DNA of 28,944 nucleotides. It comes from a virus. Lineage: Duplodnaviria > Heunggongvirae > Uroviricota > Caudoviricetes. This document shows, piece by piece, positions 1 through 28,944 of the stretch. The notes below the pieces were generated by a model, which saw only the letters and a list, made by a program, of their open reading frames with translations, had not been told where the DNA came from and searched no databases. The translations under genes were made by a program, and so were the position numbers. The stretch lies in IMG/VR virus record IMGVR_UViG_2667527522_000007. One strand, given 5' to 3'. How positions within the stretch are numbered: position 1 is the first letter of the stretch; the number at the start of each line of letters is the position of its first letter.

Positions 1-642
1 TTAATCGGACGCTTTTAAATTTTTATTTTTCCCAGCAGAAAAATTAGCTTTCCCGCTGTTTTGCAACTCAACAAGAGGAGATAACCGTCGGTAAACAGCC
101 AAAAGTATCTTTAACTGAACCAGTTCATCTGCCCCCGATAGTTGAACCAAGTTTTTACGTTGTTCTTCACTAAGTGCCATCACAGATTCAAGTGATTTAA
201 CTGCGTCAGAAACAAGTTCAATCTCTTTAATTTGATTCTGTATACGCAGCTTCTCTGATTTCAACTTTGCCCATTCTCTTTGTCGATATGTACGCATCAC
301 CTGATCGTAAACTTTGTTGGCAGCCAGAATACTTCCACCAACAGCAGTAACTAACTCAGCAATCTGCCAAGAGATATCAATAAGAGCAGACAATTCAATA
401 AAGCCAGGAGAGGCATACTGAATTTTTTTCACTACAGGACGTAAATCTGGTGGAGTCGCACTGTAAGCCCCTCTAAAAAAGTTCACCACACTGTGCCCAC
501 CCTCCCAAGGCATTGTTGAATATCCTCTTGATCCTCCTTTTAGGCCATAAAAAAAACCATATAGCTGCAAATACTCTTTCGTTAAGACCGCGAAATCAGC
601 TAACTCCCAACGATTATCAAGCTCAATTATAACTTTTTCCAT
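1..642 (-). CDS. Hypothetical 213-aa protein, AT-rich, just outside ogr; predicted coiled-coil-like C-terminal half
   Basis: Complete ORF with stop at window start; GGTGG-like RBS before ATG at 642; visibly lower GC than the prophage body; no family recognised by eye. Confidence 0.5.
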   Translation of the reverse strand: MEKVIIELDNRWELADFAVLTKEYLQLYGFFYGLKGGSRGYSTMPWEGGHSVVNFFRGAYSATPPDLRPVVKKIQYASPGFIELSALIDISWQIAELVTAVGGSILAANKVYDQVMRTYRQREWAKLKSEKLRIQNQIKEIELVSDAVKSLESVMALSEEQRKNLVQLSGADELVQLKILLAVYRRLSPLVELQNSGKANFSAGKNKNLKASD

Positions 643-742
643 TTTCCACCAACCTGTCCAACTTTAAAGATTGACTTTTAAGTATATGATAAACATAGTT
701 TATTAAACGTGATCCACTACTTTTAATGAAGAATATTCCCCA

Positions 743-778
743 AAACAGAAAGCCCCTCGACTGAGGGGCTTTCTGTTT
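743..778. terminator. Rho-independent terminator hairpin downstream of ogr (perfect 16-bp inverted repeat, 4-nt loop)
   Basis: aaacagaaagcccctc-gact-gaggggctttctgttt; T-rich run on the ogr (minus) strand side. Confidence 0.6.
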
Positions 779-782
779 GTAA

Positions 783-1001
783 TTACATCCACATAATTTG
801 CTGCCCTGACGGCAACGGGTGCGGTTTTACGGCGTGGACTTCTCCCGGCTTCACGATGTATCGCTGTACCGACTCATAAGTGATGAACGTGGCGCTGCAA
901 TTCACGTTCTGGCACTGGTGATAACGCTCTTTTGTCGTGTCAGTGATATAGCGACTTGTACGCGCATGTGCGGCATGCTGGCATAAAGGACAATGAAACA
1001 T
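783..1001 (-). CDS. ogr: Ogr, C4 zinc-finger activator of late transcription (72 aa; the track ORF is N-terminally extended)
   Basis: Translation from MFHCPLCQHAAHARTSRYITDTTKERYHQCQNVNCSATF matches P2 Ogr as remembered; Cys-x2-Cys...Cys-x4-Cys motif; position next to D. Confidence 0.9.
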   Translation of the reverse strand: MFHCPLCQHAAHARTSRYITDTTKERYHQCQNVNCSATFITYESVQRYIVKPGEVHAVKPHPLPSGQQIMWM

Positions 1002-1083
1002 CGCGAGCACCTCTTCCGGTTTTGTTGATGGTGCCATTTTAGTTAATTTATCCTTATAAAACAAACAGATAAAATAAAAAACA

Positions 1084-2247
1084 TCATTCATCATCTTCTG
1101 TTTCGTACTCCACATCAGAAAGCCTGACCTCAAGCTCTAAGGACGTCGTGAAGCCGCTATTATTCAGAAAATGTGTCACCTTAGTGATTGTCCAGTCCTG
1201 CTCGTCTATGACGCGCTTAAAGCCTGACACTTTGACCGGCGTTTCCGTATAAATATCTGCCCGACCAGTAGCCAGACTGATGGAGAATTCCGCAACACCC
1301 CGTTGCAGCTTATCCCACTTCGCCTGAGCGGCGCGCATGGCCTGCGCTTTCGTGGCATATACCGTGGTCAGGGCAAAAACGTTGTCAGCCTCACCTGCCA
1401 TGTATTCACCTTCGCGCGCTTCCGGTACTTTTGGCGCTTTCTTCTGCGTGACTGGTTTCGCTTTCGGGTGCTCCAGTGCGCGCAGGTGTTTCTCTTTCTT
1501 TTTGCGTTTCAGTTTTACCTTCTGCTTTTGTGGCTTCGGGTCTTTGGTGTGTAACCACTTTGCCGTTACGCCGGTATAGGCTCCACGGTCAGCAATCGCA
1601 AAATGATGGCGGTCGCCGTCGCTGCGGGTGATGGTAATCTGCGGGATTTTTTTACCGCTGGCCGTCACCCCCTGCCCCGCTTTGAGAAACAACAGTTTTC
1701 CCATTTTTACCGACACCTCACCGCCGTTGCGTTCTGCAAGACGGGTCAGGAATTTCGCATCAGACTCCTGCGACTGGTCGATGTGCGGGATTTTAATTCC
1801 TGCCAGTGACGGCGCGACACTGGCTTCCAGCTTATTACGGGAGGCTATCGCCTCAACAATCGCACCGAGCGTGGTGTCATGCCATGAGCCTTCACGGCGG
1901 GAATTGAGCGTCCCGCGAAAATCTGCACTCCGGGCGCGGATGGTGACCACATCCGGTGCGCCCCGGTGTTCAACCTCATCAACGGTAAATTTCCCTTTGC
2001 ATACCAGGGCAAAACCTTTCCAGCCGATATACACCGTCAGGACAGCGCCACGAACCGGCAGCCCGACCTGCCCGTCGGCATCGTTCAGTTCAATATCAAG
2101 CTGGTCAGCCTCAAAGCCCCGGTTATCCGTCAGGGTCATGCTCATCAGACGGTCGCTGATATTGCCGGTAATATCCCTGCTGTCGAGCATCAGCATGTAA
2201 TCCGGCGTCAGCGTACTGCCTGCATCAAATGTCAGTGCATCCAGCAT
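1084..2247 (-). CDS. D: Tail protein D (late control gene D family)
   Basis: 387 aa, same length as P2 gpD; synteny U-D-ogr. Confidence 0.85.
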   Translation of the reverse strand: MLDALTFDAGSTLTPDYMLMLDSRDITGNISDRLMSMTLTDNRGFEADQLDIELNDADGQVGLPVRGAVLTVYIGWKGFALVCKGKFTVDEVEHRGAPDVVTIRARSADFRGTLNSRREGSWHDTTLGAIVEAIASRNKLEASVAPSLAGIKIPHIDQSQESDAKFLTRLAERNGGEVSVKMGKLLFLKAGQGVTASGKKIPQITITRSDGDRHHFAIADRGAYTGVTAKWLHTKDPKPQKQKVKLKRKKKEKHLRALEHPKAKPVTQKKAPKVPEAREGEYMAGEADNVFALTTVYATKAQAMRAAQAKWDKLQRGVAEFSISLATGRADIYTETPVKVSGFKRVIDEQDWTITKVTHFLNNSGFTTSLELEVRLSDVEYETEDDE

Positions 2248-2726
2248 TATCCCGCCCCCGTCATACCCGTGAATCTGGTCGCCATACTGCCAGCTTTACC
2301 GATGAGCGATTCCGCCTGTTTACCGATATCGCCATAAAGCGCGGCCAGTGATTCATCAACGCGGGTGAGCGACAGCGTAAAATCAATTTTTCTGGGTGTG
2401 CCGTCTGCAAAGAAAATACTCCCTGTTTCACTCACCCTGCTGATGACATACATGCCGTAAATCATGCCGGTGCCATCCAGCAACGGCCACGCCCGGCCTT
2501 CCTCTGCCATCAGCCTGAGCGTGGTCATCGTCAGCTTCCCGCCGGTCAGTTCGGGATAAAGCACGCCGGCAAGCGTCATGTTTTCCTCACCCACACCGAG
2601 AAACTGGTAGGCATCCCGTTTACCGATACGGGAATTTGACGGCCAGCGATAATCTGATTCACGCTGCATGGTCTGGTGTGGCAGCGTCTGGCGCATAAAA
2701 ACAAACATACCTAACGCGAGCATCAT
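2247..2726 (-). CDS. U: Tail protein U
   Basis: 159 aa, position between T and D, start/stop overlap with D. Confidence 0.8.
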   Translation of the reverse strand: MMLALGMFVFMRQTLPHQTMQRESDYRWPSNSRIGKRDAYQFLGVGEENMTLAGVLYPELTGGKLTMTTLRLMAEEGRAWPLLDGTGMIYGMYVISRVSETGSIFFADGTPRKIDFTLSLTRVDESLAALYGDIGKQAESLIGKAGSMATRFTGMTGAG

Positions 2727-2740
2727 TTTTCGTCACCTCC

Positions 2741-5188
2741 TTAACCGTCATGCATCATGCTGGCACGGGCGCGCGCACGTTTATCCCGCTCGTATTTTTC
2801 GAGCGCATCCTGTAACTGGCGGTCAAGCTGTGTCCCCGGCGCAGTACCACCCGTCAGGCTGATGTGATATTCGTTTTTACTCTGGTCCACATAAGAGCGG
2901 CCAGCCGGTGCCGTGACCGGCTGATAAGCCTGATAGCCTGCATAAGAGCTGGTCGCCGGAATATAACCACCGCTGCCATACGTGGCGGCTTGAGTTCTGG
3001 CGGCGGTCTGGTCAAGTGTGTCTGACTCTTTGTTGATAACACCGAGTTTTTCCAGTACCCAGTCAATACCGCTGCGCAGTTTGTTGAACGCATTAAGCGG
3101 CAGCATCAGCGCGTCAGCCAGTGCCTGCCCGAACATGCCCCCCGTGTCACGGCAACTGTTCAGGGTGTCCTGAGTGGCTTTGACCGGAGCAATCAGGTTT
3201 TTAAACCACTGCCACGCGGCCTGTAACTTTTCACCCAGCCAGTCAAACACCGGCTTAAGTGGCGTGAACAGTTCCCCCACCGGCGCAAATGCCACTTTCA
3301 GCCCTTCAACCACACCGCCAAAGAATGCGCTGACAGGCTCCCAGTATTTACGGATAAGCAACGCCCCGGTGACAATTGCGGCCACCACGGCCACAACCGG
3401 CCAGCTAATAGCCCCGATGGCGGTCATAACAGCACTGCCAACCGTCGTGAAGACTGCCCCCATTGCGCCTGCTGCCGCGATGATGGCATTGATGCCGGTG
3501 ATAACCGGCCAGGCTACGAGGCCAATGGCACCGATGATGCCAGTCAGCGCCAGCGCGCCACCGGCAATGATGCCGATGGTTGACGCCAGTGATTTGTTTT
3601 TCTGGATCCAGCCGTCGAGTTTTAACACATACTTTGTGGCCGTCTGCGTGAGCTTACGCAGCGCGCCTTCCTGCTGGTCAAACAGGTCAGTCCCCACTGC
3701 CTCATAAGCGGACTGAAACTCTTTAAAGTCACCGCCTAGGTTGTCCTGCATGATATTTACCAGCTCGGCGGTCTTCCCGTCTGAGGCTTTAAACGCAGCG
3801 GTCAGTTTGTCCAGCTTTCCGGTTGAGGCGGCAGTCATCAGCACGGCGGCGGCTGAGCTGGCCTCCTCCCCGAAAATAGTTTTCATGTATTCAGCCTGCT
3901 GGGCAGTACCGAGCCGGTTTTTCTCAAAACTGGCCTGCATTTCTTTCAGAATGGTAAATATTGGCCGGGTGTTTCCCTTGCTGTCTGAGGTTTTCACGCC
4001 AAGCTCTTTGAGTGCATCCCATGCTTTTCCCGTCGGTGCCTGCAGGCGGCTTAACACGGCACGGCTTCCCGTCCCCGCCATTGAGCCTGTGATTTTTGCA
4101 TCATGCAGCGCCCCGACCATTGCGGCGGTTTCTTCAATGCTGACACCGGCATTTTTTGCCACAGGTGCGGCATAGGTCAGCGCATCGCTCATGCCGTCAA
4201 AATCGGCGGCGGTTTTGTTCATCGTCATGGAGAGAACATCCCCGATATGAGCGACCTTATCGTTTGAAAGCTGAAAGGCGGATTTCATCCCCATCAGCAG
4301 GGCGGCGTTTTCTTCCATCGTGCGGCGGTTCGCCAGCGCCATATTCAGCGTGACCGGCGTTGCCGCCTGAATGGCATCAACATCCCCACCCGCTTTCGCG
4401 ATGATTATCTGTGCACCGGCCGCATCATCCGCCGAGGCGGCGGTATTGTCGCCGAGCTGGCGCGCCTGTTTGCGTAGTGCGGTCATTTCGGCGGAGTCTT
4501 TTGCCACTCCGAGCACGGCCTGCAATTCTGAGTTTTTCTGCGCAAACTCATAACCGGGCATCAGCAGCTTAACTCCGGCCATCGTTCCCGCCGCCGCAAT
4601 CCCCACACCGGCAGCGCCCACCGAGGCCATATTTCCGGCCAGTTCCTTTCCGGCCTGATAACGCTGTTTGACTGCGTTAAGTTTTGCCTGTTGCGCACTG
4701 ACACGCGCCAGCGCGTCGCGCTGACGGTTAAGCTGTGCGGTGGTTTCACTGATACGGTTTTTCAGTCCCTGCTCATCATGTGCAAGATTGCGGGTATTAA
4801 TTCCCACAGCGGCCAGTTCCCGCTGCTGGCGTTTAACGGAATCCGTCAGGCGGTTATATTTCGCCTGTAAGTCCTCCGCCGCACGCTTTGCGGATTCCAG
4901 CACTTTCGCCTGAGCACGGGTCGGACGTTCGGTGTTTTTAAACTGTGTGGCAAGGGCTTCAGCCTCCTGCCGTGCCTTTTCAAGTGCATGACCAGTCACG
5001 GCGAGCTGTGCACTGGTCTTGCGAAATCCCTCAATACGGGACGCCTGACCGTTCAGCTCGCGCAGTGATTTTTGTGTTTCCCGGATATCCCCCGACAGCG
5101 ATTTGCTCGCTGTGCGGATGGATTTAAACGGGCGGGATGCCTGGTCAACAGCCCTGAGCAATACCTGTAATTTTACATTGTTACTCAT
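2741..5188 (-). CDS. T: Tail tape measure protein T
   Basis: 815 aa, Ala/Gly-rich with coiled-coil N-terminus and hydrophobic central segments; follows E/E'. Confidence 0.85.
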   Translation of the reverse strand: MSNNVKLQVLLRAVDQASRPFKSIRTASKSLSGDIRETQKSLRELNGQASRIEGFRKTSAQLAVTGHALEKARQEAEALATQFKNTERPTRAQAKVLESAKRAAEDLQAKYNRLTDSVKRQQRELAAVGINTRNLAHDEQGLKNRISETTAQLNRQRDALARVSAQQAKLNAVKQRYQAGKELAGNMASVGAAGVGIAAAGTMAGVKLLMPGYEFAQKNSELQAVLGVAKDSAEMTALRKQARQLGDNTAASADDAAGAQIIIAKAGGDVDAIQAATPVTLNMALANRRTMEENAALLMGMKSAFQLSNDKVAHIGDVLSMTMNKTAADFDGMSDALTYAAPVAKNAGVSIEETAAMVGALHDAKITGSMAGTGSRAVLSRLQAPTGKAWDALKELGVKTSDSKGNTRPIFTILKEMQASFEKNRLGTAQQAEYMKTIFGEEASSAAAVLMTAASTGKLDKLTAAFKASDGKTAELVNIMQDNLGGDFKEFQSAYEAVGTDLFDQQEGALRKLTQTATKYVLKLDGWIQKNKSLASTIGIIAGGALALTGIIGAIGLVAWPVITGINAIIAAAGAMGAVFTTVGSAVMTAIGAISWPVVAVVAAIVTGALLIRKYWEPVSAFFGGVVEGLKVAFAPVGELFTPLKPVFDWLGEKLQAAWQWFKNLIAPVKATQDTLNSCRDTGGMFGQALADALMLPLNAFNKLRSGIDWVLEKLGVINKESDTLDQTAARTQAATYGSGGYIPATSSYAGYQAYQPVTAPAGRSYVDQSKNEYHISLTGGTAPGTQLDRQLQDALEKYERDKRARARASMMHDG

Positions 5189-5608
5189 TCGTGTTTCCGC
5201 TTCGCCGGAGCGCCTTTTCGCGCCATGTGATGAGTTCGGTCAGGCTCATGGGATACAGTTCTGATGGCGGCCAGTGAAATATCACTGCCACATCCGCCAT
5301 CAGGTCATCGACCGAGAGATTTTTCGGGAACGTCACTGCACCGAGTTCGGCGACAAAAAACCGACCACCTTACCGGCCAGCGCCACAAGGTCAGGCAGTT
5401 CCAGCGCGGCGACTTCCTGCTCGGTCAGCATCGGTGCCGTCATGCGCGGCAGCACTTTAATCAGTGCATCGACTTCGGAGTTTGCAACCGCAGCCAGACT
5501 GACACCGCGCAGCGTCCCGGCATTGGGTTTCATCAGCGTGACCTGTTCGATAACCTGCTCACCACGTTTGACCGGATTGTCCAGGGTAATGACATTTTCT
5601 TTGTTCAT
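5181..5608 (-). CDS. E': E+E' fusion chaperone produced by programmed -1 frameshift
   Basis: After the slippery site the -1 frame stays open to a TAA at 5181-5183, overlapping the T start; extension reads ...SELYPMSLTELITWREKALRRSGNTNE. Confidence 0.6.
5333..5608 (-). CDS. E: Tail assembly chaperone E
   Basis: 91 aa ORF upstream of T ending ...GFLSPNSVQ; contains slippery site. Confidence 0.8.
   Translation of the reverse strand: MNKENVITLDNPVKRGEQVIEQVTLMKPNAGTLRGVSLAAVANSEVDALIKVLPRMTAPMLTEQEVAALELPDLVALAGKVVGFLSPNSVQ
5354..5360 (-). other. Slippery heptamer T_TTT_TTG for E/E' -1 ribosomal frameshift
   Basis: Minus-strand codons GGT TTT TTG near the 3' end of E. Confidence 0.6.
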
Positions 5609-5663
5609 GGTTTTCTCACTTCTGAATCGGGGTTACCGGTCAGCCTGGCTGACCGGATGAAAA

Positions 5664-6182
5664 TCACAGGCCGATATTGCGGCGGTGTTGCTCCAGCCGG
5701 TCGACGCCGTTCACCTTCTCAATCATGTTGATGGTGTCAATTTCGACCAGCTCCTTACCGTCCATCGTCAGCAGGAAATAGGTGCAGACCACGGAGATTT
5801 TCGACTCGGTGTCTTCTCCCTGTTTACCCTCGCCGGTGTCGATTTCTTTCTGACGTCCACGCATGACCACCTCGACGGCCACCGTTTCGCCGGTATCGTC
5901 GCGCTGGTAAGAGCCTGCAAAACGAATCGGTACGGCATCCACACCGGTTGCGGCGTAAAGCTCCCAGATAACCGAATCCGGGAAGCCACCGAGCGACCAC
6001 TCCATTGACAGCGCATCGTCATCAAGGCCGAGGTCTACCGGTGCGCTGCCGTTCATCCCCGCACCGCGATAGTTTTCGAGCTTACGGGTCAGTTTTGGTA
6101 GCGTGACGGACTTCGCGACGCCCTGATAGCTGTAGCCGTTCAGAAAGACGTTCATTAACTTGAGTTTGCGCGGCATTGCCAT
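5664..6182 (-). CDS. FII: Tail tube protein FII
   Basis: 172 aa, between sheath and E. Confidence 0.85.
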   Translation of the reverse strand: MAMPRKLKLMNVFLNGYSYQGVAKSVTLPKLTRKLENYRGAGMNGSAPVDLGLDDDALSMEWSLGGFPDSVIWELYAATGVDAVPIRFAGSYQRDDTGETVAVEVVMRGRQKEIDTGEGKQGEDTESKISVVCTYFLLTMDGKELVEIDTINMIEKVNGVDRLEQHRRNIGL

Positions 6183-6194
6183 CGGTCAGGCTCC

Positions 6195-7385
6195 TTAATT
6201 GCTGTTAACCGAGGTGACCAGATTCGCCAGGTATTTATCGGTAATACGCTGGCGCAGGGTCAGGTTTTCGAGAGGAGGCACCGGTGTATAGTCGTAGTCG
6301 ATATACAGTTTTCCGGCCTTGAGGGTTTCCGCATCGTTGGATTCTTCGCTGAACCAGCATGAGCCATCCACGATATAGCCGTTTGTTTTCAGCTCACGGA
6401 ATTTGGCATTGATGCCGTCAACGATGTCGCGAATCAGCGTTGCGGTGATGGGCTTGTCCACCGCCCACATGTGCGCCTCAGCTATCGTGTCGGCCAGCAC
6501 CTGCGCGGTACGGGTGTAGTTTTCAAAGAGAAACAGTGGGTCATCAGAGCAGGTACGGTTACCCCAGAAGCGGAAACCGTCGCGGCGAATCAGCGTAGTG
6601 ACGCCTGACTCGTTAAGCAGGTCAGCATCGGTGCCGGACTCCTGCAAATCCCAGAATACAGATGCGCTGATGCCGGTAACACCGTTCACCCCGACGTTGG
6701 ACAGCGTTTTATGCCAGCCCTGCTCCTGGTCGATTTTAGCGCGCAGCCCCAGCGCACGAGCGGTGGCATACGCGGTGGCGGTGGTACTGGTGACCGTATC
6801 CCATGCGAGGAAATCCGGCCAGATGACCATCAGCTCACGCTGGCTGAAATTCTGGCGGTAGGCTTTCACCTCGGAAATGGTCTTACAGCCCCATGCGCTG
6901 ATATACCCGAAAGCGCGCAGCTTCTGACAGACGGATGCTAGTGCTACAGCCACCTCTTTGGTATCCAGTCCCGGCACACCAAGAATACGCGGTTTAACAC
7001 CGGTTACCGACTCTGCCGCCAGCAGGGCTTTCAGTCCGGTGTACTGACCGTTTTCGTCAGTGGTGCCGATGATATTGGAAACGGTCTGCGCAAGTTTCGT
7101 TTCTTCGTCGTCGCCGGTGCCGTCCTCCACGCGCACAACAACGGTGACCGGTTTTGACTGGTCGGCGATAGCCTGCAACGATGCCGCCAGCGTGCCTTTT
7201 TTACCGGCCTTTGCAATTGCGCTCTGCACATTGGTAATCAGCACCGGTTTATTGAGGGGGAAGGTTTCCGCATCCGCATCGCTGGCCGTGCAGACCATGC
7301 CAACAATGGCAGTGGATACGGTGGAAATGACACGGGTGCCGTCGTTAATCTCCAGCACCTGCACGCCGTGATGATAGTCACTCAT
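6195..7385 (-). CDS. FI: Contractile tail sheath protein FI
   Basis: 396 aa, first gene of the FI-FII-E-T-U-D operon. Confidence 0.9.
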   Translation of the reverse strand: MSDYHHGVQVLEINDGTRVISTVSTAIVGMVCTASDADAETFPLNKPVLITNVQSAIAKAGKKGTLAASLQAIADQSKPVTVVVRVEDGTGDDEETKLAQTVSNIIGTTDENGQYTGLKALLAAESVTGVKPRILGVPGLDTKEVAVALASVCQKLRAFGYISAWGCKTISEVKAYRQNFSQRELMVIWPDFLAWDTVTSTTATAYATARALGLRAKIDQEQGWHKTLSNVGVNGVTGISASVFWDLQESGTDADLLNESGVTTLIRRDGFRFWGNRTCSDDPLFLFENYTRTAQVLADTIAEAHMWAVDKPITATLIRDIVDGINAKFRELKTNGYIVDGSCWFSEESNDAETLKAGKLYIDYDYTPVPPLENLTLRQRITDKYLANLVTSVNSN

Positions 7386-7444
7386 CCGTTTAACTCCGTG
7401 GTTAATGGGTGAGTGATATTTTCAGTTGTGCCGGAGATGTCAGG

Positions 7445-7627
7445 CTATTTGTCCCGGTTGGCTAAGGGATGACACAATTTATTCTTTGTCGCTGATGAGG
7501 GGAATTTTTTATAGAGCGTGGACAGGCCAATATCAAAAATCAGCTCACATCCTGCGCACTCCAGCGCGTTACGCTGCAATTCCGTATTCTGGTCATTTGT
7601 TGACACGCGGACATAGCCAATAAGCAT
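7445..7627 (-). pseudogene. Serine DNA invertase (Gin/Pin/Hin family) remnant with a large in-frame internal deletion
   Basis: 60-aa ORF: MLIGYVRVSTNDQNTELQRNALECAGCELIF (invertase N-terminus with catalytic-serine motif) fused directly to DIGLSTLYKKFP (invertase C-terminal tail); about 130 central codons missing. Confidence 0.75.
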
Positions 7628-7654
7628 GATGGATCCCCTGAATAAAAACCGGGG

Positions 7655-8029
7655 ATGATGCCAGTTAGCCGTAATCTCTGCATTTTCTTAAACGTTGGTT
7701 TGGGAGAAGCGGCAAAACGGAATGTGGGAACAGGGGAAAATCAGATACCTGATATGTCATCATATGCATCAGGTTCAGGCTGGCGAAAAATGCCAGATGG
7801 TTCAATTGAACAGTGGGGACGAATTAGTTTTCCTGGTGAACACGGGCCTGTATCCGCCAATGTTTCATTCCCGATTCCATTTACACAGACACCGGGCATT
7901 GTAATTGTGTGCGATGGTGGTTTCGGGGGCGGGAATATGTGGGGGGCGACCAACTGGAGCACTACCGGCTTCATAGCTCACTGCAATTATGGTCTTGAAG
8001 GTGGTGCGTTTTTCGCTAAGGGCTGGTAA
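7655..8029 (+). CDS. Alternative tail-fibre C-terminal segment (Sv'-like), silent in this orientation
   Basis: Plus-strand ORF entering at site A with ...[11 protein letters not shown]...; Gly-rich tip; stop overlaps the next ATG (TAATGATG). Confidence 0.6.
7683..7708. repeat. Invertase crossover site A (gix/hix-like 26-bp site)
   Basis: TTTTCTTAAACGTTGGTTTGGGAGAA; 14 bp (7695-7708) is the exact reverse complement of 9508-9521. Confidence 0.6.
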
Positions 8030-8472
8030 TGATGAAATATCTGTACGTAAACAACCTGGCATATCCTTACGAACTTCAGTCTCTTTATGTTGAAAAAGGT
8101 GAATGGCCTGAAGAAAAAGGTGTTGATATAGACGAAGTAATTTTCAGGGAATATTTCTATGACACACCACCAGAAGGAAAATACAGATGTGTTGGAGAAG
8201 ATGGACTGCCTGCATGGGCAGATATTCCTCCACCAACACGTGAAGAACAAATTGCATCAGCCGAAACTAAAAAGCAGCAATTGATTAATCAGGCCAACGA
8301 TTATATGAACAGTAGACAATGGGTTGGTAAAGCGGCTATTGGTCGTCTGAAAGGTGAGGAACTGGCGCAATATAATTTGTGGCTGGATTATCTGGACGCA
8401 CTGGAGCTGGTCGATACTTCCAGTGCACCAGATATTGAATGGCCTACTCCTCCGGCAGTTCAGGCCAGATGA
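8029..8472 (+). CDS. Alternative tail fibre assembly chaperone (Tfa')
   Basis: 147 aa; C-terminal motif LDYLDALELVDTSSAPDIEWPTPP parallels the C-terminus of the convergent Tfa. Confidence 0.75.
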   Translation: MMKYLYVNNLAYPYELQSLYVEKGEWPEEKGVDIDEVIFREYFYDTPPEGKYRCVGEDGLPAWADIPPPTREEQIASAETKKQQLINQANDYMNSRQWVGKAAIGRLKGEELAQYNLWLDYLDALELVDTSSAPDIEWPTPPAVQAR

Positions 8473-9055
8473 CATCCGGCGCGGTGCTGGTATCTGTTGC
8501 CGTCACCGCGTCAATGTAATCCAGCACCGTGTTAAGTCGGCTGGTTTCTGCCTGCGTCAGATTCCGTCCGGCCCGTAATTTCAGTTGAATCAGACTGATG
8601 GAAGCCATTGCAGTATCAATCAGCGACTGGCGTTGTGCTTCTGCTGCATCTACTGCGGCGCTATGCTGTGCATCGGTATCCGTCACCCATTTCTCACCAT
8701 CCCATTTATCGTATGGTGTTAACGGGGCGATAGTGGTTGTATTATCAGGGTAATCACCCGGAGCTGTGATTTCTTTTGATTCTCCTGTTTCGGTGCTAAA
8801 GACGATTTCACCGCGATGGTCTGGCACATATTCCCATGAGTTAAAATCTGCAGAACGGCAGATTGCATAACCAGCCTTATGTGTAACTGGTGCATCTAAA
8901 CAAGAACATGCCGGGATACCGACGCCAACCGTAAGATATTCAGTTGATGTGGAAATATATTCCCGCGTTTCTCCGTTGTAGTTGTAAACGGTAATGAAGC
9001 CAGCCTCTGTGGCAAATCCGTTTTCATCCAAAGTGATTTTTTTTGTGGTCATCAT
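8444..9055 (-). CDS. G: Tail fibre assembly chaperone (G/Tfa family), expressed orientation
   Basis: 203 aa immediately downstream of H, start overlaps H stop; C-terminal motif VLDYIDAVTATDTSTAPDVIWPELP. Confidence 0.8.
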   Translation of the reverse strand: MMTTKKITLDENGFATEAGFITVYNYNGETREYISTSTEYLTVGVGIPACSCLDAPVTHKAGYAICRSADFNSWEYVPDHRGEIVFSTETGESKEITAPGDYPDNTTTIAPLTPYDKWDGEKWVTDTDAQHSAAVDAAEAQRQSLIDTAMASISLIQLKLRAGRNLTQAETSRLNTVLDYIDAVTATDTSTAPDVIWPELPEE

Positions 9056-10347
9056 GCTGCCCTTACAATGTAGTTAAATGCAATGTTACGTGGCCTTGTT
9101 TCTGCTGATGTTCTTGCACTCCTGGATAAATCAAGTGTCACACCATAGTAACTAAATGCATTACCAGTTGATGGAGCGGCATATTTAACCCCAGAACTAG
9201 AACCAACATTAAAAACTCCAGATGCTGAGGAAGCTGACCCCATAGTGTTATCAATCAGAGAACCCGTAACATTTTGCATAGCGTCAAGTTGTTCGCTTAA
9301 TAAAGCGCGTCCACTATCAACATCACGCCCGTCATCCCAGCCACGAATAAATTCACCTCGTAAATCAGGCAATTTATTTGTCGGATAAGCCTTTGCCAGT
9401 TCCGGGTATTCTTCAGCAGAAAAAAACGCACCGTTGCATTTCAGCCAGCCTGTTGGCGGAGTGGTGGAAGGCCACGGAACAGGCACGCCAACGGGTAATG
9501 CCGAACCTTCTCCCAAACCAAGGTATGCGAGAAGACCAGCTACATCCTTTCCACTCAAATGAGTCAGCGTCTCATCCAGTGGCTGCTTACCTGACAGCGC
9601 ATTGTTAATGGTGGTACTGAATTTCGGGTCATTGTTAATGGCTGCGGCAATTTCTTTCAGTGTGTCCAGCGTGGCTGGCGCACCGTTAATCAGAGCGGTA
9701 ATAGCGGCCTGAACAAACGCAGTGGTCGCAATCCGCGTGGTGTTATTTCCTGCGGCAGGCGTCGGCGCTTTTGGTTCTCCGGTAAATGTCGGATTATGTT
9801 TCTGCGCATACTGGGTATGAGGATCCTGTGCGGCAATGTGGTTTCTCATCTGGTCATCCACATACAGCCTTAATTCCAGGACTTCATCATCCACGTATTT
9901 ACGGGTCGCCAGTACCACCGACGGGTCGATTTTCAGCGTGATAGCTTCGGTATTCGTGACAACCAGAATCATGCGGATAGTCTGGGTACGACCACTGCCT
10001 TCCTGCAACTGCGGTTTGTACGTTTCCGGGCAGTTCGCCACCGCAATGAGTACGCCTTCATCATCATAAAGCCCAATCTCACGGATCCAGAATCCGCCCT
10101 CGTTCTCAGGGATGATTTGCTCCGCAATAATCTGGCTCTGGTTGTTCGGGTCAACACTCAGAAGATTCAGCGGCGCGATGCGTTTCTGGTTAATCAGTTT
10201 TGTCTGTGCCGGGTCTGGTGTCGGCAAGACACCATTCGCATCACCAACGGCCATTTGCGTCAGATTCAGCTTACTGCCGAGCATCGTCGCGTTAGCCAGC
10301 CGTGCTGCGCCCTGATTAGTCAGAATGGCGTAGTATTTCACTGTCAT
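9052..10347 (-). CDS. H: Tail fibre protein H (constant N-terminal part plus variable C-terminal part inside the invertible segment)
   Basis: 431 aa; Mu S / P2 H-like N-terminus; crossover site within codons LAYLGLGEGS; C-terminal region resembles a phage tail-collar domain. Confidence 0.85.
   Translation of the reverse strand: MTVKYYAILTNQGAARLANATMLGSKLNLTQMAVGDANGVLPTPDPAQTKLINQKRIAPLNLLSVDPNNQSQIIAEQIIPENEGGFWIREIGLYDDEGVLIAVANCPETYKPQLQEGSGRTQTIRMILVVTNTEAITLKIDPSVVLATRKYVDDEVLELRLYVDDQMRNHIAAQDPHTQYAQKHNPTFTGEPKAPTPAAGNNTTRIATTAFVQAAITALINGAPATLDTLKEIAAAINNDPKFSTTINNALSGKQPLDETLTHLSGKDVAGLLAYLGLGEGSALPVGVPVPWPSTTPPTGWLKCNGAFFSAEEYPELAKAYPTNKLPDLRGEFIRGWDDGRDVDSGRALLSEQLDAMQNVTGSLIDNTMGSASSASGVFNVGSSSGVKYAAPSTGNAFSYYGVTLDLSRSARTSAETRPRNIAFNYIVRAA
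9508..9533. repeat. Invertase crossover site B (gix/hix-like), inside H
   Basis: TTCTCCCAAACCAAGGTATGCGAGAA; imperfect palindrome with AAACC-AA-GG core like gix/hix. Confidence 0.6.
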
Positions 10348-10955
10348 GCGTTTACTCTCAGGTTATCAATTAAATGAATGGCCGAGGCCGGGAAATAATC
10401 CCCTCCGACAATAATGGCCTCCGGGGTGTAGGGATAAACCGTCAGGGCGTCACCGTGATAGCATCCCGCACCGGCAAAAATGTTGCCGGTTGTACTTAAA
10501 CTGATAGCCAGTCCCGTCAGATGGCGGCTTGCCGGTTTTGCATCAGCAACTAGGCGCTCCAGCTCCTGATACATTTCTTCGGTAATACCCTGCTCAAGCA
10601 CGCCAACAACGATACGGAACGTCCCCGGCTCCTCGTTGAGCTGCCACCACTCCCTCACCTCAATCAGATAGCCGAGCGGCTCCACCACACGCCGGATTGC
10701 GCCTATAGTGCCCTTATGGCAGTGAATGAAATACGCATCGCGGATAACAGCGCGTTTTGTCGCTTCCGGCCATTTATCATCCCAGCGGTCAACCGAAAAT
10801 GACCACGCCAGCCACGGCAGCAGATTTGCCGGGCAGGTGTCCGGGTTCCACAGCTCACGAATACTGACCGGCGTTTTTTCAATTTCCGCACAGGCTTTTG
10901 CGGCGGCAACTTCAAGCAGTGATGAGCCGGTCGGCAGCAGTCGCGAATCACTCAT
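10344..10955 (-). CDS. I: Baseplate assembly protein I
   Basis: 203 aa; N-terminus MSDSRLLPTGSS...; position between J and H. Confidence 0.85.
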   Translation of the reverse strand: MSDSRLLPTGSSLLEVAAAKACAEIEKTPVSIRELWNPDTCPANLLPWLAWSFSVDRWDDKWPEATKRAVIRDAYFIHCHKGTIGAIRRVVEPLGYLIEVREWWQLNEEPGTFRIVVGVLEQGITEEMYQELERLVADAKPASRHLTGLAISLSTTGNIFAGAGCYHGDALTVYPYTPEAIIVGGDYFPASAIHLIDNLRVNA

Positions 10956-11856
10956 CCGAGCCTCCGGTCACGACGCTGTATTCGGTACAGAAAGACGCCT
11001 GCGTACTGTTGAGCACGATGTCAGCCAGCGGTGCAGCCAGTTCGACACGCTGCACACCTTCCACATGCAAAGCGGCATAAATGGCAGACAGACGGATATC
11101 GCGCCCCAGCCGGTGCTGTGCCGTGATATACGCTTCCAGTTTTTTCACGGCGGCAGCGCGGATGGGTTCGCTTTCGGGACCAGGGTAAAGGTAAAGCGTG
11201 GCGTTTATCTGGTATTCAACGATGGCGGCAGACTGCACGGTCACGCGGTCGGCCACCGGCCTGACGTCCTCGCCATTCAGGGCGTTACGCACCACGGCCA
11301 GCAGGTCTTCGGATGCGACACCGTTATTTTCACGTGACAGCACAGAGATAGTGACGCAGGCCGGAGACGGACTGGTGACAGAAATATCCGCGACACGCCC
11401 GTCGGCACTGCGGCCATGATACTGATAGGCACCCACCGACCCGGCGACGCTTAAACCTTCAAACGCCTGCTGAATACGCAGACGATAATCGGTGTCAGAC
11501 TCCATCACTGCCGGTGTCGGCGGGATGGTCGAATCATCTGCCGGGGTGATAGTCAGGCGCGTGGTGTTGTAATTGGCACCAATCACATCAAGGTCATTAC
11601 CGGCGGCACAGGCCAGCATCACCGCCCGTGCGGCCTCATTCACACGCTGACGCCAGATAAGCTCACGATAAGCATTTTCCTCCAGCAGTTTGACGAGAGG
11701 CTCAGATTCCAGCGTCAGGGTACGGGCGACCGCCTCCTGCTGGTCTTCCGGGTAAAGGGAAATCAGTGTCGCCTTGCGTTCGGCAAGAATGGTTTCAAAG
11801 TCCAGCTCCTCGACCACATCCGGTGCGGGTAGCTGGTTCAGGTCGATAATCGGCAT
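10948..11856 (-). CDS. J: Baseplate protein J
   Basis: 302 aa, same length as P2 gpJ; synteny. Confidence 0.85.
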   Translation of the reverse strand: MPIIDLNQLPAPDVVEELDFETILAERKATLISLYPEDQQEAVARTLTLESEPLVKLLEENAYRELIWRQRVNEAARAVMLACAAGNDLDVIGANYNTTRLTITPADDSTIPPTPAVMESDTDYRLRIQQAFEGLSVAGSVGAYQYHGRSADGRVADISVTSPSPACVTISVLSRENNGVASEDLLAVVRNALNGEDVRPVADRVTVQSAAIVEYQINATLYLYPGPESEPIRAAAVKKLEAYITAQHRLGRDIRLSAIYAALHVEGVQRVELAAPLADIVLNSTQASFCTEYSVVTGGSDE

Positions 11857-11860
11857 GGTT

Positions 11861-12208
11861 TCAACTCACAGGGATGGTTAACGAAAGTGGCTGGCCGGTG
11901 TCGTTGTGCTGACCGGTTAACGTGACCGTCATTCGCCCGTCAAAACTGCGCGCCGTGGTGACGGATGACAGGGTGACGCGGGGTTCCCATTTCAGCACTG
12001 CCATGTAACAGGCGACCTTAATCTGCAACTCAAGCGCCGGAGTCTGCGGCTGGTCAATCATTGACGCCAGCAACGAGCCGTAATCACGACGCATCACCCG
12101 TGAGCCGACCGGTGTGCGCAGGATATCGCCGATACTCTGGCTGATATGCTCAAGGTCAGTGACCGTCAGGCCATCACTGCGATTCATTCCGAGATAACGC
12201 GCTGTCAT
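11861..12208 (-). CDS. W: Baseplate wedge protein W
   Basis: 115 aa; synteny V-W-J. Confidence 0.85.
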   Translation of the reverse strand: MTARYLGMNRSDGLTVTDLEHISQSIGDILRTPVGSRVMRRDYGSLLASMIDQPQTPALELQIKVACYMAVLKWEPRVTLSSVTTARSFDGRMTVTLTGQHNDTGQPLSLTIPVS

Positions 12209-12840
12209 AAAGGACTCCCGGTTGTGCCGCCGCTGTCGCCGGGGTGTTTGTGGGTATGCAGTACCTTACCGTTTGATGAGAGTTCACCGCCGGTGTGTTC
12301 AATGTTGCCGCGCATCGTCCCGCCCTTCTGCACTTCCAGCGTGCCGGTAGTCAGTTTGTTAGTGCAGACCACTTCCGGTGTGTCCAGAGTGACACGGGTT
12401 GACGATTTCACCGTGACCACCGGTACCGTGGCAGTAACAGAATCAGAAGCCGTCACGCTGGCCGTTTTAATTCCGCTTACCGTGAGTGCACTGGTTTCGG
12501 GTTCATATTCAATCACCGCCCCGTCAGGGAAACGGATATGCAGGGCATCCGCCGACGCAGACGGCGCGGGGTTATCGCCGGAATAAATCCCCGGCAGAAC
12601 GAACGCCGTGTCGAGTTCACCGCCCACGGCCAGAATCAGCACCTGTTCCCCCACGGAAGGTGCCCACCATGTGCGCGAACGTCCGGCGCGATGGGTCAGC
12701 CACTGAAGCCAGTCGGTGCACATGCCGCCGGTCTGCACACGGCAGCGACCGGCGTTAAGGTCGGTTTCGACGATAATGCCGGTGCGGATCATGTTGCGCA
12801 GTGCGCGCGCGAGTTCCTGAATATTTGCGAGAGTGTTCAT
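12205..12840 (-). CDS. V: Baseplate spike/hub protein V
   Basis: 211 aa; first gene of the V-W-J-I-H-G operon. Confidence 0.85.
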   Translation of the reverse strand: MNTLANIQELARALRNMIRTGIIVETDLNAGRCRVQTGGMCTDWLQWLTHRAGRSRTWWAPSVGEQVLILAVGGELDTAFVLPGIYSGDNPAPSASADALHIRFPDGAVIEYEPETSALTVSGIKTASVTASDSVTATVPVVTVKSSTRVTLDTPEVVCTNKLTTGTLEVQKGGTMRGNIEHTGGELSSNGKVLHTHKHPGDSGGTTGSPL

Positions 12841-12906
12841 AACGGGAAGGATGCCGCCGGGTCATACCGGCGGCAATGTGACGATGAGGTGTCTGGAATG
12901 GCACAA

Positions 12907-13359
12907 CTAACGGTCGAGGTGAGCCAGGATAATCTCTTCAATCATCTGCACATCCTCACCGGTAAAGCCGAGCAGAGGACGCGCCGGATAATCAATTTTC
13001 TTACCGTCCTTCCGGTTTTCTTCCGACAGACCAAACTGATGCACACTGGCGATTTTCGGTGACTTTCCGCCGTAAAACTCCATTGATGCCTGTTCAGGGC
13101 TGGCGCGGATATGCAAAAAACGACTGGTGATAAGTTTCGCAAACATTTTTCGCTTAACGCGACCGGTCTTTTTTCTGGCGCTCTGCTGCTGACGTGGCGC
13201 GTAGGGTGTGCCGTCCGGGGCTTTCTGTGCCATCACCCGACGCTGCTGACTCTGACGCAGACGTTTCGCCAGTTCGGCACTCAGTCGCCGACGCCCTGAC
13301 GGTGACAGCGATTCAATCAGTCCGGTCAGCCGGTCTTCAAAACGCTTAAACTCATTCAT
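12907..13359 (-). CDS. S: Tail completion protein S
   Basis: 150 aa; follows R. Confidence 0.8.
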   Translation of the reverse strand: MNEFKRFEDRLTGLIESLSPSGRRRLSAELAKRLRQSQQRRVMAQKAPDGTPYAPRQQQSARKKTGRVKRKMFAKLITSRFLHIRASPEQASMEFYGGKSPKIASVHQFGLSEENRKDGKKIDYPARPLLGFTGEDVQMIEEIILAHLDR

Positions 13360-13819
13360 CCCACTTGCTCACCAGTTCGCCATTGATATAAAGCTCCACC
13401 GGGCGGGTGACCGGCTCCGGCGGCGGGGGTTCCGGGATATTCTTCACATGCAGCGCACCATCAACCTCGCTGACCAGCGTGCGCTCGGTCAGCATCAGAC
13501 TGATGCTGATATCAAAGCTGCTGTCATTGTTGATGTCTGCATAAAACGTGAAGCCCTTTTTCTGGCCTTCGTCGGTGGTCATGATGTCGGGCTGATTTTC
13601 CCGCAGCCACGCCAGCACCGGCACGATGAGCAGGTCAAAATCACCGGTAAAGTCGGTCACAATCACATTGAGCGTGTAACGCTTTTCGAACGACAGCGAC
13701 GTCGCCAGCGTGGAGGCAATACTCCCGTTATCCACGAATATCCGAAGCATCTCTGGACTGGTTTTCAGCACCGTGACGGCATCAGTCAGCGCCCTGCGCA
13801 GGCTGTCGGGTTTGAGCAT
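13352..13819 (-). CDS. R: Tail completion protein R
   Basis: 155 aa; overlaps S start. Confidence 0.8.
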   Translation of the reverse strand: MLKPDSLRRALTDAVTVLKTSPEMLRIFVDNGSIASTLATSLSFEKRYTLNVIVTDFTGDFDLLIVPVLAWLRENQPDIMTTDEGQKKGFTFYADINNDSSFDISISLMLTERTLVSEVDGALHVKNIPEPPPPEPVTRPVELYINGELVSKWDE

Positions 13820-14072
13820 CGTTTTCGTCCTGACAGTGTTTAATCATTTTTACCTGGCTGGCACAGCGTGCCAGCGCGTTCTCAAGCTGCCGGATATCGG
13901 CACTTAAATCGCCGTTCGTCTGCGGATCACTGCCCGGCATCGGGCAAAGGCTCACTTTCGGGCAGGCGTTGGCGACAATCACTGGCGTCGGTGCATGCGG
14001 GGCGCTGGTGCAACCGGCGCACAGCATCAGGCAGGTCAGCACCATACCAGCGGCGAAAATCTTCGTTTTCAT
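13782..14072 (-). CDS. lysC: LysC, outer-membrane lipoprotein spanin (Rz1-like), embedded out of frame in lysB
   Basis: Internal start MKTKIFAAGMVLTCLMLCAGC with lipobox Cys and GAGG RBS 7 nt upstream; Pro-rich mature part; extends past the lysB stop. Confidence 0.65.
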   Translation of the reverse strand: MKTKIFAAGMVLTCLMLCAGCTSAPHAPTPVIVANACPKVSLCPMPGSDPQTNGDLSADIRQLENALARCASQVKMIKHCQDENDAQTRQPAQGAD

Positions 14073-14352
14073 TGAGTAACCTCGTGATGGTTTTCTCGCG
14101 CTGTGCTTCACGCTTCGCGGCGTTCTCCAGTTCCTGACGCAGTGCCACCTGCGCCAGCTCGTTTTTGTCTGCCCTTGAGAGGGCAACATGAAGCTGATTT
14201 TTCAGCATGGAGATAGTCGCCTGCTGTTCACTGGCGACGTTGTTCGCCCTGTCCAGTGAGGCGCGCAGTCTGGCGTTTTCATGCTTCGCCAGAAACAGCC
14301 CCGCCACCGCCAGCGATAACAACACGACCAGTGCAATCATCAGCTTTGACAT
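13927..14352 (-). CDS. lysB: LysB, inner-membrane spanin (Rz-like)
   Basis: 141 aa; N-terminal TM helix then coiled-coil; position after lysA. Confidence 0.75.
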   Translation of the reverse strand: MSKLMIALVVLLSLAVAGLFLAKHENARLRASLDRANNVASEQQATISMLKNQLHVALSRADKNELAQVALRQELENAAKREAQREKTITRLLNENEDFRRWYGADLPDAVRRLHQRPACTDASDCRQRLPESEPLPDAGQ

Positions 14353-14765
14353 AGTTCCCGCCCCTCAAGACGCTGACGGCAGGCCGTGCGTATCAGCCGG
14401 AAAAACAGCGACGCCACGAGATAAATCAGCGCAGTAAAAATCCACCCGGCAGCGACCAGCGAGATAAACGTCGCCACCATCACTACCAGAGCCGCCGCCC
14501 GTCTGCGCCACGGCACCGGCTGCAAAAACAGCGACGTGACAATCTTCACGGCCAGCGATTCCGGCGGCAGCTCCCGCCCGTAGCGTTCCAGTACATACTC
14601 CGTGGCATACACGCCGACACCACCGGCAACCACACAGATAACCGTCGCCATAATCGCCCAGGCGGCGACAAAATTAACGGCCACGCTCTGCGGGTAAATC
14701 AGGGACAGTGCCAGCATCAGCGCCAGCGACACGTTCAGCGTCAGTGAAAGGGATAATTTCTTCAT
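14340..14765 (-). CDS. lysA: LysA, membrane protein of the lysis cassette
   Basis: 141 aa with multiple hydrophobic helices; between K and lysB. Confidence 0.7.
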   Translation of the reverse strand: MKKLSLSLTLNVSLALMLALSLIYPQSVAVNFVAAWAIMATVICVVAGGVGVYATEYVLERYGRELPPESLAVKIVTSLFLQPVPWRRRAAALVVMVATFISLVAAGWIFTALIYLVASLFFRLIRTACRQRLEGRELCQS

Positions 14766-14779
14766 GGTGTTTACTCCGT

Positions 14780-15277
14780 TTAAGCCGGTACGCCGCCGGC
14801 GGTACGCCAGACGGTGACCAGTTTTTCCAGTGAATGCTCACGCTGACCGTAACCGGCACCCGGCAGGGACGCCCAGATATTGCGACAGCGTGAAATGGCG
14901 CGCTCAATGCGCCCCGCCCGGATGTCATCCAGCGCACCGCGTTCGCGGATCAACTGAATGGCGAGTCTGTCCTGTGACAACGGACTGAAATCCGGCAGGG
15001 CAAGCTGTTTGCGGTAATGCGGCCAGAACAGGTAAAGCTGCTGATAGCGACCGGAGGCCGTGGATTTTTCACCGCGACGGTTAAACACCTTCGCCGGTCG
15101 GCCATGCGCGAACGGGTGGTCACTGTAGTCGGTGAAAATTTCCGGCTTCCCGTCCAGTCCGGTGACTATCACGTCATAGCCCCGGTTTTTCGTCAGCGGA
15201 TGATTCGCCGTCCCTTCGGACACGGCCAGCATGTCGAGAAAGGCGGCGATATTCTGGTGCGTGTTAATTACCGGCAT
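14780..15277 (-). CDS. K: Endolysin K (lysozyme)
   Basis: 165 aa, MPVINTHQNIAAFLDMLAVSEGT... lysozyme-like; holin immediately upstream. Confidence 0.85.
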   Translation of the reverse strand: MPVINTHQNIAAFLDMLAVSEGTANHPLTKNRGYDVIVTGLDGKPEIFTDYSDHPFAHGRPAKVFNRRGEKSTASGRYQQLYLFWPHYRKQLALPDFSPLSQDRLAIQLIRERGALDDIRAGRIERAISRCRNIWASLPGAGYGQREHSLEKLVTVWRTAGGVPA

Positions 15278-15558
15278 TACGGTTTCCCCCTGCCCTTAAA
15301 ACGGCGCTGAATGGCAATCTCAATCACCTGATAACCGGCGATACCCAGCATGGAGCCGATGCCGCACACCGCAGGCAGTGACAGGTCAGGAAACTGCACC
15401 AGAACAACACCGGCAACCATCGAGACAAAACCACCGAGCAACATGCGCCCGATAAACAGACGCGGGGTGATGGGTTCACCACCGGCAAGCACCTTGCCGA
15501 CAACAATCAGCACCCCAATCATGAAAAGCGACAGGACGCTTTTTTCTTCTGCTGTCAT
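15277..15558 (-). CDS. Y: Holin Y
   Basis: 93 aa with hydrophobic helices and charged C-terminus; start/stop overlap with K. Confidence 0.8.
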   Translation of the reverse strand: MTAEEKSVLSLFMIGVLIVVGKVLAGGEPITPRLFIGRMLLGGFVSMVAGVVLVQFPDLSLPAVCGIGSMLGIAGYQVIEIAIQRRFKGRGKP

Positions 15559-15561
15559 GCG

Positions 15562-15765
15562 TTACTCCCACAGATTGACAGTTTCAGCCACGGGCGCGGT
15601 CTGAACGTCGGGCAGTTCGACGGCGGTGCCGTGTGGCAGCACCGCACCCAGTTCAGACAGTCCCGGATTTGCGGCGAGCACGGTCTCAACCACGCCCTCA
15701 GTGCGCCCGTAATACCGGACACAAATGGCGTCGAGCGTGTCGCCCTGTAGCGCAAAGGTCTTCAT
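15562..15765 (-). CDS. X: Tail protein X (67 aa; the track ORF is N-terminally extended)
   Basis: Start at MKTFALQGDTLDAICVRYYG overlaps the L stop (ATGA); LysM-like motif. Confidence 0.75.
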   Translation of the reverse strand: MKTFALQGDTLDAICVRYYGRTEGVVETVLAANPGLSELGAVLPHGTAVELPDVQTAPVAETVNLWE

Positions 15766-16274
15766 CAGATTTGACTCACGATGCAGCGCGGCTTGTCCTG
15801 GATACGCGCCACCGCCCAGCGCATATCCCGCCACAGCTCATCAATGGTGCTGTCTATGCTGTCGGCCTTTTTGTCGCCTTTCGCACTGGCATCCACGCCG
15901 CGATAACGCTCATAAAGCGACGCGGTCGCCATCGCACACACGGCGCGCTCGTAGTAAAAAACCTTGATGCTTTCACCGTCGATGTCGTCCGCCGGGACGT
16001 CCGCCAGACGCGTAAAACCGGCGGCAATTTTCTGTTCGCGGTACTCGTACAGCTCCGCATTCGTCTCCGCCATGCCTGACTTGATGGCCTCACGCAGACG
16101 GGCGGGGGCGACGGTCTGCTCAAGGCGCATACGTTCCCGGACGCGCTTCGGGTCGATATCGGGAAAAAAGAACGTGTTTTTAATCACCGGCTCGTCGCCT
16201 GCCGGTTGCGGGATGACCACCGTACCCTCACCGGACACGGGAGCCTCCTTTCGCGGAATAATCAGCGTCATCAT
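15765..16274 (-). CDS. L: Head completion/stabilisation protein L
   Basis: Start chosen at MMTLIIPRKEA with GAGG RBS 6 nt upstream; 169 aa. Confidence 0.8.
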   Translation of the reverse strand: MMTLIIPRKEAPVSGEGTVVIPQPAGDEPVIKNTFFFPDIDPKRVRERMRLEQTVAPARLREAIKSGMAETNAELYEYREQKIAAGFTRLADVPADDIDGESIKVFYYERAVCAMATASLYERYRGVDASAKGDKKADSIDSTIDELWRDMRWAVARIQDKPRCIVSQI

Positions 16275-16373
16275 GACTACCTCTGAAAAGTCGGGCGGTG
16301 GACGCCGGTACAGCGTCAGGTGATTCACCCTCACTGACCGGCGTGCCGCCCTGGCGCGGGGCGCATTCGGTTG

Positions 16374-17117
16374 TTAACTGGCTTTCTTTTTCGGGCGTCC
16401 ACGTTTTGCCGGTGTCACGCTCCGGGTCTTACGCGGGGTACGGGTGGCCGCTTTGGGCTGCGGCTCCGGCTTCGGTTTCAGCTCCCGCTCCAGTCGTTCA
16501 ATCTCTTTTTTGACGCCTGCCTGACAGTCGAGCTGTGTCGCACGTTGCAGGTGAGCCAGCGCACCGGCGGCATCACCACCGTCACGCAGAAACAGACCGG
16601 TGATTTTGTGCAGCTTTGCGCGCACTTCATCAGGCATGTCAGCCGTGGCGGTCAGTTCAAGGGTCTCCGTCAGCAGGCGGGTATCCACAGACTCACCGGC
16701 AGCGTGAGCACGCATGGCCGCAAGCGCCACCTCCTCGGTGAACATGTACGGCGGGGTGCGGCGGTGTTTACCCGGCATGGTCAGACCGTACTTCAGGGCA
16801 TAACGGGCAATCTCCAGCGCACCGGCAATATCGCCGGTATCCAGACGCCACAGCATGACCGTCATCAGAATGTCATCCTGTGCACCTTTGCCCTGCTCCA
16901 GCACGCCGTTCACCCACGGCAACCAGAACGGCAGCAGTTCGCGTTTTTTCGCGGCCTTAAGCTCTTTTGAATAAATCGCTTTCAGTGTGCGCTGGTCTGC
17001 GGCGAGCTTAACCAGCATCTGCTCATAGACAGTTGCATGTCGCAGCGGGGCGGCTTCCCGCTGCGCGGTCATCGCTGCCGAGACCCGCATCATGTGGCGC
17101 TGTGCGGGACTCGTCAT
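16374..17117 (-). CDS. M: Terminase small subunit M
   Basis: 247 aa, basic Lys/Arg-rich C-terminus; position N-M-L. Confidence 0.85.
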   Translation of the reverse strand: MTSPAQRHMMRVSAAMTAQREAAPLRHATVYEQMLVKLAADQRTLKAIYSKELKAAKKRELLPFWLPWVNGVLEQGKGAQDDILMTVMLWRLDTGDIAGALEIARYALKYGLTMPGKHRRTPPYMFTEEVALAAMRAHAAGESVDTRLLTETLELTATADMPDEVRAKLHKITGLFLRDGGDAAGALAHLQRATQLDCQAGVKKEIERLERELKPKPEPQPKAATRTPRKTRSVTPAKRGRPKKKAS

Positions 17118-17120
17118 CGG

Positions 17121-18194
17121 TTACGCTCCCGGCTCTGCGGTCGCCTTAGCCGGTGTGGAGAAATCACCGACCTTGATTTTTTCCACCAGACAACCGGCGG
17201 CGTAGTCTTCCACCACGTAATCAATGTTCATTGACTCGTAGTTCTCCACGCGGTCGAGTTTCGGGTTTTCCTCAATCACGCGGCGATGGCTGTCATCCAT
17301 GTAGTAGATGGACAGGTTTTCCAGCTTCGTGATGAGCATCGCATCCGCCGGGAAGTACGGGACGCGTACCGCCGGCAGGTTACCGATGCGTTTCTGGCTG
17401 ATGATGACGTCAGCGGCCAGCATTTCGCTGTTGTCCTGCTCCTTATTGACGATGGGGAAATACTTGTCCGCCAGTAGCTGACGCCCCACAATCACCACAA
17501 GGTCAGGGTCTTCCTGATACCAAGGTTCAATCAGGTTGTTGGTCGCATCCATCACCAGTGCGTCAAGGCTGGCATAATCACCGCCCTTACCCACGCGGAT
17601 AACCTCAGAGGTGGTGTGCCCTTCCTCGTCAGTGACCTTGCTCATCACGCGCGCCGGGGCTTCATTGCGGTATTTCTGCAGCCAGCCGACCGCCACATCC
17701 TGCAGCATCGGGTTACTGCTGCGGTCAGAGGTTTCGGCACGCCTCACGCCGTTAAAACCGGCCATGATTAAATCAAGGGACTGGCGTTTGATAATGGCGT
17801 TACGGACACGGAGCTGGAAATCCTGATAACGCGCCCACAGGTCCAGCGTTTTGTAGCGGATATAAAAATCGAAGTTAATCTGGTCGCATTCGTACTTGTT
17901 TGACGCCAGCTTCGAGAAGTCCTTCGGCTGACGCTCGGTGCCACCGGCGGTGTCGGTGGTGCTGGCGATGGAGCCGGTGACACCAATACCAATTTTTTCC
18001 CCTTTCATTTCGCTGACCGGCACAATGTTGATGCGGGTCAGAAAGTCAGAGGACTCCTGCATGGTGTTCATCAGGGTCTGGGTGACCGACGGTTCAACGG
18101 TGAATTTTTTCGACACATCACCGGCGTCGATGCCGTTCAGTTCGGCAACACGGGACAGGTAGGCATTAAATTTAAAGCGGGTTTCCTGGCGCAT
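17121..18194 (-). CDS. N: Major capsid protein N
   Basis: 357 aa; between scaffold and terminase small subunit. Confidence 0.9.
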   Translation of the reverse strand: MRQETRFKFNAYLSRVAELNGIDAGDVSKKFTVEPSVTQTLMNTMQESSDFLTRINIVPVSEMKGEKIGIGVTGSIASTTDTAGGTERQPKDFSKLASNKYECDQINFDFYIRYKTLDLWARYQDFQLRVRNAIIKRQSLDLIMAGFNGVRRAETSDRSSNPMLQDVAVGWLQKYRNEAPARVMSKVTDEEGHTTSEVIRVGKGGDYASLDALVMDATNNLIEPWYQEDPDLVVIVGRQLLADKYFPIVNKEQDNSEMLAADVIISQKRIGNLPAVRVPYFPADAMLITKLENLSIYYMDDSHRRVIEENPKLDRVENYESMNIDYVVEDYAAGCLVEKIKVGDFSTPAKATAEPGA

Positions 18195-18252
18195 AGTTTT
18201 TCCTGAAATTAAGGGTTAATCGTGAAGGTTTTCCCGGACTGGCTGACGCCGG

Positions 18253-19107
18253 TCAGCAGTTCGTCATCAGGGCGTCACCGCCACCGCCGGTGGCCTTGCT
18301 GCGGCGCTGCTGGGTCAGACTTTCGGTGTTGTCGAGACTGTTTTTCAGGCGGCTGAATGCCTGACTGGTTTCATCCGCCCTGTCAGTCACCTCCTGCTTA
18401 AGAGCGGAAAAGGCAGTTTCCATCTCAGCGAGGCGCTGCTCAGTGGCGCTCAGTTTTTCCTGCACATGTTCAGCGACAGCGGTCACCGCTTCATGCACGT
18501 CATTCAGACGGGCGTCATCGCTGGCCTGTTTGCGGCCAAAAATGGATTTCACCTTTTCGGTCAGAGCGGTGAACACGGTTTCAGGCAGGTCTTCAAATTC
18601 CAGCTCAACGGGCGTTGCCACTGAAATCAGGTTTTCAGGGCTTAATTTGAAGCGGTTCAGGGGGTTGTGTTTTGCCGTGCGGCAGAATTCCAGGTATTCC
18701 GTACCGAGGCTTGCCGGGTCATCGGTGACGGCCAGCCCCACCAGATAACATTTGCCGGTGTTGGCAAAGTTCGGCTGAATTTCCATTGAGGTATAAACCT
18801 TCTGCGCGGCCTTGTTCATCGCGATAAGGTCATCGGTCGGGGTGATTTTCGCAAACAGCGCCCATTTGCCTTTCAGCGCCGAATCATCGTCAATCTTTTC
18901 GGCCTTCAGTTCGGTCACATCGCCATAACGCTTAAAAATACCGTCAGGCAGGATGCCGCGCAGATGTTCCAGGTTAATGCGGCAACCATAGACACGCGGG
19001 TCAAAGGTTTCGGCCATTTCCTGAATATCCTGCGCACTGATGACACGCCCGTCACAGGTGTCACCCTCAACGCCGATACGAAAGAATTTTGAGACTTTTT
19101 TTGCCAT
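18253..19107 (-). CDS. O: Capsid scaffolding protein O (start chosen at MAKKVSKFF; the track ORF is longer)
   Basis: 284 aa from the internal Met; divergent from P. Confidence 0.8.
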   Translation of the reverse strand: MAKKVSKFFRIGVEGDTCDGRVISAQDIQEMAETFDPRVYGCRINLEHLRGILPDGIFKRYGDVTELKAEKIDDDSALKGKWALFAKITPTDDLIAMNKAAQKVYTSMEIQPNFANTGKCYLVGLAVTDDPASLGTEYLEFCRTAKHNPLNRFKLSPENLISVATPVELEFEDLPETVFTALTEKVKSIFGRKQASDDARLNDVHEAVTAVAEHVQEKLSATEQRLAEMETAFSALKQEVTDRADETSQAFSRLKNSLDNTESLTQQRRSKATGGGGDALMTNC

Positions 19108-19280
19108 TGTCAGGAGTCCTGAATAGTGATTAGAGGAGTCACATGTCGGCATCAGTTTCCCGACGATGCGCATCCTCCGCCATCAGTCCCGGATGGCTTA
19201 TCACTGACACAACAGCACCTTAGCGAATCGCGGGGCGCGACTCAGTAGCCTTGCCGTGTATTCATCACGGCGAGGTATTC
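19108..19280. promoter_or_regulatory. Divergent late promoter region (P-Q leftward partner versus O-N-M-L...), presumably Ogr-dependent
   Basis: Intergenic gap between divergently transcribed O and P; assigned by synteny with P2, motifs not verified. Confidence 0.4.
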
Positions 19281-21053
19281 ATGACCATCACCACAGACAC
19301 CACTCTTTTACACGACCCGCGTCGTCAGGCGGCGCTGCTGTACTGGCAGGGGTTTTCCGTGCCGCAGATTGCCGCCATGTTGCAGATGAAACGCCCGACG
19401 GTGCAGAGCTGGAAACAGCGCGACGGCTGGGACAGCGTTGCCCCCATCAGCCGTGTCGAAATGAGTCTGGAAGCGCGGCTGACCCAGCTCATCATCAAAC
19501 CGCAGAAAACCGGCGGTGACTTCAAGGAAATTGACCTGCTGGGACGCCAGATTGAACGGCTGGCGCGGGTCAACCGCTACAGTCAGACCGGCAACGAGGC
19601 AGACCTTAATCCGAACGTCGCTAACCGCAACAAAGGCGGGCGTCGCAAACCGAAAAAGAATTTTTTCAGTGACGAGGCCATCGAAAAGCTGGAGCAGATT
19701 TTCTTTGAGCAGTCTTTCGACTATCAGTTGCACTGGTATCGCGCCGGGCTTGAGCACCGCATCCGCGATATCCTGAAATCCCGCCAGATTGGCGCGACGT
19801 TTTATTTTTCCCGCGAGGCGCTGCTGCGCGCCCTGAAAACCGGTCATAACCAGATTTTTCTGTCGGCCAGTAAAACGCAGGCGTATGTGTTCCGCGAATA
19901 CATCATCGCCTTTGCCCGGCTGGTTGACGTTGACCTGACCGGTGACCCGATTGTCCTGGGCAATAACGGCGCAAAACTGATTTTTCTCGGCACCAACTCC
20001 AACACCGCGCAGAGCCATAACGGCGACCTGTACGTCGATGAGATTTTCTGGATCCCGAATTTTCAGGTACTGCGTAAGGTGGCATCAGGTATGGCCTCAC
20101 AGAGTCACCTGCGCTCGACCTATTTCTCCACCCCGTCCACGCTGGCGCACGACGCCTATCCGTTCTGGTCGGGTGAACTGTTCAACCGGGGACGCGCCAG
20201 CGCCGCCGAACGCGTGGAAATCGACGTCAGTCATAACGCCCTTGCCGGTGGGCTTCTCTGTGCGGACGGCCAGTGGCGGCAGATTGTCACCATTGAGGAC
20301 GCCCTGAAAGGTGGCTGCACGCTGTTCGACATTGAGCAGCTTAAACGCGAAAACAGCGCCGACGATTTTAAAAACCTGTTCATGTGTGAATTTGTTGACG
20401 ACAAGGCGTCGGTGTTCCCGTTCGAGGAGCTGCAACGCTGCATGGTCGACACGCTGGAAGAATGGGAAGACTATGCGCCGTTTGCCGCGAATCCGTTCGG
20501 CTCCCGCCCGGTATGGATTGGTTACGACCCGTCACACCGTGGCGACAGCGCCGGATGCGTGGTGCTGGCACCGCCGGTGGTGGCCGGTGGCAAATTCAGA
20601 ATACTTGAGCGTCACCAGTGGAAAGGCATGGACTTTGCCACTCAGGCGGAATCCATCCGCAAACTCACCGAAAAATACAACGTCGAATACATCGGTATTG
20701 ATGCCACCGGCCTCGGTGTCGGCGTGTTCCAGCTCGTGCGCTCGTTCTATCCCGCCGCGCGCGATATCCGCTACACGCCGGAAATGAAAACCGCAATGGT
20801 GCTCAAGGCAAAAGACGTTATCCGCCGTGGCTGTCTGGAATATGACGTCAGCGCCACCGACATCACCAGCTCGTTTATGGCTATCCGCAAGACCATGACC
20901 AGCAGCGGACGCAGCGCCACCTATGAGGCCAGCCGCAGCGAGGAAGCCAGCCACGCCGACCTCGCCTGGGCAACCATGCACGCCCTGTTAAATGAGCCAC
21001 TCACCGCCGGTATCAGCACTCCGCTGACATCCACCATTCTGGAGTTTTACTGA
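19281..21053 (+). CDS. P: Terminase large subunit (ATPase) P
   Basis: 590 aa from MTITTDTTLL; same length as P2 gpP. Confidence 0.85.
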   Translation: MTITTDTTLLHDPRRQAALLYWQGFSVPQIAAMLQMKRPTVQSWKQRDGWDSVAPISRVEMSLEARLTQLIIKPQKTGGDFKEIDLLGRQIERLARVNRYSQTGNEADLNPNVANRNKGGRRKPKKNFFSDEAIEKLEQIFFEQSFDYQLHWYRAGLEHRIRDILKSRQIGATFYFSREALLRALKTGHNQIFLSASKTQAYVFREYIIAFARLVDVDLTGDPIVLGNNGAKLIFLGTNSNTAQSHNGDLYVDEIFWIPNFQVLRKVASGMASQSHLRSTYFSTPSTLAHDAYPFWSGELFNRGRASAAERVEIDVSHNALAGGLLCADGQWRQIVTIEDALKGGCTLFDIEQLKRENSADDFKNLFMCEFVDDKASVFPFEELQRCMVDTLEEWEDYAPFAANPFGSRPVWIGYDPSHRGDSAGCVVLAPPVVAGGKFRILERHQWKGMDFATQAESIRKLTEKYNVEYIGIDATGLGVGVFQLVRSFYPAARDIRYTPEMKTAMVLKAKDVIRRGCLEYDVSATDITSSFMAIRKTMTSSGRSATYEASRSEEASHADLAWATMHALLNEPLTAGISTPLTSTILEFY

Positions 21054-22087
21054 TGAGCAAGAAAAAAGGGAAAACACCGCGACCTGCGGCAAAAACAATC
21101 ACCGCCAGCGCCCCGAAAATGGAAGCATTCACCTTTGGCGAGCCGGTGCCGGTACTCGACCGCCGTGACATTCTGGATTACGTCGAGTGCATCAGTAACG
21201 GCAGATGGTATGAGCCGCCGGTCAGCTTTACCGGTCTGGCAAAAAGCCTGCGTGCTGCCGTGCATCACAGCTCACCGATTTACGTCAAACGTAATATTCT
21301 GGCTTCAACGTTTATCCCGCACCCGTGGCTTTCCCAGCAGGATTTCAGCCGTTTTGTGCTGGATTTTCTGGTGTTCGGTAATGCGTTTCTGGAAAAGCGT
21401 TACAGCACCACCGGTAAGGTCATCAGACTGGAAACCTCACCGGCAAAATATACCCGCCGTGGCGTGGAGGAGGATGTTTACTGGTGGGTGCCGTCCTTCA
21501 ACGAGCCGACAGCCTTCACACCCGGCTCCGTGTTTCACCTGCTGGAGCCGGATATTAATCAGGAGTTGTACGGCCTGCCGGAATATCTCAGCGCCCTTAA
21601 TTCTGCCTGGCTGAATGAGTCGGCCACGCTGTTCCGCCGAAAGTATTACGAAAACGGCGCACATGCCGGATACATCATGTACGTTACCGATGCCGTGCAG
21701 GATCGCAACGATATCGAAATGCTTCGCGAAAACATGGTGAAGTCGAAAGGCCGCAACAACTTTAAAAACCTGTTTCTCTATGCCCCGCAGGGGAAAGCCG
21801 ACGGCATTAAAATTATCCCGCTCAGTGAAGTGGCGACGAAGGACGATTTTTTTAATATCAAAAAAGCCAGCGCCGCTGACCTGCTGGACGCACACCGCAT
21901 CCCCTTTCAGTTGATGGGTGGCAAGCCGGAGAACGTCGGGTCACTGGGCGATATTGAGAAAGTGGCAAAGGTCTTTGTCCGCAATGAGCTAATCCCGTTA
22001 CAGGACAGGATTCGGGAAATAAACGGCTGGCTCGGTCAGGAGGTCATCCGCTTTAAAAACTACTCACTGGACACTGACAACGGCTGA
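21053..22087 (+). CDS. Q: Portal protein Q
   Basis: 344 aa, same length as P2 gpQ; start overlaps P stop; adjacent to cos. Confidence 0.85.
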   Translation: MSKKKGKTPRPAAKTITASAPKMEAFTFGEPVPVLDRRDILDYVECISNGRWYEPPVSFTGLAKSLRAAVHHSSPIYVKRNILASTFIPHPWLSQQDFSRFVLDFLVFGNAFLEKRYSTTGKVIRLETSPAKYTRRGVEEDVYWWVPSFNEPTAFTPGSVFHLLEPDINQELYGLPEYLSALNSAWLNESATLFRRKYYENGAHAGYIMYVTDAVQDRNDIEMLRENMVKSKGRNNFKNLFLYAPQGKADGIKIIPLSEVATKDDFFNIKKASAADLLDAHRIPFQLMGGKPENVGSLGDIEKVAKVFVRNELIPLQDRIREINGWLGQEVIRFKNYSLDTDNG

Positions 22088-22092
22088 ACATC

Positions 22093-22114
22093 GCCGCCTG
22101 CGGGCGGCTTTTTT
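22093..22114 (+). terminator. Rho-independent terminator after Q
   Basis: gccgcc-tgcg-ggcggc followed by tttttt. Confidence 0.6.
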
Positions 22115-22256
22115 ACACCCCGCCATCACGCCCTCACACGCTCACCACCGCACAAAACAGCCCGCAGACACACCAACGCCCCGGCGAACAATCTAAACGC
22201 CATCACGACGCGCTCAGACGCTGAAAAAATAAAATCAGCACCACCGCCAGCGCGCA

Positions 22257-22275
22257 GTGCTTTCCCCGCCTCGCC
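22257..22275. other. cos cohesive-end site (19 nt)
   Basis: gtgctttccccgcctcgcc is the reverse complement of GGCGAGGCGGGGAAAGCAC, the P2 cohesive end as I remember it; lies just after Q as in P2. Confidence 0.6.
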
Positions 22276-22560
22276 CGCCCGCTTCACGGGGCGGTTTTAA
22301 TGCAGTTGCATAGATACTATGGATCCGCACCAGTCCTGACCGCACGCCGCCTGAACGGACATCCCCAACGCATGCAAAAACATTCACTTGTTGCATGCAT
22401 AGCTTTTTAAGTACGCCATACCGCAACTGTACATTTTTAAGCAATTGGCAACTTTAAAAAATTTACATTGCTTTCAAGACCTTATCATCCGTAGTCTCTG
22501 TTTTTTACTTTGAGCTACATCAATAAAATCTCAAACATGTTTAATGCAAAGCCCTTGTTA

Positions 22561-22615
22561 CACAACATAGAATGTATGCCTAGAAACAACGACATACTAT
22601 ATGTTGTGTTTTTCC
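22561..22615 (+). other. Long imperfect hairpin with U-tract (candidate sRNA 3' end or attenuator) in the accessory cassette
   Basis: cacaacata...tatgttgtg 9-bp outer stem with an inner gtatg/catac stem, followed by ttttt; possible promoter TTTACA-15-TATCAT about 80 bp upstream (22462-22488). Confidence 0.3.
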
Positions 22616-22675
22616 GGCTCTCTGTTCGGTGATATGCCAAATCACTTTGCGTTTAAACAGAGCATTATTTCAGGG

Positions 22676-22690
22676 CAAGACTTCGCTCAA
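22676..22690 (+). repeat. 15-bp direct repeat, copy 1 (caagacttcgctcaa)
   Basis: Exact 15-mer repeated at 22940-22954. Confidence 0.5.
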
Positions 22691-22753
22691 AAGTCATTCC
22701 ACCTAAGAAGCGCATATACCGGTGGAAGTTGCCCTCTACTTACAGGAGGCAAT

Positions 22754-22867
22754 ATGAAGAAATGCTATTACTGCATTCTCGTTCTGGCCCTCTTTGGCTA
22801 TCCAAACGGTAGTCCGAGTGGTTTGTCAGTAAACGTCAGTAATATCAATGTCAGCATTATGCTTTAA
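22754..22867 (+). CDS. Small 37-aa hydrophobic peptide, function unknown (candidate moron or small toxin-like peptide)
   Basis: AGGAGG 4 nt upstream of ATG; MKKCYYCILVLALFGYPNGSPSGLSVNVSNINVSIML; terminator immediately downstream; the 88-aa track ORF 22601..22867 has no RBS. Confidence 0.3.
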   Translation: MKKCYYCILVLALFGYPNGSPSGLSVNVSNINVSIML

Positions 22868-22880
22868 TATGCTTCAAACA

Positions 22881-22910
22881 AAAAAACCACCTGCCAGGGT
22901 GGTTTTTTTG
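22881..22910. terminator. Bidirectional rho-independent terminator (A-tract, hairpin, T-tract)
   Basis: aaaaaaccacc-tgccag-ggtggttttttt; could terminate both the small-ORF transcript and the convergent early operon ending with A. Confidence 0.6.
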
Positions 22911-22939
22911 CGCCCATCATCAATACGATGAAAGACTGA

Positions 22940-22954
22940 CAAGACTTCGCTCAA
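22940..22954 (+). repeat. 15-bp direct repeat, copy 2 (caagacttcgctcaa)
   Basis: Exact copy of 22676-22690; the pair brackets the small ORF and terminator. Confidence 0.5.
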
Positions 22955-23169
22955 GACGAATTATGCGTCGACATAAGGTTACCCGCAATGATTTTATTAG
23001 ACTAAATGGATGGCCTTTTATGACCCGGATCAAACGGCTGTCCTTACCGACATGCTAGTCACTCAATAGCATTTAGCCTTCTAATTCAGCATGCTATTGA
23101 CCTTCTGCTGCCCCATAACTGCTCCGCATAAGCCATTCAATGCCATATCAAATCACGTTGTGTTTTTAC

Positions 23170-25446
23170 TCAAATGGGTAACGAGAACCCCGGCCACTCA
23201 TCAGCAACCGGATACGTGAATTTTTTCCCGTCATAATTTACGGTCGCGCCACGCGCCAGCGCCTCAAGCTCCCATCGTTGCGGCCTGATACCGTTCTGAG
23301 CGAGGTCAACGCGGATACGGGTAATTTGCATTCTTTCCGACCGGGTCAGTCTGGCCGATGGTGCAATTTCATGTGGTTTTAACGGGCTTCCGTTTCTTTG
23401 CTGACGATTTGGTGTTCTCAGTCCGTGTTTTAATGCGCCCCTGAGCGCCATCACGACCTCCGGGTCACTCCATTCGATAACACCGTCATCTACCAGATTA
23501 AGCACTGCTGCGGCGTGCTCAGAAGGTGTGGGAGCCGGTAACGAAGTATCACCACCGGTGAGCTTTCCACAGTTATTGACAGGACTCCGAGGCGCGGCGA
23601 TGCCGCTTTTTAAAGTCAAAGGCTCAACGACCGGAACTTTCGGCACAATGCGCCAGTCCGTCGTTCTGGTGATATGAATATGACGCGCGCCGAGATGCGG
23701 CGCGTAAATGCCGACCACTCTCTCGACTTCTTCCTCGTATTCGTTAACGTCATCCGACGGGCTACGGGCGACCCTGACAGTCTGACAATCGCGCGGGACA
23801 TTTGCCCCGCCCTGCGCGCTGATATACAGCGCAAAATCGCCACTGTCTGCGGCGGCGCGTGCAGCCTCCACGCGTTCGTCAAATTCATCAGCAATGCTGA
23901 CGCCGCGAGGCAATTTACGTAGCTCACGGTAAGCTCCCATTGTCGGCAGGCCAACCGTTTTAAATTGCGGGATGCGCCACGTTGATGCCCATGCGGTAAC
24001 AGCCGCCGCAGTATCTTTCAGCGGCCTACCGGTATCATTATCGAGCTGACCATCCAGTGCATAGCCGTCGATGTTTTTTGAGATGTATTTCGCGATATAT
24101 CCCGCAGCACCGCCCCGGTTAAGGTGTTTTGCCTGAAAACGGTTTCGCGCGGCTCCTCTTTCGTCGCCATCCTCTTTGAGCGCATAGCGACGCATGATTT
24201 CAATAATCTGGTTACGCTGGCGTGGATTACAAAAAAGCATCATATGCCAGTGCGGCGTTCCGTCGTGGTGTGGCTCGACGACACGCAAACCGTAGACCTG
24301 TAAGTCATTATCCTTGAATGCCGTGCGCATCAGGCTCCAGATACGGCAGAGATATCGCTGCGCATCCTTTGGATTAAATGCCTCATCATTCCAGCCGTGA
24401 TTAAGCTGGACGGTTTTACTTTCGCCTTTTCCGACCTGACGTGCCGGGTGATACTTTGACGGCGCGGTCAGCGTGATAAACATCCCCACATCACCCTCTG
24501 CGGCGGCGTAACGCTCAATACCGGCAATGGTGTTCATCAGCTCCATCCGGCGAATTTCAGGATTAGAAATACTGCCCATCACCTTACTGATAAGGTCGAT
24601 GCGCTCGCCGGTTTCCCTGTTTTCAAGGTCACACGATTTAAGAAATTCCAGATTTGCCTGGCGGCGCGCACGCACATCACGAATGGCATGTTTACTGGCA
24701 TAAGGAGAACGGTCTTTATTGACCTCCCCGACAGCTATCAGTAACGCTTCATGCCAGCGCATACGCTGGCCTTTAAGCTGATGAGTCCACCACTCATCGT
24801 TAAACAGACGGGCAATGGCAGAATATGCCTGCCTCGTGGTCATCTGTCCTTTACGGTATTTTTTCCAGTAGAGAGGGGAAATATTGAAAGCACGTGCAGC
24901 GCCAGCAACATGACCATAGAGGTGAGCCTGCGCCTCATCCGTAAACAGCGATTCTTTCTCGCCATGCGCATCCACCCAGGCATCGCTGAGTTCCTCATAC
25001 ATCATGAAAAGCTGCGATGAGATACGGGCGGCAAACTTTTTCAGCTCCTTGTCATTCATTCCCGGCAGGCGCGCATAGTGGTCACGCTCTGCCAGAAACA
25101 GCATCGACGCGTCGGTGTTCATTTCATGGCGCTGATTCACACGCTCAATGCGCGGCCATAAACGACGCTGAAAAGTGGATGTGAGGAAATAAAACCCGTG
25201 CACCGGGCTTTTATTGCGCCGGATGTAGTCATAGCGTGAAGTAAACAGCGAGCGCAAAAAGTAAGGCAGGCGGTTAATCGTGGATAAAACACCTTGCACC
25301 TGACGCATCTCGTCACGTGTAAGAGGTCTTTCGCGCCCGACAGCCTCGCGTGGCGCGTTCCATGCATAAGCACCGGTAAACGCCTTACCGGTGCCTGCGG
25401 CAAATGCTGACGGAGGGACAAAACGCCCGGAGGCTTTAACGGCCAT
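23170..25446 (-). CDS. A: Replication initiation protein A (rolling-circle nickase family); start chosen at MAVKASGRF
   Basis: About 758 aa; P2 gpA-like by length and position at the end of the early operon. Confidence 0.85.
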   Translation of the reverse strand: MAVKASGRFVPPSAFAAGTGKAFTGAYAWNAPREAVGRERPLTRDEMRQVQGVLSTINRLPYFLRSLFTSRYDYIRRNKSPVHGFYFLTSTFQRRLWPRIERVNQRHEMNTDASMLFLAERDHYARLPGMNDKELKKFAARISSQLFMMYEELSDAWVDAHGEKESLFTDEAQAHLYGHVAGAARAFNISPLYWKKYRKGQMTTRQAYSAIARLFNDEWWTHQLKGQRMRWHEALLIAVGEVNKDRSPYASKHAIRDVRARRQANLEFLKSCDLENRETGERIDLISKVMGSISNPEIRRMELMNTIAGIERYAAAEGDVGMFITLTAPSKYHPARQVGKGESKTVQLNHGWNDEAFNPKDAQRYLCRIWSLMRTAFKDNDLQVYGLRVVEPHHDGTPHWHMMLFCNPRQRNQIIEIMRRYALKEDGDERGAARNRFQAKHLNRGGAAGYIAKYISKNIDGYALDGQLDNDTGRPLKDTAAAVTAWASTWRIPQFKTVGLPTMGAYRELRKLPRGVSIADEFDERVEAARAAADSGDFALYISAQGGANVPRDCQTVRVARSPSDDVNEYEEEVERVVGIYAPHLGARHIHITRTTDWRIVPKVPVVEPLTLKSGIAAPRSPVNNCGKLTGGDTSLPAPTPSEHAAAVLNLVDDGVIEWSDPEVVMALRGALKHGLRTPNRQQRNGSPLKPHEIAPSARLTRSERMQITRIRVDLAQNGIRPQRWELEALARGATVNYDGKKFTYPVADEWPGFSLPI

Positions 25447-25711
25447 ATGAGCCAAAAGCCTCAGAACAACGCTTGCTGAGTTGCTCAACCTGCGCGTTTA
25501 AATCAGCAAAAGACTTTGCGCTTCCGGTCAGAATATCGTGATGCATCAGGCCGGAAACGAGCTGGCTTAATTTCGGGTAATAACCAACCACCGCCAGCCA
25601 TTCCTGACCGGCGTTTTTACCGCTTTCCGCTCTCTTTTTCTCGTGGAGAATAAACTGAAAGCTGTCACTGGTAACGACATAACGTTCGCCAATTTCGATA
25701 CGAATACTCAT
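25436..25711 (-). CDS. Early-operon hypothetical protein (P2 orf83 position)
   Basis: 91 aa; stop overlaps A start; synteny. Confidence 0.6.
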   Translation of the reverse strand: MSIRIEIGERYVVTSDSFQFILHEKKRAESGKNAGQEWLAVVGYYPKLSQLVSGLMHHDILTGSAKSFADLNAQVEQLSKRCSEAFGSYGR

Positions 25712-25932
25712 GCCATTCTCCGGTAATGCTTGTTTTTTGCTTCAAAGACTGACTGGCAGGAAACACAACGCGTGGCTGACGGATAAGCTGCACGACGGGC
25801 AGCAGGTATTGGCGCGTCACACTCTTCGCAAACCAGCGCAGAAACACCGCAATGTTTTACCCTTGCCGCGTTAATCTGGCGCTCCAGTAATTCAGCCTGT
25901 TGTTCCTGAATAAAATCTATGTTGTCCGGCAT
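25708..25932 (-). CDS. TraR/DksA-family C4 zinc-finger protein (P2 orf82 position)
   Basis: 74 aa with C-x2-C...C-x2-C (CEECDAPIP...CVSC). Confidence 0.7.
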   Translation of the reverse strand: MPDNIDFIQEQQAELLERQINAARVKHCGVSALVCEECDAPIPAARRAAYPSATRCVSCQSVFEAKNKHYRRMA

Positions 25933-26237
25933 TACCAGCTCCTTTTGTCGTTCAGCTTCTTAAATTCATCAGCGCAATAGCTGGCGATTTCTGTCGTTAA
26001 TTTTGTCAGTTCATCCACGGATGAAATTTGCTTATGAAATACAGCGCGTTTAACAAGTAAATTGACCACATCAGACAGGAGGTTTAATTCATTCTGATAA
26101 ATCGCGATAACAGATTCAGTTATGTCGCGTTTTTCTTTATCAAGACAAAGTTGAATAAGAGACAAATCGCCATTTTTCATAACGGCGATTTTTAAGGCGT
26201 TATTCAGTAATACAACTGAATGAGAACAGGACATCAA
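25932..26237 (-). CDS. Hypothetical early protein, AT-rich (P2 orf81 position)
   Basis: 101 aa; compositionally AT-rich relative to neighbours. Confidence 0.55.
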
Positions 26238-26458
26238 AGCACCTCCCCGCGAGACAATCCGATATTGTGAAATTTTTCCGACTCCTGACTGAGCAGCTCG
26301 ACTATCTCCACGCGGGATAACTCCGCCTTTGTGATATGGCGAATCATGGCGTCAAGATGAGAAGAAAAGCGCGTCGCAGCGTCGGCCTGTGCTTCGGTTC
26401 TGGCCTGTTGCAGCAGTAATGCGTATTTACCGCACTGATTTTCAGAAACTGTATGCAT
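26234..26458 (-). CDS. Hypothetical early protein (P2 orf80 position)
   Basis: 74 aa; start/stop coupling with neighbours. Confidence 0.55.
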
Positions 26459-26521
26459 GACTTTCTCCAGGCAAAAAGAAGCCCCGCACGATTAAGTGCG
26501 TTAAAAACTCTGGTTAATTAC

Positions 26522-27022
26522 TTAATGCAGATATTGCTCTGGTTTTACCGACGTCAGAATTGTCGGTGCATACTCAAACAGGCTGAATAATTCACGTAAT
26601 GCACGGAATAAAGCATCACGCCAGTAACATGACTCTTCATTAATTCGCCAGTATGGCTGGTTGAATTCTTTTTCAGTCAATCCGGCATGCATAAATAAAG
26701 TACGACGCTGACTGACTGTTAAAAAACTAATATATGCATACTCACTTGCGCCAACCTGACGGCGTTTTGAGAATGCCCCACGCAATTCATCAATTGCACA
26801 AACCAGCCGTTCACGTTCGACGTCGTTCATTTCTTCAAAACGCATCGTTGCGTGACGCTGTTTTAACTGCGCATGAAAGCAAACCGTTAACCGTTCGCGC
26901 TCCATCATCTGATTATAATAATCACATGTATCCTGCCAGCGAGGGACGGCCAGATGCTTACCAATTATCCGGCGCATAGTTGCTGGCTGTTTTTCGACGA
27001 GATTGAGCGTCATCACTGTCAT
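26522..27022 (-). CDS. B: Replication protein B
   Basis: 166 aa, same length as P2 gpB; position between cox/orf78 and orf80. Confidence 0.8.
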   Translation of the reverse strand: MTVMTLNLVEKQPATMRRIIGKHLAVPRWQDTCDYYNQMMERERLTVCFHAQLKQRHATMRFEEMNDVERERLVCAIDELRGAFSKRRQVGASEYAYISFLTVSQRRTLFMHAGLTEKEFNQPYWRINEESCYWRDALFRALRELFSLFEYAPTILTSVKPEQYLH

Positions 27023-27216
27023 TTCCAGAACCTCCGGCTTTTCAGAAAGGTCAGAGCCTTTTTTAACGGACTCTGTTTTTTGGTGCGGATAATGATTCCC
27101 TTGCGACCCTTCCCGTGGGTGATGGTGAAGTCAATCGCCCTGGGGCTTTCGTTACGCAGTAACTGAGCAATACAACGCGGCTCATTCATAATCACAACCC
27201 CATCCACAAAAGCCAT
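27019..27216 (-). CDS. Small hypothetical protein (P2 orf78 position)
   Basis: 65 aa basic ORF coupled to B; overlaps cox 3' end. Confidence 0.4.
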   Translation of the reverse strand: MAFVDGVVIMNEPRCIAQLLRNESPRAIDFTITHGKGRKGIIIRTKKQSPLKKALTFLKSRRFWK

Positions 27217-27479
27217 GCATCACGCTGTTCAACCGGTCGGTTATAAAACGCCTCACGTACAGCGCGATTAAACTCAGGAATGAAAACCCATTTTTCACCG
27301 GCACGAGCCTTCGGTTTGCAAGGATCACGCAATTCAATAATTGGTAATTTATTTGCCTTCACCATTTCACTGACGGCTGTCTTTGGCTTCCCTAATAAAT
27401 CAGCAAATTTATCCACATGAACCGCATCAAGCGGATACTGAATCACATAATTTTCAGCGTCCATATATGGTACCCTCAT
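27192..27479 (-). CDS. cox: Cox excisionase / repressor of Pc (start may be the internal Met at 27464)
   Basis: About 90 aa, first gene of the early operon, divergent from C; C-terminus ...RDAWLLWMGL resembles P2 Cox. Confidence 0.75.
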   Translation of the reverse strand: MRVPYMDAENYVIQYPLDAVHVDKFADLLGKPKTAVSEMVKANKLPIIELRDPCKPKARAGEKWVFIPEFNRAVREAFYNRPVEQRDAWLLWMGL

Positions 27480-27600
27480 AGGATCCAGCCCTTTCTAAAC
27501 CACTCAAAACCGTTTAGACGCTGGTTTATTCTCAAATCAATGGAACCTATATAGGTTCCAGTTTTGAGGGAATTTAGTCCCTATATAGGCACCATGTCAA
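27480..27600. promoter_or_regulatory. Immunity switch region (divergent Pe/Pc promoters and repressor operators)
   Basis: Intergenic between divergent cox and C; 18-bp perfect palindrome GGAACCTATATAGGTTCC (27542-27559) and a second CCTATATAGG copy (27580-27589) 34 bp away; additional inverted repeats cactcaaaac/gttttgag. Confidence 0.5.
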
Positions 27601-27894
27601 ATGAAATTAAGCGAAAAGATTAAGGCCTTGCGTGAGGCTGAAGGGCTAAGCCAATCAAAATTCTGTGAAATCATAGAGTTACCGCTAAGCACACTTAAAA
27701 AATATGAAGGAGGAAACTTTGAACCCGGTGGCACAGCTTTGCTAAAAATCACTATGCATCCCACATTCCAAAAATATGCTTTATGGCTTATGACAGATAA
27801 AACCGCGCCGGACGCAGGACAAATCGCACCGGCTCTCGCGCACATTGGGCCAGAGTCAACAGAGTCCAACCACTCCGAGAAAAGGATTGGATAA
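27601..27894 (+). CDS. C: Immunity repressor C (HTH)
   Basis: 97 aa, N-terminal HTH (LSQSKFCEIIELPLSTLKKYEGG); C-terminus ...SGQIAPALAH resembles P2 C. Confidence 0.8.
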   Translation: MKLSEKIKALREAEGLSQSKFCEIIELPLSTLKKYEGGNFEPGGTALLKITMHPTFQKYALWLMTDKTAPDAGQIAPALAHIGPESTESNHSEKRIG

Positions 27895-27963
27895 CTCTAT
27901 ATAAAGATTACATTTTCACCATTTGCTACCAAGATGGTGAATACAGCGCCGGAGGGCTTTCTT

Positions 27964-28944
27964 ATGGCAATTAAGAAGCTCGATGATGGTCGCTATGAAG
28001 TGGACATTAGACCTCGCGGTCGCGACGGAAAACGCATCCGCAGGAAATTCGAAAGAAAAGCTGAAGCACTAGCATTTGAGCGATACACAATCGCCAATGC
28101 CAGTCAGAAAGAATGGGGAGGCCAGCGAGCAGACCGCCGGACTTTGAGTGAGTTGCTGGACATCTGGTGGAAATATCACGGGCAAAACCACGAGCATGGA
28201 ACAAAAGAGTTTAATCATCTACTCAAAACCATCAGCGGCATAGGTGATATACCAGTGAACAGGATGAGCAAAAGGGCTTTGATGGATTATCGTTCCATGC
28301 GACTACGTGATGGTATCAGTGCCGCAACGATAAACCGTGACATGTACCGATTATCCGGCATGTTCACAAAATTAATTCAATTGGATGAATTTTCCGGGCA
28401 ACACCCAATTCACGGACTGCCGCCACTGGCGGAGGCCAACCCTGAAATGACGTTCCTGGAAAAAGCAGAAATCGAAAAACTGTTAAATGTTTTGGCTGGT
28501 GATGACTTACTTGTCGCGCTTTTATGTCTGAGCACTGGAGGAAGATGGACGGAAGTTGCCACGCTAAAACCAGCACAGATTACAAATTGCAGGGTTACCT
28601 TCCTGAAAACCAAAAACGGTAAAAAGCGAACCGTGCCGATTTCTGAGGAACTGGAGAAAAAAGTTAAAGAGGAGGCCAGCGCCAAATTATTCAAAGTTGA
28701 TTATGAGAAATTTTGCGGGATTTTACGCAGAGTGAAACCTGATATACCACCCAATCAGGCAACCCATATCCTGCGGCATACATTCGCAAGCCATTTCATG
28801 ATGAATGGGGGCAATATAATCGCACTGCAACAGATTCTGGGACATGCGAGCATTCAGCAGACGATGGCCTATGCGCACCTTGCGCCTGACTATCTGCAAA
28901 ATGCCGTCGCTCTGAATCCACTAAAAGGCGGAGTGACGTTATAA
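27964..28944 (+). CDS. int: Tyrosine integrase (start chosen at MAIKKLDDGRYEVDIRP; the track ORF starts at 27934)
   Basis: N-terminus matches P2 Int as remembered; catalytic-domain residues present (...HILRHTFASHFMMNGG...MAYAHLAPDY); stop coincides with the window end. Confidence 0.9.
   Translation: MAIKKLDDGRYEVDIRPRGRDGKRIRRKFERKAEALAFERYTIANASQKEWGGQRADRRTLSELLDIWWKYHGQNHEHGTKEFNHLLKTISGIGDIPVNRMSKRALMDYRSMRLRDGISAATINRDMYRLSGMFTKLIQLDEFSGQHPIHGLPPLAEANPEMTFLEKAEIEKLLNVLAGDDLLVALLCLSTGGRWTEVATLKPAQITNCRVTFLKTKNGKKRTVPISEELEKKVKEEASAKLFKVDYEKFCGILRRVKPDIPPNQATHILRHTFASHFMMNGGNIIALQQILGHASIQQTMAYAHLAPDYLQNAVALNPLKGGVTL

Follow-up and report, generated by a model that had tools for sequence, protein, structure and literature searches.

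At the edge of a P2-like prophage, next to ogr, lies an AT-rich open reading frame (ORF) for a protein of 213 amino acids (aa). Its position raises two questions: whether the gene belongs to the phage or is the first gene of the flanking host DNA, and what its product does there. The coding sequence occupies positions 1..642 on the minus strand of the window, by which we mean the whole stretch of viral DNA analysed (28,944 nucleotides). It starts with ATG, and its TAA stop codon is formed by the first three bases of the window, which is thus cut exactly at the end of the gene. The GC content of the ORF is 0.399 (GC3 0.318) and that of bases 1-749 is 0.385, compared with 0.536 from base 750 to the end. 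The adjacent gene, at 783..1001 on the minus strand, is ogr, the late-gene activator and the final conserved P2 gene ahead of attP (Pfam Ogr_Delta, 1.1e-21; RefSeq ogrK); beyond it lie P2 D, U, and T and then the remaining P2-type late region. The far end of the window coincides with the stop codon of the integrase gene (27964..28944, plus strand), the other end of the prophage, whose product is identical at 324 of 326 positions (99%, BLASTP) to Int of Yersinia phage L-413C. Bases 643-782 are intergenic, with no coding sequence upstream of the 213-aa ORF, and the only ORFs of at least 30 aa that overlap the gene are antisense and encode 35 and 39 aa.

Position of the gene inside the prophage

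The boundary of the prophage was mapped by comparing a lysogen with an empty site. Over the stretch compared, window bases 1-1001 are 100% identical to the genome of E. coli strain 1332KP (NZ_CM173849.1), in which 207 bp separate the 213-aa ORF from the host gene fieF. A 47-bp att core, GACACCATCCCTGTCTTCCCCCACATGATGTGGGGGTTTTTTTTATC, begins 86 bp past the stop codon of the ORF, just outside the window on the fieF side, and a second copy is found ∼115 bp past int. In the source genome the two copies appear as a sequence repeat at L002 35220-35263 (ORF side) and L002 6026-6068 (past int). At the empty site of K-12, which does not contain the 213-aa gene, the core differs in one loop base and constitutes the 3′ part of the small RNA gene cpxQ, which is also the cpxP terminator, immediately upstream of fieF. 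The attR core of the lysogen is the same cpxQ/cpxP terminator 3′ end upstream of fieF, and a terminator scan of the ORF strand places the next terminator past the 213-aa gene at this CpxQ-type hairpin. Paired repeats of the form TGTGGAC-N-CTATGTGGACA flank the att core on both sides and are conserved in ∼1,830 E. coli genomes; they lie where the arm sites of a P2-family Int are expected, and we presume them to be such sites.

The att core repeats bound the segment that runs from the ORF to int, and the P′ arm repeats lie between the core and the ORF. Being on the phage side of attR, the 213-aa gene is cargo inside a P2-like E. coli prophage and not host DNA. An earlier note on this DNA, made from the sequence alone, had left both options standing. 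The reading as a flanking host gene was suggested by the location beyond ogr, the last gene before attP in phage P2, and by a base composition unlike that of the phage. It is ruled out by the mapping of att beyond the ORF rather than between the ORF and ogr, and its residual probability is negligible. In addition, no such gene is present at the empty K-12 site, no homology to a housekeeping gene was found, cargo-free prophages at the same site and the free phage L-413C reveal that the gene was inserted to the phage side of the attP arm, and the same arrangement recurs in Kosakonia.

The limits of the insertion were obtained by alignment with the P2-like prophage of SF-088, which occupies the same site and has no gene between fieF and ogr. 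The two sequences are 99% identical from fieF across the core and arm repeats, and the match picks up again at the ogr terminator stem (window 750). Between these points, 9 bp in SF-088 replace a cassette of 761 bp (window -11..749; L001 8989-9749). L-413C (Peduovirus) is arranged like SF-088, in the order int, 273 bp of attP, and ogr. Both have the same ogr, ogr terminator, arm repeats, and attP core as the window phage, and L-413C has a nearly identical Int, but in place of the cassette they have 9 bp. The cassette is therefore present or absent among otherwise near-identical phages and is of atypical base composition, as expected of a moron. It is a compact one, consisting of a single ORF with its own upstream region, in an L-413C-like phage of the P2 family. 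The contrast in GC content and the presence/absence polymorphism also agree with the horizontal acquisition that the earlier note had proposed from AT-richness. As the cassette is flanked by the ogr terminator on one side and by the P′ arm repeats on the other, the 213-aa gene is the last phage gene before attR in the lysogen. It is the window integrase that sets the att specificity to which the cassette is tied.

The upstream non-coding part of the cassette extends over 643..749 (minus strand), its end at 749 being set by the alignment with the cargo-free prophage. The cassette joins directly after the stem of the intrinsic ogr terminator (742..770, minus strand; stem 751-770), which was identified from the sequence and occurs as the same hairpin in L-413C. 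A Shine-Dalgarno-like GGTGGA lies 4 nt ahead of the ATG. Weak sigma-70-like hexamers (TTCATT-17-TTTAAT) are present in the 107 bp of upstream DNA, and a consensus promoter scan of the ORF strand upstream of the ATG gave nothing at or above 9/12. Promoter-like hexamers are also found on the opposite strand (window ∼663-699), reading away from the ORF towards ogr. At the other end of the gene, a hairpin, AGCGTCCG-loop-CGGACGCT, overlaps the stop codon; its in-window half covers 1..13 (plus strand) and the other half is just outside (terminator scan, L001 8992-9013). As a T-run follows only on the plus strand, the hairpin looks like a terminator for transcripts arriving from the attP/int side. 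No Rfam family reached the gathering score in the window, and the matches around the att region were all sub-threshold. A conserved regulatory element upstream of the gene, common to E. coli and Kosakonia, was not found, the non-coding DNA there being poorly conserved.

A short form of the PD-T4-10B family

The protein, which the earlier note did not recognize, matches models of a known defense toxin. Residues 3-201 align with profile positions 139-346 of 353 of the PADLOC model PD-T4-10_B PDLC04024 (E 1.3e-34), and two further models, PDLC04025 (7e-23) and PDLC04026 (3e-19), match as well. The homology to the PD-T4-10B toxin covers only ∼200 residues at its C-terminal end. Searches of Pfam, PHROGs, and NCBIfam with the same protein returned nothing significant. 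PD-T4-10 was isolated by functional selection from E. coli ECOR65 as two overlapping ORFs, neither encoding a protein with a predicted function (PMC9519451). PD-T4-10B is toxic and is neutralized by PD-T4-10A, which could not be deleted; deletion of PD-T4-10B abolishes protection from T4, and the system acts as an abortive-infection defense against T-even phages (PMC9519451).

A word-indexed search yielded 118 homologues, nearly all of ∼200-235 aa, from Enterobacter, Siccibacter, Pectobacterium, Pseudomonas, Vibrio, Agarivorans, and metagenomes. When 1.84 billion cluster representatives were searched with a profile, 795 clusters at 50% identity were recovered, in two architectures: a short form of ∼200-260 aa, which makes up about two thirds of the best 150 of the 795 clusters, and a long form of ∼320-400 aa. 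Long forms match PADLOC PD-T4-10_B from end to end (for example, P0230, 6.7e-92). Pfam DUF6575 is found at the N terminus of 20 of 41 long forms, and TRADD-like_N in 2 of 41, one of which also has a weak EAD1 match. The full-length PD-T4-10B architecture (∼330-370 aa with an N-terminal DUF6575-type domain) is absent from the 213-aa protein. A search for the ECOR65 PD-T4-10B itself, seeded with the long form P0230, gave only distant proteins from outside E. coli.

The two architectures also differ in their partner gene. In all four long-form loci inspected, an overlapping ORF of 114-147 aa lies upstream; Two of these are strong PADLOC matches to PD-T4-10_A (1.6e-39 and 1.6e-43), a third gives a weak match (0.0032), and the fourth has no PADLOC match. 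The four A-like ORFs were combined into an HMM, with which the window and 47 short-form loci, the set searched, were scanned without a match. Clustering of neighboring ORFs across short-form loci revealed no conserved partner, and the 213-aa gene has no same-strand neighboring ORF that could encode an adjacent protein antitoxin in the style of a type II toxin-antitoxin pair. The possibility that the gene is a 5′-truncated pseudogene of a long form was considered and ruled out: more than 100 homologues share its start and length, there is no upstream coding remnant, and purifying selection is strong. The 213-aa protein is a complete member of a short, partner-less branch of the family. We take PADLOC's definition of PD-T4-10 to comprise both the A and the B gene, so that the 213-aa gene, with no PD-T4-10A gene beside it, would not be called.

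Compared with PD-T4-10B, the 213-aa protein retains all the invariant motifs (W, PWxGGxS, F, SPG, K, and R) that the two forms have in common but is without the N-terminal DUF6575 domain of ∼135 residues, just as its gene is without PD-T4-10A. The aromatic, Gly-rich N-terminal motif singled out in the earlier note, PWEGGHSVVNFF, proved to be the most conserved block of the family, with W46, G48, G49, S51, V53, N54, and F55 invariant or nearly so in 43 homologues. Residues invariant in this alignment are W12, Y24, Y28, G48, G49, S51, Y76, A77, S78, P79, G80, K178, and R185, and the set is the same in long forms. An AlphaFold2 (AF2) model computed from the 43-sequence alignment has a pLDDT of 82.3 and a pTM of 0.81. 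It predicts an N-terminal α/β unit made up of a strand (2-8), two helices (14-36 and 49-61), and a hairpin (strands 70-75 and 80-86), followed by five helices spanning residues 88-195. In this model the invariant residues would cluster at the Gly-rich loop leading into helix 2, at the turn of the β-hairpin, and in the last helix. The C-terminal half, previously described as coiled-coil-like, is indeed predicted to be all-helical, but the helices are packed as a bundle and a coiled coil is undemonstrated. Foldseek comparison of the model gave best E values of 0.37 against the PDB and 0.73 against the BFVD viral structures, with no resemblance to an entry of either collection.

A further difference between the two forms concerns the helix after the YASPG motif, which is markedly more hydrophobic in short forms. 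Judged by the highest-scoring Kyte-Doolittle window of 19 residues, representatives at 50% identity have an average of 1.32 for the short forms and of 0.47 for the long forms (Mann-Whitney p = 4e-10), and values above 1.6 are reached by 27% of short-form clusters compared with 6% of long forms. In the E. coli protein, residues 90-108 score 1.35, short of the value of 1.6 usually taken to mark a transmembrane segment, and Q, E, and W occur among them; the same helix reaches 1.6-2.3 in homologues from Pseudomonas, Vibrio, and metagenomes. AF2 packs this hydrophobic helix (∼88-110) of the 213-aa protein into a soluble bundle. The hydrophobicity of the short-form helix is suggestive of membrane association, for which it is not diagnostic.

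Distribution and genomic company

The 213-aa gene is present in 159 of 5426 complete E. coli genomes, in every case at no less than 99% identity, and fieF adjoins the ORF in all five genomes inspected. In one strain IS150 lies between the gene and ogr, and in another ISApl1 interrupts the gene. The cargo-free junction between the arm repeats and ogr occurs in ∼1,830 of the 5,426 genomes. No annotated gene follows ogr in any of nine sampled P2-like prophages that do not carry the ORF, of which eight are integrated at yegQ, pflB, or pdeI and the ninth is that of SF-088. Other genes are found at the junction in some strains. ETEC6333 carries a different ORF of 135 aa there, and the second, tandem P2-like prophage of strain 1332KP has a lipoprotein-like ORF of 127 aa between its Ogr/Delta gene and att; neither ORF has a Pfam or PADLOC match.

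Two defense hotspots have been described in P2, A-Q (old/tin) and Z/fun (PMC9122126, PMC9519451). The 213-aa gene lies outside both, and the A-Q hotspot of the window prophage contains no ORF of more than 88 aa. The word "ogr" has no occurrence in the texts of either paper (PMC9519451, PMC9122126). The 213-aa protein is an architectural variant of a known defense toxin family, encoded at a P2 locus that these papers do not name. Like the accessory defense genes old, tin, and fun/Z, the 213-aa gene forms a small, AT-rich, variably present cassette between conserved phage genes, and it probably likewise acts in competition between phages. It differs from them in sitting between ogr and attP, where most P2-like prophages are empty.

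Kosakonia arachidis has an orthologue with 81% amino-acid identity at the same position, and the prophage that carries it is collinear and has an identical att core. Between the E. coli and Kosakonia genes pN is 0.12 and pS is 0.76, with synonymous sites saturated, which indicates that the gene is under purifying selection in the phage lineage; together with the 118 close homologues and the ∼795 clusters, these values rule out a chance reading frame. No match to the gene was obtained when 50,697 sequenced phage records were searched with tblastn. Homologues are carried by 20 viral contigs of IMG/VR, often at the contig end.

Elsewhere, short forms lie at the end of HP1/P2-like prophages in Pectobacterium and on a 33-kb contig, and in Enterobacter a short form adjoins an Ogr-like remnant. 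In a Pseudomonas prophage the gene is found beside an S24 repressor gene and the defense candidate PDC-S21 (DUF4917), and some Vibrio copies reside in integron-like cassette arrays. In a small, hand-picked survey of six other genomes, PADLOC defense proteins account for 4 of the 10 large immediate neighbors (GajA, an HmaC-like ATPase, AbiU, and PDC-M51A). In Xanthomonas, an upstream gene of the Fic/Doc family overlaps a short form.

TRADD-like_N and EAD1, the domains fused to some long forms, are adaptor domains of conflict systems (PMC8195603). Published TRADD-N architectures have the effector or EAD at the N terminus and mixed types of domain, often sensory or regulatory, in the C-terminal slot (PMC8195603). 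The fusions are consequently silent on whether the conserved domain is a sensor or an effector; we rejected them as proof of an effector and take them to support only membership in a conflict system.

Proposed function and its alternatives

The reading that we favor, with confidence slightly better than even, is that the 213-aa protein is a stand-alone, prophage-encoded anti-phage protein, acting by abortive infection or exclusion, that would protect the lysogen and need no antitoxin. For the short forms in general we infer a role in defense from the surroundings of the genes and from the homology of the proteins to one portion of a toxin. Like several systems recovered in the same screen as PD-T4-10, the 213-aa gene is carried by a P2-like prophage (PMC9519451). 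The occurrence of the A gene in 4 of 4 long-form loci and in 0 of 47 short-form loci suggests that PD-T4-10A acts on or through the N-terminal domain. Such an arrangement would explain why the short form could protect a lysogen without an antitoxin, PD-T4-10A occurring only with the form that has an N-terminal DUF6575 domain. Speculatively, the α/β subdomain (PWxGGxSxVNFF and IQYASPG, plus K178 and R185) may bind an infection cue or a substrate, and the output may run through the helix at ∼88-110, which might act on the inner membrane. If the toxicity of PD-T4-10B lies in the C-terminal domain, an unguarded copy would need some other control, and none was found. Other points that weigh against the favored reading are the want of a convincing sigma-70 promoter ahead of the gene, the small size of the neighbor survey, and the absence of the gene from all 50,697 phage records; the proposed role of the helix has against it the score of 1.35 and the soluble packing in the AF2 model.

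Three other functions were weighed against a protective one. The protein could be a factor for lysogenic conversion or fitness that has nothing to do with phages, serving for example the envelope or a stress response, its likeness to PD-T4-10B then reflecting no more than a shared structural domain. We regard this as unlikely, given that defense genes recur as neighbors, that some relatives are fused to conflict-system adaptor domains, and that the accessory genes of P2-like phages characterized so far are overwhelmingly anti-phage (PMC9122126, PMC9519451). We give still less credence to an addiction toxin that stabilizes the prophage as a selfish element, without any defense, and is held in check by an unrecognized antidote (an antisense or cis-encoded RNA or a host factor). 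The only characterized relative is the toxin of a toxin-antitoxin pair, and the cassette lies at the very edge of the prophage; the hairpin over the stop codon looks like a terminator oriented against the ORF, and promoter-like hexamers are available on the opposite strand, though these read away towards ogr. An antidote of the PD-T4-10A type is not encoded by any same-strand or overlapping ORF of at least 40 aa, and the blank Rfam result in the window and the divergence of the upstream DNA between E. coli and Kosakonia count against this reading as well. Moreover, the copy interrupted by ISApl1 and the copy separated from ogr by IS150 show no sign of a lost antidote.

It is equally improbable, in our estimate, that the protein serves anti-defense, as a regulatory or sensor copy of PD-T4-10B, devoid of its toxin, that titrates the trigger or poisons the oligomers of a host PD-T4-10 system and so lets the P2-like phage or its induced progeny escape. 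The lack of DUF6575, the only domain with which the antitoxin gene is found, agrees with a non-toxic fragment, and the C-terminal slot of bacterial TRADD-N proteins is often a sensory or regulatory module (PMC8195603). A decoy is harder to reconcile with the numbers, since short forms outnumber long forms and many genomes have no long form nearby, or with the spread of short forms beyond phages into integron cassettes and defense islands. None of the 50,697 phage records, virulent or temperate, carries the gene. Finally, all family motifs are kept under purifying selection, which suggests that the protein has an activity of its own.

A wider version of this reading is put forward tentatively, at well below even confidence. 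The 213-aa protein would represent an autonomous, antitoxin-free, single-protein defense module with a fold unseen in solved structures, and would be the commonest form of the PD-T4-10B family, with the two-gene system as an elaborated minority. The conserved domain would sense infection and would gate its own hydrophobic helix in the short forms; in the long forms, the gated element would be an appended DUF6575 toxin restrained by PD-T4-10A. The junction between ogr and attP would be a third, hitherto undescribed cargo slot of P2-like phages.

The practical impact of the gene is modest, as ∼3% of complete E. coli genomes carry it. The junction itself, at which at least three different cargos were found here, is worth searching in P2-like prophages. 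For the family, there is a gap in detection: tools that require both the A and the B gene would miss what is apparently the commonest form, one that is highly mobile and found in prophages, integron-like cassettes, and defense islands. As a natural form that consists of the C-terminal domain only and has no antitoxin, the 213-aa gene separates the parts of the validated PD-T4-10 system. If the short form is toxic, some new control must exist. If it is non-toxic and yet protective, the conserved domain would be the sensor or executor of defense, and DUF6575 together with PD-T4-10A would be an add-on.

The attachment core and the predicted 3′ end of the cargo transcript

Comparison of the 1332KP locus (L002) with the empty site of K-12 (L019) showed that the 3′ two-thirds of cpxQ, which encodes an sRNA, form the attachment core of the prophage; this stretch is also the cpxP terminator. 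Both copies of the core lie outside the window (L002 35220-35263 and 6026-6068), and their K-12 counterpart is at L019 848-895. The phage-borne copy differs from the 3′ end of cpxQ by a single loop base, A for C. On integration, the 3′ end of cpxQ is swapped for the phage-borne copy. Transcription of the cargo ORF in the lysogen would proceed into the CpxQ-type terminator at attR, and the transcript would thus carry a CpxQ-like sequence at its own 3′ end.

A hairpin overlaps the stop codon of the cargo ORF, formed by window positions 1-13 and the eight bases preceding the window, with its T-run on the strand opposite the ORF. It would not end the transcript of the cargo gene itself. In the circular phage, the hairpin would terminate C-int transcripts once they have passed attP.

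Short-form homologues and their neighbors

In Xanthomonas, a 243-aa short-form homologue overlaps by 4 nt an upstream gene of the Fic/Doc family (L064 6180-7708; L066 6035-7564), whose 266-aa product matches Pfam Fic (1.9e-8) and carries the motif HGFHNGNKR. This pair may be a different two-gene system sharing the same domain. In a prophage of Pseudomonas sp. GM80 (L006 6001-7668; also L026), a gene for a DUF4917 protein comes 28 bp after the short-form homologue. This protein matches the PADLOC candidate PDC-S21 (2.5e-97), and the two genes adjoin the S24-family repressor gene. The short form and the PDC-S21 candidate constitute a small defense cluster in the immunity region of this prophage.

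Defense hotspots and the ogr-attP junction

The A-Q hotspot, the classical P2 site for defense genes between replication gene A and portal gene Q (window 22088-23169), lacks any ORF of more than 88 aa and gave no match in an Rfam search, and GC content falls to 0.39 around 22300-23000. It is either empty, with the cos region only, or holds something non-coding. The Z/fun position, between the tail-fiber genes and the sheath gene (window ~7386-8472), carries an inverted gp53-like/tail-fiber-assembly pair on the + strand (7655-8029 and 8029-8472) and a recombinase pseudogene fragment annotated in RefSeq (~7521-7628). This arrangement resembles a decayed invertible tail-fiber switch.

Insertion sequences are also found at the cargo locus: some strains (M217, L016 3287-4656) have an IS150 that separates the cargo ORF from ogr, and in 2018-05-2CC ISApl1 truncates the ORF inside a heavily decayed prophage remnant (L018 3132-4106).

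In strain 1332KP, the att site holds two P2-like prophages in tandem; the second, which lies beyond the int end of the window (L002 1-6100), differs from the first. This second prophage has an ORF of 127 aa between its Ogr/Delta gene and att; the product bears a lipoprotein-type signal (MKKLIMVLALFSLVGC...), and Pfam and PADLOC searches returned no match for it. In E. coli ETEC6333, the ogr-attP junction of another prophage at the fieF site is filled by a hypothetical ORF of 135 aa, encoded on the opposite strand (L080 1662-2069), which differs from the cargo ORF of the window and likewise matched nothing in Pfam or PADLOC. The occupation of this junction by the ETEC6333 ORF and two other cargos suggests that it is a low-frequency third variable locus of P2-like phages.

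Follow-up and report, generated by a model that had tools for sequence, protein, structure and literature searches.

Serine invertases use a Ser10 nucleophile together with downstream catalytic Arg and Asp residues. Cross-complementation among Gin, Cin, Pin and Hin has long been established, and action in trans is classical for this invertase family. The G segment of phage Mu, with Gin and the sis enhancer, and the H segment of Salmonella, with Hin and the hin enhancer, both belong to this family and both have 26-bp crossover sites, as does the locus described here. The hin enhancer is 65 bp long, carries one Fis site at each end and lies ~100 bp from one hix site (PMC3798978). For the P segment of e14 in E. 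coli K-12, whose own invertase is PinE, inversion by invertases encoded elsewhere is documented: PinQ and PinR of the cryptic prophages Qin and Rac were shown experimentally to invert it, and both the H segment and Mu G are in turn inverted by PinE (PMC12529663). According to the same paper, Fin of Fels-2 inverts the Salmonella H segment as well (PMC12529663). The fibre loci of P2-like prophages are known to phase-vary in E. coli cultures (PMC4272514). Such loci are found in pro483, in the Escherichia phage P2 record from E. coli O157:H43 str. T22, in Fels-2 (with Fin) and in the prophages of EPEC E2348/69, in the order fibre H, chaperone, inverted chaperone plus tip, invertase and sheath. The locus studied here has the same gene order, and its invertase DNA is 93–94% identical to that of pro483 and the T22 record and 77% identical to that of Fels-2. 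However, the invertase is intact in all these P2-like loci, whereas the allele described below has a 411-bp internal deletion.

The window, that is, the whole stretch of 28,944 nucleotides that was analysed, is one P2-like prophage of E. coli MNCRE44. It is located between cpxP and fieF on the chromosome (NZ_CP010876.1) and runs from the integrase to ogr and a final hypothetical gene; a query of 335 bp was 100% identical to this chromosome, and 8.3 kb was found there verbatim. In the RefSeq annotation of the MNCRE44 prophage, all phage genes are intact except one "recombinase family protein", an incomplete pseudogene that corresponds to the ORF at 7445–7627, so this ORF is already known as a pseudogene. 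No second serine recombinase encoded in the window was detected by tblastn, and an Rfam scan of the window gave no match. Compared with e14, which is a cryptic lambdoid remnant, the prophage here is apparently complete and P2-like, and the invertase adjacent to its segment is deleted, so that any inversion must take place in trans. We consider it likely that a single deletion between copies of a 12-bp repeat killed the invertase, and that the segment, now non-autonomous, is still flipped in trans by a related invertase.

The ORF at 7445–7627 (minus strand) has 60 codons, and its product is MLIGYVRVSTNDQNTELQRNALECAGCELIFDIGLSTLYKKFPSSATKNKLCHPLANRDK. It consists of residues 1–31 joined to residues 169–197 of a 197-aa serine invertase of the Pin/Gin type. 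The full-length allele is present in E. coli EC0885 and has 87% identity to e14 PinE and 77% identity to Mu Gin. In an alignment with Gin (PDB 4m6f/3uj3, E=3e-18), residues 1–37 of the remnant correspond to Gin 1–37 and residues 26–45 to Gin 163–182. The tail resembles the last helix of the Hin DNA-binding domain, covering residues 27–51 of 52 only. The Pfam Resolvase profile (PF00239) is matched over positions 2–42 of 145 only, and no Pfam HTH match was found in the remnant. Ser10 is kept, but the remaining active site has gone with residues 32–168, and the two stretches aligned with Gin contain neither the oligomerisation helix E nor a complete C-terminal HTH. The remnant sits between the sheath gene and a crossover site, just as the invertase gene does in EC0885 and in phage pro483. 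As judged from translation, structural and Pfam alignment and comparison with EC0885, it descends from the serine-invertase family and cannot be a recombinase, because nearly all of the catalytic domain, helix E and two of the HTH helices are deleted. The first-pass annotation had recognised the ORF, from the letters alone, as an in-frame internal-deletion remnant of a Gin/Pin/Hin-type invertase without its catalytic core and most of its DNA-binding domain, and these alignments bear it out on both points. The opposite case that it envisaged, a complete small protein unrelated to serine invertases, does not agree with the homology to Gin and with a DNA sequence collinear with the full-length allele except for the 411-bp gap.

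Relative to the EC0885 allele, exactly 411 bp is missing, corresponding to CDS nt 96–506 or 137 codons (32–168). The junction was set by exact prefix/suffix comparison; MAFFT misplaced the 3′ block of the remnant. The deletion takes away nearly all of the catalytic domain together with helix E, and the HTH DNA-binding domain is left without its helices one and two. In the full gene, the 12-mer GCTGATTTTTGA occurs twice, at CDS nt 84–95 and 495–506, the two copies being 411 = 3 × 137 bp apart. The gene has no other direct repeat of 12 bp and none that is longer, ~0.01 such repeats being expected by chance, and each copy of the 12-mer encodes Leu-Ile-Phe-(Glu/Asp) in the same frame. In the window, a single copy survives at the deletion junction (7533–7544, minus strand; CDS nt 84–95), which agrees with the earlier placing of the junction near 7533–7538. 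Deletion between microhomologies is a long-established principle, and one slipped-strand or microhomology deletion between the two copies of GCTGATTTTTGA would have removed codons 32–168 in a single step. Since the copies share the same frame and are 3 × 137 bp apart, a slippage deletion between them is necessarily in frame. The in-frame junction, which had been singled out as notable, therefore follows from the spacing of the repeat.

The substrate of the lost enzyme is well preserved. An inverted repeat found mechanically at 7683–7709 and 9507–9533 resolves to two 26-bp crossover sites, in each of which a 2-bp core is flanked by two 12-bp halves. The invertase-proximal site (7683–7708) has its outer half at 7683–7694, its core (TT/AA) at 7695–7696 and its inner half at 7697–7708. 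The distal site (9508–9533), located in the fibre gene, has its inner half at 9508–9519, its AA core at 9520–9521 and its outer half at 9522–9533, and encodes a conserved LGLGE joint. The inner halves of the two inverted sites are identical (TTCTCCCAAACC), both cores are AA, and the sites have a 15–17 bp identical stretch in common. In EC0885, the site adjoining the intact invertase has the same sequence as the proximal site, and the counterpart of the distal site differs by 1 nt. The e14 element of K-12, which also has two tip/chaperone cassettes, combines TTCTCCCAAACC with an AA core, and so does an e14-like prophage in E. coli M8. The earlier view that both crossover sites are intact is thus correct.

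The invertible segment between the sites (7697–9519, ~1.8 kb) carries two alternative fibre tips with their chaperones. There are 1797 nt between the repeats, and the P segment of e14 is likewise given as 1797 bp (PMC12529663), but the e14 and window segments have only ~86–89% identity over parts. On the plus strand, a silent (OFF) alternative fibre C-terminus of the Gp53-like_C type at 7709–8029 (Pfam; mechanical ORF 7655–8029) is followed by its silent tail-fibre assembly chaperone of 147 aa at 8029–8472. On the minus strand are the expressed chaperone of the ON tip (8444–9055, 202/203 aa) and the tail fibre gene (9052–10347, 431 aa), which is P2 H-like and combines a constant N-terminus of 280 aa with a Collar-type tip (Pfam). 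Both chaperone assignments are based on ORF, RefSeq and Pfam. When 7695–9521 was inverted in silico, the 280-aa constant part was joined in frame to the Gp53-like tip to give a 386-aa fibre, and the 147-aa chaperone came directly after it. The two oppositely oriented tip/chaperone pairs, open and with the expected Pfam domains, were already described as apparently intact in the first-pass annotation, and the simulated inversion agrees with this.

Nearly the same segment was observed in another kind of prophage. Window 7690–9521 and positions 2491–4322 of locus L020 (E. coli M8, NZ_CP019953.1) are 99.9% identical over 1,832 bp, including both sites. The M8 carrier is a prophage with an e14/Mu-like baseplate inserted at dusA, and is represented in three mouse E. 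coli genomes; its Gp53-like tip is joined to the fibre gene, and the intact invertase adjoining the segment is only ~53% identical to the Pin-like family present here. From such comparisons, fibre-switch cassettes seem to move between prophage families as units and to work with divergent invertases.

With respect to its sites and cassettes, the locus belongs with the Mu G, P1 C and e14 P segments and appears to be a simple inversion system of two sites and two states; a Fis-like motif pair is present as well, and what is missing is the cognate invertase next door, where only the 60-codon remnant is found. Unlike the Mu G and H segments, it has no catalytic protein of its own, and its cassettes are unrelated to the flagellin control exerted by the H segment. 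It had previously been called a shufflon, which is a misnomer. The R64-type shufflon (Rci) resembles it in that the C-terminus of a cell-surface adhesin or fibre is varied by inversion. However, the R64 shufflon has many sfx sites, and its more than two recombination sites give several permutations; Rci is a tyrosine recombinase. By contrast, two sites only are present in the window, as in nine of ten related loci, and the ancestry is that of a serine invertase.

The 5′ end of the gene, spared by the deletion, contains a predicted Fis-dependent recombinational enhancer (7543–7605). Exactly one pair of Fis-like 15-mers with a centre spacing of 48 bp exists in the retained 5′ 95 bp, formed by TGTCAACAAATGACC at 7591–7605 (CDS nt 23–37) and GCGCAGGATGTGAGC at 7543–7557 (CDS nt 71–85). 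The chance expectation of such a pair in a stretch of that size is 0.0065. A Fis-like pair is found at the same codons in e14 pinE, in the full-length allele and in Mu gin, where it likewise lies in the 5′ coding region with 48 bp between the two, although coding constraint confounds this conservation. The Mu record has no annotated enhancer. The centre of the proximal core is ~97 bp from the crossover core, similar to the ~100 bp between the hin enhancer and the nearer crossover site (PMC3798978). The deletion starts 10 bp past the distal core, and the predicted enhancer is therefore complete. On the basis of motif, position and conservation, we infer that the pair acts as a recombinational enhancer. 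This gives substance to the earlier remarks that the enhancer end of the gene had been kept and that Fis sites should be sought in 7540–7627. All that the switch would need in cis, namely the crossover sites, the in-frame cassettes and the 5′ 95 bp with the predicted enhancer, would then have survived, and the segment would be a non-autonomous invertible element, incapable of flipping alone.

The deleted allele is common. A megablast search with 7386–7720 against 5,426 complete E. coli genomes found the locus in ~400 of them, and most of these have an additional 411 bp between the two query halves. The junction 40-mer occurs in 25 of the 5,426 genomes, and the exact 60-aa product is encoded on 434 contigs, with a few missense variants (P54L on 24 contigs, N11S, C24F, A56T and R58W) on ~30 more. 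A sequencing or assembly artefact that conceals a full-length invertase, also envisaged at the outset, is practically out of the question, given the identical junction in independently sequenced complete genomes and in hundreds of contigs from several sources. The same uniformity might be taken to mean that the 60-aa product is a functional small protein under selection, for instance as a regulator or by partnering related invertases in a dominant-negative way, the more so as the start, the ribosome-binding context and a natural stop are kept. We regard this as extremely improbable. Of the catalytic domain only strand 1/helix A is left, and of the HTH only the last helix, which makes an independent fold unlikely; missense variants exist, and RefSeq calls the gene a pseudogene. 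The uniformity, moreover, is equally explained by a recent origin and by a role of the enhancer at the DNA level.

In ten carrier loci retrieved by exact protein identity, the remnant adjoins fibre segments of either arrangement, and the dinucleotides immediately within the two ends of the segment (GC or CC) exchange places according to the arrangement. This alone does not demonstrate flipping after the deletion, since some of the orientation diversity across all carriers could predate the deletions and is not to be counted as flips. A remnant with A47 exists, locus L015 has a different 5′ haplotype, and these point to a deletion that may have arisen or been transferred more than once. The substitution A47T was considered as a marker of a single origin and was rejected, T47 being common in full-length alleles. 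Carriers with identical remnants hold different tip sets, i.e. cassettes have been exchanged between prophages. All of this could be accommodated by a switch that has been frozen, with no inversion since the deletion, and in which identical deletions recurred or the deleted allele was recombined into prophages of either orientation. The 12-bp repeat is an obvious hotspot for recurrent deletion, remnants stand on at least two haplotype backgrounds, many full-length alleles share T47, and cassettes have clearly been swapped. Nevertheless, we find a frozen switch unlikely in view of one narrow group of carriers.

Two carriers, L009 and L010, are 99.93% and 99.95% identical in their flanks (99.9% over 8 kb), and the 1,203-bp segment between the flanks is 99.83% identical but inverted, with alignments that overlap by the 17-bp shared repeat; orientation is the sole difference between them. 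Both have a common SNP between the remnant and the sheath gene, which defines the 4204A haplotype. Among the 5,426 E. coli genomes, a 201-bp query containing this SNP gave 100% identity in 16 complete genomes, 16 of 16 being deletion carriers, and the nearest full-length loci differ from the query. Within this group, AR_0137, 1000C-3 and DETEC-S560 have one orientation, and Y5, GYB01, strain 1000, OZ547259 and OZ547064 have the opposite one, with a junction that is 100% identical and directly beside the remnant. A clean inversion of a 1,866-bp segment, with 99.89% identity, was also found between NCTC10973 and an ENA contig. Because the 4204A SNP is seen only with the deletion yet includes both orientations, with breakpoints inside the sites, the comparison argues for inversion after the deletion, and one deletion followed by inversions at the crossover sites is the simplest reading of the 4204A group. 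Neither the A47 remnant, L015 and T47 nor the exchange of cassettes accounts for both orientations inside the group. A frozen switch has to invoke either the same deletion twice independently or a transfer confined to 183 bp, within a common background of very recent date, and to do so for a haplotype that is deletion-only among the genomes searched and has several genomes per orientation. The choice between inversion in trans and a frozen host-range state, which had been left open at first, thus tips towards the former on the comparative evidence from 4204A carriers, and the latter is disfavoured.

The flips in carriers might have been produced without any invertase, by homologous recombination of the RecA type between the short inverted repeats, given that the sites have 15–17 bp of identity and that the trans-acting enzyme has not been directly identified. 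This, too, is highly unlikely in our opinion. An identity of ~17 bp is below the length for efficient RecA recombination, the breakpoints coincide with functional crossover sites, and the flips recur in a narrow lineage. Furthermore, most E. coli genomes have related invertases, and inversion of an equivalent segment in trans has been demonstrated experimentally (PMC12529663).

For the window itself, the exact cassette pair in the opposite orientation was not found next to the deletion, where only other cassette sets were seen; flipping in MNCRE44 is accordingly a prediction from relatives with other cassette sets.

Two of the carriers have segments of irregular appearance. In one of them (GCA_000408365.1, KE137028.1; locus L016, 3069–3918), the segment is replaced by an 850-N scaffold gap whose ends are exactly the two crossover sites. 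Short-read assemblers leave such gaps when both orientations coexist, and other causes are possible; the gap is only suggestive, hinting at both orientations in the sequenced culture. In the other (GCA_964043915.1; locus L011, 2572–3936), the right flank is 100% identical to the window. Its cassettes are arranged in an aberrant or recombinant manner: the segment contains two Collar-type tips, which share ~87% identity, a chaperone is truncated, and CC is the inner flank on either side.

As for the enzyme, candidates are plentiful in E. coli. Of the 5,426 genomes, 4,466 (82%) have one or more places similar to the deleted 399-bp core, with a median of two places per genome, and in 2,744 (51%) one place covers at least 80% of the core. 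On the MNCRE44 chromosome, a query with the cassette region matches 3 places, and the same query plus the 411-bp core matches 4; therefore, at least one further core-like locus exists in this strain. As it is known from the match count only, this locus could be incomplete or have diverged too far to act. The search for a host invertase that had been recommended thus yielded an additional core-like place, but an intact Gin-family invertase was not pinpointed. The dusA site, occupied by the related prophage in M8, is empty in MNCRE44.

In another ST131 genome, that of E. coli strain 4224 (NZ_CP103592.1; locus L022, 5362–5928), a second, diverged P2-like prophage with an HP1-family holin was observed. 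Its invertase (188 aa) is intact and shares 86% identity with the full-length allele, and its cassettes are 92–93% identical to those of the window. MNCRE44 was not among the best 60 matches listed in a search with this prophage. Judged by its sequence, an element of this sort, if co-resident, could act in trans.

We propose that a related invertase supplied by a co-resident prophage or plasmid would, together with host Fis, flip the segment, as comparative genomics suggests; the invertase of another prophage probably still operates the fibre switch. The locus is an ordinary member of a well-known kind, and its interest is modest, lying in the comparative evidence of inversion without an enzyme of its own and in an enhancer spared to the very edge of the deletion. 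Even so, it illustrates how a prophage can keep a phase-variation switch after losing the recombinase that belonged to it, since related invertases encoded elsewhere in the cell recognise the crossover sites and the enhancer. Hence, annotation of an invertase as a pseudogene does not imply that the tail-fibre, host-range locus is fixed, and the orientation given in an assembly of such a locus may be an average over the population. The locus also lends itself, as a natural experiment, to testing whether an enhancer is needed in cis and whether prophage invertases cross-talk.

A more speculative view, to which we give little credence at present, is that the deletion allele is not mere decay but a successful non-autonomous switch, which lost the enzyme, spared the Fis enhancer and borrows the Pin-family invertases present in most E. 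coli. If this were true, host-range switching would come at no coding cost, much as a MITE borrows its transposase; the wide occurrence of the allele, which is found in hundreds of assemblies, in diverse hosts and seemingly at several positions on the chromosome, would reflect selection for this dependence, or at least its tolerance; and fibre switching of the phage would be coupled to the resident prophage community.

Two accessory positions of the prophage were observed in addition. At the P2 old/tin position, 1.08 kb lies between the portal gene and replication gene A (22088–23169), in which RefSeq annotates no gene, ORFs do not exceed 88 aa and Rfam gives no match. Next to ogr, in the accessory hotspot of the P2 Z/fun type, the terminal gene of the prophage (1–642, minus strand) is annotated as hypothetical and is without a Pfam match. 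It has a PADLOC match to PD-T4-10_B (E=1e-34), with no partner 'A' gene in the neighbourhood, fieF being next in the chromosome, and it may be an orphan or single-gene anti-phage moron.

Follow-up and report, generated by a model that had tools for sequence, protein, structure and literature searches.

The window (the whole stretch of 28,944 nucleotides analysed here) carries the P2 gene order, with int, C, cox, A and Q/P, the late genes V-W-J-I-H-G and FI-FII-E-T-U-D, and ogr. The hallmark proteins of P2-like phages (Peduovirus) are found among its ORFs through the Pfam families Tail_P2_I, Phage_GPA, Phage_GPD, Ogr_Delta and Phage_Cox and those of the integrase and the sheath. The best phage matches are Peduovirus records, the pF/FI region is nearly identical to that of P2, and the related contigs whose identity is given belong to E. 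coli (NCTC10973, AR_0137). Judged from its sequence, the host element is an otherwise complete P2-like E. coli prophage, its P2-like character being in agreement with the original prediction. Comparison with P2 also supported the position proposed for the cassette, which occupies the G-FI interval where P2 itself has fun(Z). The features of this interval are the following:

7445-7627, minus strand: remnant of a Din-family invertase gene, 60 aa, matching PF00239 on aa 3-35 only
7449-7477, minus strand: putative equivalent of the activator-binding site of the P2 pF late promoter, from alignment with the annotated P2 pF region
7533-7543, minus strand: deletion junction, the single remaining copy of an 11-bp repeat, CTGATTTTTGA
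7538-7609, minus strand: putative equivalent of the recombinational enhancer, invertase gene nt 19-90, from the P1 cin enhancer annotation
7655-8029, plus strand: ORF of the silent alternative tip, gp53-like_C (PF21882, 1.3e-07; PHROG tail fibre)
7683-7708: invertase-proximal crossover site with outer half TTTTCTTAAACG, centre TT (7695-7696) and inner half GGTTTGGGAGAA, in the Din-type 12+2+12 layout
7697-9519: invertible segment between the central dinucleotides, about 1.82 kb, with reversed copies in relatives L008, L043 and L048
8029-8472, plus strand: Tfa', chaperone for the silent gp53-like tip (PF02413, 3.2e-33)
8444-9055, minus strand: Tfa, chaperone for the Collar-domain tip, in the position of gene G (PF02413, 1.4e-32)
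9052-10347, minus strand: tail-fibre gene H in its current (ON) form, 431 aa (PF12571, 2.5e-62; PF07484, 2.7e-14)
9508-9533: crossover site within H with inner half TTCTCCCAAACC, centre AA (9520-9521) and outer half GGTATGCGAGAA, on codons LGLGE (aa 276-280)

The H protein, assigned by PHROG to tail protein, consists of a constant part lying outside the segment (aa 1-280, nt 9508-10347, PF12571) and of a tip with a Collar domain (nt 9052-9507, PF07484) which matches solved short and long tail-fibre proteins of the PDB. The silent tip is present as an ORF of 124 aa with an 18-aa leader; its codons after the site, from AAKRN... to W (nt 7709-8029), encode 106 aa and weakly match PDB entries for the fibre tips of R-type pyocins. 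The site inside H falls on codons L276-G-L-G-E280 (nt 9508-9522) and the plus-strand site on GLGE of ORF 7655-8029, as had been noticed at the outset. Reverse-complementing the segment in silico, the check suggested with that observation, produced an uninterrupted 386-aa ORF, H', composed of the 280 constant and 106 new residues, so that H and H' have residues 1-280 in common and each tip is in frame with them. The in-frame exchange of tips proposed in the original prediction was thus obtained, while the 155 and 110 residues that it gives for the tips count the shared GLGE as well. The predicted product also exists in nature: the 386-aa H' is annotated in E. coli EA2, in a prophage 94-98% identical to this one with the segment reversed at both sites. 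H and the "gp53-like domain protein" are better annotated as alternative ends of one gene. Directly downstream of each tip lies its own chaperone, Tfa or Tfa', both belonging to PF02413 (Caudo_TAP) and converging with a 29-nt overlap, which agrees with the tip-specific convergent chaperones expected. The G+C content of the segment is 46.6% vs 53.2% for the whole window, and scans for promoters and terminators around the segment remained at background level.

A repeat search of the window returned the inverted arms 7683-7709 and 9507-9533 (27 nt, 81% complementary), whose common exact core measures 15 bp (7695-7709 and 9507-9521); the core first reported is real, with a length of 15 rather than 14 bp. 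Taken alone, a 15-bp exact repeat in 28.9 kb was rejected as significant, since 30 mononucleotide shuffles had longest exact inverted repeats of 13 to 21 bp, and the 14-mer with up to three mismatches showed no enrichment in the window. The full 26-bp sites are significant. The Din pattern TTCTCNNAAACCNNGGTWTNNGAKAA, which was composed by us from an alignment of the two sites found here with cix, gix and pix, gave with up to three mismatches two matches in the window, the two 26-bp sites, and none in 100 shuffles. P1 cixR fits the 12+2+12 layout and this consensus exactly, and site 9508-9533 matches it without mismatch. Site 7683-7708 has a single mismatch to the stfE-side site of e14 and none to its counterpart in EA2, whose invertase is intact. 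Each site has two 12-bp half-sites around a 2-bp core, and from TT at 7695-7696 and AA at 9520-9521 it follows that the two are inverted and not direct. The reading of these sequences as an inverted pair of gix/hix-like sites is confirmed by their centres and by the pattern, which place them in the gix/cix/pix type, and the contrary case of direct repeats falls away. Neither the 14-mer nor the Din-pattern scan revealed in the window a third crossover site of the kind present in a shufflon.

What the original prediction overlooked is the internal deletion of the adjacent invertase gene, which encodes 60 aa instead of 197 and matches PF00239 only in part. Aligned with the intact genes of relatives L002 and L008, the remnant corresponds to residues 1-31 and 169-197 of the 197-aa protein, residues 32-168 having been removed by an in-frame deletion of 411 bp. 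The intact gene contains 11-bp direct repeats at gene nt 85-95 and 496-506, and the EA2 gene minus the sequence between the repeat copies is the remnant apart from 3 SNPs. In NCTC10973 and AR_0137, RefSeq calls the same remnant a recombinase pseudogene, and the 60-aa product is listed in 989 blocks of a public collection. Beside the segment there is only this remnant and no intact serine invertase with catalytic domain and C-terminal HTH, and no further resolvase-family ORF was found among the window ORFs scanned with Pfam. Because residues 32-168 of its own invertase are lost, the cassette would be non-autonomous and turnable only by a related enzyme encoded elsewhere; the phage is predicted to be unable to flip its own segment.

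Inversion of the Din type requires Fis and a negatively supercoiled DNA substrate. In the P1 record, the cin enhancer is annotated at cin nt 19-90, and the equivalent stretch is fully kept in the remnant, with identities of 57/72 to cin, 55/72 to gin and 60/72 to pinE. From this position and from the 76-83% identity, we infer that the retained 7538-7609 could still be a working enhancer binding Fis. At the other end of the gene, the putative pF activator-binding site, proposed by homology with P2, is located inside the last codons of the remnant and upstream of FI (6195-7385).

Evidence on the behavior of the segment comes from relatives in which it has the opposite orientation, reached through the Tfa and Tfa' proteins, which do not depend on orientation. 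EA2 has flanks collinear with those of the window around a reversed segment, whose breakpoints map to 7692-7709 and 9507-9524. Relative L043 has a left flank of 4,046 nt, including the remnant, that is 100.000% identical to the window, and a reversed segment identical at 99.945%; the window inverted in silico aligns with it in a single HSP of 8,837 nt. Its right flank, at 34 mismatches over 3.8 kb, is more diverged than the left, which points to some recombination also in that lineage. In relative L048, which carries the same remnant, both flanks are 100.000% identical (4,658 and 6,392 nt) and the segment is flipped at the H side, the invertase-side junction being a scaffold gap (NN). Relatives L019 and L020 both contain the remnant, differ by 5 SNPs in 12.2 kb and have opposite orientations; they possess two slightly different inner half-sites whose outer partners are swapped exactly at the central AA, the signature of a site-specific and not of a homologous exchange. 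A similar opposite-orientation pair is formed by L017 and L018. The breakpoints lie inside the 15-18-bp repeat in every pair compared. The same remnant and 100%-identical flanks in flipped genomes argue that the cassette still inverts, presumably driven in the deleted background by a Din invertase acting in trans. Separate repeat-mediated deletions with the same junction might conceivably have occurred in each orientation instead of a single one.

We consider it likely that the locus is a Din-family invertible host-range cassette in the G-FI (Z/fun) hotspot, non-autonomous and flipped by a trans-supplied Din invertase. In this mechanism, late transcription from the V operon would pass through the 280 constant codons of H and into the segment, giving in the present orientation H with the Collar tip and then Tfa. 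If a serine invertase exchanged strands at the central dinucleotide of each 26-bp site, the 1.8-kb segment would be turned and the gp53-like tip, followed by Tfa', placed behind the same constant part, which would change the receptor-binding end of the tail fibre and possibly its specificity. Codons 32-168 of the phage's own invertase were lost through the 411-bp deletion between the 11-bp direct repeats, an event that spared both sites, the 5' enhancer-equivalent stretch and the 3' end overlapping the pF promoter region. Candidates for the trans-acting enzyme are PinE of e14, PinQ and PinR, or else an invertase from a further P2-like or Mu-like prophage.

The cassette could instead be a frozen relic which lost its invertase with the Collar tip locked ON, the silent tip and Tfa' being decaying cargo. 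The non-functional invertase fits such a history, and so does the rarity of the deleted allele in complete E. coli genomes (3 single-piece matches among the 80 listed). All 7 of the 7 contigs shown with the exact 431-aa H and the remnant are in the window's orientation, a result for which the H look-up itself selects. Decaying cargo, however, accords poorly with a silent tip ORF and a Tfa' that are intact, the exact Tfa' protein occurring in 975 blocks of the collection, beside invertases in P2-like, Mu-like and other prophages, or with two sites that both agree base for base with those of a prophage whose invertase looks active. The flipped copies in L043 and L048, with the same remnant and 100%-identical flanks, also speak against it, as does the fact that other Din invertases are common in E. 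coli (PMC12529663), and we regard a permanently locked cassette as unlikely.

Differences in orientation could also arise through homologous recombination or cassette replacement between prophages. The cassette is indeed highly mosaic, Tfa and Tfa' recurring across P2-like, Mu-like and other prophages; the DNA of Tfa and the Collar tip, the ON module, is about 95% identical to stf-tfa of HK97/HK106; and the uneven flanks of L043 could be read in the same direction. Such exchange does not account for breakpoints confined to the short repeat in all pairs or for the half-site swap of L019/L020 at the central dinucleotide, and importing the flipped segment of L043 from an invertase-positive donor would need a crossover within the stretch of about 160 bp that separates the site from the deletion junction, all of which makes this explanation very improbable. 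Hardly any weight can be given to a chance inverted repeat, with a fixed H tip and plus-strand ORFs left over from an unrelated tail-fibre module. Its one argument is that the 15-bp exact repeat lies within the shuffled range, and it is contradicted by 26-bp sites fitting a consensus absent from 100 shuffles, by inner half-sites identical to e14 pix, by the adjoining invertase remnant and the in-frame fusion, and by the natural inversions at exactly these sites in EA2, L043 and L019/L020.

Among known systems, the proposed trans-flipped Din cassette has its closest relative by sequence in the e14 P segment with PinE of E. coli K-12 (stfP/ycfK, tfaP, tfaE, stfE, pinE). Both have a constant N-terminus, two convergent modules of tip plus chaperone and an invertase gene directed away from the segment. 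Their inner half-sites agree fully, central AA included (TTCTCCCAAACC AA), and a single base differs in the outer half-site next to the invertase. At the protein level, Tfa shares 87% identity with TfaE and the Collar tip 57% with StfE, and the identity of Tfa' to TfaP, over its C-terminal part, is 62%. The intact form of the invertase, as present in EA2, reaches 87% identity with PinE, against 81% with Gin and 79% with Cin. The differences are that e14 is a defective lambdoid element, whereas the cassette described here belongs to a complete P2-like prophage with a P2-type constant part of H, that no similarity was detected between the gp53-like tip and the C-terminus of StfP, and that the invertase is deleted here. 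The spacing between the repeats is 1,797 nt here and in e14, a match which we considered and do not regard as meaningful because the repeats measure 15 vs 16 bp and the gene lengths differ.

The locus had been described as Mu G-like, which holds for the mechanism and not for the sequence. With Mu G/Gin and P1 C/Cin it shares the family of its 26-bp sites, the place of the enhancer (putative here) within the 5' end of the gene for the invertase, and the organization into a constant Sc, alternative Sv/Sv' tips and U/U' chaperones. The comparison of both tips with the Mu, P1 and e14 proteins, recommended from the start, detected StfE for the Collar tip, but no BLASTP match to Mu or P1 S/S' at E<=1e-3. 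The chaperones are about 30% identical to those of Mu and P1 over some 70 residues; at 1.8 kb, the segment is shorter than those of Mu (3 kb) and P1 (4.2 kb); its sites have the central AA of cix, gix having GA; and the phage family and the genome position differ.

Cassettes in the same G-FI position are present in other phages of the P2-like family, and such invertible loci with invertases are already described. Inversion was shown experimentally for the locus of EPEC E2348/69 (PMC4272514) and inferred for Salmonella Fels-2 with fin (PMC7953296), and a survey of P2 hotspots often found an invertase and inversion of adjacent genes at Z/fun, likewise the home of such cassettes (10.1101/2024.10.15.618418). 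To these and EA2 we add phage P2 from O157:H43 T22 and Salmonella phage MET_P1_103_31. The P2-like invertible loci have the same genes, namely H with a silent tip, a pair of Tfa genes and an invertase; the others have an intact invertase of 165-197 aa vs the 60-aa remnant found here, and one EPEC locus is a three-site shufflon, unlike this one with two sites only. Matches to the locus occur in about one third of 5,426 complete E. coli genomes, and the arrangement, very common in E. coli and already in the literature, is not unusual.

The switch is thus of an ordinary, already described type with one modest twist, its own gutted invertase gene, and the main gain is a tidier annotation, with the locus read as a standard invertible tail-fibre cassette of the Pin type in the Z/fun hotspot of P2. 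A useful addition is the widespread invertase-less allele that still occurs in both orientations with identical flanks, evidence from natural populations for cross-talk between prophage invertases. Such cross-talk is consistent with experiments in which PinQ of Qin inverts the e14 P segment, a substrate of PinQ and PinE with the same repeat, TTGGTTTGGGAGAAGG (PMC12529663). According to earlier work as cited in that article, the H segment of Salmonella is inverted by Fin of Fels-2, and PinE acts on both H and the G segment of Mu. In phage typing, in assembly and in the prediction of host range, tail-fibre orientation would then be a property of the host's whole invertase complement and not of the prophage alone.

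A more speculative idea, to which we attach little confidence, is that invertase-less cassettes are maintained non-autonomous switches rather than products of decay. In this view, the deletion keeps precisely the cis functions placed in the invertase gene, the 5' enhancer and the 3' pF activator site. If it were true, the Din invertases of the host's other prophages would govern tail-fibre switching or a StfE2-like adsorption block benefiting the host, and the host-range bet-hedging of the phage would be coupled to the resident prophage community. Activity in trans could also recombine sites of different prophages, leading to shared cassettes and large chromosomal inversions; in relative L014, a junction between two prophages suggests such cross-prophage site recombination.

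Reverse-complementing in silico the DNA between the cores of two crossover sites gave an unbroken 386-aa product, H', whose residues 1-280 are common with the 431-aa tail-fibre protein H, and the continuous reading frame foreseen by the original prediction was thereby obtained. The H-side site falls on codons L276-E280 and the plus-strand site on the GLGE of ORF 7655-8029. The view that each tip has its own chaperone was also borne out, as both candidate ORFs belong to the Caudo_TAP family and each lies directly behind its own tip. The late V-operon transcript would then express the tip and chaperone facing the constant part of H, and the two tips would bind different receptors.

Features of the invertible segment (domains by Pfam; half-sites by alignment with the cix, gix and e14 sites)
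9052-10347, minus: H, P2-type N-terminal fibre domain (PF12571) and Collar-domain tip (PF07484)
8444-9055, minus: Tfa, Caudo_TAP chaperone, directly after its own tip
8029-8472, plus: Tfa', Caudo_TAP chaperone, directly after its own tip
7655-8029, plus: silent ORF, gp53-like_C tip (PF21882)
9508-9533, inside H: H-side site, half-sites TTCTCCCAAACC-AA-GGTATGCGAGAA
7683-7708: invertase-side site, reverse complement, half-sites TTCTCCCAAACC-AA-CGTTTAAGAAAA

In a repeat search of the 5-12 kb region, no inverted repeat was longer than 7683-7709 / 9507-9533 (27 nt, 81% complementarity), whose arms have an exact core of 15 bp in common. This core is unremarkable by itself: in 30 shuffled versions of the window the longest exact inverted repeats measured 13-21 bp, and the 14-mer was not enriched in the window when up to 3 mismatches were allowed. 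Aligned with P1 cixL/R, Mu gixL/R and the two e14 sites, both sites present the 12+2+12 layout of the Din family, and it is this form, not the repeat length, that makes them real. A degenerate Din consensus with up to 3 mismatches matched these two places only and had no match in 100 shuffles; the pattern fits P1 cixR exactly, but was composed after viewing the window's sites beside the others and is not fully independent. The plus-strand centres are TT at one site and AA at the other; the 26-bp sites are therefore inverted and not direct, as had been proposed.

The invertase gene beside the segment is a remnant. In its 60-aa ORF (7445-7627, minus), Pfam matched the resolvase catalytic domain at residues 3-35 only, while intact genes of 197 aa occupy the equivalent place in Salmonella phage MET_P1_103_31 and in the prophage of E. 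coli EA2. Compared with these, the window lacks exactly 411 bp bounded by two copies of CTGATTTTTGA (direct repeats at nt 85-95 and 496-506 of the intact gene), and removing this interval in silico from the EA2 gene yields the remnant, bar 3 SNPs. The product retains residues 1-31, with the Ser10 region among them, and 169-197. From the family's known architecture, we infer that it cannot be a recombinase, because most of the catalytic and most of the DNA-binding domain are gone. The intact protein shares 87% identity with PinE, 81% with Gin and 79% with Cin. The equivalent of the annotated P1 enhancer (cin nt 19-90) is kept in the remnant at 7538-7609, and this 5' stretch may still act as a Fis-dependent enhancer. 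At the other end, the equivalent of the P2 pF activator-binding site (7449-7477), just upstream of FI, overlaps the closing codons of the invertase gene, and a deletion in the invertase would spare tail-gene expression only if it were internal. The 411-bp deletion observed also leaves the enhancer-equivalent 5' end.

Natural inversion was found in relatives with either allele. The EA2 prophage, 94-98% identical to the window, has collinear flanks and 7692-9524 in reverse, with breakpoints inside the repeats; its RefSeq record annotates the 386-aa H' followed by Tfa'. Complete E. coli genomes also contain the flipped junction made in silico, unbroken and at 97.5-98.7% identity. Relatives bearing the remnant are more telling. 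In the contig L043, the remnant-bearing left flank matches the window at 100.000% identity for 4,046 nt and the segment is reversed (99.945%), giving a single 8,837-nt HSP against the inverted window. In L048 (IMGVR_UViG_2671180841_000012), each flank (4,658 nt and 6,392 nt) matches the window at 100.000% identity, and the junction on the H side is the flipped one. A scaffold gap (NN, 8209-8212) coincides exactly with the segment's border on the invertase side, and the five bases after it belong to the H-side outer half-site, which hints that both orientations were present in the sample; the assembly probably broke on a population of mixed orientation. The anatomy, the in-frame alternative, the dead invertase and the kept sites are established, as is the occurrence of both orientations in the deleted lineage.

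Two further contigs, L019 and L020, combine the remnant and the constant H seen here with another cassette. Over 12.2 kb, 5 SNPs separate the two, and their segments point in opposite directions (L017 and L018 form a similar pair). The inner half-sites of L019 and L020 differ slightly (TTCTCCAAATCC versus TTCTCCCAAACC) and the outer partners are exchanged exactly at the central AA, which is the behaviour of a serine invertase and one that homologous recombination would rarely produce. Most simply read, the segment went on flipping after the deletion through an invertase encoded elsewhere, which another prophage of the same cell might supply. Din invertases can replace one another. A recent paper reports inversion of the e14 P segment by PinQ, an enzyme of the Qin prophage (PMC12529663); the repeat of that segment, TTGGTTTGGGAGAAGG, is identical to the window's. 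The paper also cites Fin of Fels-2 as an enzyme for the Salmonella H segment, and PinE as one for both the H segment and Mu G. Flipping driven in trans fits both this interchangeability and the action of PinQ. In a separate contig (L014, 6815-8665; GCA_050880625.1, JBNZBO010000014.1), the cassette has 99% identity to that of the window as far as the invertase-side site, where it is joined in frame, not to the remnant, but to the constant H of a second, different P2-like prophage. The result is a 384-aa H'' whose outer half-site is GGTTTTGTAGAA, and the I, J, W and V genes of the second prophage come next, in convergent orientation; this is either inter-prophage site-specific recombination giving a large chromosomal inversion, or a misassembly.

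Queries with the invertase-side junction matched about 1,700-2,000 of 5,426 complete E. coli genomes, and each of the two silent-tip arrangements is common (190 and 801 records, counted at a coverage of at least 80%). Among the 80 matches listed, nearly all have the intact invertase gene and three the deleted allele (NCTC10973, 1332KP and LD27-1), which is also listed in 989 blocks of a larger collection.

The original prediction was correct and well described, for a system of a known kind in a known place, and our sole addition would be the invertase-deleted, trans-dependent state with the population evidence of continued flipping. The likeness of the cassette to Mu G and P1 C holds for the mechanism but not for the sequence, because by BLASTP the tips match none of the S/S' proteins of Mu and P1 at E<=1e-3. 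By sequence the e14 P segment is nearest, with inner half-sites identical to the window's, TfaE 87% identical to Tfa and StfE 57% identical to the Collar-domain tip. The ON module (tip and Tfa, 8392-9527) has about 95% DNA identity to the stf-tfa ends of the lambdoid phages HK97/HK106, and this similarity ends at the crossover site; the site coding for LGLGE thus also marks a module boundary common to phage families. The cassette is likewise a widely shared mobile module, since exact Tfa' and Tfa adjoin invertases, in both orientations, in two P2-like lineages and in Mu-like and other myovirus-type prophages. Inversion was demonstrated in a P2-like prophage of EPEC E2348/69 (PMC4272514) and described in Fels-2 (PMC7953296), and programmed inversions predicted across bacteria are enriched in genes annotated as tail fibre protein that neighbour 'phage tail protein I' and tail-fibre assembly proteins (PMC9881135).

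Outside the cassette, ORF order and Pfam show a complete P2-like prophage (int, C, cox, B, A, Q, P, capsid and lysis genes, R, S, V, W, J, I, H, G, FI, FII, E, T, U, D and ogr). The cassette was rightly placed at the Z/fun position, because the G-FI interval of P2 itself holds fun(Z); a hotspot survey often found tail-fibre swaps, a DNA invertase and adjacent-gene inversion at G-FI (10.1101/2024.10.15.618418). Beyond ogr, after an AT-rich stretch, a 213-aa ORF (1-642, minus) gave a hit to PD-T4-10_B, a PADLOC model (E 1.3e-34, profile positions 139-346 of 353), and none in Pfam, PHROG or NCBIfam. This ORF in P2's third hotspot is a candidate cargo gene against phages; its partner A gene, if any, lies beyond the window edge. 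Between it and ogr, a perfect 16-bp stem (AAACAGAAAGCCCCTC / GAGGGGCTTTCTGTTT, 4-nt loop, 743-778) looks like a bidirectional intrinsic terminator setting off the cargo gene. The interval of about 1.1 kb from portal gene Q to gene A (22088-23169), where P2 has its old/tin hotspot and cos, seems devoid of a recognisable defence gene, since no ORF exceeds 88 aa and a family search of the interval gave no match. Between cox and C, a perfect 20-bp palindrome (TGGAACCTATATAGGTTCCA, 27541-27560), whose core CCTATATAGG recurs 30 bp downstream (27581-27590), likely forms with this second copy the operators of the immunity repressor.

Follow-up and report, generated by a model that had tools for sequence, protein, structure and literature searches.

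The window analysed here, a 28,944-nt stretch of Caudoviricetes DNA (IMG/VR record IMGVR_UViG_2667527522_000007), consists of a P2 backbone that runs in the orientation opposite to that of the P2 reference. By blastn, P2 was matched in the following blocks:

749-7465, 97% identity to P2
10519-12840, 95% identity to P2
12905-22275, 97.5% identity to P2
22257-22304, 100% identity to P2 (the right end of P2)
23183-27190, 97% identity to P2

There was no P2 match at positions 1-748, in the tail-fibre/fun(Z) region (7465-10519), in the orf30 slot (12840-12905), in the slot that holds old, tin and orf91 in P2 (22305-23182) or in the cox-C-int module. Downstream of the portal gene Q, shortly after its terminator, comes a cos site, with the replication gene A on the other side; the cognate gpM/gpP terminase is encoded in the same element. 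The features that define this locus are as follows:

16374..17117, - strand: M, terminase small subunit (99.2% identical to P2 gpM over 247 aa; Pfam Phage_term_smal, E=3e-48)
19281..21053, + strand: P, terminase large (ATPase) subunit (100% identical to P2 gpP over 590 aa; PHROG terminase large subunit)
21053..22087, + strand: Q, portal protein (98.8% identical to P2 Q over 343 aa; phrog_68 portal, E=7e-176)
22093..22108, + strand: Rho-independent terminator after Q (terminator scan; homologous to tQ of P2, annotated at 160-181)
22250..22304, unstranded: 55-bp cos core, common to P2 and P4 (from the Q side: 7 bp, the 19-mer and then 29 bp toward the right end)
22257..22275, - strand: cos cleavage segment, whose 19 nt are predicted to form the 5' single-stranded cohesive ends (matches cosL/cosR of NC_001895 and the published sequence exactly)
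23170..25446, - strand: A, rolling-circle replication initiator (98% identical to P2 A over 755/761 aa)

The start of A lies 895 bp from cos, on the side opposite Q; A is annotated as a replication endonuclease in E. coli prophages nearly identical to the window (hereafter twins), and it forms the far boundary of the cos-proximal variable region.

The segment at 22257-22275 reads GTGCTTTCCCCGCCTCGCC on the + strand, and its reverse complement on the - strand is GGCGAGGCGGGGAAAGCAC, which occurs a single time in the window. The original prediction had named this 19-mer as the P2 cohesive end, and the identification was borne out: GGCGAGGCGGGGAAAGCAC is identical to the annotated cosL (1-19) and cosR (33575-33593) of the P2 reference NC_001895, so that comparison with the published P2 cos gave an identical 19-mer, and the same sequence is annotated as cosL in the record of phage fiAA91-ss. 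The literature likewise prints GGCGAGGCGGGGAAAGCAC for P2-related phages, as their 19-nt 5'-extruding cohesive end (PMC3931495, citing Padmanabhan, Wu & Calendar 1974). The coordinates, the strand and the position after Q were also all as claimed, with 169 nt between the Q stop and the start of cos in the window vs. 167 nt in P2. From the cos annotation of phage 186, in which the top strand is cut at the 5' end and the bottom strand at the 3' end, we infer that the nicks would fall between 22256 and 22257 on the + strand and between 22275 and 22276 on the - strand. A 69-aa open reading frame on the - strand (22235-22444) runs straight over cos and was treated as spurious.

We considered whether the 19-mer might be part of a P4-like satellite or a chance match. 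P4 does carry the identical 19-mer, and many of the IMG/VR 19-mer matches, among the matches listed, are satellite-sized contigs of ~11 kb. In this window, however, the neighbours of cos are P2 Q and P2 A, all within one continuous P2 backbone, and none of the P4 genes looked for (alpha primase, sid, delta and psu) adjoins cos. The satellite reading is refuted by these flanking genes, and dinucleotide-preserving shuffles put the number of matches expected by chance at 0.01 even when up to three mismatches are allowed; we regard either version of this explanation as having next to no chance of being correct.

The 19-mer sits within a longer conserved block. In an alignment with the joined ends of P2, P4 and 186, positions 22250-22304 were identical to P2 at 55/55 positions and to P4 at 52/55. 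The block conserved between P2 and P4 runs TGCATTAAAACCGCCCCG..AAGCGGGCG, then the 19-mer, then.GCGCGC, for 55 bp in total, and its 29-bp right-end part holds CCGCCC-GCTTCAC-GGGGCGG, an imperfect palindrome, as well as the first ATGCA (22300). Blastn homology to P2 ends exactly at 22304 on the right-end side. On the Q side divergence starts 7 nt from the nick both in the P2-like prophage of E. coli W and in one IMG/VR contig, L077, which has the same cos and 99.3% identity over 815 nt before this point of divergence. Both core edges coincide with recombination breakpoints. Three papers, among them PMC3931495 and PMC9594776, credit a "55-bp core" of P2 and P4 to Ziermann & Calendar 1990, and 22250-22304 agrees with the core as credited there.

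To take stock of the gene content, we compared all 42 P2 proteins with the window by tblastn. Every essential P2 gene gave a single full-length alignment, at 92-100% protein identity if the replaced tail-fibre parts are set aside; the set comprises Q, P, O, N, M, L, X, Y, K, R, S, V, W, J, I, H, an equivalent of G, FI, FII, E/E', T, U, D, ogr, B, A, C, cox and int, and gpN is 98.9% identical to that of P2. The original description of a full gene set apart from old and tin therefore held for the packaging, head, lysis, tail and replication essentials, all of which are full length, but orf30, fun(Z) and orf91 are missing as well, and an unrelated cassette for a tail-fibre tip and its assembly stands in place of G and the distal part of H. 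All of the missing genes are marked as non-essential in the P2 record NC_001895. The orf30 slot, which holds a 786-bp non-essential gene in P2, is empty here (12841-12904), leaving 64 bp between the S and V homologues. The immunity and integration set that had been listed with the others is present, but it is not that of P2:

27192..28944, unstranded: heteroimmune switch and integration module (identity to P2 proteins and Pfam)
27192-27479, - strand: cox (43% identical to P2 Cox; Pfam Phage_Cox)
27601-27894, + strand: C repressor (43% identical to P2 C; Pfam HTH_3; phrog_147)
27934-28944, + strand: int (52% identical to P2 Int; Pfam Int_N and Phage_integrase)

With identities to P2 of no more than 43-52% in int, C and cox, the element is heteroimmune, and its attachment site differs from that of P2. 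Complete E. coli genomes carry near-identical prophages in the interval from fieF to cpxP; identity to the window is 99.5-100% at the left end and 99.9% at the int end. One of these, in E. coli 22AR0750 (99.5% identical), has 47-nt exact direct repeats located 80 nt and 116 nt beyond the positions of the window ends. Both att sites thus lie outside the window, and completeness is for that reason not demonstrable from the window alone. Both ends of the window fall precisely on stop codons, as though a prophage caller had trimmed it to gene boundaries. From the 22AR0750 repeats, the circle formed by this element was estimated at ~29.2 kb. The first 25 kb of the window are 96-97% identical, over 81-94% of their length, to many isolated, plaque-forming Peduovirus phages, and several of these isolated relatives have genomes of 28.9-29.5 kb (28.9-29.2 kb for STYP1 and pro483), so a ~29.2 kb circle can be packaged. 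The closest twin is that of E. coli 1332KP (NZ_CM173849, locus L003), with 100% identity over 1-1100; in this strain a second, different P2-like prophage follows directly after int (27149-41213 of that locus), so that two prophages lie side by side at fieF-cpxP.

The replaced tail-fibre parts are intact open reading frames, with Phage_tail_fib, Collar and Caudo_TAP domains in the new H tip and assembly gene. The fun(Z) slot (7386-9533) is occupied by an invertible tail-fibre segment of the Mu Gin / P1 Cin type, which is made up of the following:

~7500-7630, - strand: invertase N-terminal stub (an intact 197-aa recombinase in the 22AR0750 twin)
7655-8029: alternative fibre tip (Gp53-like_C)
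7683-7709 and 9507-9533: 27-nt inverted crossover sites
8029-8472: alternative assembly gene (Caudo_TAP)

The alternative tip and assembly gene face the active ones, at 9052-10347 and 8444-9055. With the invertase gene reduced to a stub, the fibre genes are probably locked in their present orientation, barring the action of a host invertase in trans.

At the other margin of the backbone there is an open reading frame absent from P2:

1-642, - strand: 213-aa open reading frame, between ogr and host fieF in the E. coli twins, where it is annotated as hypothetical

This protein had zero Pfam or PHROG matches, and it matched the PADLOC profile PD-T4-10_B (E=1.3e-34, profile positions 139-346 of 353). 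The system to which PD-T4-10_B contributes the toxin is a toxin-antitoxin pair of two genes that acts by abortive infection (PMC9519451); the 143 bp upstream of the 213-aa frame leave no room for an A-type antitoxin partner. It may be a solitary, defence-like cargo gene adjoining attR.

Is the cos site, then, a relic that is never cut, carried by a defective (cryptic) prophage incapable of excision, replication or assembly? The att sites are absent from the window, the invertase stub documents at least one deletion, and a frameshifted orf81 homologue in one E. coli twin indicates that decay does occur in the lineage. Against this, the essential P2 genes are full length at 92-100% identity, the replaced tail-fibre parts are intact and have the expected domains, neither the invertase nor any of the missing genes is essential in P2, and the 47-nt att repeats are intact in twins. 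We consider a cryptic prophage unlikely on this balance. The site is very probably the cos of an apparently intact, heteroimmune P2-like prophage of the genus Peduovirus, as judged from gene content and sequence identity; point mutations that inactivate a protein at full length may be present.

The original prediction had also called the element plausibly inducible by mitomycin C or UV, and this part of it was not supported. An inducible, complete prophage would behave like 186 and the P2-like prophage of E. coli HS, and there is some precedent among close relatives: P88, pro147 and pro483 (the last 96.5% identical over 85% of the window's first 25 kb) were recovered from mitomycin-treated cultures, although these came without an untreated control, so that induction and spontaneous release are not separated. 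In this family, however, SOS induction runs via the LexA-controlled antirepressor Tum acting on a 186-type CI, as annotated in the 186 record, and in SOS-inducible P2-like phages induction depends on the LexA-controlled tum (PMC11195241). By tblastn, no homologue of 186 CI was found in the window, and the best match to 186 Tum (E=0.018 over 25 aa at 5191-5265) runs antisense to gene T and spans the T start. Nor did the window contain a credible LexA box, with zero occurrences of CTGT-N8-ACAG and with the best LexA-like 20-mers reaching only 10/20, inside coding sequence. The C repressor is a P2-type protein of 97 aa with an HTH domain only (Pfam), in which a peptidase domain was not detected. 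P2 itself is classically non-inducible. We therefore judge SOS inducibility of this element to be very unlikely; phage release would probably take place only by spontaneous derepression or with outside help, not through the SOS response. An element that lacks the SOS-induction module would likely give a false negative if its viability were judged by a mitomycin C or UV test.

If the prophage is intact, its packaging can be laid out along P2 lines. Int and Cox would excise the element at the att sites just outside the window, giving the ~29.2 kb circle, on which protein A would start rolling-circle replication. The P2-type terminase (gpM and the gpP ATPase) would recognise the 55-bp core at 22250-22304 and nick the + strand at 22256/22257 and the - strand at 22275/22276, and the resulting linear DNA with 19-nt 5' cohesive ends would be threaded via the gpQ portal into gpN capsids. 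Both the cleavage at these positions and the excision of this particular element are thus predicted from its sequence. Since P2 packages its DNA from monomeric circles, a single cos in each molecule is sufficient. Given that the terminase and the cos core are identical or nearly identical to those of P2 (gpM, 99.2%), the prophage should also package P4-like satellites and P2 cosmids, and by doing so it could mobilise their cargo. The cos assignment is right and it is already known biology. The element belongs to an ordinary P2-like prophage type that is common in E. coli. The cos finding itself matters little, being the packaging site of a common prophage type with near-identical copies in RefSeq.

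The stretch from cos to A is known as a hotspot of defence cargo (PMC9122126; PMC9519451). Here it spans 895 bp without a large gene and is AT-rich, at 33-46% G+C compared to 51-62% in the surrounding sequence, and PGAP called no gene in the cos-to-A segment of the E. coli twins. The interval is divided as follows:

22305..22371, unstranded: spacer of variable sequence and near-constant length, leading from the core to the distal repeats (flank comparisons)
22372..22399, + strand: distal phased pentamer array, a candidate accessory terminase-binding element (sequence conservation), with ATGCA at 22372 (+ strand, +97 from the nick), ATTCA, a variant of ATGCA, at 22382 (+ strand, +107) and ATGCA at 22395 (+ strand, +120)
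22400..23169, unstranded: AT-rich remainder of the slot (old, tin and orf91 in P2), with the same segment carried by E. coli W
22754-22867, + strand: 37-aa open reading frame, MKKCYYCILVLALFGYPNGSPSGLSVNVSNINVSIML, with an AGGAGG ribosome-binding site
22879-22910: perfect 13-bp-stem bidirectional terminator, after the 37-aa frame

Copies with 86-88% identity keep the 37-aa frame open and of unchanged length; in these, synonymous and non-synonymous codon changes stand at 5:2, 4:3 and 4:3. Divergence of the frame's region in these copies is about half that of the distal flanks, and a 48-nt segment holding the terminator (22868-22915) shows 0-1 differences. Relatives in the databases are near-identical only, and a PHROG search gave zero family matches. 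The frame probably encodes a real small hydrophobic protein, to judge from this pattern of conservation. A longer, 88-aa frame (22601-22867) was rejected as a conserved gene: it had no Pfam, PHROG or PADLOC match and near-identical relatives only, and the 86-88% identical copies carry an in-frame TAG, with the last 37 codons alone kept open. The module containing the 37-aa frame is flanked by a perfect 15-nt direct repeat, CAAGACTTCGCTCAA, at 22676 and 22940. It is present in 157/5426 complete E. coli genomes, including that of E. coli W. PGAP made 0 calls over the module among the 40 records listed, and the phage record MET_P1_103_31 calls the 37-aa frame as a CDS. Searches with Rfam at gathering thresholds found nothing in the whole window, and those over 22090-23250 at E<=10 returned sub-threshold matches only, centred on the terminator hairpin, with no known RNA family. 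A promoter scan of 21900-23400 gave fewer sites than were seen in shuffles.

In this element the bare hotspot exposes a minimal cos flank, in which the distal ATGCA array is easily seen. The flank at 22305-22400 is unlike that of P2 and resembles the right ends found in P4, 186 and Eganvirus phages. In an alignment of eight phages, which includes P2 with its otherwise unrelated flank, the three ATGCA-type pentamers are the sole invariant columns outside the core. In the 33.6 kb of P2, the sole cluster of three TGCAT within 32 bp lies at 33452-33474, 100-123 bp from the nick; 8/300 shuffled P2 genomes had such a cluster anywhere. We also assembled right-end flanks from IMG/VR, where at least 191 exact occurrences of the 19-mer gave 153 distinct flanks and, from these, 70 representatives with divergent spacers. 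Among the matches listed, ATGCA was distributed over these representatives as follows:

ATGCA at +25: 63/70 representatives
ATGCA at +96 to +98: 59/70 representatives
ATGCA at +106 to +108: 58/70 representatives
ATGCA at +116 to +121: 44/70 representatives

ATGCA had no positional preference in the Q-side flanks of the same set, again among the matches listed. The spacings between the motifs (72, 10 and 10-13 bp) would place them on roughly one helix face. The ATTCA variant at +107 also occurs in the second most common flank family of IMG/VR among the matches listed, to which the E. coli W flank belongs.

The fixed distance of the pentamers across P2- and P4-like elements with unrelated spacers suggests an accessory element. 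We put forward, tentatively and with rather more doubt than confidence, that the P2/P4 cos may be bipartite, with the 55-bp core (including the ATGCA at +25) joined by helically phased ATGCA motifs at about +97, +107 and +117/120. By analogy with lambda cosB, the array could be an accessory packaging element, possibly a loading site for gpM, the small terminase subunit. P2 cosmids with longer cos flanks transduce >1000-fold better, and the responsible element was not defined in that work (PMC9594776). If the proposal is true, the array would explain this difference in transduction, and it would mark the inner boundary of the defence hotspot beside cos. We do not claim the array as new; it may already be in Ziermann & Calendar 1990.

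The closest known systems bring out what is shared and what is particular to this site. The P2-like prophage of E. coli W, which we take to be phage W-phi, has the cos 19-mer and the whole cos-to-A segment in common with the window, with two mismatches in the first 200 nt from cos and 99.6% identity over the 731 nt adjoining A. In that genome (NC_017635), however, cargo consisting of an AAA ATPase and a hypothetical protein lies between Q and cos (locus L011, 68-2336), whereas the window has a short, P2-type Q-cos interval, and the two elements occupy different chromosomal sites. The accessory genes between Q and cos in E. coli W imply that cargo can occupy either side of the cos core. The likeness to P2 (NC_001895) extends over the identical 19-mer and 55-bp core, the position after Q and its terminator, and terminase subunits that are 99-100% identical; P2 also has three phased ATGCA-type pentamers, at ~100-123 bp from the nick. 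Past +29, the right-end side is unrelated, with the old promoter, old, tin and orf91 in P2 and the 895-bp AT-rich segment here.

P4 (NC_001609) has the identical 19-mer, 52/55 positions of the core and a right end that resembles the flank at 22305-22400, with ATGCA at +97, +107 and +120. Unlike the window, where cos lies in a full helper-type genome, P4 is without terminase or capsid genes of its own and uses those of P2. Phage 186 (NC_001317) and its Eganvirus relatives are alike in architecture, with 75-80% identity to the right-end flank over ~125 bp; the 186 cohesive end differs at 2/19 positions (GGCGTGGCGGGGAAAGCAT), and 186, which is SOS-inducible, has tum and a LexA site in its A-cos interval, both of which this element lacks. 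Lambda packages from concatemers and has 12-nt ends, in contrast to the monomeric circles and 19-nt ends of P2. The lambda cos, made up of cosN and cosB, has zero sequence relation to the site described here but is alike in outline, in that staggered nicks produce 5' cohesive ends and repeats on one side may be bound by the small terminase subunit.

Follow-up and report, generated by a model that had tools for sequence, protein, structure and literature searches.

A compact two-gene cassette between cos and gene A of a P2-like phage, with a layout resembling par-type toxin-antitoxin loci

Several described systems come close to the locus analyzed here. The closest in layout is par (RNA I/Fst - RNA II) of the Enterococcus faecalis plasmid pAD1, which has a type I toxin-antitoxin architecture (PMC7472228). 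In par, convergent promoters and a common bidirectional terminator give the two RNAs complementary 3′ stem-loops, direct repeats transcribed in opposite directions provide a second region of RNA-RNA complementarity, and a hairpin hides the Shine-Dalgarno (SD) sequence of a peptide of about 35 residues; loci of this kind are carried by plasmids and phages. TimP is a signal-sequence type I toxin, a hydrophobic peptide of 37-38 residues that is repressed by a short, trans-complementary small RNA (sRNA) encoded adjacent to it (PMC7667032). TimP/TimR (ryfA) is found in Salmonella and other enterobacteria. A further group comprises the divergent or trans-type enterobacterial type I systems tisB/istR-1, zorO/orzO, shoB/ohsC, and dinQ/agrB: their leaders are long and structured, the sRNA binds through a short 5′ seed well ahead of the ribosome-binding site, and no translation takes place from the primary transcript. 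Phage morons are AT-rich, self-contained promoter-gene-terminator units placed between backbone genes, and the cos-proximal defence hotspot of P2 (the old/tin locus) sits between gpA and gpQ (PMC9122126).

The window analyzed here is a 28,944-nt stretch of phage DNA, and the cassette that it carries between cos and gene A resembles each of these systems in part. It shares with par all of the features listed above, with putative promoters in the place of the known ones. In contrast to par, it has one conserved repeat, located 78 nt before the ATG in the window and 77-78 nt across clades, instead of two (DRa and DRb) over the initiation region; its hosts are Enterobacteriaceae, whereas par is found in Firmicutes; and its toxin promoter would be a homologue of the FNR-type nrdD promoter. 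Neither the PXXXG(C) motif nor the charged C-terminal tail of Fst/Ldr is present in its peptide, and the Pfam Fst/Ldr model gave no match at E<=10 for four members of the peptide family. With TimP/TimR, it has in common a hydrophobic, signal-sequence-like peptide of 37-38 residues and a neighbouring sRNA, here a predicted one, but TimR is divergent while the cassette sRNA is convergent, and timPR belongs to chromosomal core DNA while the cassette is cargo of mobile elements. There is no sequence similarity between the two, and neither the window nor a plasmid copy of the cassette matched the RyfA covariance model (RF00126) at E<=1. The tisB, zorO, shoB, and dinQ systems resemble the cassette in the remote seed pairing that is predicted for it, but they differ from it in gene orientation, lack a common terminator, and encode unrelated toxins, and tisB and dinQ are SOS-controlled, whereas the cassette is of the FNR type; the OrzO-P model reached 23.7 bits against a gathering threshold of 60, with a match that came from the terminator. 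Like a moron, the cassette is an AT-rich, self-contained unit between backbone genes, and it occupies the P2 hotspot, but it encodes no protein larger than 37 aa and no recognized defence domain.

The cos-to-A gap and the distribution of the cassette

With cos at 22257-22275 and the end of gene A at 23170, positions 22276-23169 are the exact cos-to-A gap. An earlier note on this DNA, made from the letters alone, had claimed that this gap is AT-rich and lacks old, tin, and orf91, and both claims hold. The GC content is 0.36-0.45 over 22400-23150 and 0.52-0.60 on either side. The longest open reading frame (ORF) is of 88 aa and corresponds to a 37-aa ORF read upstream into its leader; orf91 has 91 codons, and old and tin have several hundred codons each, so none of the three can be present. 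PGAP annotates no feature in the gap. Conserved non-coding cos-flanking sequence does not account for it from end to end, as alignment with other P2-like phages is limited to 22090-22399 of the window; phage vB_EcoM-720R8, for instance, is 96% identical over 22276-22399 and carries different cargo past that point. On the other side, 32% of the columns over 22991-23169 vary between the two phage clades, compared with 11-18% within the cassette, and the linker that leads to gene A probably serves only as the 3′ untranslated end of the early operon transcript, which would stop at the bidirectional terminator of the cassette.

Between these flanks, positions 22453-23010 (around 550 bp) are a discrete two-gene cassette and not spacer (Table 1). 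The proposal of the earlier note that a small RNA or peptide module occupies the gap is supported by the coding signature of the ORF, the conservation of the sRNA seed and its target, and the recurrence of the cassette as an autonomous unit.

Table 1. Features of the cos-to-A gap, in window coordinates
Feature	Position	Strand	Basis or remark
P2-type cos, 19-nt cohesive end GGCGAGGCGGGGAAAGCAC	22257-22275	minus	exact match; 0 chance matches expected; left edge of hotspot
cos-proximal backbone flank, outside cassette	22276-22399	none	common to other P2-like phages
nrdD (anaerobic ribonucleotide reductase) promoter-region homologue	22453-22612	plus	sequence homology; left end of conserved cassette
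FNR-type site 1, TTGAGCTACATCAA	22510-22523	plus	homologous to upstream FNR site of nrdDG
FNR-type site 2, degenerate here, TTAATGCAAAGCCC (TTGATGCAAA.. in all other clades)	22541-22554	plus	position
NrdR-box-like palindromes ACACAACATAGAATGT (22560-22575) and ATACTATATGTTGTGT (22594-22609)	22560-22609	plus	long hairpin of the earlier note
-10 hexamer TAGAAT	22568-22573	plus	aligns with TAAAAT of nrdD promoter
Structured 5′ leader, about 173 nt	22581-22753	plus	fold z-score -4.6; consensus fold
Leader stem CUCUGUU / AACAGAG	22620-22626 / 22656-22662	plus	consensus fold
Leader inner stem	22628-22633 / 22641-22646	plus	consensus fold
Leader helix (i)	22672-22678 / 22730-22736	plus	consensus fold
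Predicted sRNA seed target, repeat copy 1	22676-22688	plus	partly exposed in hairpin loop
Leader hairpin	22697-22703 / 22721-22727	plus	consensus fold
Anti-SD/SD hairpin	22731-22738 / 22745-22751	plus	consensus fold
Shine-Dalgarno AGGAGG	22744-22749	plus	GGAGG core kept in all clades
ORF of 37-aa peptide MKKCYYCILVLALFGYPNGSPSGLSVNVSNINVSIML, stop codon included	22754-22867	plus	coding signature
Predicted sRNA, about 73-75 nt: 5′ seed GAGCGAAGUCUUG, clade-specific stem-loop, terminator	22878-22952	minus	fold z-score -3.6
Bidirectional intrinsic terminator, common to both predicted convergent transcripts	22879-22910	both	perfect 13-bp stem
Predicted sRNA promoter: -35 TTGCGG (22988-22983), 17-nt spacer, -10 CATAAT (22965-22960)	22960-22988	minus	conservation
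AT-rich TAATAAA upstream of sRNA promoter	23000-22994	minus	
Variable linker, cassette to gene A stop codon	23011-23169	none	absent from plasmid and inovirus-like copies

The cassette is also present in around 150 P2-like prophages of E. coli, on around 392 plasmids of Klebsiella/Enterobacter, and at two filamentous-phage-like loci, nearly always unannotated. Carrier strains include E. coli MNCRE44 and NCTC9040 and K. pneumoniae AR_0361 and NCTC10317. Its neighbours in P2-like prophages, on IncF/IncHI1B plasmids, and at the loci beside Zot/secretin genes are unrelated to one another, and across these contexts the whole 550-bp unit retains 65-77% identity, with functional islands kept between lineages and spacers rewritten. 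Judged from these comparisons, the cassette is an autonomous, horizontally mobile unit. On a plasmid of E. hormaechei, the gene to its left (486 bp) is unrelated to the ImmA/IrrE gene of the phage clade, so the cassette has no conserved partner gene. Neither an empty site nor a single-repeat form of the intact cassette was found; the matches with one copy are either truncated by contig ends or, in L034, left over from a deletion.

A degenerate pattern of the peptide matched none of the species-representative genomes, and its matches in IMG/VR and metagenomes came from two phage clades only. Literature searches with the peptide and seed strings found no paper. Two Klebsiella pneumoniae strains with published RNA interaction data were checked over whole plasmids, and the cassette is absent from both pKPN3 of MGH 78578 (dRNA-seq, RIP-seq, and RIL-seq; PMC10907235) and pSGH10 of SGH10 (RIL-seq; PMC11347178). 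The candidate sRNAs KpnR_127 and KpnR_128 adjoin a hok gene instead.

The plus-strand gene: promoter, leader, and peptide

The left end of the cassette is homologous to the promoter region of host nrdD, matching the treC-nrdD intergenic region at around 79% identity in all 5,426 E. coli genomes. Over the core that runs from FNR-type site 2 to the -10, identity with nrdD is 77% in the window clade and 87-88% in its sister clade. The earlier note had described a promoter-like element in the gap. Such an element does exist, but the note had not recognized the promoter that would operate here, which is this nrdD homologue. A generic promoter scan found one site where 1.8 were expected, nothing above chance; the promoters were instead assigned by homology and conservation.

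Two FNR-type sites stand upstream of the -10 hexamer with the geometry of nrdDG, whose sites we take to lie at -64.5/-33.5. The first is the only match in the window to TTGATN4ATCAA with one mismatch or fewer. Its distance to the -10 is 58 nt in every clade, as it is in K-12 nrdD, and its half-sites are unchanged within the phage clades, with a sole change in the N4 spacer. For the second site, this distance is 27 nt, again in all clades as well as K-12, and in the window clade a half-site of this downstream site is mutated (TTAAT, compared with TTGAT in the sister clade). Given these two sites, the promoter is probably FNR-controlled and switched on without oxygen, and the geometry places the predicted mRNA start at around 22580-22582.

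The same region contains what the earlier note had described as a long hairpin with a U-tract. The inverted repeat is there (22560-22569 / 22600-22609), but we reject its reading as an RNA terminator because it spans the -10 and the predicted start, the sister clade has lost the U-tract (22611 T>G), which is thus not conserved, and the two arms coincide with NrdR-box-like palindromes. These palindromes are two of the three matches to ACACWATATATWGTGT with up to three mismatches in 29 kb, where 0.17 would be expected. The regulon rule for NrdR is two 16-bp boxes with a 15-bp linker (PMC12176259, also the source of the probe sequence). The boxes of the window have 3 and 2 mismatches, and their 18-bp linker exceeds the 15-16 bp that separate boxes in the NrdR regulon; start to start, they are 34 bp apart, compared with 32 bp (a 16-bp linker) in the sister clade. 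The plasmid and filamentous-phage-like clades lack a pair of boxes at the canonical distance of 31-32 bp. Compared with the E. coli nrdDG promoter, which is FNR-activated and NrdR-repressed, the cassette is homologous over around 160 bp and has the -10, the two FNR-type sites at equal offsets, and, in its phage clades, a good NrdR box 2. It differs in that box 1 is shifted by around 9 bp, 10-12 bp are inserted, and the boxes are 34/32 bp apart instead of 31. No similarity is evident in the alignments past about +30, and this copy would drive the 37-aa peptide instead of nrdDG.

The leader of the predicted mRNA folds into several helices, of which 95% of the cells are paired in the alignment compared with 40-52% in slid controls, figures obtained with structures derived from the same sequences. 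Five pairs show compensatory changes; the shuffle controls for the leader and for the duplex described below are not probabilities. According to the folding model, the SD is sequestered, with an unpaired probability of 0.08-0.40 (mostly 0.08-0.26). When the sRNA target site was blocked in constrained folding of 10 sequences, no consistent shift in SD accessibility was found. Since covariation backs both of the competing helices, we keep the idea that pairing alters SD accessibility as a conjecture.

The 37-codon ORF with a strong ribosome-binding site that the earlier note had pointed out is indeed present, with AGGAGG 5 nt before the ATG. Its variation is that of a coding sequence. Variable sites fall at codon position 3 in 10 of 13 cases, the ratio of synonymous to non-synonymous changes is 9:4 in the ORF frame compared with 1:11 in the other frames, and dN/dS values of 0.09-0.36 indicate purifying selection. 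The peptide has 37-38 residues in all five lineages, and ORF length, start context, and stop position are held at 56-69% peptide identity. Its mean Kyte-Doolittle hydropathy is +2.2 over residues 4-15, and its only charged residues are K2 and K3, with none after position 3. Its signal-anchor-like N-terminus, invariant GS-x-SG motif, and alternating, beta-strand-like tail make insertion into the inner membrane, or passage across it, its most likely fate. Type I systems encode a small (<60-aa) hydrophobic protein on the target mRNA, a description that the peptide fits; it has neither the hydrophobic helix of about 20 residues nor the charged tail typical of type I toxins, and it matches no toxin family. 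The peptide is in no known family at all: Pfam, NCBIfam, PHROGs, and PADLOC gave nothing (the best match was to a PHROG at E=0.34, and no PADLOC defence family matched at E<=10), and a word-indexed protein search returned only three near-identical entries.

The predicted convergent sRNA gene and its proposed pairing with the leader

Downstream of the ORF lies the bidirectional terminator, present as described in the earlier note, with perfect 13-nt arms (22879-22891 / 22898-22910), a 6-nt loop, and A7/T7 flanks. Its sequence is the same in every lineage, with the sole exception of one loop base in E. hormaechei. The same sequence is also found alone on other plasmids.

Convergent to the peptide gene, the minus strand carries a predicted sRNA whose three-part structure is kept; in plasmids, the sequence of the stem-loop is rewritten, yet it still folds. 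Conservation starts exactly at the predicted +1 (G 22952). The hexamers of the putative promoter and their 17-nt spacing are invariant in all lineages, while the spacer itself has changed at around 60% of its bases between phage and plasmid clades; in the window clade, the -35 has only three of the six consensus bases. Rfam covariance models, run at permissive thresholds on the window and a plasmid copy, gave at best 22-26 bits against gathering thresholds of 47-60, always centred on the terminator.

The 15-nt direct repeat of the earlier note, CAAGACTTCGCTCAA, is found at 22676-22690 and 22940-22954. Its 12-nt core occurs at those two places only in the 29-kb window, and two matches were seen in 0 of 100 shuffles. 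We predict that the repeat is a conserved sRNA seed together with its target in the leader. The loop of the target, CGCUCAA, contains a YUNR-like CUCA and has an unpaired probability of 0.96. The target core is invariant in 11 representative aligned sequences, except for a C>U change in Kluyvera that keeps a G.U pair. The predicted duplex extends from the sRNA +1 over 15-17 contiguous bp in all clades but one and involves the first 13-17 nt of the sRNA; 96% of its cells are paired, again with structures derived from the same sequences. Nucleotide 14 of the sRNA faces mRNA -1 as C-G, U-A, or U.G. As the seed and target are nearly invariant, the duplex is supported by conservation, one double-sided change, and three one-sided ones. 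The two RNAs would also be complementary over around 34 nt in the terminator. The cassette thus has, by prediction, the adjacent antisense RNA gene pairing with the toxin mRNA that is expected of a type I system. An imperfect 30-nt repeat (22625-22654 / 23136-23165), considered as a second pairing site, was rejected because it is unconserved and in the wrong order.

Mode of action and competing readings

We favour, if only modestly, the reading of the cassette as a type I toxin-antitoxin module laid out like par. The nrdD-derived promoter, with its two FNR-type sites and, in the phage clades, the NrdR-box-like sites, would produce an mRNA of around 330 nt whose leader holds the ribosome-binding site in a hairpin. 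A convergent sRNA of around 73 nt, made from its own sigma-70 promoter and ended by the same bidirectional terminator, would pair through its 5′ 13-17 nt with the leader hairpin around 65-78 nt before the start codon. Its footprint would cover one arm of a helix whose opposite arm overlaps the anti-SD, and for this reason we propose that pairing blocks translation and/or triggers mRNA decay.

A more far-reaching version, which we consider unlikely, is that the cassette represents a new family of RNA-controlled killer or exclusion systems, in which a toxin is placed on a host anaerobic promoter and loss of the sRNA kills, giving abortive infection from apparently “empty” P2 hotspots. In that case, the carrier element, whether a P2-like prophage, a Klebsiella plasmid, or a filamentous phage, would arm its secreted or membrane peptide only under FNR-active conditions, such as those of the gut, and in the phage lineage a disturbed dATP/ATP pool, sensed by NrdR, might be needed as well. 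When the labile sRNA is lost, either because an infecting phage halts host transcription or because the plasmid is lost, the cell would be killed or arrested.

A hotspot survey that relies on genes would score this locus as empty, as has been the case for around 100 E. coli genomes, and around 390 clinical Klebsiella plasmids carry the unit unannotated. If it is a toxin-antitoxin or exclusion module, then a determinant of maintenance or defence has been overlooked in plasmids and prophages of medical importance. It would also be the counterpart, in enterobacteria, of the par architecture known from Gram-positive bacteria, and would clearly exemplify how a mobile element can time the expression of its cargo with a borrowed host promoter (nrdD, FNR-type). 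The predictions are coordinate-precise as to RNA ends, seed, and FNR sites.

Among the competing readings, the one that survives best is that of a benign moron, in which a non-toxic anaerobic membrane or periplasmic peptide (for instance, a superinfection exclusion protein or host modulator) has its level merely tuned by the sRNA, with no addiction or abortive-infection logic. We regard it as a less probable alternative. With its short hydrophobic core, its GS-x-SG motif and alternating tail, and no charged tail, the peptide is unlike pore-forming type I toxins, and there is a precedent in TimP, as the endogenous level of such a protein can be non-toxic (PMC7667032). An AT-rich promoter, ORF, and terminator are also the classic moron pattern, and FNR-type control suggests a physiological niche and not a stress trigger. 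Nevertheless, three layers of repression (a conditional promoter, an SD-hiding hairpin, and a dedicated antisense sRNA) are typical of harmful products, and in the data examined the carriers are conjugative plasmids, a defence hotspot, and neighbours of filamentous-phage genes.

That the plus-strand transcript is mainly a regulatory RNA, non-coding or dual-function, with an incidental ORF, seems very improbable. Its leader is conserved much as the ORF is (13.5% and 11.4% variable columns, respectively) and its long helices are invariant, but codon-position bias and low dN/dS appear in the ORF frame only, the boundaries of the ORF are maintained while the peptide diverges, and no Rfam family matches. 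It is no more credible that the second repeat and AATTAT form a plus-strand promoter (CTGACA-17-AATTAT, 22936-22964) for transcription antisense to gene A, with no minus-strand sRNA gene. This is the sole site from the consensus promoter scan, and AATTAT is invariant, with a -35-like hexamer that reads CTGACA, CTAGCA, or CTGGCA depending on the clade. However, nothing is conserved downstream on the plus strand, where the plasmid and inovirus-like contexts are wholly different; a promoter would not explain why a 13-nt “spacer” should be invariant and recur in the leader; and it is the minus-strand product (seed, stem-loop, and terminator) that is conserved. Finally, we give next to no credence to a non-functional relic made of a captured nrdD promoter and an early-operon terminator, with the direct repeat as a recombination or duplication scar. 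In its favour, PGAP annotates nothing here, the terminator would end the gene A transcript anyway, and its sequence occurs alone elsewhere. Against it, neither an empty site nor an intact cassette with a single repeat turned up, the whole unit keeps its identity in unrelated contexts with an island/spacer pattern, the ORF is under purifying selection, and compensatory changes are seen.

Location and coding content of the cassette

The window is a P2-like prophage, and its interval between cos and gene A falls in the gpA-gpQ defence hotspot of P2 (PMC9122126). An earlier note had proposed that this AT-rich, ORF-poor gap (22276-23169) holds a small RNA or peptide module rather than spacer, and the analysis bears this out, as we found a conserved mobile cassette with an ORF under selection and, converging on it, a conserved predicted sRNA gene. 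GC content is 0.36-0.45 inside the gap versus 0.52-0.60 on either side, its longest ORF has 88 aa, and the 37-codon ORF with a strong RBS, the bidirectional terminator and the 15-bp direct repeat are all present. The 12-nt core of this repeat has no further copy in the window and was reproduced by 0 of 100 shuffles. Because other P2-like phages share only 22090-22399 and carry different cargo past 22399, the gap does not align end to end with conserved cos-flanking DNA. In phage terms, the cassette is a textbook moron.

Features of the cassette, its surroundings and its relatives (window numbering unless a handle or accession is given)
Feature	Position	Remarks
Portal gene Q	end 22087	
P2 cohesive end (cos)	22257-22275	19 nt
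FNR-type site	22510-22523	TTGAGCTACATCAA; within nrdD-homologous stretch
Second FNR-type site	22541-22554	within nrdD-homologous stretch
NrdR-box consensus match 1	22560-22575	3 mismatches; coincides with one inverted-repeat arm
-10 hexamer	22568-22573	TAGAAT, aligned with nrdD TAAAAT
NrdR-box consensus match 2	22594-22609	2 mismatches; coincides with other arm
Direct repeat	22676-22690; 22940-22954	exact 15-nt copies
37-codon ORF	22754-22867	AGGAGG 5 nt upstream
Bidirectional terminator	22879-22910	perfect 13-bp stem
Replication gene A	end 23170	minus strand
Inverted tail-fibre ORFs	within 7655-8472	Gp53-like tail-fibre C-terminus (124 aa); Caudo_TAP tail-fibre assembly protein (147 aa)
Most diverged copy, L071	1301-3625	secretin and Zot-type gene
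Most diverged copy, L073	2806-4028	secretin
Solitary terminator copy	64732-64767	NZ_CP016011.1
Solitary terminator copy	47780-47815	NZ_CP137118.1

Judging from its substitutions, the 37-codon ORF is a gene. The 22 distinct alleles of the phage clades have 13 variable sites, 10 of them at codon position 3, and there are 9 synonymous versus 4 non-synonymous changes in the ORF frame, compared with 1 versus 11 in the two alternative frames; dN/dS ranges from 0.09 to 0.36 over the whole set of lineages. All lineages encode a peptide of 37-38 aa whose invariant core consists of CILVL-x-L, GYP and a G-S-x-S-G region (the last slightly altered in the Kluyvera and metagenome L073 copies), followed by an alternating hydrophobic/polar tail, and its charged residues lie near the N-terminus only. 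No family was matched in Pfam, NCBIfam or PADLOC, and an exhaustive HMMER search of 1.84 billion proteins gave only seven relatives, each one a cassette copy. In a prophage remnant (L034 500-715), codons 1-16 of the ORF are joined to unrelated sequence, which implies a large internal deletion; this fusion directly adjoins the genes for an HTH repressor and an integrase.

A predicted convergent RNA gene and its proposed pairing with the leader

Across lineages, the cassette consists of conserved islands with rewritten spacers in between. The predicted minus-strand promoter, TTGCG[G/A] - 17-nt spacer - CATAAT, is invariant in sequence and spacing, with about 60% of the spacer bases differing between lineages, and its -10 is followed by six variable bases and then by conservation from G 22952, the predicted +1, where the stretch reads GAGCGAAGUCUUG. 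We thus predict a minus-strand sRNA gene whose RNA of 72-75 nt would have three parts, namely a 5′ seed, a stem-loop that varies in sequence by lineage while keeping its folding, and an invariant terminator. Plasmids of Salmonella and Citrobacter with no other part of the cassette also carry the 36-nt terminator sequence (22875-22910), in 100% identical form. The second repeat is overlapped by a promoter-like match on the plus strand (CTGACA-17-AATTAT, 22936-22964), which has its -10 in common with CATAAT on the minus strand and is followed by no conserved sequence.

Since the two genes lie on opposite strands and the direct repeat is found in both, their RNAs are complementary. The predicted duplex has 15-17 contiguous bp from the sRNA +1 in every lineage but subclade B2, which has a mismatch at the first base only. 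At sRNA nt 14 and mRNA position -1, nine sequences have C-G, the metagenome copy U-A and the window U.G, and nt 13 forms a G.U pair in Kluyvera; the shared terminator gives both RNAs an extra 3′ overlap of about 34 complementary nt. In the leader, the stem CUCUGUU/AACAGAG becomes CUCUGCC/GGCAGAG in one lineage, the hairpin 22697-22727 shows an A-U to G-C change, and helix (i) (22672-22678/22730-22736), which joins the seed-target flank to the anti-SD segment, varies from GGUGGC/GCCGCC to GGUGAC/GUCACC, reading AGGGCAA/UUGCCCU in the window. The leader helices are paired in 95% of cells versus 40-52% in slid controls, and their 5 double-sided pairs were reached by 18 of 500 shuffles (4 of 500 for the 6 pairs that include the intermolecular duplex), figures that are not to be read as probabilities. 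Covariation support for the helices and the duplex is moderate, because there are few events and the sequences tested had also served to derive the structures. A further direct repeat of 30 nt, imperfect at 73% identity, has one copy in the leader (22625-22654) and the other just past the gene A stop codon (23136-23165); it is probably due to chance, as the clades do not conserve it and its order does not fit collinear pairing.

In every lineage, folding predicts a paired Shine-Dalgarno sequence, its unpaired probability being 0.08-0.40 (mostly 0.08-0.26). Of the two arms of helix (i), the 5′ one is covered by the predicted sRNA footprint and the 3′ one overlaps the anti-SD sequence; this meeting of the two in one helix suggests that sRNA binding would release the anti-SD, which could then lock the ribosome-binding site. 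Constrained folding gave no consistent change in SD accessibility. RNase-mediated decay of the mRNA-sRNA duplex would be an equally plausible route.

A promoter related to that of nrdD

A sensitive search with 22400-23169 matched 22454-22555 to all 5,426 of 5,426 E. coli genomes at about 79% identity. The match lies between treC and nrdD, ahead of this second gene, which encodes the anaerobic ribonucleotide reductase, and in alignments the homology spans about 22453-22612. The FNR-type sites start 58 and 27 nt ahead of the -10 in all cassette lineages and in K-12 nrdD, and they correspond to the FNR sites that have been reported for nrdDG with centres near -64.5 and -33.5 (Boston & Atlung 2003; Roca et al. 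2008). As judged from these alignments, the promoter of the cassette copies that of the host's nrdD gene, and its geometry places the predicted start of the peptide mRNA at about 22580-22582. Among species-representative genomes, a 22-mer common to the cassette and nrdD occurs only in Escherichia and Shigella, besides one 287-bp contig of an Alkalicoccobacillus porphyridii assembly (NZ_VLXZ01000155.1), which matches the nrdD promoter region of E. coli at every base and is almost certainly a contamination. The sister-clade promoter core is 87-88% identical to E. coli nrdD. That phage-clade promoters are nearer to it than to the plasmid-clade promoters (67-74%; window 22490-22555 versus comparison locus L004 2530-2600) is a hint that the resident host promoter was captured again or took part in gene conversion.

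The "long hairpin with U-tract" of the earlier note exists as an inverted repeat (22560-22569/22600-22609), but it is not a terminator: its left arm overlaps the -10 and so would lie outside the RNA, and the U-tract is gone in the sister clade (22611 T>G). Its arms are two of the three NrdR-box-like matches in 29 kb, where 0.17 would be expected. The K-12 nrdDG boxes have a 15-bp linker (PMC12176259), compared with 18 bp in the window and 16 bp in the sister clade, and no box pair at the canonical spacing was found in the plasmid and filamentous-phage-like lineages. Therefore, from box spacing, NrdR control is possible in the phage lineage only and doubtful in the window.

Carriers and relation to known systems

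The cassette block is found in about 150 of 5,426 complete E. coli genomes, in 101 of which it is the sole cos-to-A content, as in the window. In the sister clade (about 86% identity), an ImmA/IrrE gene and one further gene are inserted on the cos side. In L003 1948-2433 and L005 2473-3624, these are a Peptidase_M78 (ImmA/IrrE) gene of 161 aa and a 199-aa protein without Pfam match, and L002 1017-1502 has a CDS of 486 bp there, together with a different protein of 159 aa that likewise lacks a Pfam match; this cargo may be a separate candidate system. Around 400 plasmid copies (75-77% identity) were found, 390 from Klebsiella and 2 from Enterobacter by tblastn, mostly on conjugative IncFIB/IncFII/IncHI1B plasmids; the records examined have no annotation at the matched stretch. 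Two further diverged copies, from Kluyvera georgiana and a metagenome contig, adjoin secretin genes, one also lying beside a Zot gene, which suggests that filamentous (inovirus-like) prophages are a third class of carrier. The neighbours are unrelated from one context to the next. The cassette is absent from the two Klebsiella strains with RNA interactome data, its annotation is almost nil (in a single phage record, the ORF is listed as a hypothetical protein), and no paper containing the peptide or seed strings was found in our literature search.

On sequence grounds, this is a real, conserved, mobile cassette for a small peptide and a predicted sRNA, undescribed as far as we found. It resembles par/Fst of pAD1 in its convergent promoters, bidirectional terminator, direct-repeat complementarity and SD-sequestering hairpin (PMC7472228), the cassette RNAs being predicted. 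However, its repeat is single and far upstream of the start codon, and its peptide has no PXXXG(C) motif, charged tail or Pfam match, so that it fails par/Fst membership on both repeat and peptide. TimP/TimR, in which a short complementary sRNA goes with a toxin of 38 aa that bears a signal sequence (PMC7667032), may be a functional analogue, but its orientation is divergent and its sequence unrelated. The reading we favour is that the cassette is a new par-like form of either a type I toxin-antitoxin or an sRNA-controlled small-protein module, with a putative nrdD-derived FNR-type promoter.

At the second P2 hotspot position (Z/fun), the G/FI junction, two plus-strand ORFs (7655-8472) are inverted relative to the surrounding tail operon. 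They have the appearance of a tail-fibre cassette, either alternative or invertible, and not of defence cargo.

Follow-up and report, generated by a model that had tools for sequence, protein, structure and literature searches.

Type I toxin-antitoxin systems such as tisB/istR-1, dinQ/agrB and zorO/orzO combine stress promoters, repressed by LexA, with a small RNA (sRNA) that pairs in trans. In phage P2 itself, the accessory genes tin and old lie between the replication gene A and the cohesive end (cos). The promoter of nrdDG, the operon of the anaerobic ribonucleotide reductase, carries two FNR sites centred at -64.5 and -33.5, of which the upstream one (site 2, -64.5) is necessary and sufficient for activation, while site 1 only boosts expression (PMC10425943). 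The nrdDG operator consists of two 16-bp NrdR boxes located 15 bp apart and overlapping the polymerase site (PMC12176259, PMC2892513).

Here, we describe a locus carried by a P2-like prophage and contained in a window of 28,944 nucleotides, the window being the whole stretch of DNA that was analysed. We consider it likely that positions 22428-22609 represent a captured host nrdDG promoter-operator that drives a phage peptide gene, that the arms of a conspicuous inverted repeat within this interval are halves of NrdR boxes, and that a convergent sRNA faces the peptide gene. This reading draws on homology, site positions, conservation, a coding signature and covariation within the candidate sRNA.

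The locus belongs to an accessory-gene region that is bounded by cos on one side and by the 3' end of gene A on the other. The terminase (19251-21053) and portal (21053-22087) genes are encoded on the plus strand and are followed by the 19-nt P2 cohesive-end sequence (22257-22275), while the replication-endonuclease gene (gene A, 772 aa) ends at 23170 on the minus strand. The interval of ~760 bp between cos and gene A holds the studied locus, and relatives carry variable cargo next to this position. As predicted here, the module, composed of a promoter, a leader, an open reading frame (ORF), a terminator and an sRNA, is conserved and sited in a hotspot of P2-like prophages. In E. coli W (L003, 108-2106), a gene for an AAA-family ATPase and a hypothetical gene occupy the position between the portal gene and cos; the window lacks these cargo genes there, which indicates that cargo is accommodated at two sites, one on either side of cos. 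In the stretch that separates the candidate sRNA promoter from the end of gene A, another perfect inverted repeat of 10 bp with an 18-nt loop was observed at 23063-23100 (arms TCAATAGCAT/ATGCTATTGA), the 5' arm of which is not kept in one of the other phage alleles (allele II). A 30-nt imperfect direct repeat (22625/23136, 73% identical) was considered as a duplication and rejected, its order being wrong, and is treated as chance.

The module was found in 157 of 5426 complete E. coli genomes (~3%), including E. coli W, and surplus copies of the nrdD promoter occur at 152 places in E. coli genomes, a number roughly equal to that of the genomes carrying the module. Pattern scans of viral and metagenome contigs recovered ~40 phage copies, which fall into three allele types that are 82-90% identical. 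Among these, one copy (L016) matches the window at 99.99%, and another (L012, IMGVR_UViG_3300045988_129873) matches it at 99.3% over 815 nt, with a peptide variant I8M and a TATCAA sequence at positions 22483-22488. Searching with the peptide (tblastn) revealed homologues on ~390 plasmids of Klebsiella, Enterobacter and Citrobacter with 62-68% amino-acid identity, and the full module architecture is also present in the plasmid records examined. A scan of genome contigs with the peptide pattern gave no match, and the same type of scan with a double 12-mer pattern returned a single genuine member, from Citrobacter freundii, and four unrelated tandem repeats. None of the 30 E. coli records listed carries an annotation over the module, and neither do the plasmid records listed.

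Homology to the host nrdDG promoter and NrdR-box-like sequences

A sensitive DNA search gave the first sign of homology, as a short match to the treC-nrdD spacer of Salmonella. With blastn, the segment 22428..22574 (plus strand) proved homologous to the chromosomal nrdDG promoter in the treC-nrdD intergenic region, with 109 of 150 positions identical to the sequence upstream of nrdD in E. coli K-12 (E 8e-20 at genome-size database); the corresponding comparison for allele II reached E 1e-23. Within this segment, the TTGAT-N4-ATCAA-like box TTGAGCTACATCAA (22510..22523, plus strand) has exactly the sequence of site 2 in an E. coli nrdDG oligo (PMC10425943). A degenerate FNR site 1-like box, TTAATGCAAAGCCC (22541..22554, plus strand), follows at 31 bp from site 2, as in nrdDG. 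Its half-site has decayed from TTGAT to TTAAT in the window's allele, with loss of the key G, and TTGAT is kept in alleles II and III as well as in the plasmid copies. An nrdD-type -10 hexamer, TAGAAT (22568..22573, plus strand), stands at the same distance from the FNR sites as TAAAAT does in nrdDG. Overall, a 73-nt promoter segment is of equal length and free of gaps in eight sequences, namely six module variants and the nrdD promoters of E. coli and Salmonella. FNR would be expected to bind the 22428-22574 segment and to make its promoter activity FNR-dependent.

Because site 2 is identical and the -10 hexamer stands at the nrdDG spacing, a transcription start can be predicted at 22581..22583 on the plus strand (site 2 centre 22516.5 plus 64.5, using the positions of PMC10425943), that is, within what would be the loop of a hairpin formed by the inverted repeat. 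An RNA initiated at this nrdD-type promoter would include only the 3' arm of that hairpin and the T-run that follows. In the architecture that we propose, the promoter-operator would thus comprise two FNR sites, of which site 2 is intact and site 1 decayed, the -10 hexamer and two NrdR-box-like 16-mers flanking a start at ~22581.

When 22504-22576 was compared with seven other loci (L007, L004, L001, L034, L056, L064 and L057), the promoter part was found to track the host-type nrdD promoter. Allele II of the phages is 88% identical to E. coli nrdD and 73-78% identical to the plasmid modules, and the promoters of the latter share 85-89% identity with Salmonella nrdD. This tracking suggests gene conversion or repeated capture.

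The two 16-mers were evaluated with NrdR boxes taken from validated E. coli probes (PMC12176259), a position weight matrix (PWM) being built from four validated non-nrdD boxes. The downstream one, box 2 (ATACTATATGTTGTGT, 22594..22609), aligns with box 2 of nrdDG (ACCCAATATGTTGTAT) and scores 18.6 bits, which ranks first in the 28.9-kb window and exceeds all of the training boxes. The upstream one, box 1' (ACACAACATAGAATGT, 22560..22575), ranks second in the window with 10.4 bits, below the 14-18 bits of the validated boxes. Box 1' is found in the phage lineage only; at 22551-66, the place of the ancestral box 1, the score is -6. Both would overlap the polymerase region, with box 1' over the -10 hexamer and box 2 at about +14 to +29 from the predicted start, so that NrdR, if it binds them, might repress the promoter.

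The 5' arm of the inverted repeat coincides with the left half of box 1' and the 3' arm with the right half of box 2. The arms are complementary because two good half-sites in mirror orientation necessarily are. The apparent long hairpin is therefore most likely the DNA symmetry of two boxes, a layout suited to repressor binding, and not an RNA stem.

The spacing of the boxes brings both support and difficulty to NrdR control. Measured from start to start, it amounts to 31 bp in nrdD, 32 bp in alleles II and III (canonical) and 41-42 bp in the plasmid copies, values that lie near whole helical turns and thus fit a protein operator. The window's allele, with 34 bp (an 18-bp linker), departs from the canonical 31-32 bp (15-16-bp linker; reference spacing from PMC12176259 and PMC2892513), and this exception weakens the case for NrdR control of the window's own copy. 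In the plasmid copies the ancestral nrdD box 1 is retained and box 2 is found at 41-42 bp, with scores of 13.7 and 15.5 bits in L064. Both boxes have decayed in the copies from K. pneumoniae plasmids, indicating that NrdR control is not essential to the module.

The peptide gene and a convergent candidate small RNA

Downstream of the predicted start, a 37-codon ORF (MKKCYYCILVLALFGYPNGSPSGLSVNVSNINVSIML, 22754..22867, plus strand) is preceded by a strong and conserved Shine-Dalgarno (SD) sequence, AGGAGG (22744-22749). It encodes a short hydrophobic peptide of 37 residues, and its length is exactly 37 codons in nine variants, whose variable columns are distributed 15/11/26 over the three codon positions, i.e. 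with a third-position bias. The conserved core of the family, CILVLxLFGYPxGxxSG, was found in P2-like phages and in the plasmid loci L056-L058, L064, L065 and L062, and no family match to the peptide was obtained in Pfam, NCBIfam or PHROG. The ORF is followed by a bidirectional intrinsic terminator (22879..22910) with 13-bp perfect arms, an A-run and a T-run, which is invariant across the family.

No other conserved promoter lies before the ORF, and the predicted 5' leader of its mRNA extends over ~173 nt (22581..22753, plus strand). Homology of this leader to that of nrdD was considered and rejected, since the alignment scores were at shuffle level. A leader stem, TTCCACC/GGTGGAA (22697-22703 / 22721-22727), shows one compensatory change between alleles, from A-U to G-C at 22701/22723. 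A nearly invariant leader block at 22619-22662 (CTCTGTTCGGTGAT..GCCA.ATCACTT.TGCGTT.AAACAGAG) was also observed, with a nested stem-loop in all variants.

On the opposite strand, a candidate sRNA of ~75 nt (22879..22953, minus strand) would comprise a 5' seed, a stem-loop and the terminator, with a predicted fold of -29.2 kcal/mol (z -4.1). Its middle helix carries compensatory changes in 5 of 9 pairs, and 95% of the cells are paired, against 45-62% in slid controls; the U-G pairs of this helix assign it to the minus strand. The 5' end is invariant across variants. A candidate promoter on the minus strand (22960..22988), TTGCGG/A, 17 nt and CATAAT, keeps its hexamers and exact spacing in nine variants, the sequence of the spacer diverging while the hexamers and the 17-nt distance hold. 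A promoter-like site on the plus strand at 22936-22964 was rejected, as it is not conserved in allele II. A search of Rfam, permissive E-values included, returned no hit at gathering score for the sRNA, only weak hits driven by the terminator. The sRNA and the peptide gene are convergent and have the terminator in common, and both the ORF and the sRNA show purifying selection.

The proposed target of the sRNA is a 15-mer of the leader, CAAGACTTCGCTCAA (22676..22690, plus strand), which is an exact direct repeat of 22940-22954 and lies ~64 nt upstream of the AUG. Every phage and plasmid variant retains a core of 13-16 nt in each of the two copies, and RNAduplex placed the best sRNA-leader duplex at 22676-22690 in six variants. 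In one variant the target C is replaced by U, with a G-U pair still possible. These observations are consistent with pairing between the sRNA and the mRNA. A mechanism in which sRNA binding would free an anti-SD segment was rejected: blocking the target gave no consistent change in predicted SD accessibility, the SD being predicted mostly paired with or without the sRNA. In the circuit as we picture it, the promoter would produce an mRNA of ~330 nt that encodes the hydrophobic peptide and ends at the bidirectional terminator, and the sRNA, ~75 nt long, would present a 5' end complementary to the 13-16-nt leader sequence.

Alternative readings of the inverted repeat

The sequence-only reading had proposed that a sigma-70-like element directs a transcript of ~120 nt closed by a long hairpin acting as intrinsic terminator, or alternatively that the hairpin belongs to a structured 5' leader regulating the downstream peptide gene. 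The elements that it named are indeed present: TTTACA (22462-22467), a 15-nt spacer and TATCAT (22483-22488); an outer inverted repeat, ACACAACATA (22560-22569) / TATGTTGTGT (22600-22609), of 10 bp where 9 had been counted; an inner 5-bp pair, GTATG (22574-78) / CATAC (22593-97); and a T-run, TTTTT (22609-22613). The outer repeat is above chance, a perfect 10-bp inverted repeat with a loop of at most 40 nt being expected 0.05 times per dinucleotide shuffle of 22300-23250, and RNA folding of 22490-22620 gave -27.8 kcal/mol (z = -2.6 against shuffles).

The TTTACA-15-TATCAT element (22462..22488, plus strand) is probably not a promoter. At least one hexamer pair of the same quality (5/6 and 5/6, spacer of 15-19 nt) occurs in 44% of shuffles, i.e. 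at chance level, its 15-nt spacer is of a disfavoured length, and a sigma-70 scan did not list it. TTTACA falls within the nrdDG homology and also occurs upstream of nrdD in K-12, where the -10 position reads CGTCAT; among the relatives, TATCAT is replaced by TATCAA in L012 and L047 and is absent from the plasmid homologues.

Only 3 of the 10 pairs of the outer stem are G-C, and the 30-nt interior is partly paired. The hairpin was not listed by a terminator scan, and an Rfam search of the region gave no family match. Its conservation, proposed as a check by the sequence-only reading, is borne out for the arms, which remain perfectly complementary over 10 bp in nearly all phage alleles, but does not extend to the long stem in the plasmid homologues, where 4-7 of 10 pairs form and slid controls score equally well. 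The sole substitution seen in the arms, G22603A (L017, L021 and L031), disrupts the stem, has no compensating partner change and improves the NrdR score. In alleles II and III the T-run reads TTGTT, the inner 5' arm is deleted and the inner stem lost with it, and the minimum-energy fold is without the long stem. Covariance was examined across the three phage allele types, which are too alike for a real covariation test, and the plasmid homologues, and no compensatory change was found in this hairpin. ORFs of 40-41 aa across the hairpin were also rejected, being broken by a 2-nt indel between alleles.

Three other explanations deserve to be weighed against a captured promoter-operator. The best placed of them, which we regard as improbable, holds that the nrdD-like segment is a decaying relic of recombination with the chromosome and has no regulatory role in the window's allele; transcription of the peptide gene would then be achieved by other means or be absent, with the inverted repeat as a neutral leftover. 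The mutated FNR site 1, the 34-bp box spacing of the window's allele and the decay of the boxes in K. pneumoniae plasmid copies would all be expected from such a relic. However, copies with just 71-78% identity retain FNR site 2, the -10 hexamer and every spacing, box 2 outscores genuine boxes, the phage lineage has rebuilt an upstream box at 32-bp spacing, and the ORF and sRNA downstream show purifying selection.

Somewhat less probable again is an additional role of the inverted repeat as RNA, either as an attenuator or insulator hairpin for read-in transcripts or, together with a local stem-loop at 22582-22613, as an element that stabilises or gates the peptide mRNA. Such a role could also account for the 10-bp complementarity that is invariant in nearly all phage alleles, each variant is able to form some local hairpin right after the predicted start, and the predicted 5' end offers AGAAA as a pairing partner for the T-run. 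Yet RNAalifold yielded no consensus structure for the 5' end of the predicted mRNA, palindromic operator boxes produce hairpins of this kind automatically, and the long stem goes unused in the minimum-energy folds of alleles II and III.

Finally, despite hexamers that each match at 5/6, the fold z of -2.6 and a stem that does not vary among most phage alleles, it is very unlikely that a sigma-70 promoter at 22462-22488 yields a structured sRNA of ~120 nt ending at the hairpin and TTTTT, given chance-level hexamers around a 15-nt spacer that the scan left uncalled, a -10 that changes to TATCAA (L012, L047) or disappears (plasmid copies), a T-run unconserved in alleles II and III (TTGTT), a stem poor in G-C pairs (3/10) around a partly paired 30-nt interior and not kept by plasmid homologues, one stem change that is uncompensated, and no Rfam match.

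The promoter-operator reading retains the observations of the sequence-only reading and replaces their RNA interpretation, which we consider wrong: most probably, the region serves a small-peptide gene as a borrowed FNR/NrdR promoter-operator. Its second proposal, a structured leader controlling this gene, was right in that the region appears to be the control region of the peptide gene, but the control would be exerted at the DNA level, through FNR and NrdR. The structured sRNA of the locus would sit elsewhere, on the minus strand (22953->22879), ~350 nt downstream.

Comparison with described systems and implications

The inverted repeat shares with Rho-independent terminators and Hfq-type sRNAs a hairpin followed by a T-run, as seen in the window's allele. 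It differs from them by an AU-rich stem with a large interior and an unconserved T-run, by a promoter that lacks support and by the absence of covariation. A tandem palindromic operator can thus resemble an RNA hairpin with its terminator when judged from the letters alone, a misreading that is corrected here.

The likeness to the nrdDG promoter of E. coli and Salmonella is one of homology, encompassing ~150 bp, an identical FNR site 2, the 31-bp spacing of the FNR sites, the position of the -10 hexamer and NrdR box 2. By contrast with nrdDG, the module promoter would drive a phage ORF of 37 codons in place of nrdD, carries an insertion of 10-12 bp between the -10 and box 2, has lost the ancestral box 1 while gaining a new box 9 bp downstream, shows a decayed FNR site 1 in the window's allele, and precedes a leader unrelated to that of nrdD.

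As a whole, the predicted cassette resembles a type I toxin-antitoxin or a moron cassette. Like phage morons and the genes of the P2 gene A-cos region, it forms a self-contained unit of promoter, ORF and terminator beside cargo that is variable in relatives. It differs from morons by its partner sRNA, by a promoter that comes from a host housekeeping operon and by its presence on plasmids of the Klebsiella group.

The locus combines a new small peptide and a new candidate sRNA under a promoter that was probably copied from an operon essential to the host, and is carried by hundreds of clinical Klebsiella plasmids. If this wiring is functional, an accessory gene of a mobile element would join the targets of NrdR and FNR, which we found described only for nrd operons, and the control of a type I toxin would lie with nucleotide and oxygen status, not with SOS. 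Tentatively, and with less confidence than for the promoter-operator itself, the module could represent an undescribed mobile family of type I toxin-antitoxins on P2-like phages and IncF-type plasmids, with a putative toxin on a hijacked nrdDG promoter serving as a nucleotide-pool and oxygen-sensing switch for dormancy, addiction or abortive infection. Anaerobic conditions together with a fall in dATP, which releases NrdR, would then lead to production of the peptide, and gene conversion or repeated capture would keep the hijacked promoter in step with the resident nrdD promoter of the host.

Searches of Pfam, NCBIfam, PHROG and Rfam at gathering score gave no match to described toxin or antitoxin families (Hok, Ldr, TisB, Ibs, ShoB, ZorO, DinQ and others). 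On the K. pneumoniae plasmid NZ_CP065834 (L056, 1182-1656), a dinQ/agrB-like pair was observed ~1 kb upstream of the module copy, with an Rfam AgrB match of 45 bits and a DinQ-like ORF ending in ...IDKAIIVLKALIVFLELIRMFF.

Two features of type I systems were found in the module, a short hydrophobic ORF and a candidate sRNA complementary to the leader. With tisB/istR-1, dinQ/agrB and zorO/orzO, it shares a short hydrophobic peptide encoded behind a 5' leader that is long and structured, as well as an sRNA of small size with limited complementarity to this leader (13-16 nt), located far ahead of the ribosome binding site. In each of them, the promoter of the toxin or putative toxin also answers to a stress repressor, LexA in the three described systems and, as predicted, NrdR together with FNR in the module. 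Their arrangements differ, the tisB/istR-1-type sRNA being divergent and upstream of the toxin gene, whereas the candidate sRNA of the module is convergent, downstream, and shares its terminator with the peptide gene.

Follow-up and report, generated by a model that had tools for sequence, protein, structure and literature searches.

The par locus of the Enterococcus faecalis plasmid pAD1 (Fst/RNA II) is transcribed from two convergent promoters toward a bidirectional terminator and contains direct repeats in its DNA (PMC7472228). The Gram-negative families described in the T1TAdb paper are built differently, as their sRNAs are either divergent, with no overlap, or overlapped in full (PMC8594479), and a cassette laid out as described below would therefore be unusual for enterobacteria. 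In the timP/TimR system of Salmonella and E. coli (ryfA locus), TimR uses its 5′ end to pair with the 5′UTR of timP (PMC7667032). The complementarity of TimR is 18 nt long, and the site lies at -79 to -64 of timP in E. coli K-12.

The window analysed here is the whole of a 28,944 nt stretch of viral DNA (IMG/VR record IMGVR_UViG_2667527522_000007) and is a P2-like (Peduovirus) prophage. The exact 15-mer CAAGACTTCGCTCAA occurs on its + strand at 22676-22690 and again at 22940-22954 (264 bp from start to start), and a 37-codon ORF (22754-22867) and a perfect bidirectional terminator with 13-bp arms (22879-22910) lie between the two copies. This arrangement had been picked out in a sequence-only reading of the window and is confirmed here. 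The repeat is real and functional, and from the sequence comparisons presented below it is best explained as the element that provides the complementarity within an sRNA/small-ORF cassette of the type I toxin-antitoxin kind. We consider it probable that the two copies are the footprint of complementarity between two convergent transcripts with a common bidirectional terminator. The + strand mRNA would carry copy 1 in its leader, followed by the 37-codon ORF for a peptide with a hydrophobic N-terminus. On the minus strand, a predicted sRNA of 74 nt would start at ~22952 and pair through its 5′ tail with the leader at -78 to -64. The support that is shown in silico consists of the repeat, its co-variation, the promoter and terminator footprints of the sRNA, the constraint on the ORF as a coding sequence and the helices of the leader. 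From these we infer that both RNAs are made, that their pairing represses translation and that the peptide is toxic, the last with less confidence than the pairing itself. The cassette is best read as a new module that resembles type I toxin-antitoxin systems and is laid out convergently, as in Enterococcus par (Fst/RNAII), and the analysis points to an undescribed element of this type that is common to P2-type prophages and Klebsiella plasmids.

In layout, the system that appears closest is par of pAD1. The cassette resembles par and its relatives (SprA1/SprA1as) in its predicted convergent promoters and in a shared terminator whose hairpins are complementary between the two RNAs (PMC7472228). 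The oppositely transcribed direct repeats form a second, non-overlapping region of complementarity, as in par (PMC7472228), and in both cases a small peptide is encoded on plasmids and phages (PMC7472228; PMC8594479). However, par belongs to a Gram-positive family, and its two repeats (DRa and DRb) lie over the start codon and the Shine-Dalgarno sequence of the toxin, whereas the cassette has a single repeat in the leader, 64-78 nt 5′ of the ATG. Judged for membership of the par family, the cassette thus combines convergent promoters, a shared terminator and opposite direct repeats with an initiation region that is free of the repeat. The Fst/Ldr peptide signature (transmembrane helix, conserved Trp, charged C-terminus and Pfam match) is also absent, as the peptide has no charged C-terminus and matches no Pfam model.

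In target position and style of peptide, the closest system appears instead to be timP/TimR. TimP is 38-41 residues long with a hydrophobic, signal-like N-terminus, as is seen for the cassette peptide (PMC7667032, PMC11228461), and a CxC-I-(V/L) motif is found near the N-terminus of both. The sRNA 5′ end pairs with the 5′UTR far upstream of the ribosome-binding site in timP and is predicted to do so in the cassette (-79 to -64 versus -78 to -64), and a ribosome-binding site sequestered in a local hairpin, with control by leader structure, is a feature of timP and, by prediction, of the cassette (PMC7667032, PMC11228461). The two differ in that TimR is divergent, lies upstream of timP and has no terminator in common with it, whereas the cassette sRNA is convergent and downstream; furthermore, timPR is a core-genome locus while the cassette is found on mobile elements. 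Homology to TimP was considered and rejected, with no alignment from BLASTP and a probability of 6% over 11 residues from hhalign. The mRNA was likewise compared with RyfA (RF00126), for which Rfam gave no match.

The pairs tisB/istR-1, zorO/orzO, shoB/ohsC and dinQ/agrB are like the cassette in that a short complementarity to the toxin 5′UTR is present in the DNA as a direct repeat, and their toxins are small hydrophobic peptides (PMC3919570; PMC8594479). They differ in having a divergent sRNA encoded 5′ of the toxin gene, and the cassette has no Rfam or Pfam match to them. Searches of the whole window and of five homolog loci against Rfam at the gathering thresholds returned nothing. With E-values up to 10 allowed, the region 22090-23300 gave only weak matches driven by the terminator (RNAI, Phe_leader, OrzO-P and others); for OrzO-P the score was 21 bits, where the threshold is 60, and the match covered the terminator alone. 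A full-text literature search found the peptide and seed strings in no relevant paper. Small RNAs go unmentioned in two papers on the P2 hotspot, and the more recent of these also makes no mention of toxin-antitoxin systems.

The predicted mRNA leader and the small ORF

Copy 1 (22676-22690, + strand) is the proposed target site of the sRNA in the mRNA leader. Its core spans 22676-22688, the pairing can be extended to 22674-22690, and the copy starts 78 nt 5′ of the ATG. The distance from copy 1 to the ATG is 77-78 nt in 11 representative lineages and 80 nt in another (L173). Upstream of the copy, the + strand RNA is predicted to form a stem-loop, SL1 (22620-22661), with an outer stem CUCUGUU (22620-22626)/AACAGAG (22655-22661) and an inner stem GGUGAU (22628-22633)/AUCACU (22641-22646), and the alignment fold shows compensatory changes in this element in the Salmonella/Leclercia clade. 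A three-way junction of helices P1, P2 and P3 follows at 22673-22734 on the same strand. P1 pairs GGGCAA (22673-22678) with UUGCCC (22729-22734), and P2 is the hairpin that presents copy 1, with the stem GACUU (22679-22683)/AAGUC (22691-22695) and the loop CGCUCAA. P3, UUCCACC (22697-22703)/GGUGGAA (22721-22727), shows A-U to G-C changes and whole-stem swaps. Compensatory changes are found in all of SL1, P1, P2 and P3.

When examined by eye, P1 pairs in 8/8 sequence versions, such as GGUGGCA/UGCCGCC, GGUGACA/UGUCACC and GGUGGU/ACCACC. RNAalifold alone did not recover P1, and the MAFFT alignment gives the hand-written junction structure no more than moderate support, as the position of the 3′ strand differs between clades. 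In one lineage (L215) the base just 5′ of the core is altered in three places together, namely copy 1, the partner strand in P1 and copy 2.

Copy 1 would supply the loop and stem of P2 together with the 5′ strand of the closing helix P1, so that binding of the sRNA and formation of P1/P2 should be mutually exclusive. A C-rich tract 18-19 nt 5′ of the ATG makes up the 3′ strand of P1 and is complementary to the Shine-Dalgarno sequence. Repression could therefore operate through a pairing that melts P1 and frees this strand to meet the nearby Shine-Dalgarno sequence. In folding calculations the Shine-Dalgarno sequence is sequestered, with an unpaired probability of 0.13-0.19 (0.34-0.42 in the Salmonella/Leclercia clade). 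When copy 1 was blocked in silico, the predicted accessibility of the Shine-Dalgarno sequence, already sequestered in the unblocked leader, stayed the same, and the anti-Shine-Dalgarno route is therefore not supported by the folding energies. The sRNA might otherwise block a standby site or an activating structure, or might direct cleavage by RNase III.

The small ORF (22754-22867, + strand) encodes a putative membrane toxin of 37 residues, MKKCYYCILVLALFGYPNGSPSGLSVNVSNINVSIML, and is preceded by the Shine-Dalgarno sequence AGGAGG at 22744-22749. Its length is 37-39 residues in all lineages, with AGGAGG or GGAGG as the Shine-Dalgarno sequence, and pN/pS is 0.2-0.5 at pS values of up to 0.6-0.7. 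The low pN/pS and the constant length show that the ORF is translated and under purifying selection. A longer reading, extended upstream in frame to a total of 88 residues, was rejected, since a stop codon interrupts it in relatives. The N-terminal half of the peptide is hydrophobic (CYYCILVLALFGY at the N-terminus), although the hydrophobic segment is only 13-15 residues long. The C-terminal half alternates polar and hydrophobic residues and ends in an uncharged C-terminus rich in Ser, Asn and Val. The family follows the pattern M-x(2-4)-C-x-C-[IL]-[LF]-[VI]-L-[AT]-L..G.Q/P.S/G.W...H-I....

The peptide had no match in Pfam, NCBIfam, PHROGs or PADLOC, and nothing was returned even at E-values of up to 10 when five peptide variants were searched against Pfam and the window peptide against NCBIfam. 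A profile search of 5.8 billion proteins gave 16 matches, all of them unnamed or 'hypothetical' enterobacterial ORFs. An AlphaFold2 model calculated from the peptide alignment is of low confidence (pLDDT 58) and uninformative.

No convincing conserved sigma-70 site was found for the + strand mRNA. Two candidates were considered and rejected: TTTACA-15-TATCAT (22462-22488), which is conserved only in the P2 context, and TTGnnC-17-AAACnT (22510-22538), which is weak.

A predicted minus-strand sRNA gene and the shared terminator

The bidirectional intrinsic terminator at 22879-22910 (CAAAAAAACCACC-UGCCAG-GGUGGUUUUUUUG) would be shared by the two convergent RNAs, the 3′ ends of which would overlap here. 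It is invariant over ~35 nt in the homologs, barring one loop base in Citrobacter/Enterobacter, and a few Klebsiella copies have a one-base change in the length of the terminator run. This invariance fits a dual constraint from two overlapping 3′ ends.

The predicted antisense sRNA runs on the minus strand from ~22952 to 22876-22879 (~74 nt). It begins with an unpaired 5′ seed, which is followed by a middle hairpin and then by the terminator hairpin and its U-run. Copy 2 (22940-22954, minus strand) would form the 5′ seed, 5′-GAGCGAAGUCUUG..., and with the start placed at ~22952-22953 the first 13-17 nt (GAGCGAAGUCUUG...) are the reverse complement of copy 1. The fold of the predicted sRNA has an energy of -29.5 kcal/mol (z = -4.4). 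The sequence of the middle hairpin varies between clades while its pairing is kept, and in the alignment fold eight of its pairs show compensatory changes. With the seed set aside, the complementarity between sRNA and leader calculated with duplexfold was not clearly above that of shuffled controls.

A promoter for the sRNA is predicted on the minus strand at 22960-22998. It has a -10 element CATAAT (22965 to 22960), a 17-nt spacer and a -35 element TTGCGG (22988 to 22983), and an A/T-rich stretch (22990-22998) lies upstream of the -35 element. On the minus strand, the -10 element is followed by a 7-nt discriminator, TCGTCTT, and then by GAGCGAAGTCTTG. Across 41 unique cassettes the -35 hexamer begins with TTG in every case (TTGCGG in 24 and TTGCGA in 12) and is placed 17-18 nt from CATAAT, an A/T-rich stretch lies upstream, and the discriminator before GAGCG is 7 nt long. 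The sequences of the spacer and of the discriminator are scrambled between the clades. For loci collected with the terminator-to-AATTATGC pattern the -10 element is conserved by construction; it is also present in those obtained through BLAST or protein searches. The -35 element is weak, with 3/6 matches to the consensus, and for this reason the promoter was not called by the consensus promoter scan.

The locus thus has the general attributes of a type I system: a small (<60 residues), hydrophobic and translated ORF with its own ribosome-binding site, next to a predicted antisense sRNA gene whose 13-17 nt of complementarity co-vary with the target. A reading in which the sRNA-mRNA pairing is real and the module is no toxin-antitoxin system must also be considered. 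Here, the sRNA would tune a harmless small membrane or secreted peptide, and in the phage the gene A transcript may contribute part of the sRNA through its 3′ end, which would couple the peptide to phage replication. This reading shares all of its RNA evidence with the best explanation, the peptide has no match among toxin families, and in P2-type contexts transcription of gene A reads toward copy 2 and the same terminator. Against this, the layout, the size of the peptide, the sequestered Shine-Dalgarno sequence and the enrichment both in a prophage hotspot and on plasmids that are conjugative are all features typical of type I systems, and the sRNA promoter is kept even at loci without gene A. 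We regard a harmless, sRNA-tuned peptide as rather unlikely.

As a toxin-antitoxin module, the cassette could serve a prophage or plasmid through addiction (stabilization) or through abortive defence. It is quite possible, if short of probable, that it represents an undescribed enterobacterial type I family and the first Gram-negative family with a par-like convergent, shared-terminator, direct-repeat layout, in the form of a 500-bp cassette that moves between large plasmids of the Klebsiella group and the anti-phage defence hotspot of P2-like prophages. Its role in the hotspot would be that of an addiction or abortive-infection element, and possibly also that of a conserved recombination anchor beside gene A for swaps of defence cargo. 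If confirmed, this would add a new toxin and sRNA family to the type I repertoire of enterobacteria, and the par-type layout (convergent transcripts, a shared terminator and pairing in trans through a direct repeat) would be shown to extend beyond Gram-positive bacteria. The cassette is frequent among clinically important plasmids of Klebsiella and lies unannotated at the edge of the P2 defence hotspot, and it may therefore bear on plasmid maintenance, prophage stability and phage defence.

Co-variation of the two copies

To count the pairing, copy 1 was read as + strand RNA and copy 2 as minus-strand RNA in 15 distinct copy 1/copy 2 combinations. The resulting 16-bp intermolecular duplex is 98.3% paired over these combinations, compared with at most 43% in shifted registers, and its 14-bp core is paired in every one of them. 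Four pairs of the duplex are altered on both sides: C-G to U-A occurs twice, one pair is found as A-U, G.U and G-C, and one as G-C, G.U and A-U. Neither the observed pairing nor the covariation score was reached in any of 500 shuffles. Mismatches are confined to positions 13-15, which adjoin the predicted 5′ end of the sRNA.

The lineages show how the two copies change together. The Salmonella/Leclercia clade has TAAGGCTTTGCTC in both copies, that is, three substitutions that are mirrored. These three seed substitutions may have arisen in one ancestral lineage, and the independent co-variation events would therefore be fewer than the cells counted. The base directly 5′ of the core is A in both copies of L215 and G in both copies of most other lineages. 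In three diverged lineages (L167, L173 and L188) position 5 of copy 1 is G while copy 2 still has A. Within the duplex the copies differ solely in this way, with G in copy 1 against A in copy 2. Such a difference gives a G.U pair if the mRNA is on the + strand and the sRNA on the minus strand, and an A.C mismatch in the opposite polarity. All of the changes are transitions that go by way of wobble intermediates. The pattern is what an RNA-RNA helix predicts, and is not that expected of protein-binding sites or recombination scars. The natural compensatory variants of the seed would also provide ready-made specificity mutants.

The sequence-only reading had proposed a pair of protein-binding sites, as would be the case if a phage or host regulator looped the DNA between the copies or controlled both promoters. 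Two identical, conserved 13-17-bp sites near putative promoters would suit such a regulator, and a weak promoter-like match on the + strand (CTGACA-17-AATTAT) overlaps copy 2. This match was rejected as a promoter candidate, being less consistent among the clades than the promoter on the minus strand. Among the lineages, the two copies lie at distances that vary from 264 to 271 bp. No DNA-binding protein is encoded in the cassette, and the unrelated replicons that carry it have none in common. Moreover, the restriction of the differences to G.U-compatible changes, all of them transitions via wobble, would be unexpected for protein-DNA contacts, and copy 1 co-varies not only with copy 2 but also with its intramolecular partner strand in P1. 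The comparisons thus speak against the proposal, and two DNA sites for one protein are very unlikely.

Distribution of the cassette

In the window, the terminase gene (19251-21053) and the portal gene (21053-22087) are followed by the cos site (22257-22275), exactly at which the linear phage records end, and by the gene for the gene A replication endonuclease (23170-25488, minus strand). The cos-proximal gpA-to-gpQ hotspot of P2-like phages carries variable anti-phage cargo (PMC9122126), and from the positions of these genes and of cos the repeats sit in this gpA-to-cos hotspot. The block at 22400-23170, which directly adjoins the stop codon of gene A, was found in ~150-190 E. coli P2-like prophages (190/5,426 complete E. 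coli genomes) and in ~30 IMG/VR contigs. Its other side varies: the window has no gene there, and elsewhere the neighbour is a SIR2 gene, a reverse transcriptase, or ImmA/IrrE together with a hypothetical gene. There are 26 unique sequences of the block, which fall into three or four sequence types and are 86-100% identical, and both copies of the repeat are present in all of them.

The extent of the conserved cassette was delimited by comparison with homologous loci from Citrobacter, Enterobacter, Klebsiella, Salmonella and Leclercia, which have no flanks in common with the window. It spans approximately 22502-22998 (~500 bp) and comprises the leader, the small ORF, the shared terminator and the convergent sRNA gene with its promoter. 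Outside P2, the ~22502-22998 unit was found on one Citrobacter freundii contig. In PLSDB, the cassette is present on 421 plasmids at 72-75% identity, of which 392 are from Klebsiella and 351 are conjugative. It is also carried by Salmonella and Leclercia IncF plasmids and occurs in metagenome contigs and chromosomal contexts, so that the replicons include P2 prophages, IncF/IncHI plasmids of several genera, and chromosomes. Given its different cargo neighbours in P2 and its presence on the 421 plasmids and in the chromosome and metagenome contexts, the cassette is autonomous.

The same comparisons bear on the suggestion that the repeats mark a small inserted or recombined module. In the window they are exact direct repeats that bracket a compact unit in a known recombination hotspot of P2-like phages (PMC9122126), and they could be taken for scars left around the ORF and terminator by an insertion or by site-specific recombination (a target-site duplication or att cores). 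However, the homology between unrelated contexts runs from ~170 bp left of copy 1 to ~45 bp right of copy 2, and the repeats are therefore internal to the mobile unit rather than its boundaries. The sequence-only reading had asked for a comparison with related prophages for variants with an empty site or a single copy. None was found among ~100 loci, with the one exception of L172, in which an IS element removed the terminator and all of the sequence to its right. Thus, among the loci examined, the repeats neither bound a mobile segment nor have one-copy empty sites, as a target-site duplication or att cores would. That reading had also held that two copies inside a longer conserved block with no indel polymorphism would speak against an insertion, and this is how they are found. 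Scars would furthermore be expected to drift independently, yet the copies change together, and no recombinase is encoded in the cassette. What stands of the module suggestion is a self-contained, recombining cassette; that the repeats are its insertion scars is hardly credible.

The sequence-only reading had also judged a chance match to be improbable, and this is borne out. The search that had been suggested for further copies of CAAGACTTCGCTCAA found no third copy in the whole window with up to two mismatches allowed; 0.07 matches are expected, and two or more occurred in none of 100 shuffles. The lone matches to the 15-mer in IMG/VR are unrelated chance matches. By our estimate, an exact 15-mer repeat anywhere in 29 kb is not very rare (~0.4 expected), whereas one within 300 bp is rare (~0.01 expected). 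The decisive evidence comes from conservation, by which a chance match is ruled out. Both copies are retained in homologs whose synonymous sites are 50-70% diverged, and the invariant runs of the conserved block include 22641-22687, the longest, which ends in copy 1, and 22940-22952, which lies in copy 2. Coincidence in AT-rich non-coding DNA, for which the ~0.4 exact direct repeats of this length expected per 29-kb window might be cited, is a negligible prospect when the shuffles did not reproduce the pair and homologs at 25-30% divergence show copies that either are invariant or co-vary. A second, weaker pair of direct repeats (22625-22654 and 23136-23165) is 73% identical; one of its copies lies outside the cassette, and this pair is probably due to chance.

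Conservation and rearrangement of the cassette

Within the small ORF, a 32-nt stretch (window 22766-22797) reads CATTACTGCATTCTCGTTCTGGCCCTCTTTGG in the Citrobacter copy of the cassette. The last 31 bases of this stretch are identical in the E. coli and Citrobacter cassettes, synonymous sites included; the first base (22766) is T in the window, unlike that of the Citrobacter copy. The stretch also contains a second GCCCUCU tract, which resembles the one located upstream of the Shine-Dalgarno sequence. This region suggests an additional constraint at the RNA level within the coding region.

The cassette of E. coli strain 446 (L004, locus 1500-2270) is a recombinant: to the left of the terminator it is of the 86%-identity type, and to the right it is of the window type. 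The switch in type across the terminator therefore places the crossover at or near this shared element (window 22879-22910). A Salmonella-clade copy in a Logan contig (L172; SRR24490789, 3100-3200) carries an IS-type transposase gene in place of the terminator stem and the entire sRNA side, so that the peptide ORF has lost its predicted antitoxin. Frameshifts or truncations are seen in three of the peptide variants (P0013, P0014 and P0015).

In IMG/VR, the contig IMGVR_UViG_3300045988_129873 (L035/L140) matches the window in length to the base (28,944 bp) but is only 99.2% identical to it across the cassette. Its peptide differs from that of the window by I8M and its cassette has an offset unlike that in the window, so this contig represents a close relative and not the same sequence.

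Sequences flanking the cassette

The P2 cohesive-end sequence of the cos site, GTGCTTTCCCCGCCTCGCC (the reverse complement of GGCGAGGCGGGGAAAGCAC), lies at window 22257-22275. Position 22275 is the exact end point of linear phage genome records among the database matches, and cosL is annotated at this position in one linear phage record. Between cos and the cassette, a stretch of ~110 bp (window 22300-22410) is found at 88-98% identity in E. coli genomes that have no cassette (matches H72-H78). This stretch seems to be a conserved piece in its own right, situated at the hotspot's cos-proximal edge.

The window also has another direct repeat, weaker than the first (30 nt, 73% identical), with one copy in the leader at 22625-22654 and the other at 23136-23165, immediately beyond the stop codon of gene A. 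This repeat is probably due to chance, because its right-hand copy falls outside the cassette and is missing from the plasmid homologs.

Gene A and chromosome numbering

The cassette-containing block (window 22400-23170) adjoins gene A, which occupies 23170-25488 on the minus strand of the window. Many E. coli chromosomes listed as 'complete' in RefSeq (matches H42, H43, H52-H56 and others) carry the block on the minus strand at precisely the same coordinates, 2277-3147. Given this identical position across many chromosomes, the assemblies have evidently been rotated so that base 1 is the start codon of P2 gene A, which encodes the replication endonuclease; presumably, a start-fixing tool took P2 gene A for a replication initiator gene.

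Follow-up and report, generated by a model that had tools for sequence, protein, structure and literature searches.

A mobile small-protein cassette with a timPR-like design, a predicted convergent antisense RNA and a promoter homologous to that of host nrdDG

We have identified a self-contained cassette of about 540 bp (22454-22990) in a 28,944-nucleotide viral sequence, the whole of which is referred to here as the window, and conclude that it is probably (we put the chance at roughly 0.7) a type I toxin-antitoxin-style unit of small protein and antisense RNA, with a timPR-like design and belonging to a family apart. The cassette consists of a promoter, a leader, a short open reading frame (ORF), a terminator and a predicted small RNA (sRNA) with its own promoter. 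Several hallmarks of type I systems can be read from the sequence. A genuine ORF encodes a small protein with predicted membrane targeting, an adjacent antisense RNA gene with promoter and terminator is found by sequence prediction, and the predicted pairing between sRNA and mRNA is conserved, with joint changes that come from a single phylogenetic split. An nrdDG-derived promoter, an sRNA that would pair with the leader and a terminator common to both transcripts make a toxin/antitoxin-style reading much more specific.

The small-protein gene occupies positions 22754-22867 of the plus strand (37 sense codons, product MKKCYYCILVLALFGYPNGSPSGLSVNVSNINVSIML, with TAA at 22865-22867) and follows a Shine-Dalgarno AGGAGG at 22744-22749 and the 4-nt spacer CAAT. 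The initial annotation had pointed to this motif 4 nt upstream of the ATG and to an ORF of 37 codons, and both proved exact when the letters were rechecked. AGGAGG followed by 3-9 nt, an ATG and at least 30 codons has only two instances in the window, and the configuration of AGGAGG, ATG and ORF arose in 39 of 5,000 shuffles of the 1,083-nt intergenic stretch. All relatives carry GGAGG, GGAG or AGGA 4-9 nt upstream of the ATG. A longer in-frame ORF of 88 codons, from an ATG at 22601, was considered as the gene and rejected; it exists in the window's clade only and is interrupted by an in-frame TAG in other clades, so that 22754 is the conserved start.

The cassette is carried by P2-like prophages in about 150 complete Escherichia coli genomes, including E. 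coli W (NC_017635, near 2.331 Mb), by a filamentous phage (inovirus) and by 426 plasmids, and where it is annotated at all it is labelled 'hypothetical'. In the window it is the sole content of the P2 gpA-gpQ defence hotspot, and on conjugative elements it adjoins TraI. Such mobility is typical of addiction modules. Homologous peptides of 37-39 amino acids, whose length differences are whole codons only, are encoded by diverged cassettes of Kluyvera, Klebsiella, Leclercia and Enterobacter. Scans for homologues used the in-frame 88-amino-acid ORF and hand-made degenerate codon patterns as queries. Those of viral contigs and metagenomes returned nothing beyond three closely related P2 clades, and the codon-degenerate pattern had no match in species-representative genomes. 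A scan with a 26-mer of the terminator matched mostly ColE1-type plasmid origins and also yielded three diverged cassettes. Peptide profile searches matched no family in Pfam and none in PADLOC, and a search of PHROGs gave a single meaningless match (E = 0.34).

In sequence identity and in the order of its parts, the promoter region (22454-22580, plus strand; predicted transcription start near 22581) is homologous, element for element, to the promoter of host nrdDG. Over 71 nt it shares 85-87% identity with the intergenic region between treC and nrdD, which is present in 5,425 of 5,426 E. coli genomes; nrdDG encodes the anaerobic ribonucleotide reductase of the host. The homology spans about -140 to +30 and takes in FNR site 2, FNR site 1, the -10 hexamer and the NrdR boxes in the same order. 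All lineages share the element geometry of the nrdDG promoter, and the cassettes of Leclercia and Enterobacter match its spacing to the base pair. The FNR sites of nrdDG have been published at -64.5 and -33.5 (PMC10425943). The counterpart of the first, FNR site 2 (TTGAGCTACATCAA, 22510-22523, plus strand), is identical to the K-12 nrdDG site and, with one mismatch, is the top FNR-type match of the whole window. The counterpart of the second, FNR site 1 (22541-22554, plus strand), is degraded to TTAAT-N4-AGCCC in the window's clade; TTGAT is kept there in the other P2 clades, Kluyvera, Leclercia, Enterobacter and one of the two Klebsiella copies. The two sites are 31 bp apart, matching nrdDG, and the distance from FNR site to the -10 hexamer (TAGAAT, 22568-22573, plus strand; TAAAAT in nrdDG and other clades) equals that of K-12 nrdDG.

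Predicted NrdR control varies among lineages. NrdR box 2 (ATACTATATGTTGTGT, 22594-22609, plus strand) scores 20.2 bits, the best in the 28.9-kb window, and outscores all six E. coli training boxes, which were drawn from the NrdR-bound probes of PMC12176259; genuine boxes reach 10.4-16.1 bits against a model built without them. The NrdR-like box 1 (ACACAACATAGAATGT, 22560-22575, plus strand) is weak, its 11.2 bits being the third-best match in the window, and it stands 9 bp out of register with nrdDG, with a linker to box 2 of 18 bp (16 bp in clades 2/3). The box pair keeps an nrdDG-type linker of 15-16 bp in Leclercia (15 bp) and Enterobacter (16 bp), lies one extra helical turn apart in Kluyvera and is largely lost in the Klebsiella copies. 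Thus, given the loss in Klebsiella and the weak, shifted box 1 and 18-bp linker in the window, NrdR control is not universal in the family and is doubtful here. The window's promoter departs from that of nrdDG in this linker and in the degradation of site 1 and box 1. Whereas the host version drives the reductase, the cassette version drives a small-protein gene on mobile DNA, and beyond box 2 the cassette leader bears no relation to the 5′ untranslated region of nrdD.

[quoted passage not shown] Both mRNAs, that of the cassette as predicted, are about 300-330 nt long and have a long structured leader with a hairpin over the Shine-Dalgarno. The proteins are of similar size (38-41 amino acids there, 37-39 here), and both consist of a basic N-terminus, a hydrophobic run of about 14 residues and a polar Asn/Ser-rich tail. 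In K-12 timP the leader is bound by the 5′ end of a trans-encoded sRNA at a target that ends 64 nt before the ATG; in the cassette family the corresponding distance would be 63-67 nt, and in both cases the pairing arises from a direct repeat in the DNA. The two differ in layout and setting: timR is divergent and lies upstream, whereas the predicted sRNA of the cassette is convergent, lies downstream and has its terminator in common with the mRNA; timPR occupies a fixed chromosomal locus (sseA-sseB), whereas the cassette is found on mobile elements. Additionally, the nrdDG-derived promoter and an alternating tail in the peptide belong to the cassette family only. Membership of the TimP family was tried with a curated profile, hhalign and phmmer, and homology was not established. 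The NCBIfam profile NF040796 (TimP) gives 86.8 bits on K-12 TimP and did not match four members of the cassette family at E <= 10; hhalign against TimP gave a probability of 16% (P = 0.0016) over the N-terminal 20 columns only; and phmmer against 1.84 billion proteins returned no TimP. The Rfam RyfA model (RF00126) likewise had no match in the window at E <= 10 or in two relatives at E <= 1.

Other type I systems share part of this design. As in tisB/istR-1, zorO/orzO, shoB/ohsC and dinQ/agrB, a short trans-acting sRNA would be encoded nearby and would pair with the leader at a long distance ahead of the ribosome-binding site. In these systems the toxin promoters are under stress control, those of tisB and dinQ being wired to the host regulator LexA (PMC13159721, in part). 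The regulatory input predicted for the cassette is FNR/NrdR, not LexA. The toxins of the tisB, zorO, shoB and dinQ systems each consist of one strongly hydrophobic helix, with a KD(19) of about 2.5, versus 1.1-1.9 across the present family, and they have no sequence similarity to its peptides.

The peptide carries a basic N-terminus and an uncharged, hydrophobic run of 14 residues, and the initial annotation, which described a basic N-terminus, a hydrophobic stretch and a polar tail, holds in all its sequence statements. It had also found the hydrophobic stretch short for a transmembrane helix. That worry is met by a comparison: the hydropathy profile of the stretch is that of the signal-anchor-like N-terminus of TimP, a protein that is membrane-bound by experiment (PMC7667032). 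The tail is amphipathic, with conserved alternation of polar and hydrophobic residues that is specific to this family. A single-sequence AlphaFold model of the peptide was of low confidence (pLDDT 60).

These properties bear on whether the product is a toxin. It is possible, though we hold it to be unlikely, that it is instead a regulated small membrane protein, a conditional accessory, expressed without oxygen and/or under nucleotide stress, that modulates host membrane function and is fine-tuned by the sRNA, with no addiction or killing. The hydropathy of the peptide is unlike that of the pore-forming TisB, ZorO and Hok, and the conserved alternating tail suggests a specific interaction surface. 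Additionally, the promoter faithfully reproduces one that is physiological and condition-specific, not constitutive, and endogenous TimP itself is not detectably toxic at native levels, with growth permitted when native TimP is de-repressed (PMC7667032). However, an occluded Shine-Dalgarno combined with an antisense RNA amounts to the two-layer control that is typical for genes that are harmful if leaky (PMC11228461), and movement as a self-contained unit among unrelated mobile elements, in a defence hotspot and beside plasmid transfer genes, is what addiction and exclusion modules display. A toxin-antitoxin-style unit is the reading that we prefer.

Covariation indicates that the leader (22581-22753, plus strand, 173 nt) folds into a conserved RNA structure, in which one hairpin covers the Shine-Dalgarno. 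Its consensus fold, computed with RNAalifold over eight lineages, has 26 pairs, of which 11 show compensatory double changes; 92% of the leader cells are paired, versus 40-50% when the partners are slid, and none of 500 shuffles reaches the score. Stem-loop 1 (22620-22662, plus strand) is formed by an outer stem CTCTGTT/AACAGAG and an inner stem GGTGAT/ATCACT, and stem-loop 3 (22698-22726, plus strand) by TCCACC/GGTGGA. The hairpin over the Shine-Dalgarno (about 22731-22750, plus strand) is small and short, and is 78% paired across lineages.

Downstream of the gene and convergent with it, we predict an sRNA of about 73 nt (22880-22952, minus strand) composed of a free 5′ seed, a middle hairpin and a terminator hairpin, the seed being the reverse complement of 22937-22952. 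Its fold has z-scores of -3.3 to -3.7 in four lineages, and the consensus structure contains three compensatory pairs in the middle hairpin. A predicted sigma-70-type promoter (22960-22988, minus strand) has a -35 element TTGCGG (22988-22983), a 17-nt spacer and a -10 element CATAAT (22965-22960). Across the six lineages compared, CATAAT is invariant and stands 5-7 nt from the repeat, a -35 beginning TTGC lies 17-18 nt upstream of it, and the sequence of the spacer is unconserved; the pair of Klebsiella copies is arranged alike. A consensus promoter scanner did not list this promoter, because its -35 matches just three of six positions in the window's clade.

The target of the seed is the first copy of a direct repeat in the leader (22674-22690, plus strand; core CAAGACTTCGCTCAA at 22676-22690). 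The exact 15-nt repeat occurs only twice in the window, and none of 100 shuffles gives two matches. In all lineages the target ends 63-67 nt upstream of the ATG. Seed and target would form a duplex of 16-17 bp, in which pairing reaches 96%, versus 30-41% for slid partners. Three duplex pairs have changed on both partners, with AAGACTTCGCTC becoming AAGGCTTTGCTC jointly in seed and target; all three compensatory changes fall on one phylogenetic split, that of Leclercia and Enterobacter versus the rest. One P2 sub-clade has an uncompensated C22688A in the target. Elsewhere, the copies of the repeat differ in wobble-compatible ways (C/T in Kluyvera, GA/AG in P2 clades). These observations point to a conserved minus-strand promoter placed to start an RNA complementary to the leader, with coordinated changes that appear to keep the complementarity.

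We regard it as improbable that the repeats are features of the DNA, such as recombination scars at the edges of the cassette or two sites bound by one protein, with transcriptional control only and no antisense pairing. The copies are identical as DNA words, so gene conversion between them could keep them alike and could also be the source of the joint changes in seed and target, and the covariation does rest on that single split. In an Enterobacter MAG, the ORF is separated from the second repeat by a 217-amino-acid gene and a second copy of the terminator, showing that the interval is recombinogenic. What this account leaves unexplained is the position-conserved minus-strand promoter, with its invariant -10 and unconserved spacer, from which an RNA would begin exactly at the repeat, the terminator that follows, and the compensatory changes by which the RNA between the two keeps its hairpin. 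The fixed distance from repeat to ATG, which resembles that of timP, also argues for pairing, and wobble-compatible differences between copies fit RNA pairing and are unexpected for one protein site or for conversion. Additionally, no empty site between the repeats was seen among the E. coli matches listed.

The mRNA and the predicted sRNA would share one bidirectional intrinsic terminator (22879-22910, both strands; A7-CCACC-TGCCAG-GGTGG-T7). It is a perfect 13-bp inverted repeat, CAAAAAAACCACC/GGTGGTTTTTTTG, and since A7 stands on one side and T7 on the other, the hairpin can terminate transcription both ways. The ORF had been credited with its own terminator within 15 nt; the hairpin does begin 11 nt past the stop, but it is bidirectional and thus not the ORF's alone. 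It is the most conserved element of the cassette (0-2% divergence, versus 8-13% in its neighbours) and is invariant in all lineages. A consensus terminator scanner did not list the hairpin at 22879-22910. Its 27-nt hairpin, AAAAACCACCTGCCAGGGTGGTTTTT, recurs without change as the 3′ hairpin of RNAI in many small plasmids of the ColE1 type. We rejected these plasmids as relatives, as the hairpin alone is in common, the cassette lacks RNAII and any origin context, and the Rfam RNAI model (RF00106) reaches 22-28 bits against a threshold of 47. Rfam OrzO-P (21-24 bits against a threshold of 60, confined to the terminator) and STnc and NrrF (sub-threshold, hairpin only; NrrF is unrelated to NrdR) were likewise set aside.

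A terminator placed this close behind a short ORF recalls a leader-peptide attenuator, in which translation would matter in cis by setting read-through past the hairpin, antisense into gene A. We consider this very improbable. Read-through would indeed run antisense to a replication gene, and the Rfam Phe leader model gives sub-threshold matches; however, these are confined to the hairpin and reach 23-26 bits against a threshold of 55, the ORF is without a run of regulatory amino-acid codons, and the genes downstream are entirely different in P2, inovirus and plasmid settings, whereas the predicted convergent sRNA is always present. Additionally, the amino-acid sequence itself is conserved across the family, beyond the reading frame.

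The pattern of substitution indicates that the 37-codon frame is under purifying selection and is a real gene, as the initial annotation had proposed. Among 44 copies, nine of 14 independent substitutions are silent in the frame of the ORF and five are replacements, and one is silent in each of the other plus-strand frames; the Monte-Carlo expectation for the silent count is 3.8 (P = 0.0007). The frame is intact in all 44 full copies, with a stop-loss variant in a few genomes. Equal frequencies of synonymous and nonsynonymous changes would have counted against the gene; they are clearly not seen, as pN/pS is below 1 in all 28 lineage pairs (range 0.07-0.73). Constraint on the ORF is moderate, since its total divergence of 0.08-0.09 is close to the synonymous divergence of 0.10 in the neighbouring gene A. 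That the ORF is a chance frame in a non-coding transcript acting as RNA only is the least probable account of all, for although the non-coding leader is conserved to the same degree as the ORF and the RefSeq pipeline does not call the ORF, this account conflicts with the codon-position pattern and pN/pS values and with the retention of start, stop, Shine-Dalgarno and whole-codon indels at 46-54% nucleotide identity.

If the cassette is a toxin-antitoxin-style unit, its operation can be sketched. In the absence of oxygen FNR would switch on the mRNA, and NrdR, if its boxes are intact, would hold the mRNA down when dATP is plentiful. The sRNA, which we suppose to be constitutive, would bind the leader and keep the mRNA translationally silent, much as TimR, IstR-1 and OrzO act at sites well ahead of the ribosome-binding site. 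Peptide would be made when mRNA outruns sRNA or when the sRNA decays, and would insert in the inner membrane by its basic, hydrophobic, signal-anchor-like N-terminus, with the amphipathic alternating tail facing the periplasm or the membrane surface. At high dose the peptide may inhibit growth, leading to addiction for the carrier or to exclusion of superinfecting phage.

More tentatively still, and in our view rather unlikely, the cassette might be a suicide or exclusion module that senses nucleotide pools and oxygen, with the captured, FNR/NrdR-controlled nrdDG promoter transcribing the gene of a membrane-active peptide when dATP falls or once the element has been lost. A fall in dATP would be expected while a superinfecting lytic phage replicates, and the short-lived antisense RNA would serve as a timer. 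If this were true, about 100 E. coli genomes would have such a module as the sole cargo of their main P2 anti-phage hotspot, and about 400 Klebsiella conjugative plasmids would carry a stability or defence determinant that has escaped recognition.

These findings give a defined cargo to a copy of the P2 defence hotspot that seemed to hold no gene, as a 37-codon ORF and an sRNA are invisible to gene-based surveys. The same cassette lies unannotated on hundreds of IncF conjugative plasmids of clinical Klebsiella pneumoniae, and would matter for the persistence of these plasmids should it be an addiction or exclusion module. Reuse of a complete nrdDG control region by a mobile element is an unusual regulatory capture that predicts a direct link of peptide expression to oxygen or dNTP status; our literature search found such capture described for no type I system. 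Additionally, the cassette would represent a second independent example of the timPR design, with its signal-anchor-like toxin, an sRNA whose site of action lies about 64 nt ahead of the start codon and regulation through RNA structure, and thus may help to separate what is general from what is idiosyncratic in the timPR mechanism.

The small hydrophobic peptide gene proposed in the initial annotation is real, and the locus is richer than was described. The sequence description held on rechecking: the Shine-Dalgarno sequence AGGAGG (22744-22749, + strand) is followed by the 4-nt spacer CAAT, an ATG at 22754 and 37 sense codons encoding MKKCYYCILVLALFGYPNGSPSGLSVNVSNINVSIML, which end at the TAA at 22865-22867. 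The window as a whole contains this configuration (AGGAGG, 3-9 nt, ATG and 30 or more codons) two times; when the intergenic stretch is shuffled, 0.8% of the shuffles contain it. The terminator hairpin reported downstream is also present, as the perfect inverted repeat CAAAAAAACCACC/GGTGGTTTTTTTG (22879-22910, both strands), but is not the ORF's alone: with A7 and T7 at its two ends, termination is possible from either direction, and the hairpin is shared with a predicted convergent small RNA (sRNA). Together with a promoter and leader, these elements form a cassette of about 540 bp (22454-22990), its end marked by a sharp fall in conservation past ~22990. Metagenome gene callers often give an N-terminally extended ORF at 22601-22867 of 88 aa (also 97, 89, 85 and 78), and one 88-aa form alone is on record for 680 contigs; these extensions are artefacts, as the in-frame 88-codon one, present in the window's clade, is interrupted by an in-frame TAG in other clades.

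Coding constraint was assessed in 44 full copies, gathered through whole-block DNA and not through the peptide, which represent 28 haplotypes in three clades of P2-like prophages (about 100%, 89% and 87% identity; hereafter the P2 clades). None of the 44 copies disrupts the 37-codon frame. Nine of 14 independent substitution events are silent in this frame (TAA to TAG included) and five replace an amino acid, compared with only one silent change among the 14 in each of the other two + frames; random relocation of the same mutation types gives a mean of 3.8 silent (P = 0.0007 for nine or more). Calibrated against a synonymous divergence of 0.10 between clades in the adjacent gene A, total divergence is 0.08-0.09 in the ORF, 0.09 in the leader, 0-0.02 in the terminator and 0.17-0.25 in the DNA past 22990. 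Constraint on the ORF is moderate, and shows in the codon pattern, not in overall identity.

More distant relatives were decisive. Three truly diverged cassettes emerged, amid many irrelevant ColE1 origins, from a scan for the terminator sequence; Klebsiella copies were added by a plasmid search, and one further lineage by an exhaustive phmmer search. Every diverged cassette encodes a homologous peptide at the same place (Kluyvera, MNRWHYCILVLALFFGYPVDNQSGLSLNISHVSVNILL; Klebsiella, MNRVCLCILVLTLFGYPVGSQSGWSIYVSHINVNISL; Leclercia, MNRRDCVCLFVLALISQLVVGQGSWMIYIHQISLSIQVH; Enterobacter MAG, MNRRHFLCVIVLAVISQLLTGQSNWLINVSQISISISV; P0111, MKRLYHCILVLALIGYPVGSQSNWSVTVSQVSINVSL), with length differences of whole codons only. 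All 28 pairs have pN/pS below 1, with values of 0.07-0.45 in those whose synonymous sites are unsaturated; like the 9 of 14 silent events, this departs from the equal synonymous and nonsynonymous frequencies that the initial annotation had named as evidence against a gene. Thus, the substitution patterns indicate that the ORF is a real small-protein gene. Profile searches of Pfam, NCBIfam, PHROGs and PADLOC gave no match for the peptide family, and phmmer against 1.84 billion representative proteins returned seven, all of them family members. At least 1000 public contigs contain the exact peptide, whose sole name there is "hypothetical protein" (ECW_m2278 is one such entry, a locus tag of which no mention was found in the literature). 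Stop-loss forms of 68 aa, with a frame that continues across the terminator, are found in a few E. coli records.

The predicted leader extends 173 nt from ~22581 to the ATG. Alignment of eight lineages gave four helices with 26 pairs, comprising an outer stem CUCUGUU/AACAGAG (22620-22626/22656-22662; CCCCGGC/GCCGGG in Enterobacter), an inner stem (22628-22633/22641-22646), a further stem (22698-22703/22721-22726) and a short hairpin that covers the Shine-Dalgarno. Covariation supports this structure: compensatory changes on both sides preserve pairing in 11 of the 26 pairs, 92% of cells are paired versus 40-50% with partners slid 1-3 columns, and none of 500 shuffles reached the observed covariation. 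In the first stem-loop, 22625-22654 also forms an imperfect 30-nt direct repeat (73% identity) with 23136-23165, directly downstream of the gene A stop codon, and a gene A transcript extending across that copy would have partial complementarity to the leader.

The 15-nt word CAAGACTTCGCTCAA has exactly two copies in the window, one in the leader (22676-22690) and one beyond the terminator (22940-22954). From a predicted - strand promoter (-35 TTGCGG, 22988-22983; 17-nt spacer; -10 CATAAT, 22965-22960), transcription would begin at ~22952, at the first bases of the second copy, and end at the shared hairpin, yielding an RNA of ~73 nt with its 5' end complementary to the leader. This antisense promoter is conserved: in all six lineages compared, a 13-17-nt word is common to the leader and to DNA 5-7 nt from an invariant CATAAT, the leader copy stops 63-67 nt short of the ATG, and an unconserved spacer of 17-18 nt separates CATAAT from an upstream TTGC... 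Two Klebsiella copies have the same arrangement. The predicted sRNA folds with a free 5' seed, a middle hairpin with compensatory changes and the invariant terminator (z = -3.3 to -3.7). Its seed-target duplex of 16-17 bp is 96% paired, versus 30-41% in slid registers; three positions are altered jointly on both partners (AAGACTTCGCTC to AAGGCTTTGCTC), all on one phylogenetic split, and the differences left between copies can be accommodated by wobble pairing (U.G in Kluyvera and, in the P2 clades, GA/AG opposite GG). One P2 sub-clade carries an uncompensated C22688A. These comparisons indicate that complementarity between sRNA and leader has been maintained in evolution. We infer that both predicted RNAs are expressed, and the sRNA would repress translation of the ORF.

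In one Enterobacter MAG (L062, reverse complement of 4450-6150), the cassette also contains a gene for a predicted membrane protein of 217 aa and an exact duplicate of the terminator, both located between the terminator of the small ORF and the sRNA gene. The cassette interior is therefore able to accept cargo, apparently gained here by recombination at the hairpin.

The promoter region (22454-22557) has 85-87% identity to the stretch between treC and nrdD, which carries no annotation, controls the anaerobic ribonucleotide reductase operon and is found in 5425 of 5426 E. coli genomes. There, nrdDG has two FNR motifs at -64.5 and -33.5 (PMC10425943), and NrdR binds a 57-bp probe with two 16-bp boxes 15 bp apart (PMC12176259). 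The window's best FNR-type match, TTGAGCTACATCAA (22510-22523), is followed 31 bp downstream by a second motif (22541-22554) and then by the -10 hexamer TAGAAT (22568-22573), with a predicted transcription start at ~22581. With a matrix built from six E. coli NrdR boxes, 22594-22609 scores 20.2 bits, the highest in the 28.9-kb window and above the training boxes, and a weak box at 22560-22575 ranks third (11.2 bits). Counted from one shared anchor, the FNR sites of nrdDG lie at +6 and +37, and its NrdR boxes at +47 and +78. Both FNR sites are kept in the Leclercia, Enterobacter and Kluyvera cassettes, with NrdR boxes at +47/+78, +47/+79 and +47/+89 (one extra helical turn), respectively. In the P2 clades, the strong NrdR box lies at +88 to +90 and a weak, shifted one at +56, and FNR site 1 is TTAAT in the window's clade; Klebsiella cassettes have a weak FNR site 2 (two mismatches), a good site 1 in one of two copies and largely lost NrdR boxes. 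The geometry retained across lineages thus argues that the nrdDG-like promoter is an ancestral, conserved part of the cassette. FNR and NrdR would control the predicted mRNA promoter; NrdR control of the window's copy is doubtful.

The window is a P2-like (Peduovirus) prophage. Terminase (19251-21053), portal (21053-22087) and the cos region next to it are separated from gene A, for the replication endonuclease (23170-25488, - strand), by a stretch of 1083 nt that contains no long ORF. This is the gpA-gpQ interval, which in P2-like phages serves as the principal hotspot for anti-phage defence (PMC9122126). The full stretch was found in 100 complete E. coli genomes, in which RefSeq annotates nothing within it. 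In the window, the cassette is the sole content of the hotspot, and no other gene lies at 22088-22453; the 87-89% clades (L001, L002, L005) have two or three further genes between cos and cassette, for an ImmA/IrrE-family metallopeptidase and hypothetical proteins. Other cargo of the hotspot is variable, while the cassette keeps its position at the gene A side.

Cassettes occur in P2-like prophages of 149-151 of 5426 complete E. coli genomes, strain W and derivatives included. One 4.83-Mb genome labelled E. coli 'DH5alpha' (H157, NZ_CP026085.1) has a 100% identical copy of the W-type P2 prophage cassette, which would not be expected in a K-12 derivative and suggests a mislabelled record. Additionally, the Kluyvera cassette lies in a filamentous phage beside Zot and secretin genes, those of Leclercia and Enterobacter adjoin TraI, a DsbA-like gene and a tyrosine recombinase, and 426 plasmids carry a cassette (395 from Klebsiella pneumoniae; 351 conjugative).

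Rfam gave no family at threshold, and every weak match fell on the hairpin. The 3' hairpin of RNAI from ColE1-type plasmids is identical to the terminator over 27 nt, loop included, which may reflect exchange of terminator modules between plasmids and cassette. In species-representative genomes, the terminator 26-mer matched 33 ColE1-type origins (within L051-L086), several on 2-3-kb contigs in Streptomyces, Micromonospora, Kocuria and other assemblies, suggestive of contamination with plasmid or vector DNA.

Among described systems, timPR (ryfA) comes closest. Its mRNA of ~300 nt encodes TimP (38 aa in Salmonella, 41 aa in K-12), which experiments showed to be an inner-membrane protein with a signal-sequence-like N-terminus and to be toxic when overexpressed; the TimR sRNA base-pairs through its 5' end to the 5' UTR, preventing a translation-competent fold of the RNA (PMC7667032, PMC11228461, PMC13000454). 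In K-12, 64 nt separate the end of the TimR target from the ATG, the same distance as for the cassette's leader target. Hydropathy of the cassette's peptide family matches TimP, unlike TisB, ZorO and Hok, and so answers the earlier worry that the hydrophobic stretch is short for a transmembrane helix. Membership in the TimP family is not supported by sequence comparison: no match came from the curated TimP model, from Rfam RyfA or from exhaustive phmmer searching, and profile-profile comparison gave 16% probability. The genes are divergent in timPR and convergent in the cassette, which also differs in promoter, genomic location and the conserved alternating polar/hydrophobic tail of its peptides. 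In the E. coli K-12 sseA-timP region (L087, 2690-2790), a second, unannotated timR-like copy, similar to timR in terminator and body, lies between annotated timR and timP.

The peptide would insert in the membrane and may be toxic, and the cassette may play a role in addiction or phage exclusion. The cassette can be classed as a new family of an already known kind, new also in its regulatory input and its layout.

Follow-up and report, generated by a model that had tools for sequence, protein, structure and literature searches.

Operators of the immunity repressor C in P2-related phages had been located as of 2007 only in P2, P2 Hy dis, and WPhi (PMC1904268). P2 C has as its binding sites two direct repeats of 8 bp, spaced 22 bp apart, on either side of the −10 element of the early promoter Pe, whereas P2 Hy dis C, which is 63% identical to P2 C, binds 8-bp repeats that lie 26 bp apart and flank the −35 element (PMC1904268). 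The C operator of WPhi is made up of 10-bp half-sites, 34 bp apart from center to center, that flank the Pe −10; repression remains intact when one half-site is mutated and is abolished when both are (PMC1904268). The work on the WPhi switch is that of Liu and Haggard-Ljungquist (1999), as described in PMC1904268 and PMC1904263. According to Massad et al. (2010, PMC2995052), P2-family operators are direct repeats and not palindromic. As for Cox, the P2 cox-box TTAAA(G/C)NC(A/C) is present in six or more copies, with a spacing of 10 to 11 bp, over Pc, and P2 Cox filaments can spread toward Pe when the concentration is high (PMC3936717). Phages are placed in the same immunity group when their C proteins are at least 95% identical, and members of a group have the operator sequence in common (PMC3448106).

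Here we analyzed the switch region of a 28,944-bp stretch of viral DNA (referred to as the window), the first 25 kb of which is about 96% identical to P2-like phages (Peduovirus) across 85 to 94% of the length. A pair of repeated sites lies between a cox-family gene and a divergent gene of the P2 C family, and an integrase gene follows (Table 1). In P2-like phages, the integrase gene is co-transcribed with C. This gene context (cox, C, and integrase) and the likeness to Peduovirus identify the locus as the switch between lysis and lysogeny in a P2-like prophage. [quoted passage not shown]

Table 1. Features of the switch region (coordinates are those of the window; a dot means that no strand applies)
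Feature	Coordinates	Strand	Basis or remark
cox, 90 aa plus stop	27192..27464	−	ORF list; Pfam Phage_Cox, E 1e-23
Candidate Pc start and Cox operator region	27481..27535	.	GGATCCAGCCCTTTCTAAACC block plus inverted pair; inferred
Distal (promoter-downstream) operator site, WPhi O2 equivalent	27542..27559 (core CCTATATAGG, 27546-27555)	.	About +5 to +25 of the predicted Pe transcript
Predicted Pe −10, TAAATT	27571..27576 (27576->27571)	−	Same place as WPhi Pe −10
Proximal operator site, WPhi O1 equivalent	27580..27589 (CCTATATAGG)	.	Within the 18-nt spacer between Pe −35 and −10
Predicted Pe −35, TTGACA	27595..27600 (27600->27595)	−	Adjoins the C start codon
C immunity repressor, 97 aa, HTH	27601..27894	+	ORF list; HTH_3; P2 C structure match
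Integrase gene (tyrosine integrase)	27964..28944	+	Integrase domains; start from relatives' annotation

The C protein of the window aligns over its full length (residues 3 to 97) with the P2 C repressor (PDB 2XCJ/2L49; E value of 3.6e-21). Its identity is 57% with WPhi C, 43% with P2 C, and 65% with P37 C, and exactly the same protein is recorded on at least 1,000 contigs. The window Cox is 82% identical to WPhi Cox and 41% identical to P2 Cox. Relatives annotate a 273-nt version of cox with its start at the ATG at 27464, which is preceded by a GAGGG ribosome-binding site, and given this start the cox-C spacer spans 27465 to 27600. A preliminary description of this DNA had put the intergenic region at 27480 to 27600, with the repeated sites between divergent cox and C genes. 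The location stands, with a Phage_Cox ORF on the minus strand and a P2 C homologue on the plus strand; the left boundary does not, as relatives have cox annotated from the second ATG. The spacer also shares a 15-nt direct repeat, 87% identical between its copies, with the C gene (CTAAACCACTCAAAA at 27495 to 27509 and CTAAGCCAATCAAAA at 27646 to 27660), possibly by chance.

Both reading of the sequence and a script located the perfect 18-bp palindrome GGAACCTATATAGGTTCC and the second copy of its core, as the preliminary description had reported. With one more base on each side, the palindrome becomes a perfect 20-mer, TGGAACCTATATAGGTTCCA (27541 to 27560). The two CCTATATAGG cores start 34 bp from each other and are separated by 24 bp. 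A pattern search of both strands of the window that allowed at most one mismatch returned just these two copies, the chance expectation being 0.25, and two or more copies occurred in none of 100 dinucleotide-preserving shuffles. As CCTATATAGG is its own reverse complement, direct and inverted orientations of the pair are indistinguishable. A full-text literature search for CCTATATAGG returned only unrelated papers, for example, on MADS-box sites.

A consensus scan of positions 27400 to 27700 found one promoter-like site, on the minus strand, which matches 10 of 12 positions (TTGACA, an 18-nt spacer, and TAAATT) and has the position and direction expected for an early promoter reading into cox. 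The two CCTATATAGG copies flank its predicted −10, one within the −35/−10 spacer and the other just past the predicted start. Scan and copy count in the window thus place at Pe two repeated half-sites within the 8 to 10 bp that are typical of P2-type operators. The preliminary description had noted that the sites overlap TATA-rich candidate −10 elements. Being AT-rich and TATAAT-like, the TATATA cores might indeed be taken for −10 hexamers, belonging either to Pc or to an alternative Pe, with the duplication reflecting two promoters. We find this reading extremely improbable, as the sole promoter hit has its −10 between the cores, and no site on either strand paired a TATATA core with an acceptable −35. 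Further, the CC/GG flanks and the exact 10-bp identity of the copies are not promoter features, and in WPhi the start of Pc is 60 nt away from the distal half-site (PMC1904263). A plus-strand promoter with a TATATA core as its −10 was rejected, the scan having given none.

The geometry of the locus is that of WPhi. In the WPhi sequence, GTCACCAATA occurs twice, 34 bp apart, at equivalent positions (oligonucleotide sequences are given in PMC1904263). The window likewise has 10-bp half-sites 34 bp apart with the −10 between them. In both phages, the proximal half-site occupies the −35/−10 spacer (TTGACA-17-TATATT in WPhi), the TTGACA −35 is joined to the start of C, and the distal half-site lies just after the transcription start, within an inverted repeat; as noted above, the Cox proteins are also similar. 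The half-sites themselves differ, GTCACCAATA being a non-palindromic direct repeat and CCTATATAGG a palindrome, and so do the C proteins, whose recognition helices have different residues at positions 30, 32, 34, and 39. With its different half-site and a C identity of only 57%, the window phage falls outside the WPhi immunity class. DNA similarity to WPhi ends within cox, of which WPhi matches only the 3′ part. The palindromic half-site departs from the description of these operators as non-palindromic direct repeats (PMC2995052), which leaves its location and inferred function unaffected.

P2, the prototype of the family, resembles the window in having Pe and Pc face to face in the cox-C spacer, a C protein that is a small HTH dimer, and a pair of sites that flank the Pe −10. 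In contrast to the window, its half-sites are 8 bp long, direct, and 22 bp apart, and both of its regulators are distant. The preliminary description had judged the sites unlike the P2 operators and had taken this to imply a distinct immunity specificity. Both points are supported: the P2 O1/O2 pair is absent here, and the two C proteins share only 43% identity, so that the phage falls outside the P2 immunity class. The region is not identical to the Pe/Pc region of P2, and megablast identity was found only with the group of L-413C; in sequence, the locus differs from the switch regions of both P2 and WPhi. The P2 residues proposed to read bases (Y31, S35, Y36, and R41; PMC2995052) align with L, K, K, and N in the window protein. 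P2 Hy dis likewise has two half-sites and belongs to the same operator family; unlike those of the window, they measure 8 bp, lie 26 bp apart, and are placed around the −35 instead of the −10. Membership in the P2 Hy dis class was rejected, as P2 C shares 63% identity with the Hy dis C and only 43% with the window C.

Next to these described operators, we compared C-relative loci, 80 of them from IMG/VR plus WPhi and P37, and about 38 C classes proved usable. On the C strand, these classes share a scaffold of distal region, Pe −10 (AATATA/AATTTA), 18-nt spacer, and TGTCAA fused to the ATG. While this scaffold is constant, the repeated sequence varies with the C recognition helix: it is GTCACCAATA in WPhi-like classes and GTCATTAA in P37-like classes, classes with the C motif ..LSTLKKYE.GNF have (C/A)CATATAGG-type cores, and those with ..RSTLAKYE have CCTA(T/A)ATAGG. 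The half-sites vary with the C class and not with Cox; therefore, the 10-mers are very likely C sites rather than Cox sites.

The same comparison bears on the suggestion, made in the preliminary description, that the palindromes bind Cox, in which case Cox would repress Pc through them. The capacity of P2 Cox filaments to extend toward Pe at high concentrations (PMC3936717) could be cited in its favor. However, the Cox proteins of the window phage, WPhi, and P37 are 82 to 88% identical, and yet the sequences repeated at these positions (CCTATATAGG, GTCACCAATA, and GTCATTAA) are wholly unrelated; nor does the P2 array of six or more cox-boxes at 10- to 11-bp spacing resemble two 10-mers 34 bp apart. 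What these heteroimmune classes with similar Cox proteins do have in common is an upstream block, GGATCCAGCCCTTTCTAAACC (27481 to 27501). We therefore consider Cox binding to the palindromes very unlikely, and the conserved block is a more plausible place for the Pc start and the Cox boxes. In the same region, the inverted pair TCTAAAC (27494 to 27500) and GTTTAGA (27512 to 27518) is similar both to the P2 cox-box and to the P2 C half-site GTTTAGAT. No clear periodic series of cox-boxes was found in 27480 to 27540, where there are only loose matches (CTAAAC and CTCAAA).

Positions 27150 to 27950 are 98.5 to 99.6% identical by megablast to ten phages, namely, L-413C (Yersinia), P24B2, the “P2” of E. 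coli T22, MET_P1_103_31, R18C, P2_AC1, FSL SP-004, vB_YpM_50, 569R9, and HQ103 (Yersinia). The window C differs from that of this L-413C-type class at 1 of 97 residues, and the cox-C spacer, including the operator sequence, is identical to that of the temperate or temperate-looking members. The differing residue is Glu93 (27878), which is Ala93 in all ten sequenced class phages and lies in the flexible C-terminal tail; two synonymous differences (27781 and 27891) also set the C gene apart from those of the class phages.

Seven immunity classes were reportedly distinguished by Karlsson et al. in 2006. A data set of 13 C types that includes L-413C consists of the seven earlier types and six new ones, the latter without L-413C (PMC3448106); being absent from the six new types, the L-413C class is therefore one of the seven. 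In the literature that we covered, we found no experimental operator map for the L-413C-type class and no report either of its palindromic half-sites or of double-operator substitutions in R18C and L-413C.

The predicted 76-bp operator segment is also widespread among resident prophages, occurring in 419 of 5,426 complete E. coli genomes (about 8%), once in each and on the chromosome. It is identical to that of the window in 313 of the 419. A 34-mer around the distal site is exact in 414 of these prophages, and the corresponding 34-mer for the proximal site in 406. In the remaining 106 copies, the segment differs from that of the window. Six variant prophages that were sampled have changes at 27539, 27570, 27571, 27571 plus 27572, 27594, and 27597, all outside the 10-mers, with a cluster at 27570 to 27572, the end of the Pe −10; several of the changes fall in the predicted −10 or −35. 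By these changes, the Pe −10 TAAATT becomes TAAATC or TAAACC, and the −35 TTGACA becomes TTGGCA (loci L014 to L016 and L097 of our set). These changes suggest promoter-down mutations of Pe in resident, possibly domesticated, prophages. Taken together, the putative operator is of a known type: it has WPhi-like geometry, belongs to a known immunity class, and is identical to those of published phages and hundreds of E. coli prophages.

The class phages also provide natural variants of the proposed operator. We aligned their spacers and tabulated every difference over 801 bp. R18C (locus L007), which has been described as virulent (PMC6823313), is set apart from P24B2 and other temperate relatives by exactly 2 of the 801 positions, one in each 10-mer: G>A at 27555, the last base of the distal copy, and C>A at 27581, the second base of the proximal copy. 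Its C and Cox proteins are unchanged, and the probability that two substitutions among 801 positions would hit one 10-mer each by chance is about 3e-4. L-413C (locus L002), whose C is intact as well, has private changes at 27543 (G>T, in an arm of the distal palindrome), 27589 (G>T, the final base of the proximal copy), and 27572 (A>G, the fifth base of the Pe −10), in addition to Cox P51L (window-equivalent position 27313); three of these four changes fall within 48 bp (P of about 8e-4). As double half-site mutations abolish repression in WPhi, changes at both sites are what would be expected of a virulent mutant here. The virulence of R18C and the lytic habit of L-413C may thus be the outcome of simple double-operator (vir-type) mutations, a reservation for L-413C being its further changes in Cox and the Pe −10, and we regard this natural genetics as the strongest support for reading the 10-mers as an operator. 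HQ103 (locus L012) has a 7-bp deletion (window-equivalent positions 27757 to 27763) that truncates C to 61 aa, by which a phage of this immunity class appears to have become lytic in another way.

The distal copy is embedded in a second element. Most of the 38 C classes have a dyad here: the 46 nt that follow the Pe −10 form a hairpin beginning 1 to 9 nt past the −10, with a mean z of −2.9 and with z below −2 in 26 classes; the 46-nt segment of the window has a z of −6.0. Stem sequences differ between classes: WPhi, P37, and many others have AAAAGGT/ACCTTTT, one further class has CAACTGGTTC/GAACCAGTTG, and the window has GGAACC/GGTTCC. P2 has a TTTAGTGC-N10-GCACTAAA dyad slightly further downstream. 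The dyads were mapped to 27531 to 27568 in the window, about 600 to 680 in loci L017 to L096, 1903 to 1935 in WPhi (locus L001), and 1933 to 1960 in P2 (locus L013). The distal half-site is located in the hairpin loop or stem, and in WPhi-like layouts inside the dyad. The GGAA/TTCC arms around the distal copy probably belong to this separate, class-independent dyad and not to the specificity site, and the dyad may act as a 5′-terminal stem-loop on the early mRNA.

It could be argued from the hairpin that the 18- to 20-bp palindrome is mainly an RNA or cruciform element, for example, a stabilizer of the early mRNA or an attenuator between the convergent Pe and Pc transcripts, and that the second CCTATATAGG is incidental. 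The recurrence of the fold behind the Pe −10 in spite of the differing stems fits this reading, as do the L-413C change at 27543, which breaks one stem pair, and a terminator scan, which picked out TGGAACCTATATAGGTTCCA with TTGATTTGAG after it on the minus strand. Nevertheless, we consider it unlikely. It leaves unexplained the exact second 10-mer in the promoter spacer, which, 34 bp away, cannot join the hairpin. Further, the R18C change at 27555 only turns a G-C pair into G-U in the RNA, and yet it is accompanied by a change in the other 10-mer. The longer 67-nt fold of the Pe leader is not significant (z of −1.6), and it was the 46-nt comparison across classes that proved informative. The terminator reading of the palindrome was rejected: a real terminator at the start of the essential early operon would abolish its expression, and other classes lack a conserved T-run. 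Most likely, the hairpin is an additional layer that explains the extra GGAA/TTCC arms, rather than an alternative to the operator.

The orientation of the predicted half-sites varies across the 38 classes, with 7 having direct copies only, 7 having inverted copies only, and 6 having palindromic ones, where chance would account for 1% per class. The seven inverted-only classes, with at least 9 of 10 matches, are represented by loci L040, L062, L079, L087, L088, L089, and L094 (at about 620 to 700), and the P37 locus L003 (700 to 740) is listed alongside them. On these alignments, the inverted copies in seven classes conflict with the statement that direct repeats are used throughout. The twofold-symmetric 10-mer of the window would fit one symmetric dimer per “half-site,” and perfectly palindromic half-sites raise the prospect that the mode of C recognition may differ from that described for the P2 family. 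Therefore, we put forward, as possible rather than probable, that the rule of non-palindromic direct repeats is not general and that each site is an orientation-independent site for one symmetric C dimer, with a distal site that can be flipped, a hairpin that could have an RNA function of its own, and R18C and L-413C as vir-type mutants. Its place in the loop of a conserved inverted repeat, where the Pe transcript begins, may be what has allowed the distal site to be flipped in evolution.

The operator reading, which the preliminary description had considered likely for C, is thus supported by anatomy, homology, the co-variation of half-site and C class, conservation in prophages, and the mutations of lytic derivatives; physical binding by C, its stoichiometry, and the exact Pe start are what we infer from these comparisons. 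By analogy to WPhi and P2, the switch would work as follows. Pe would be transcribed leftward, on the minus strand, into cox, from a −35 at 27600 to 27595 and a −10 at 27576 to 27571, with one half-site filling the −35/−10 spacer and the other just downstream of the transcription start. C dimers on both sites together, probably binding cooperatively, would occlude the Pe spacer and the initially transcribed region. RNA polymerase would thereby be kept off Pe, so that lysogeny is maintained and superinfection immunity is class specific, and loss of both sites would yield a virulent phage. Heteroimmunity to both P2 and WPhi is expected, since neither of them shares the half-site sequence or the C recognition helix of the window phage.

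These results leave the current understanding of the P2 switch unchanged, and what they add is modest and mainly of interest to P2 specialists. They fix the positions of the operator, the C start, and the predicted Pe for annotation. They also assign the prophage to the L-413C-type immunity group, which predicts that it is homoimmune with the prophages found in about 8% of complete E. coli genomes. For R18C, which serves as a lytic phage for Citrobacter rodentium and Shigella, and L-413C, which is used in plague diagnostics, they offer a testable explanation of how a phage with an intact repressor can be lytic. Finally, the natural operator variants may serve as material for learning how a symmetric C dimer reads its sites.
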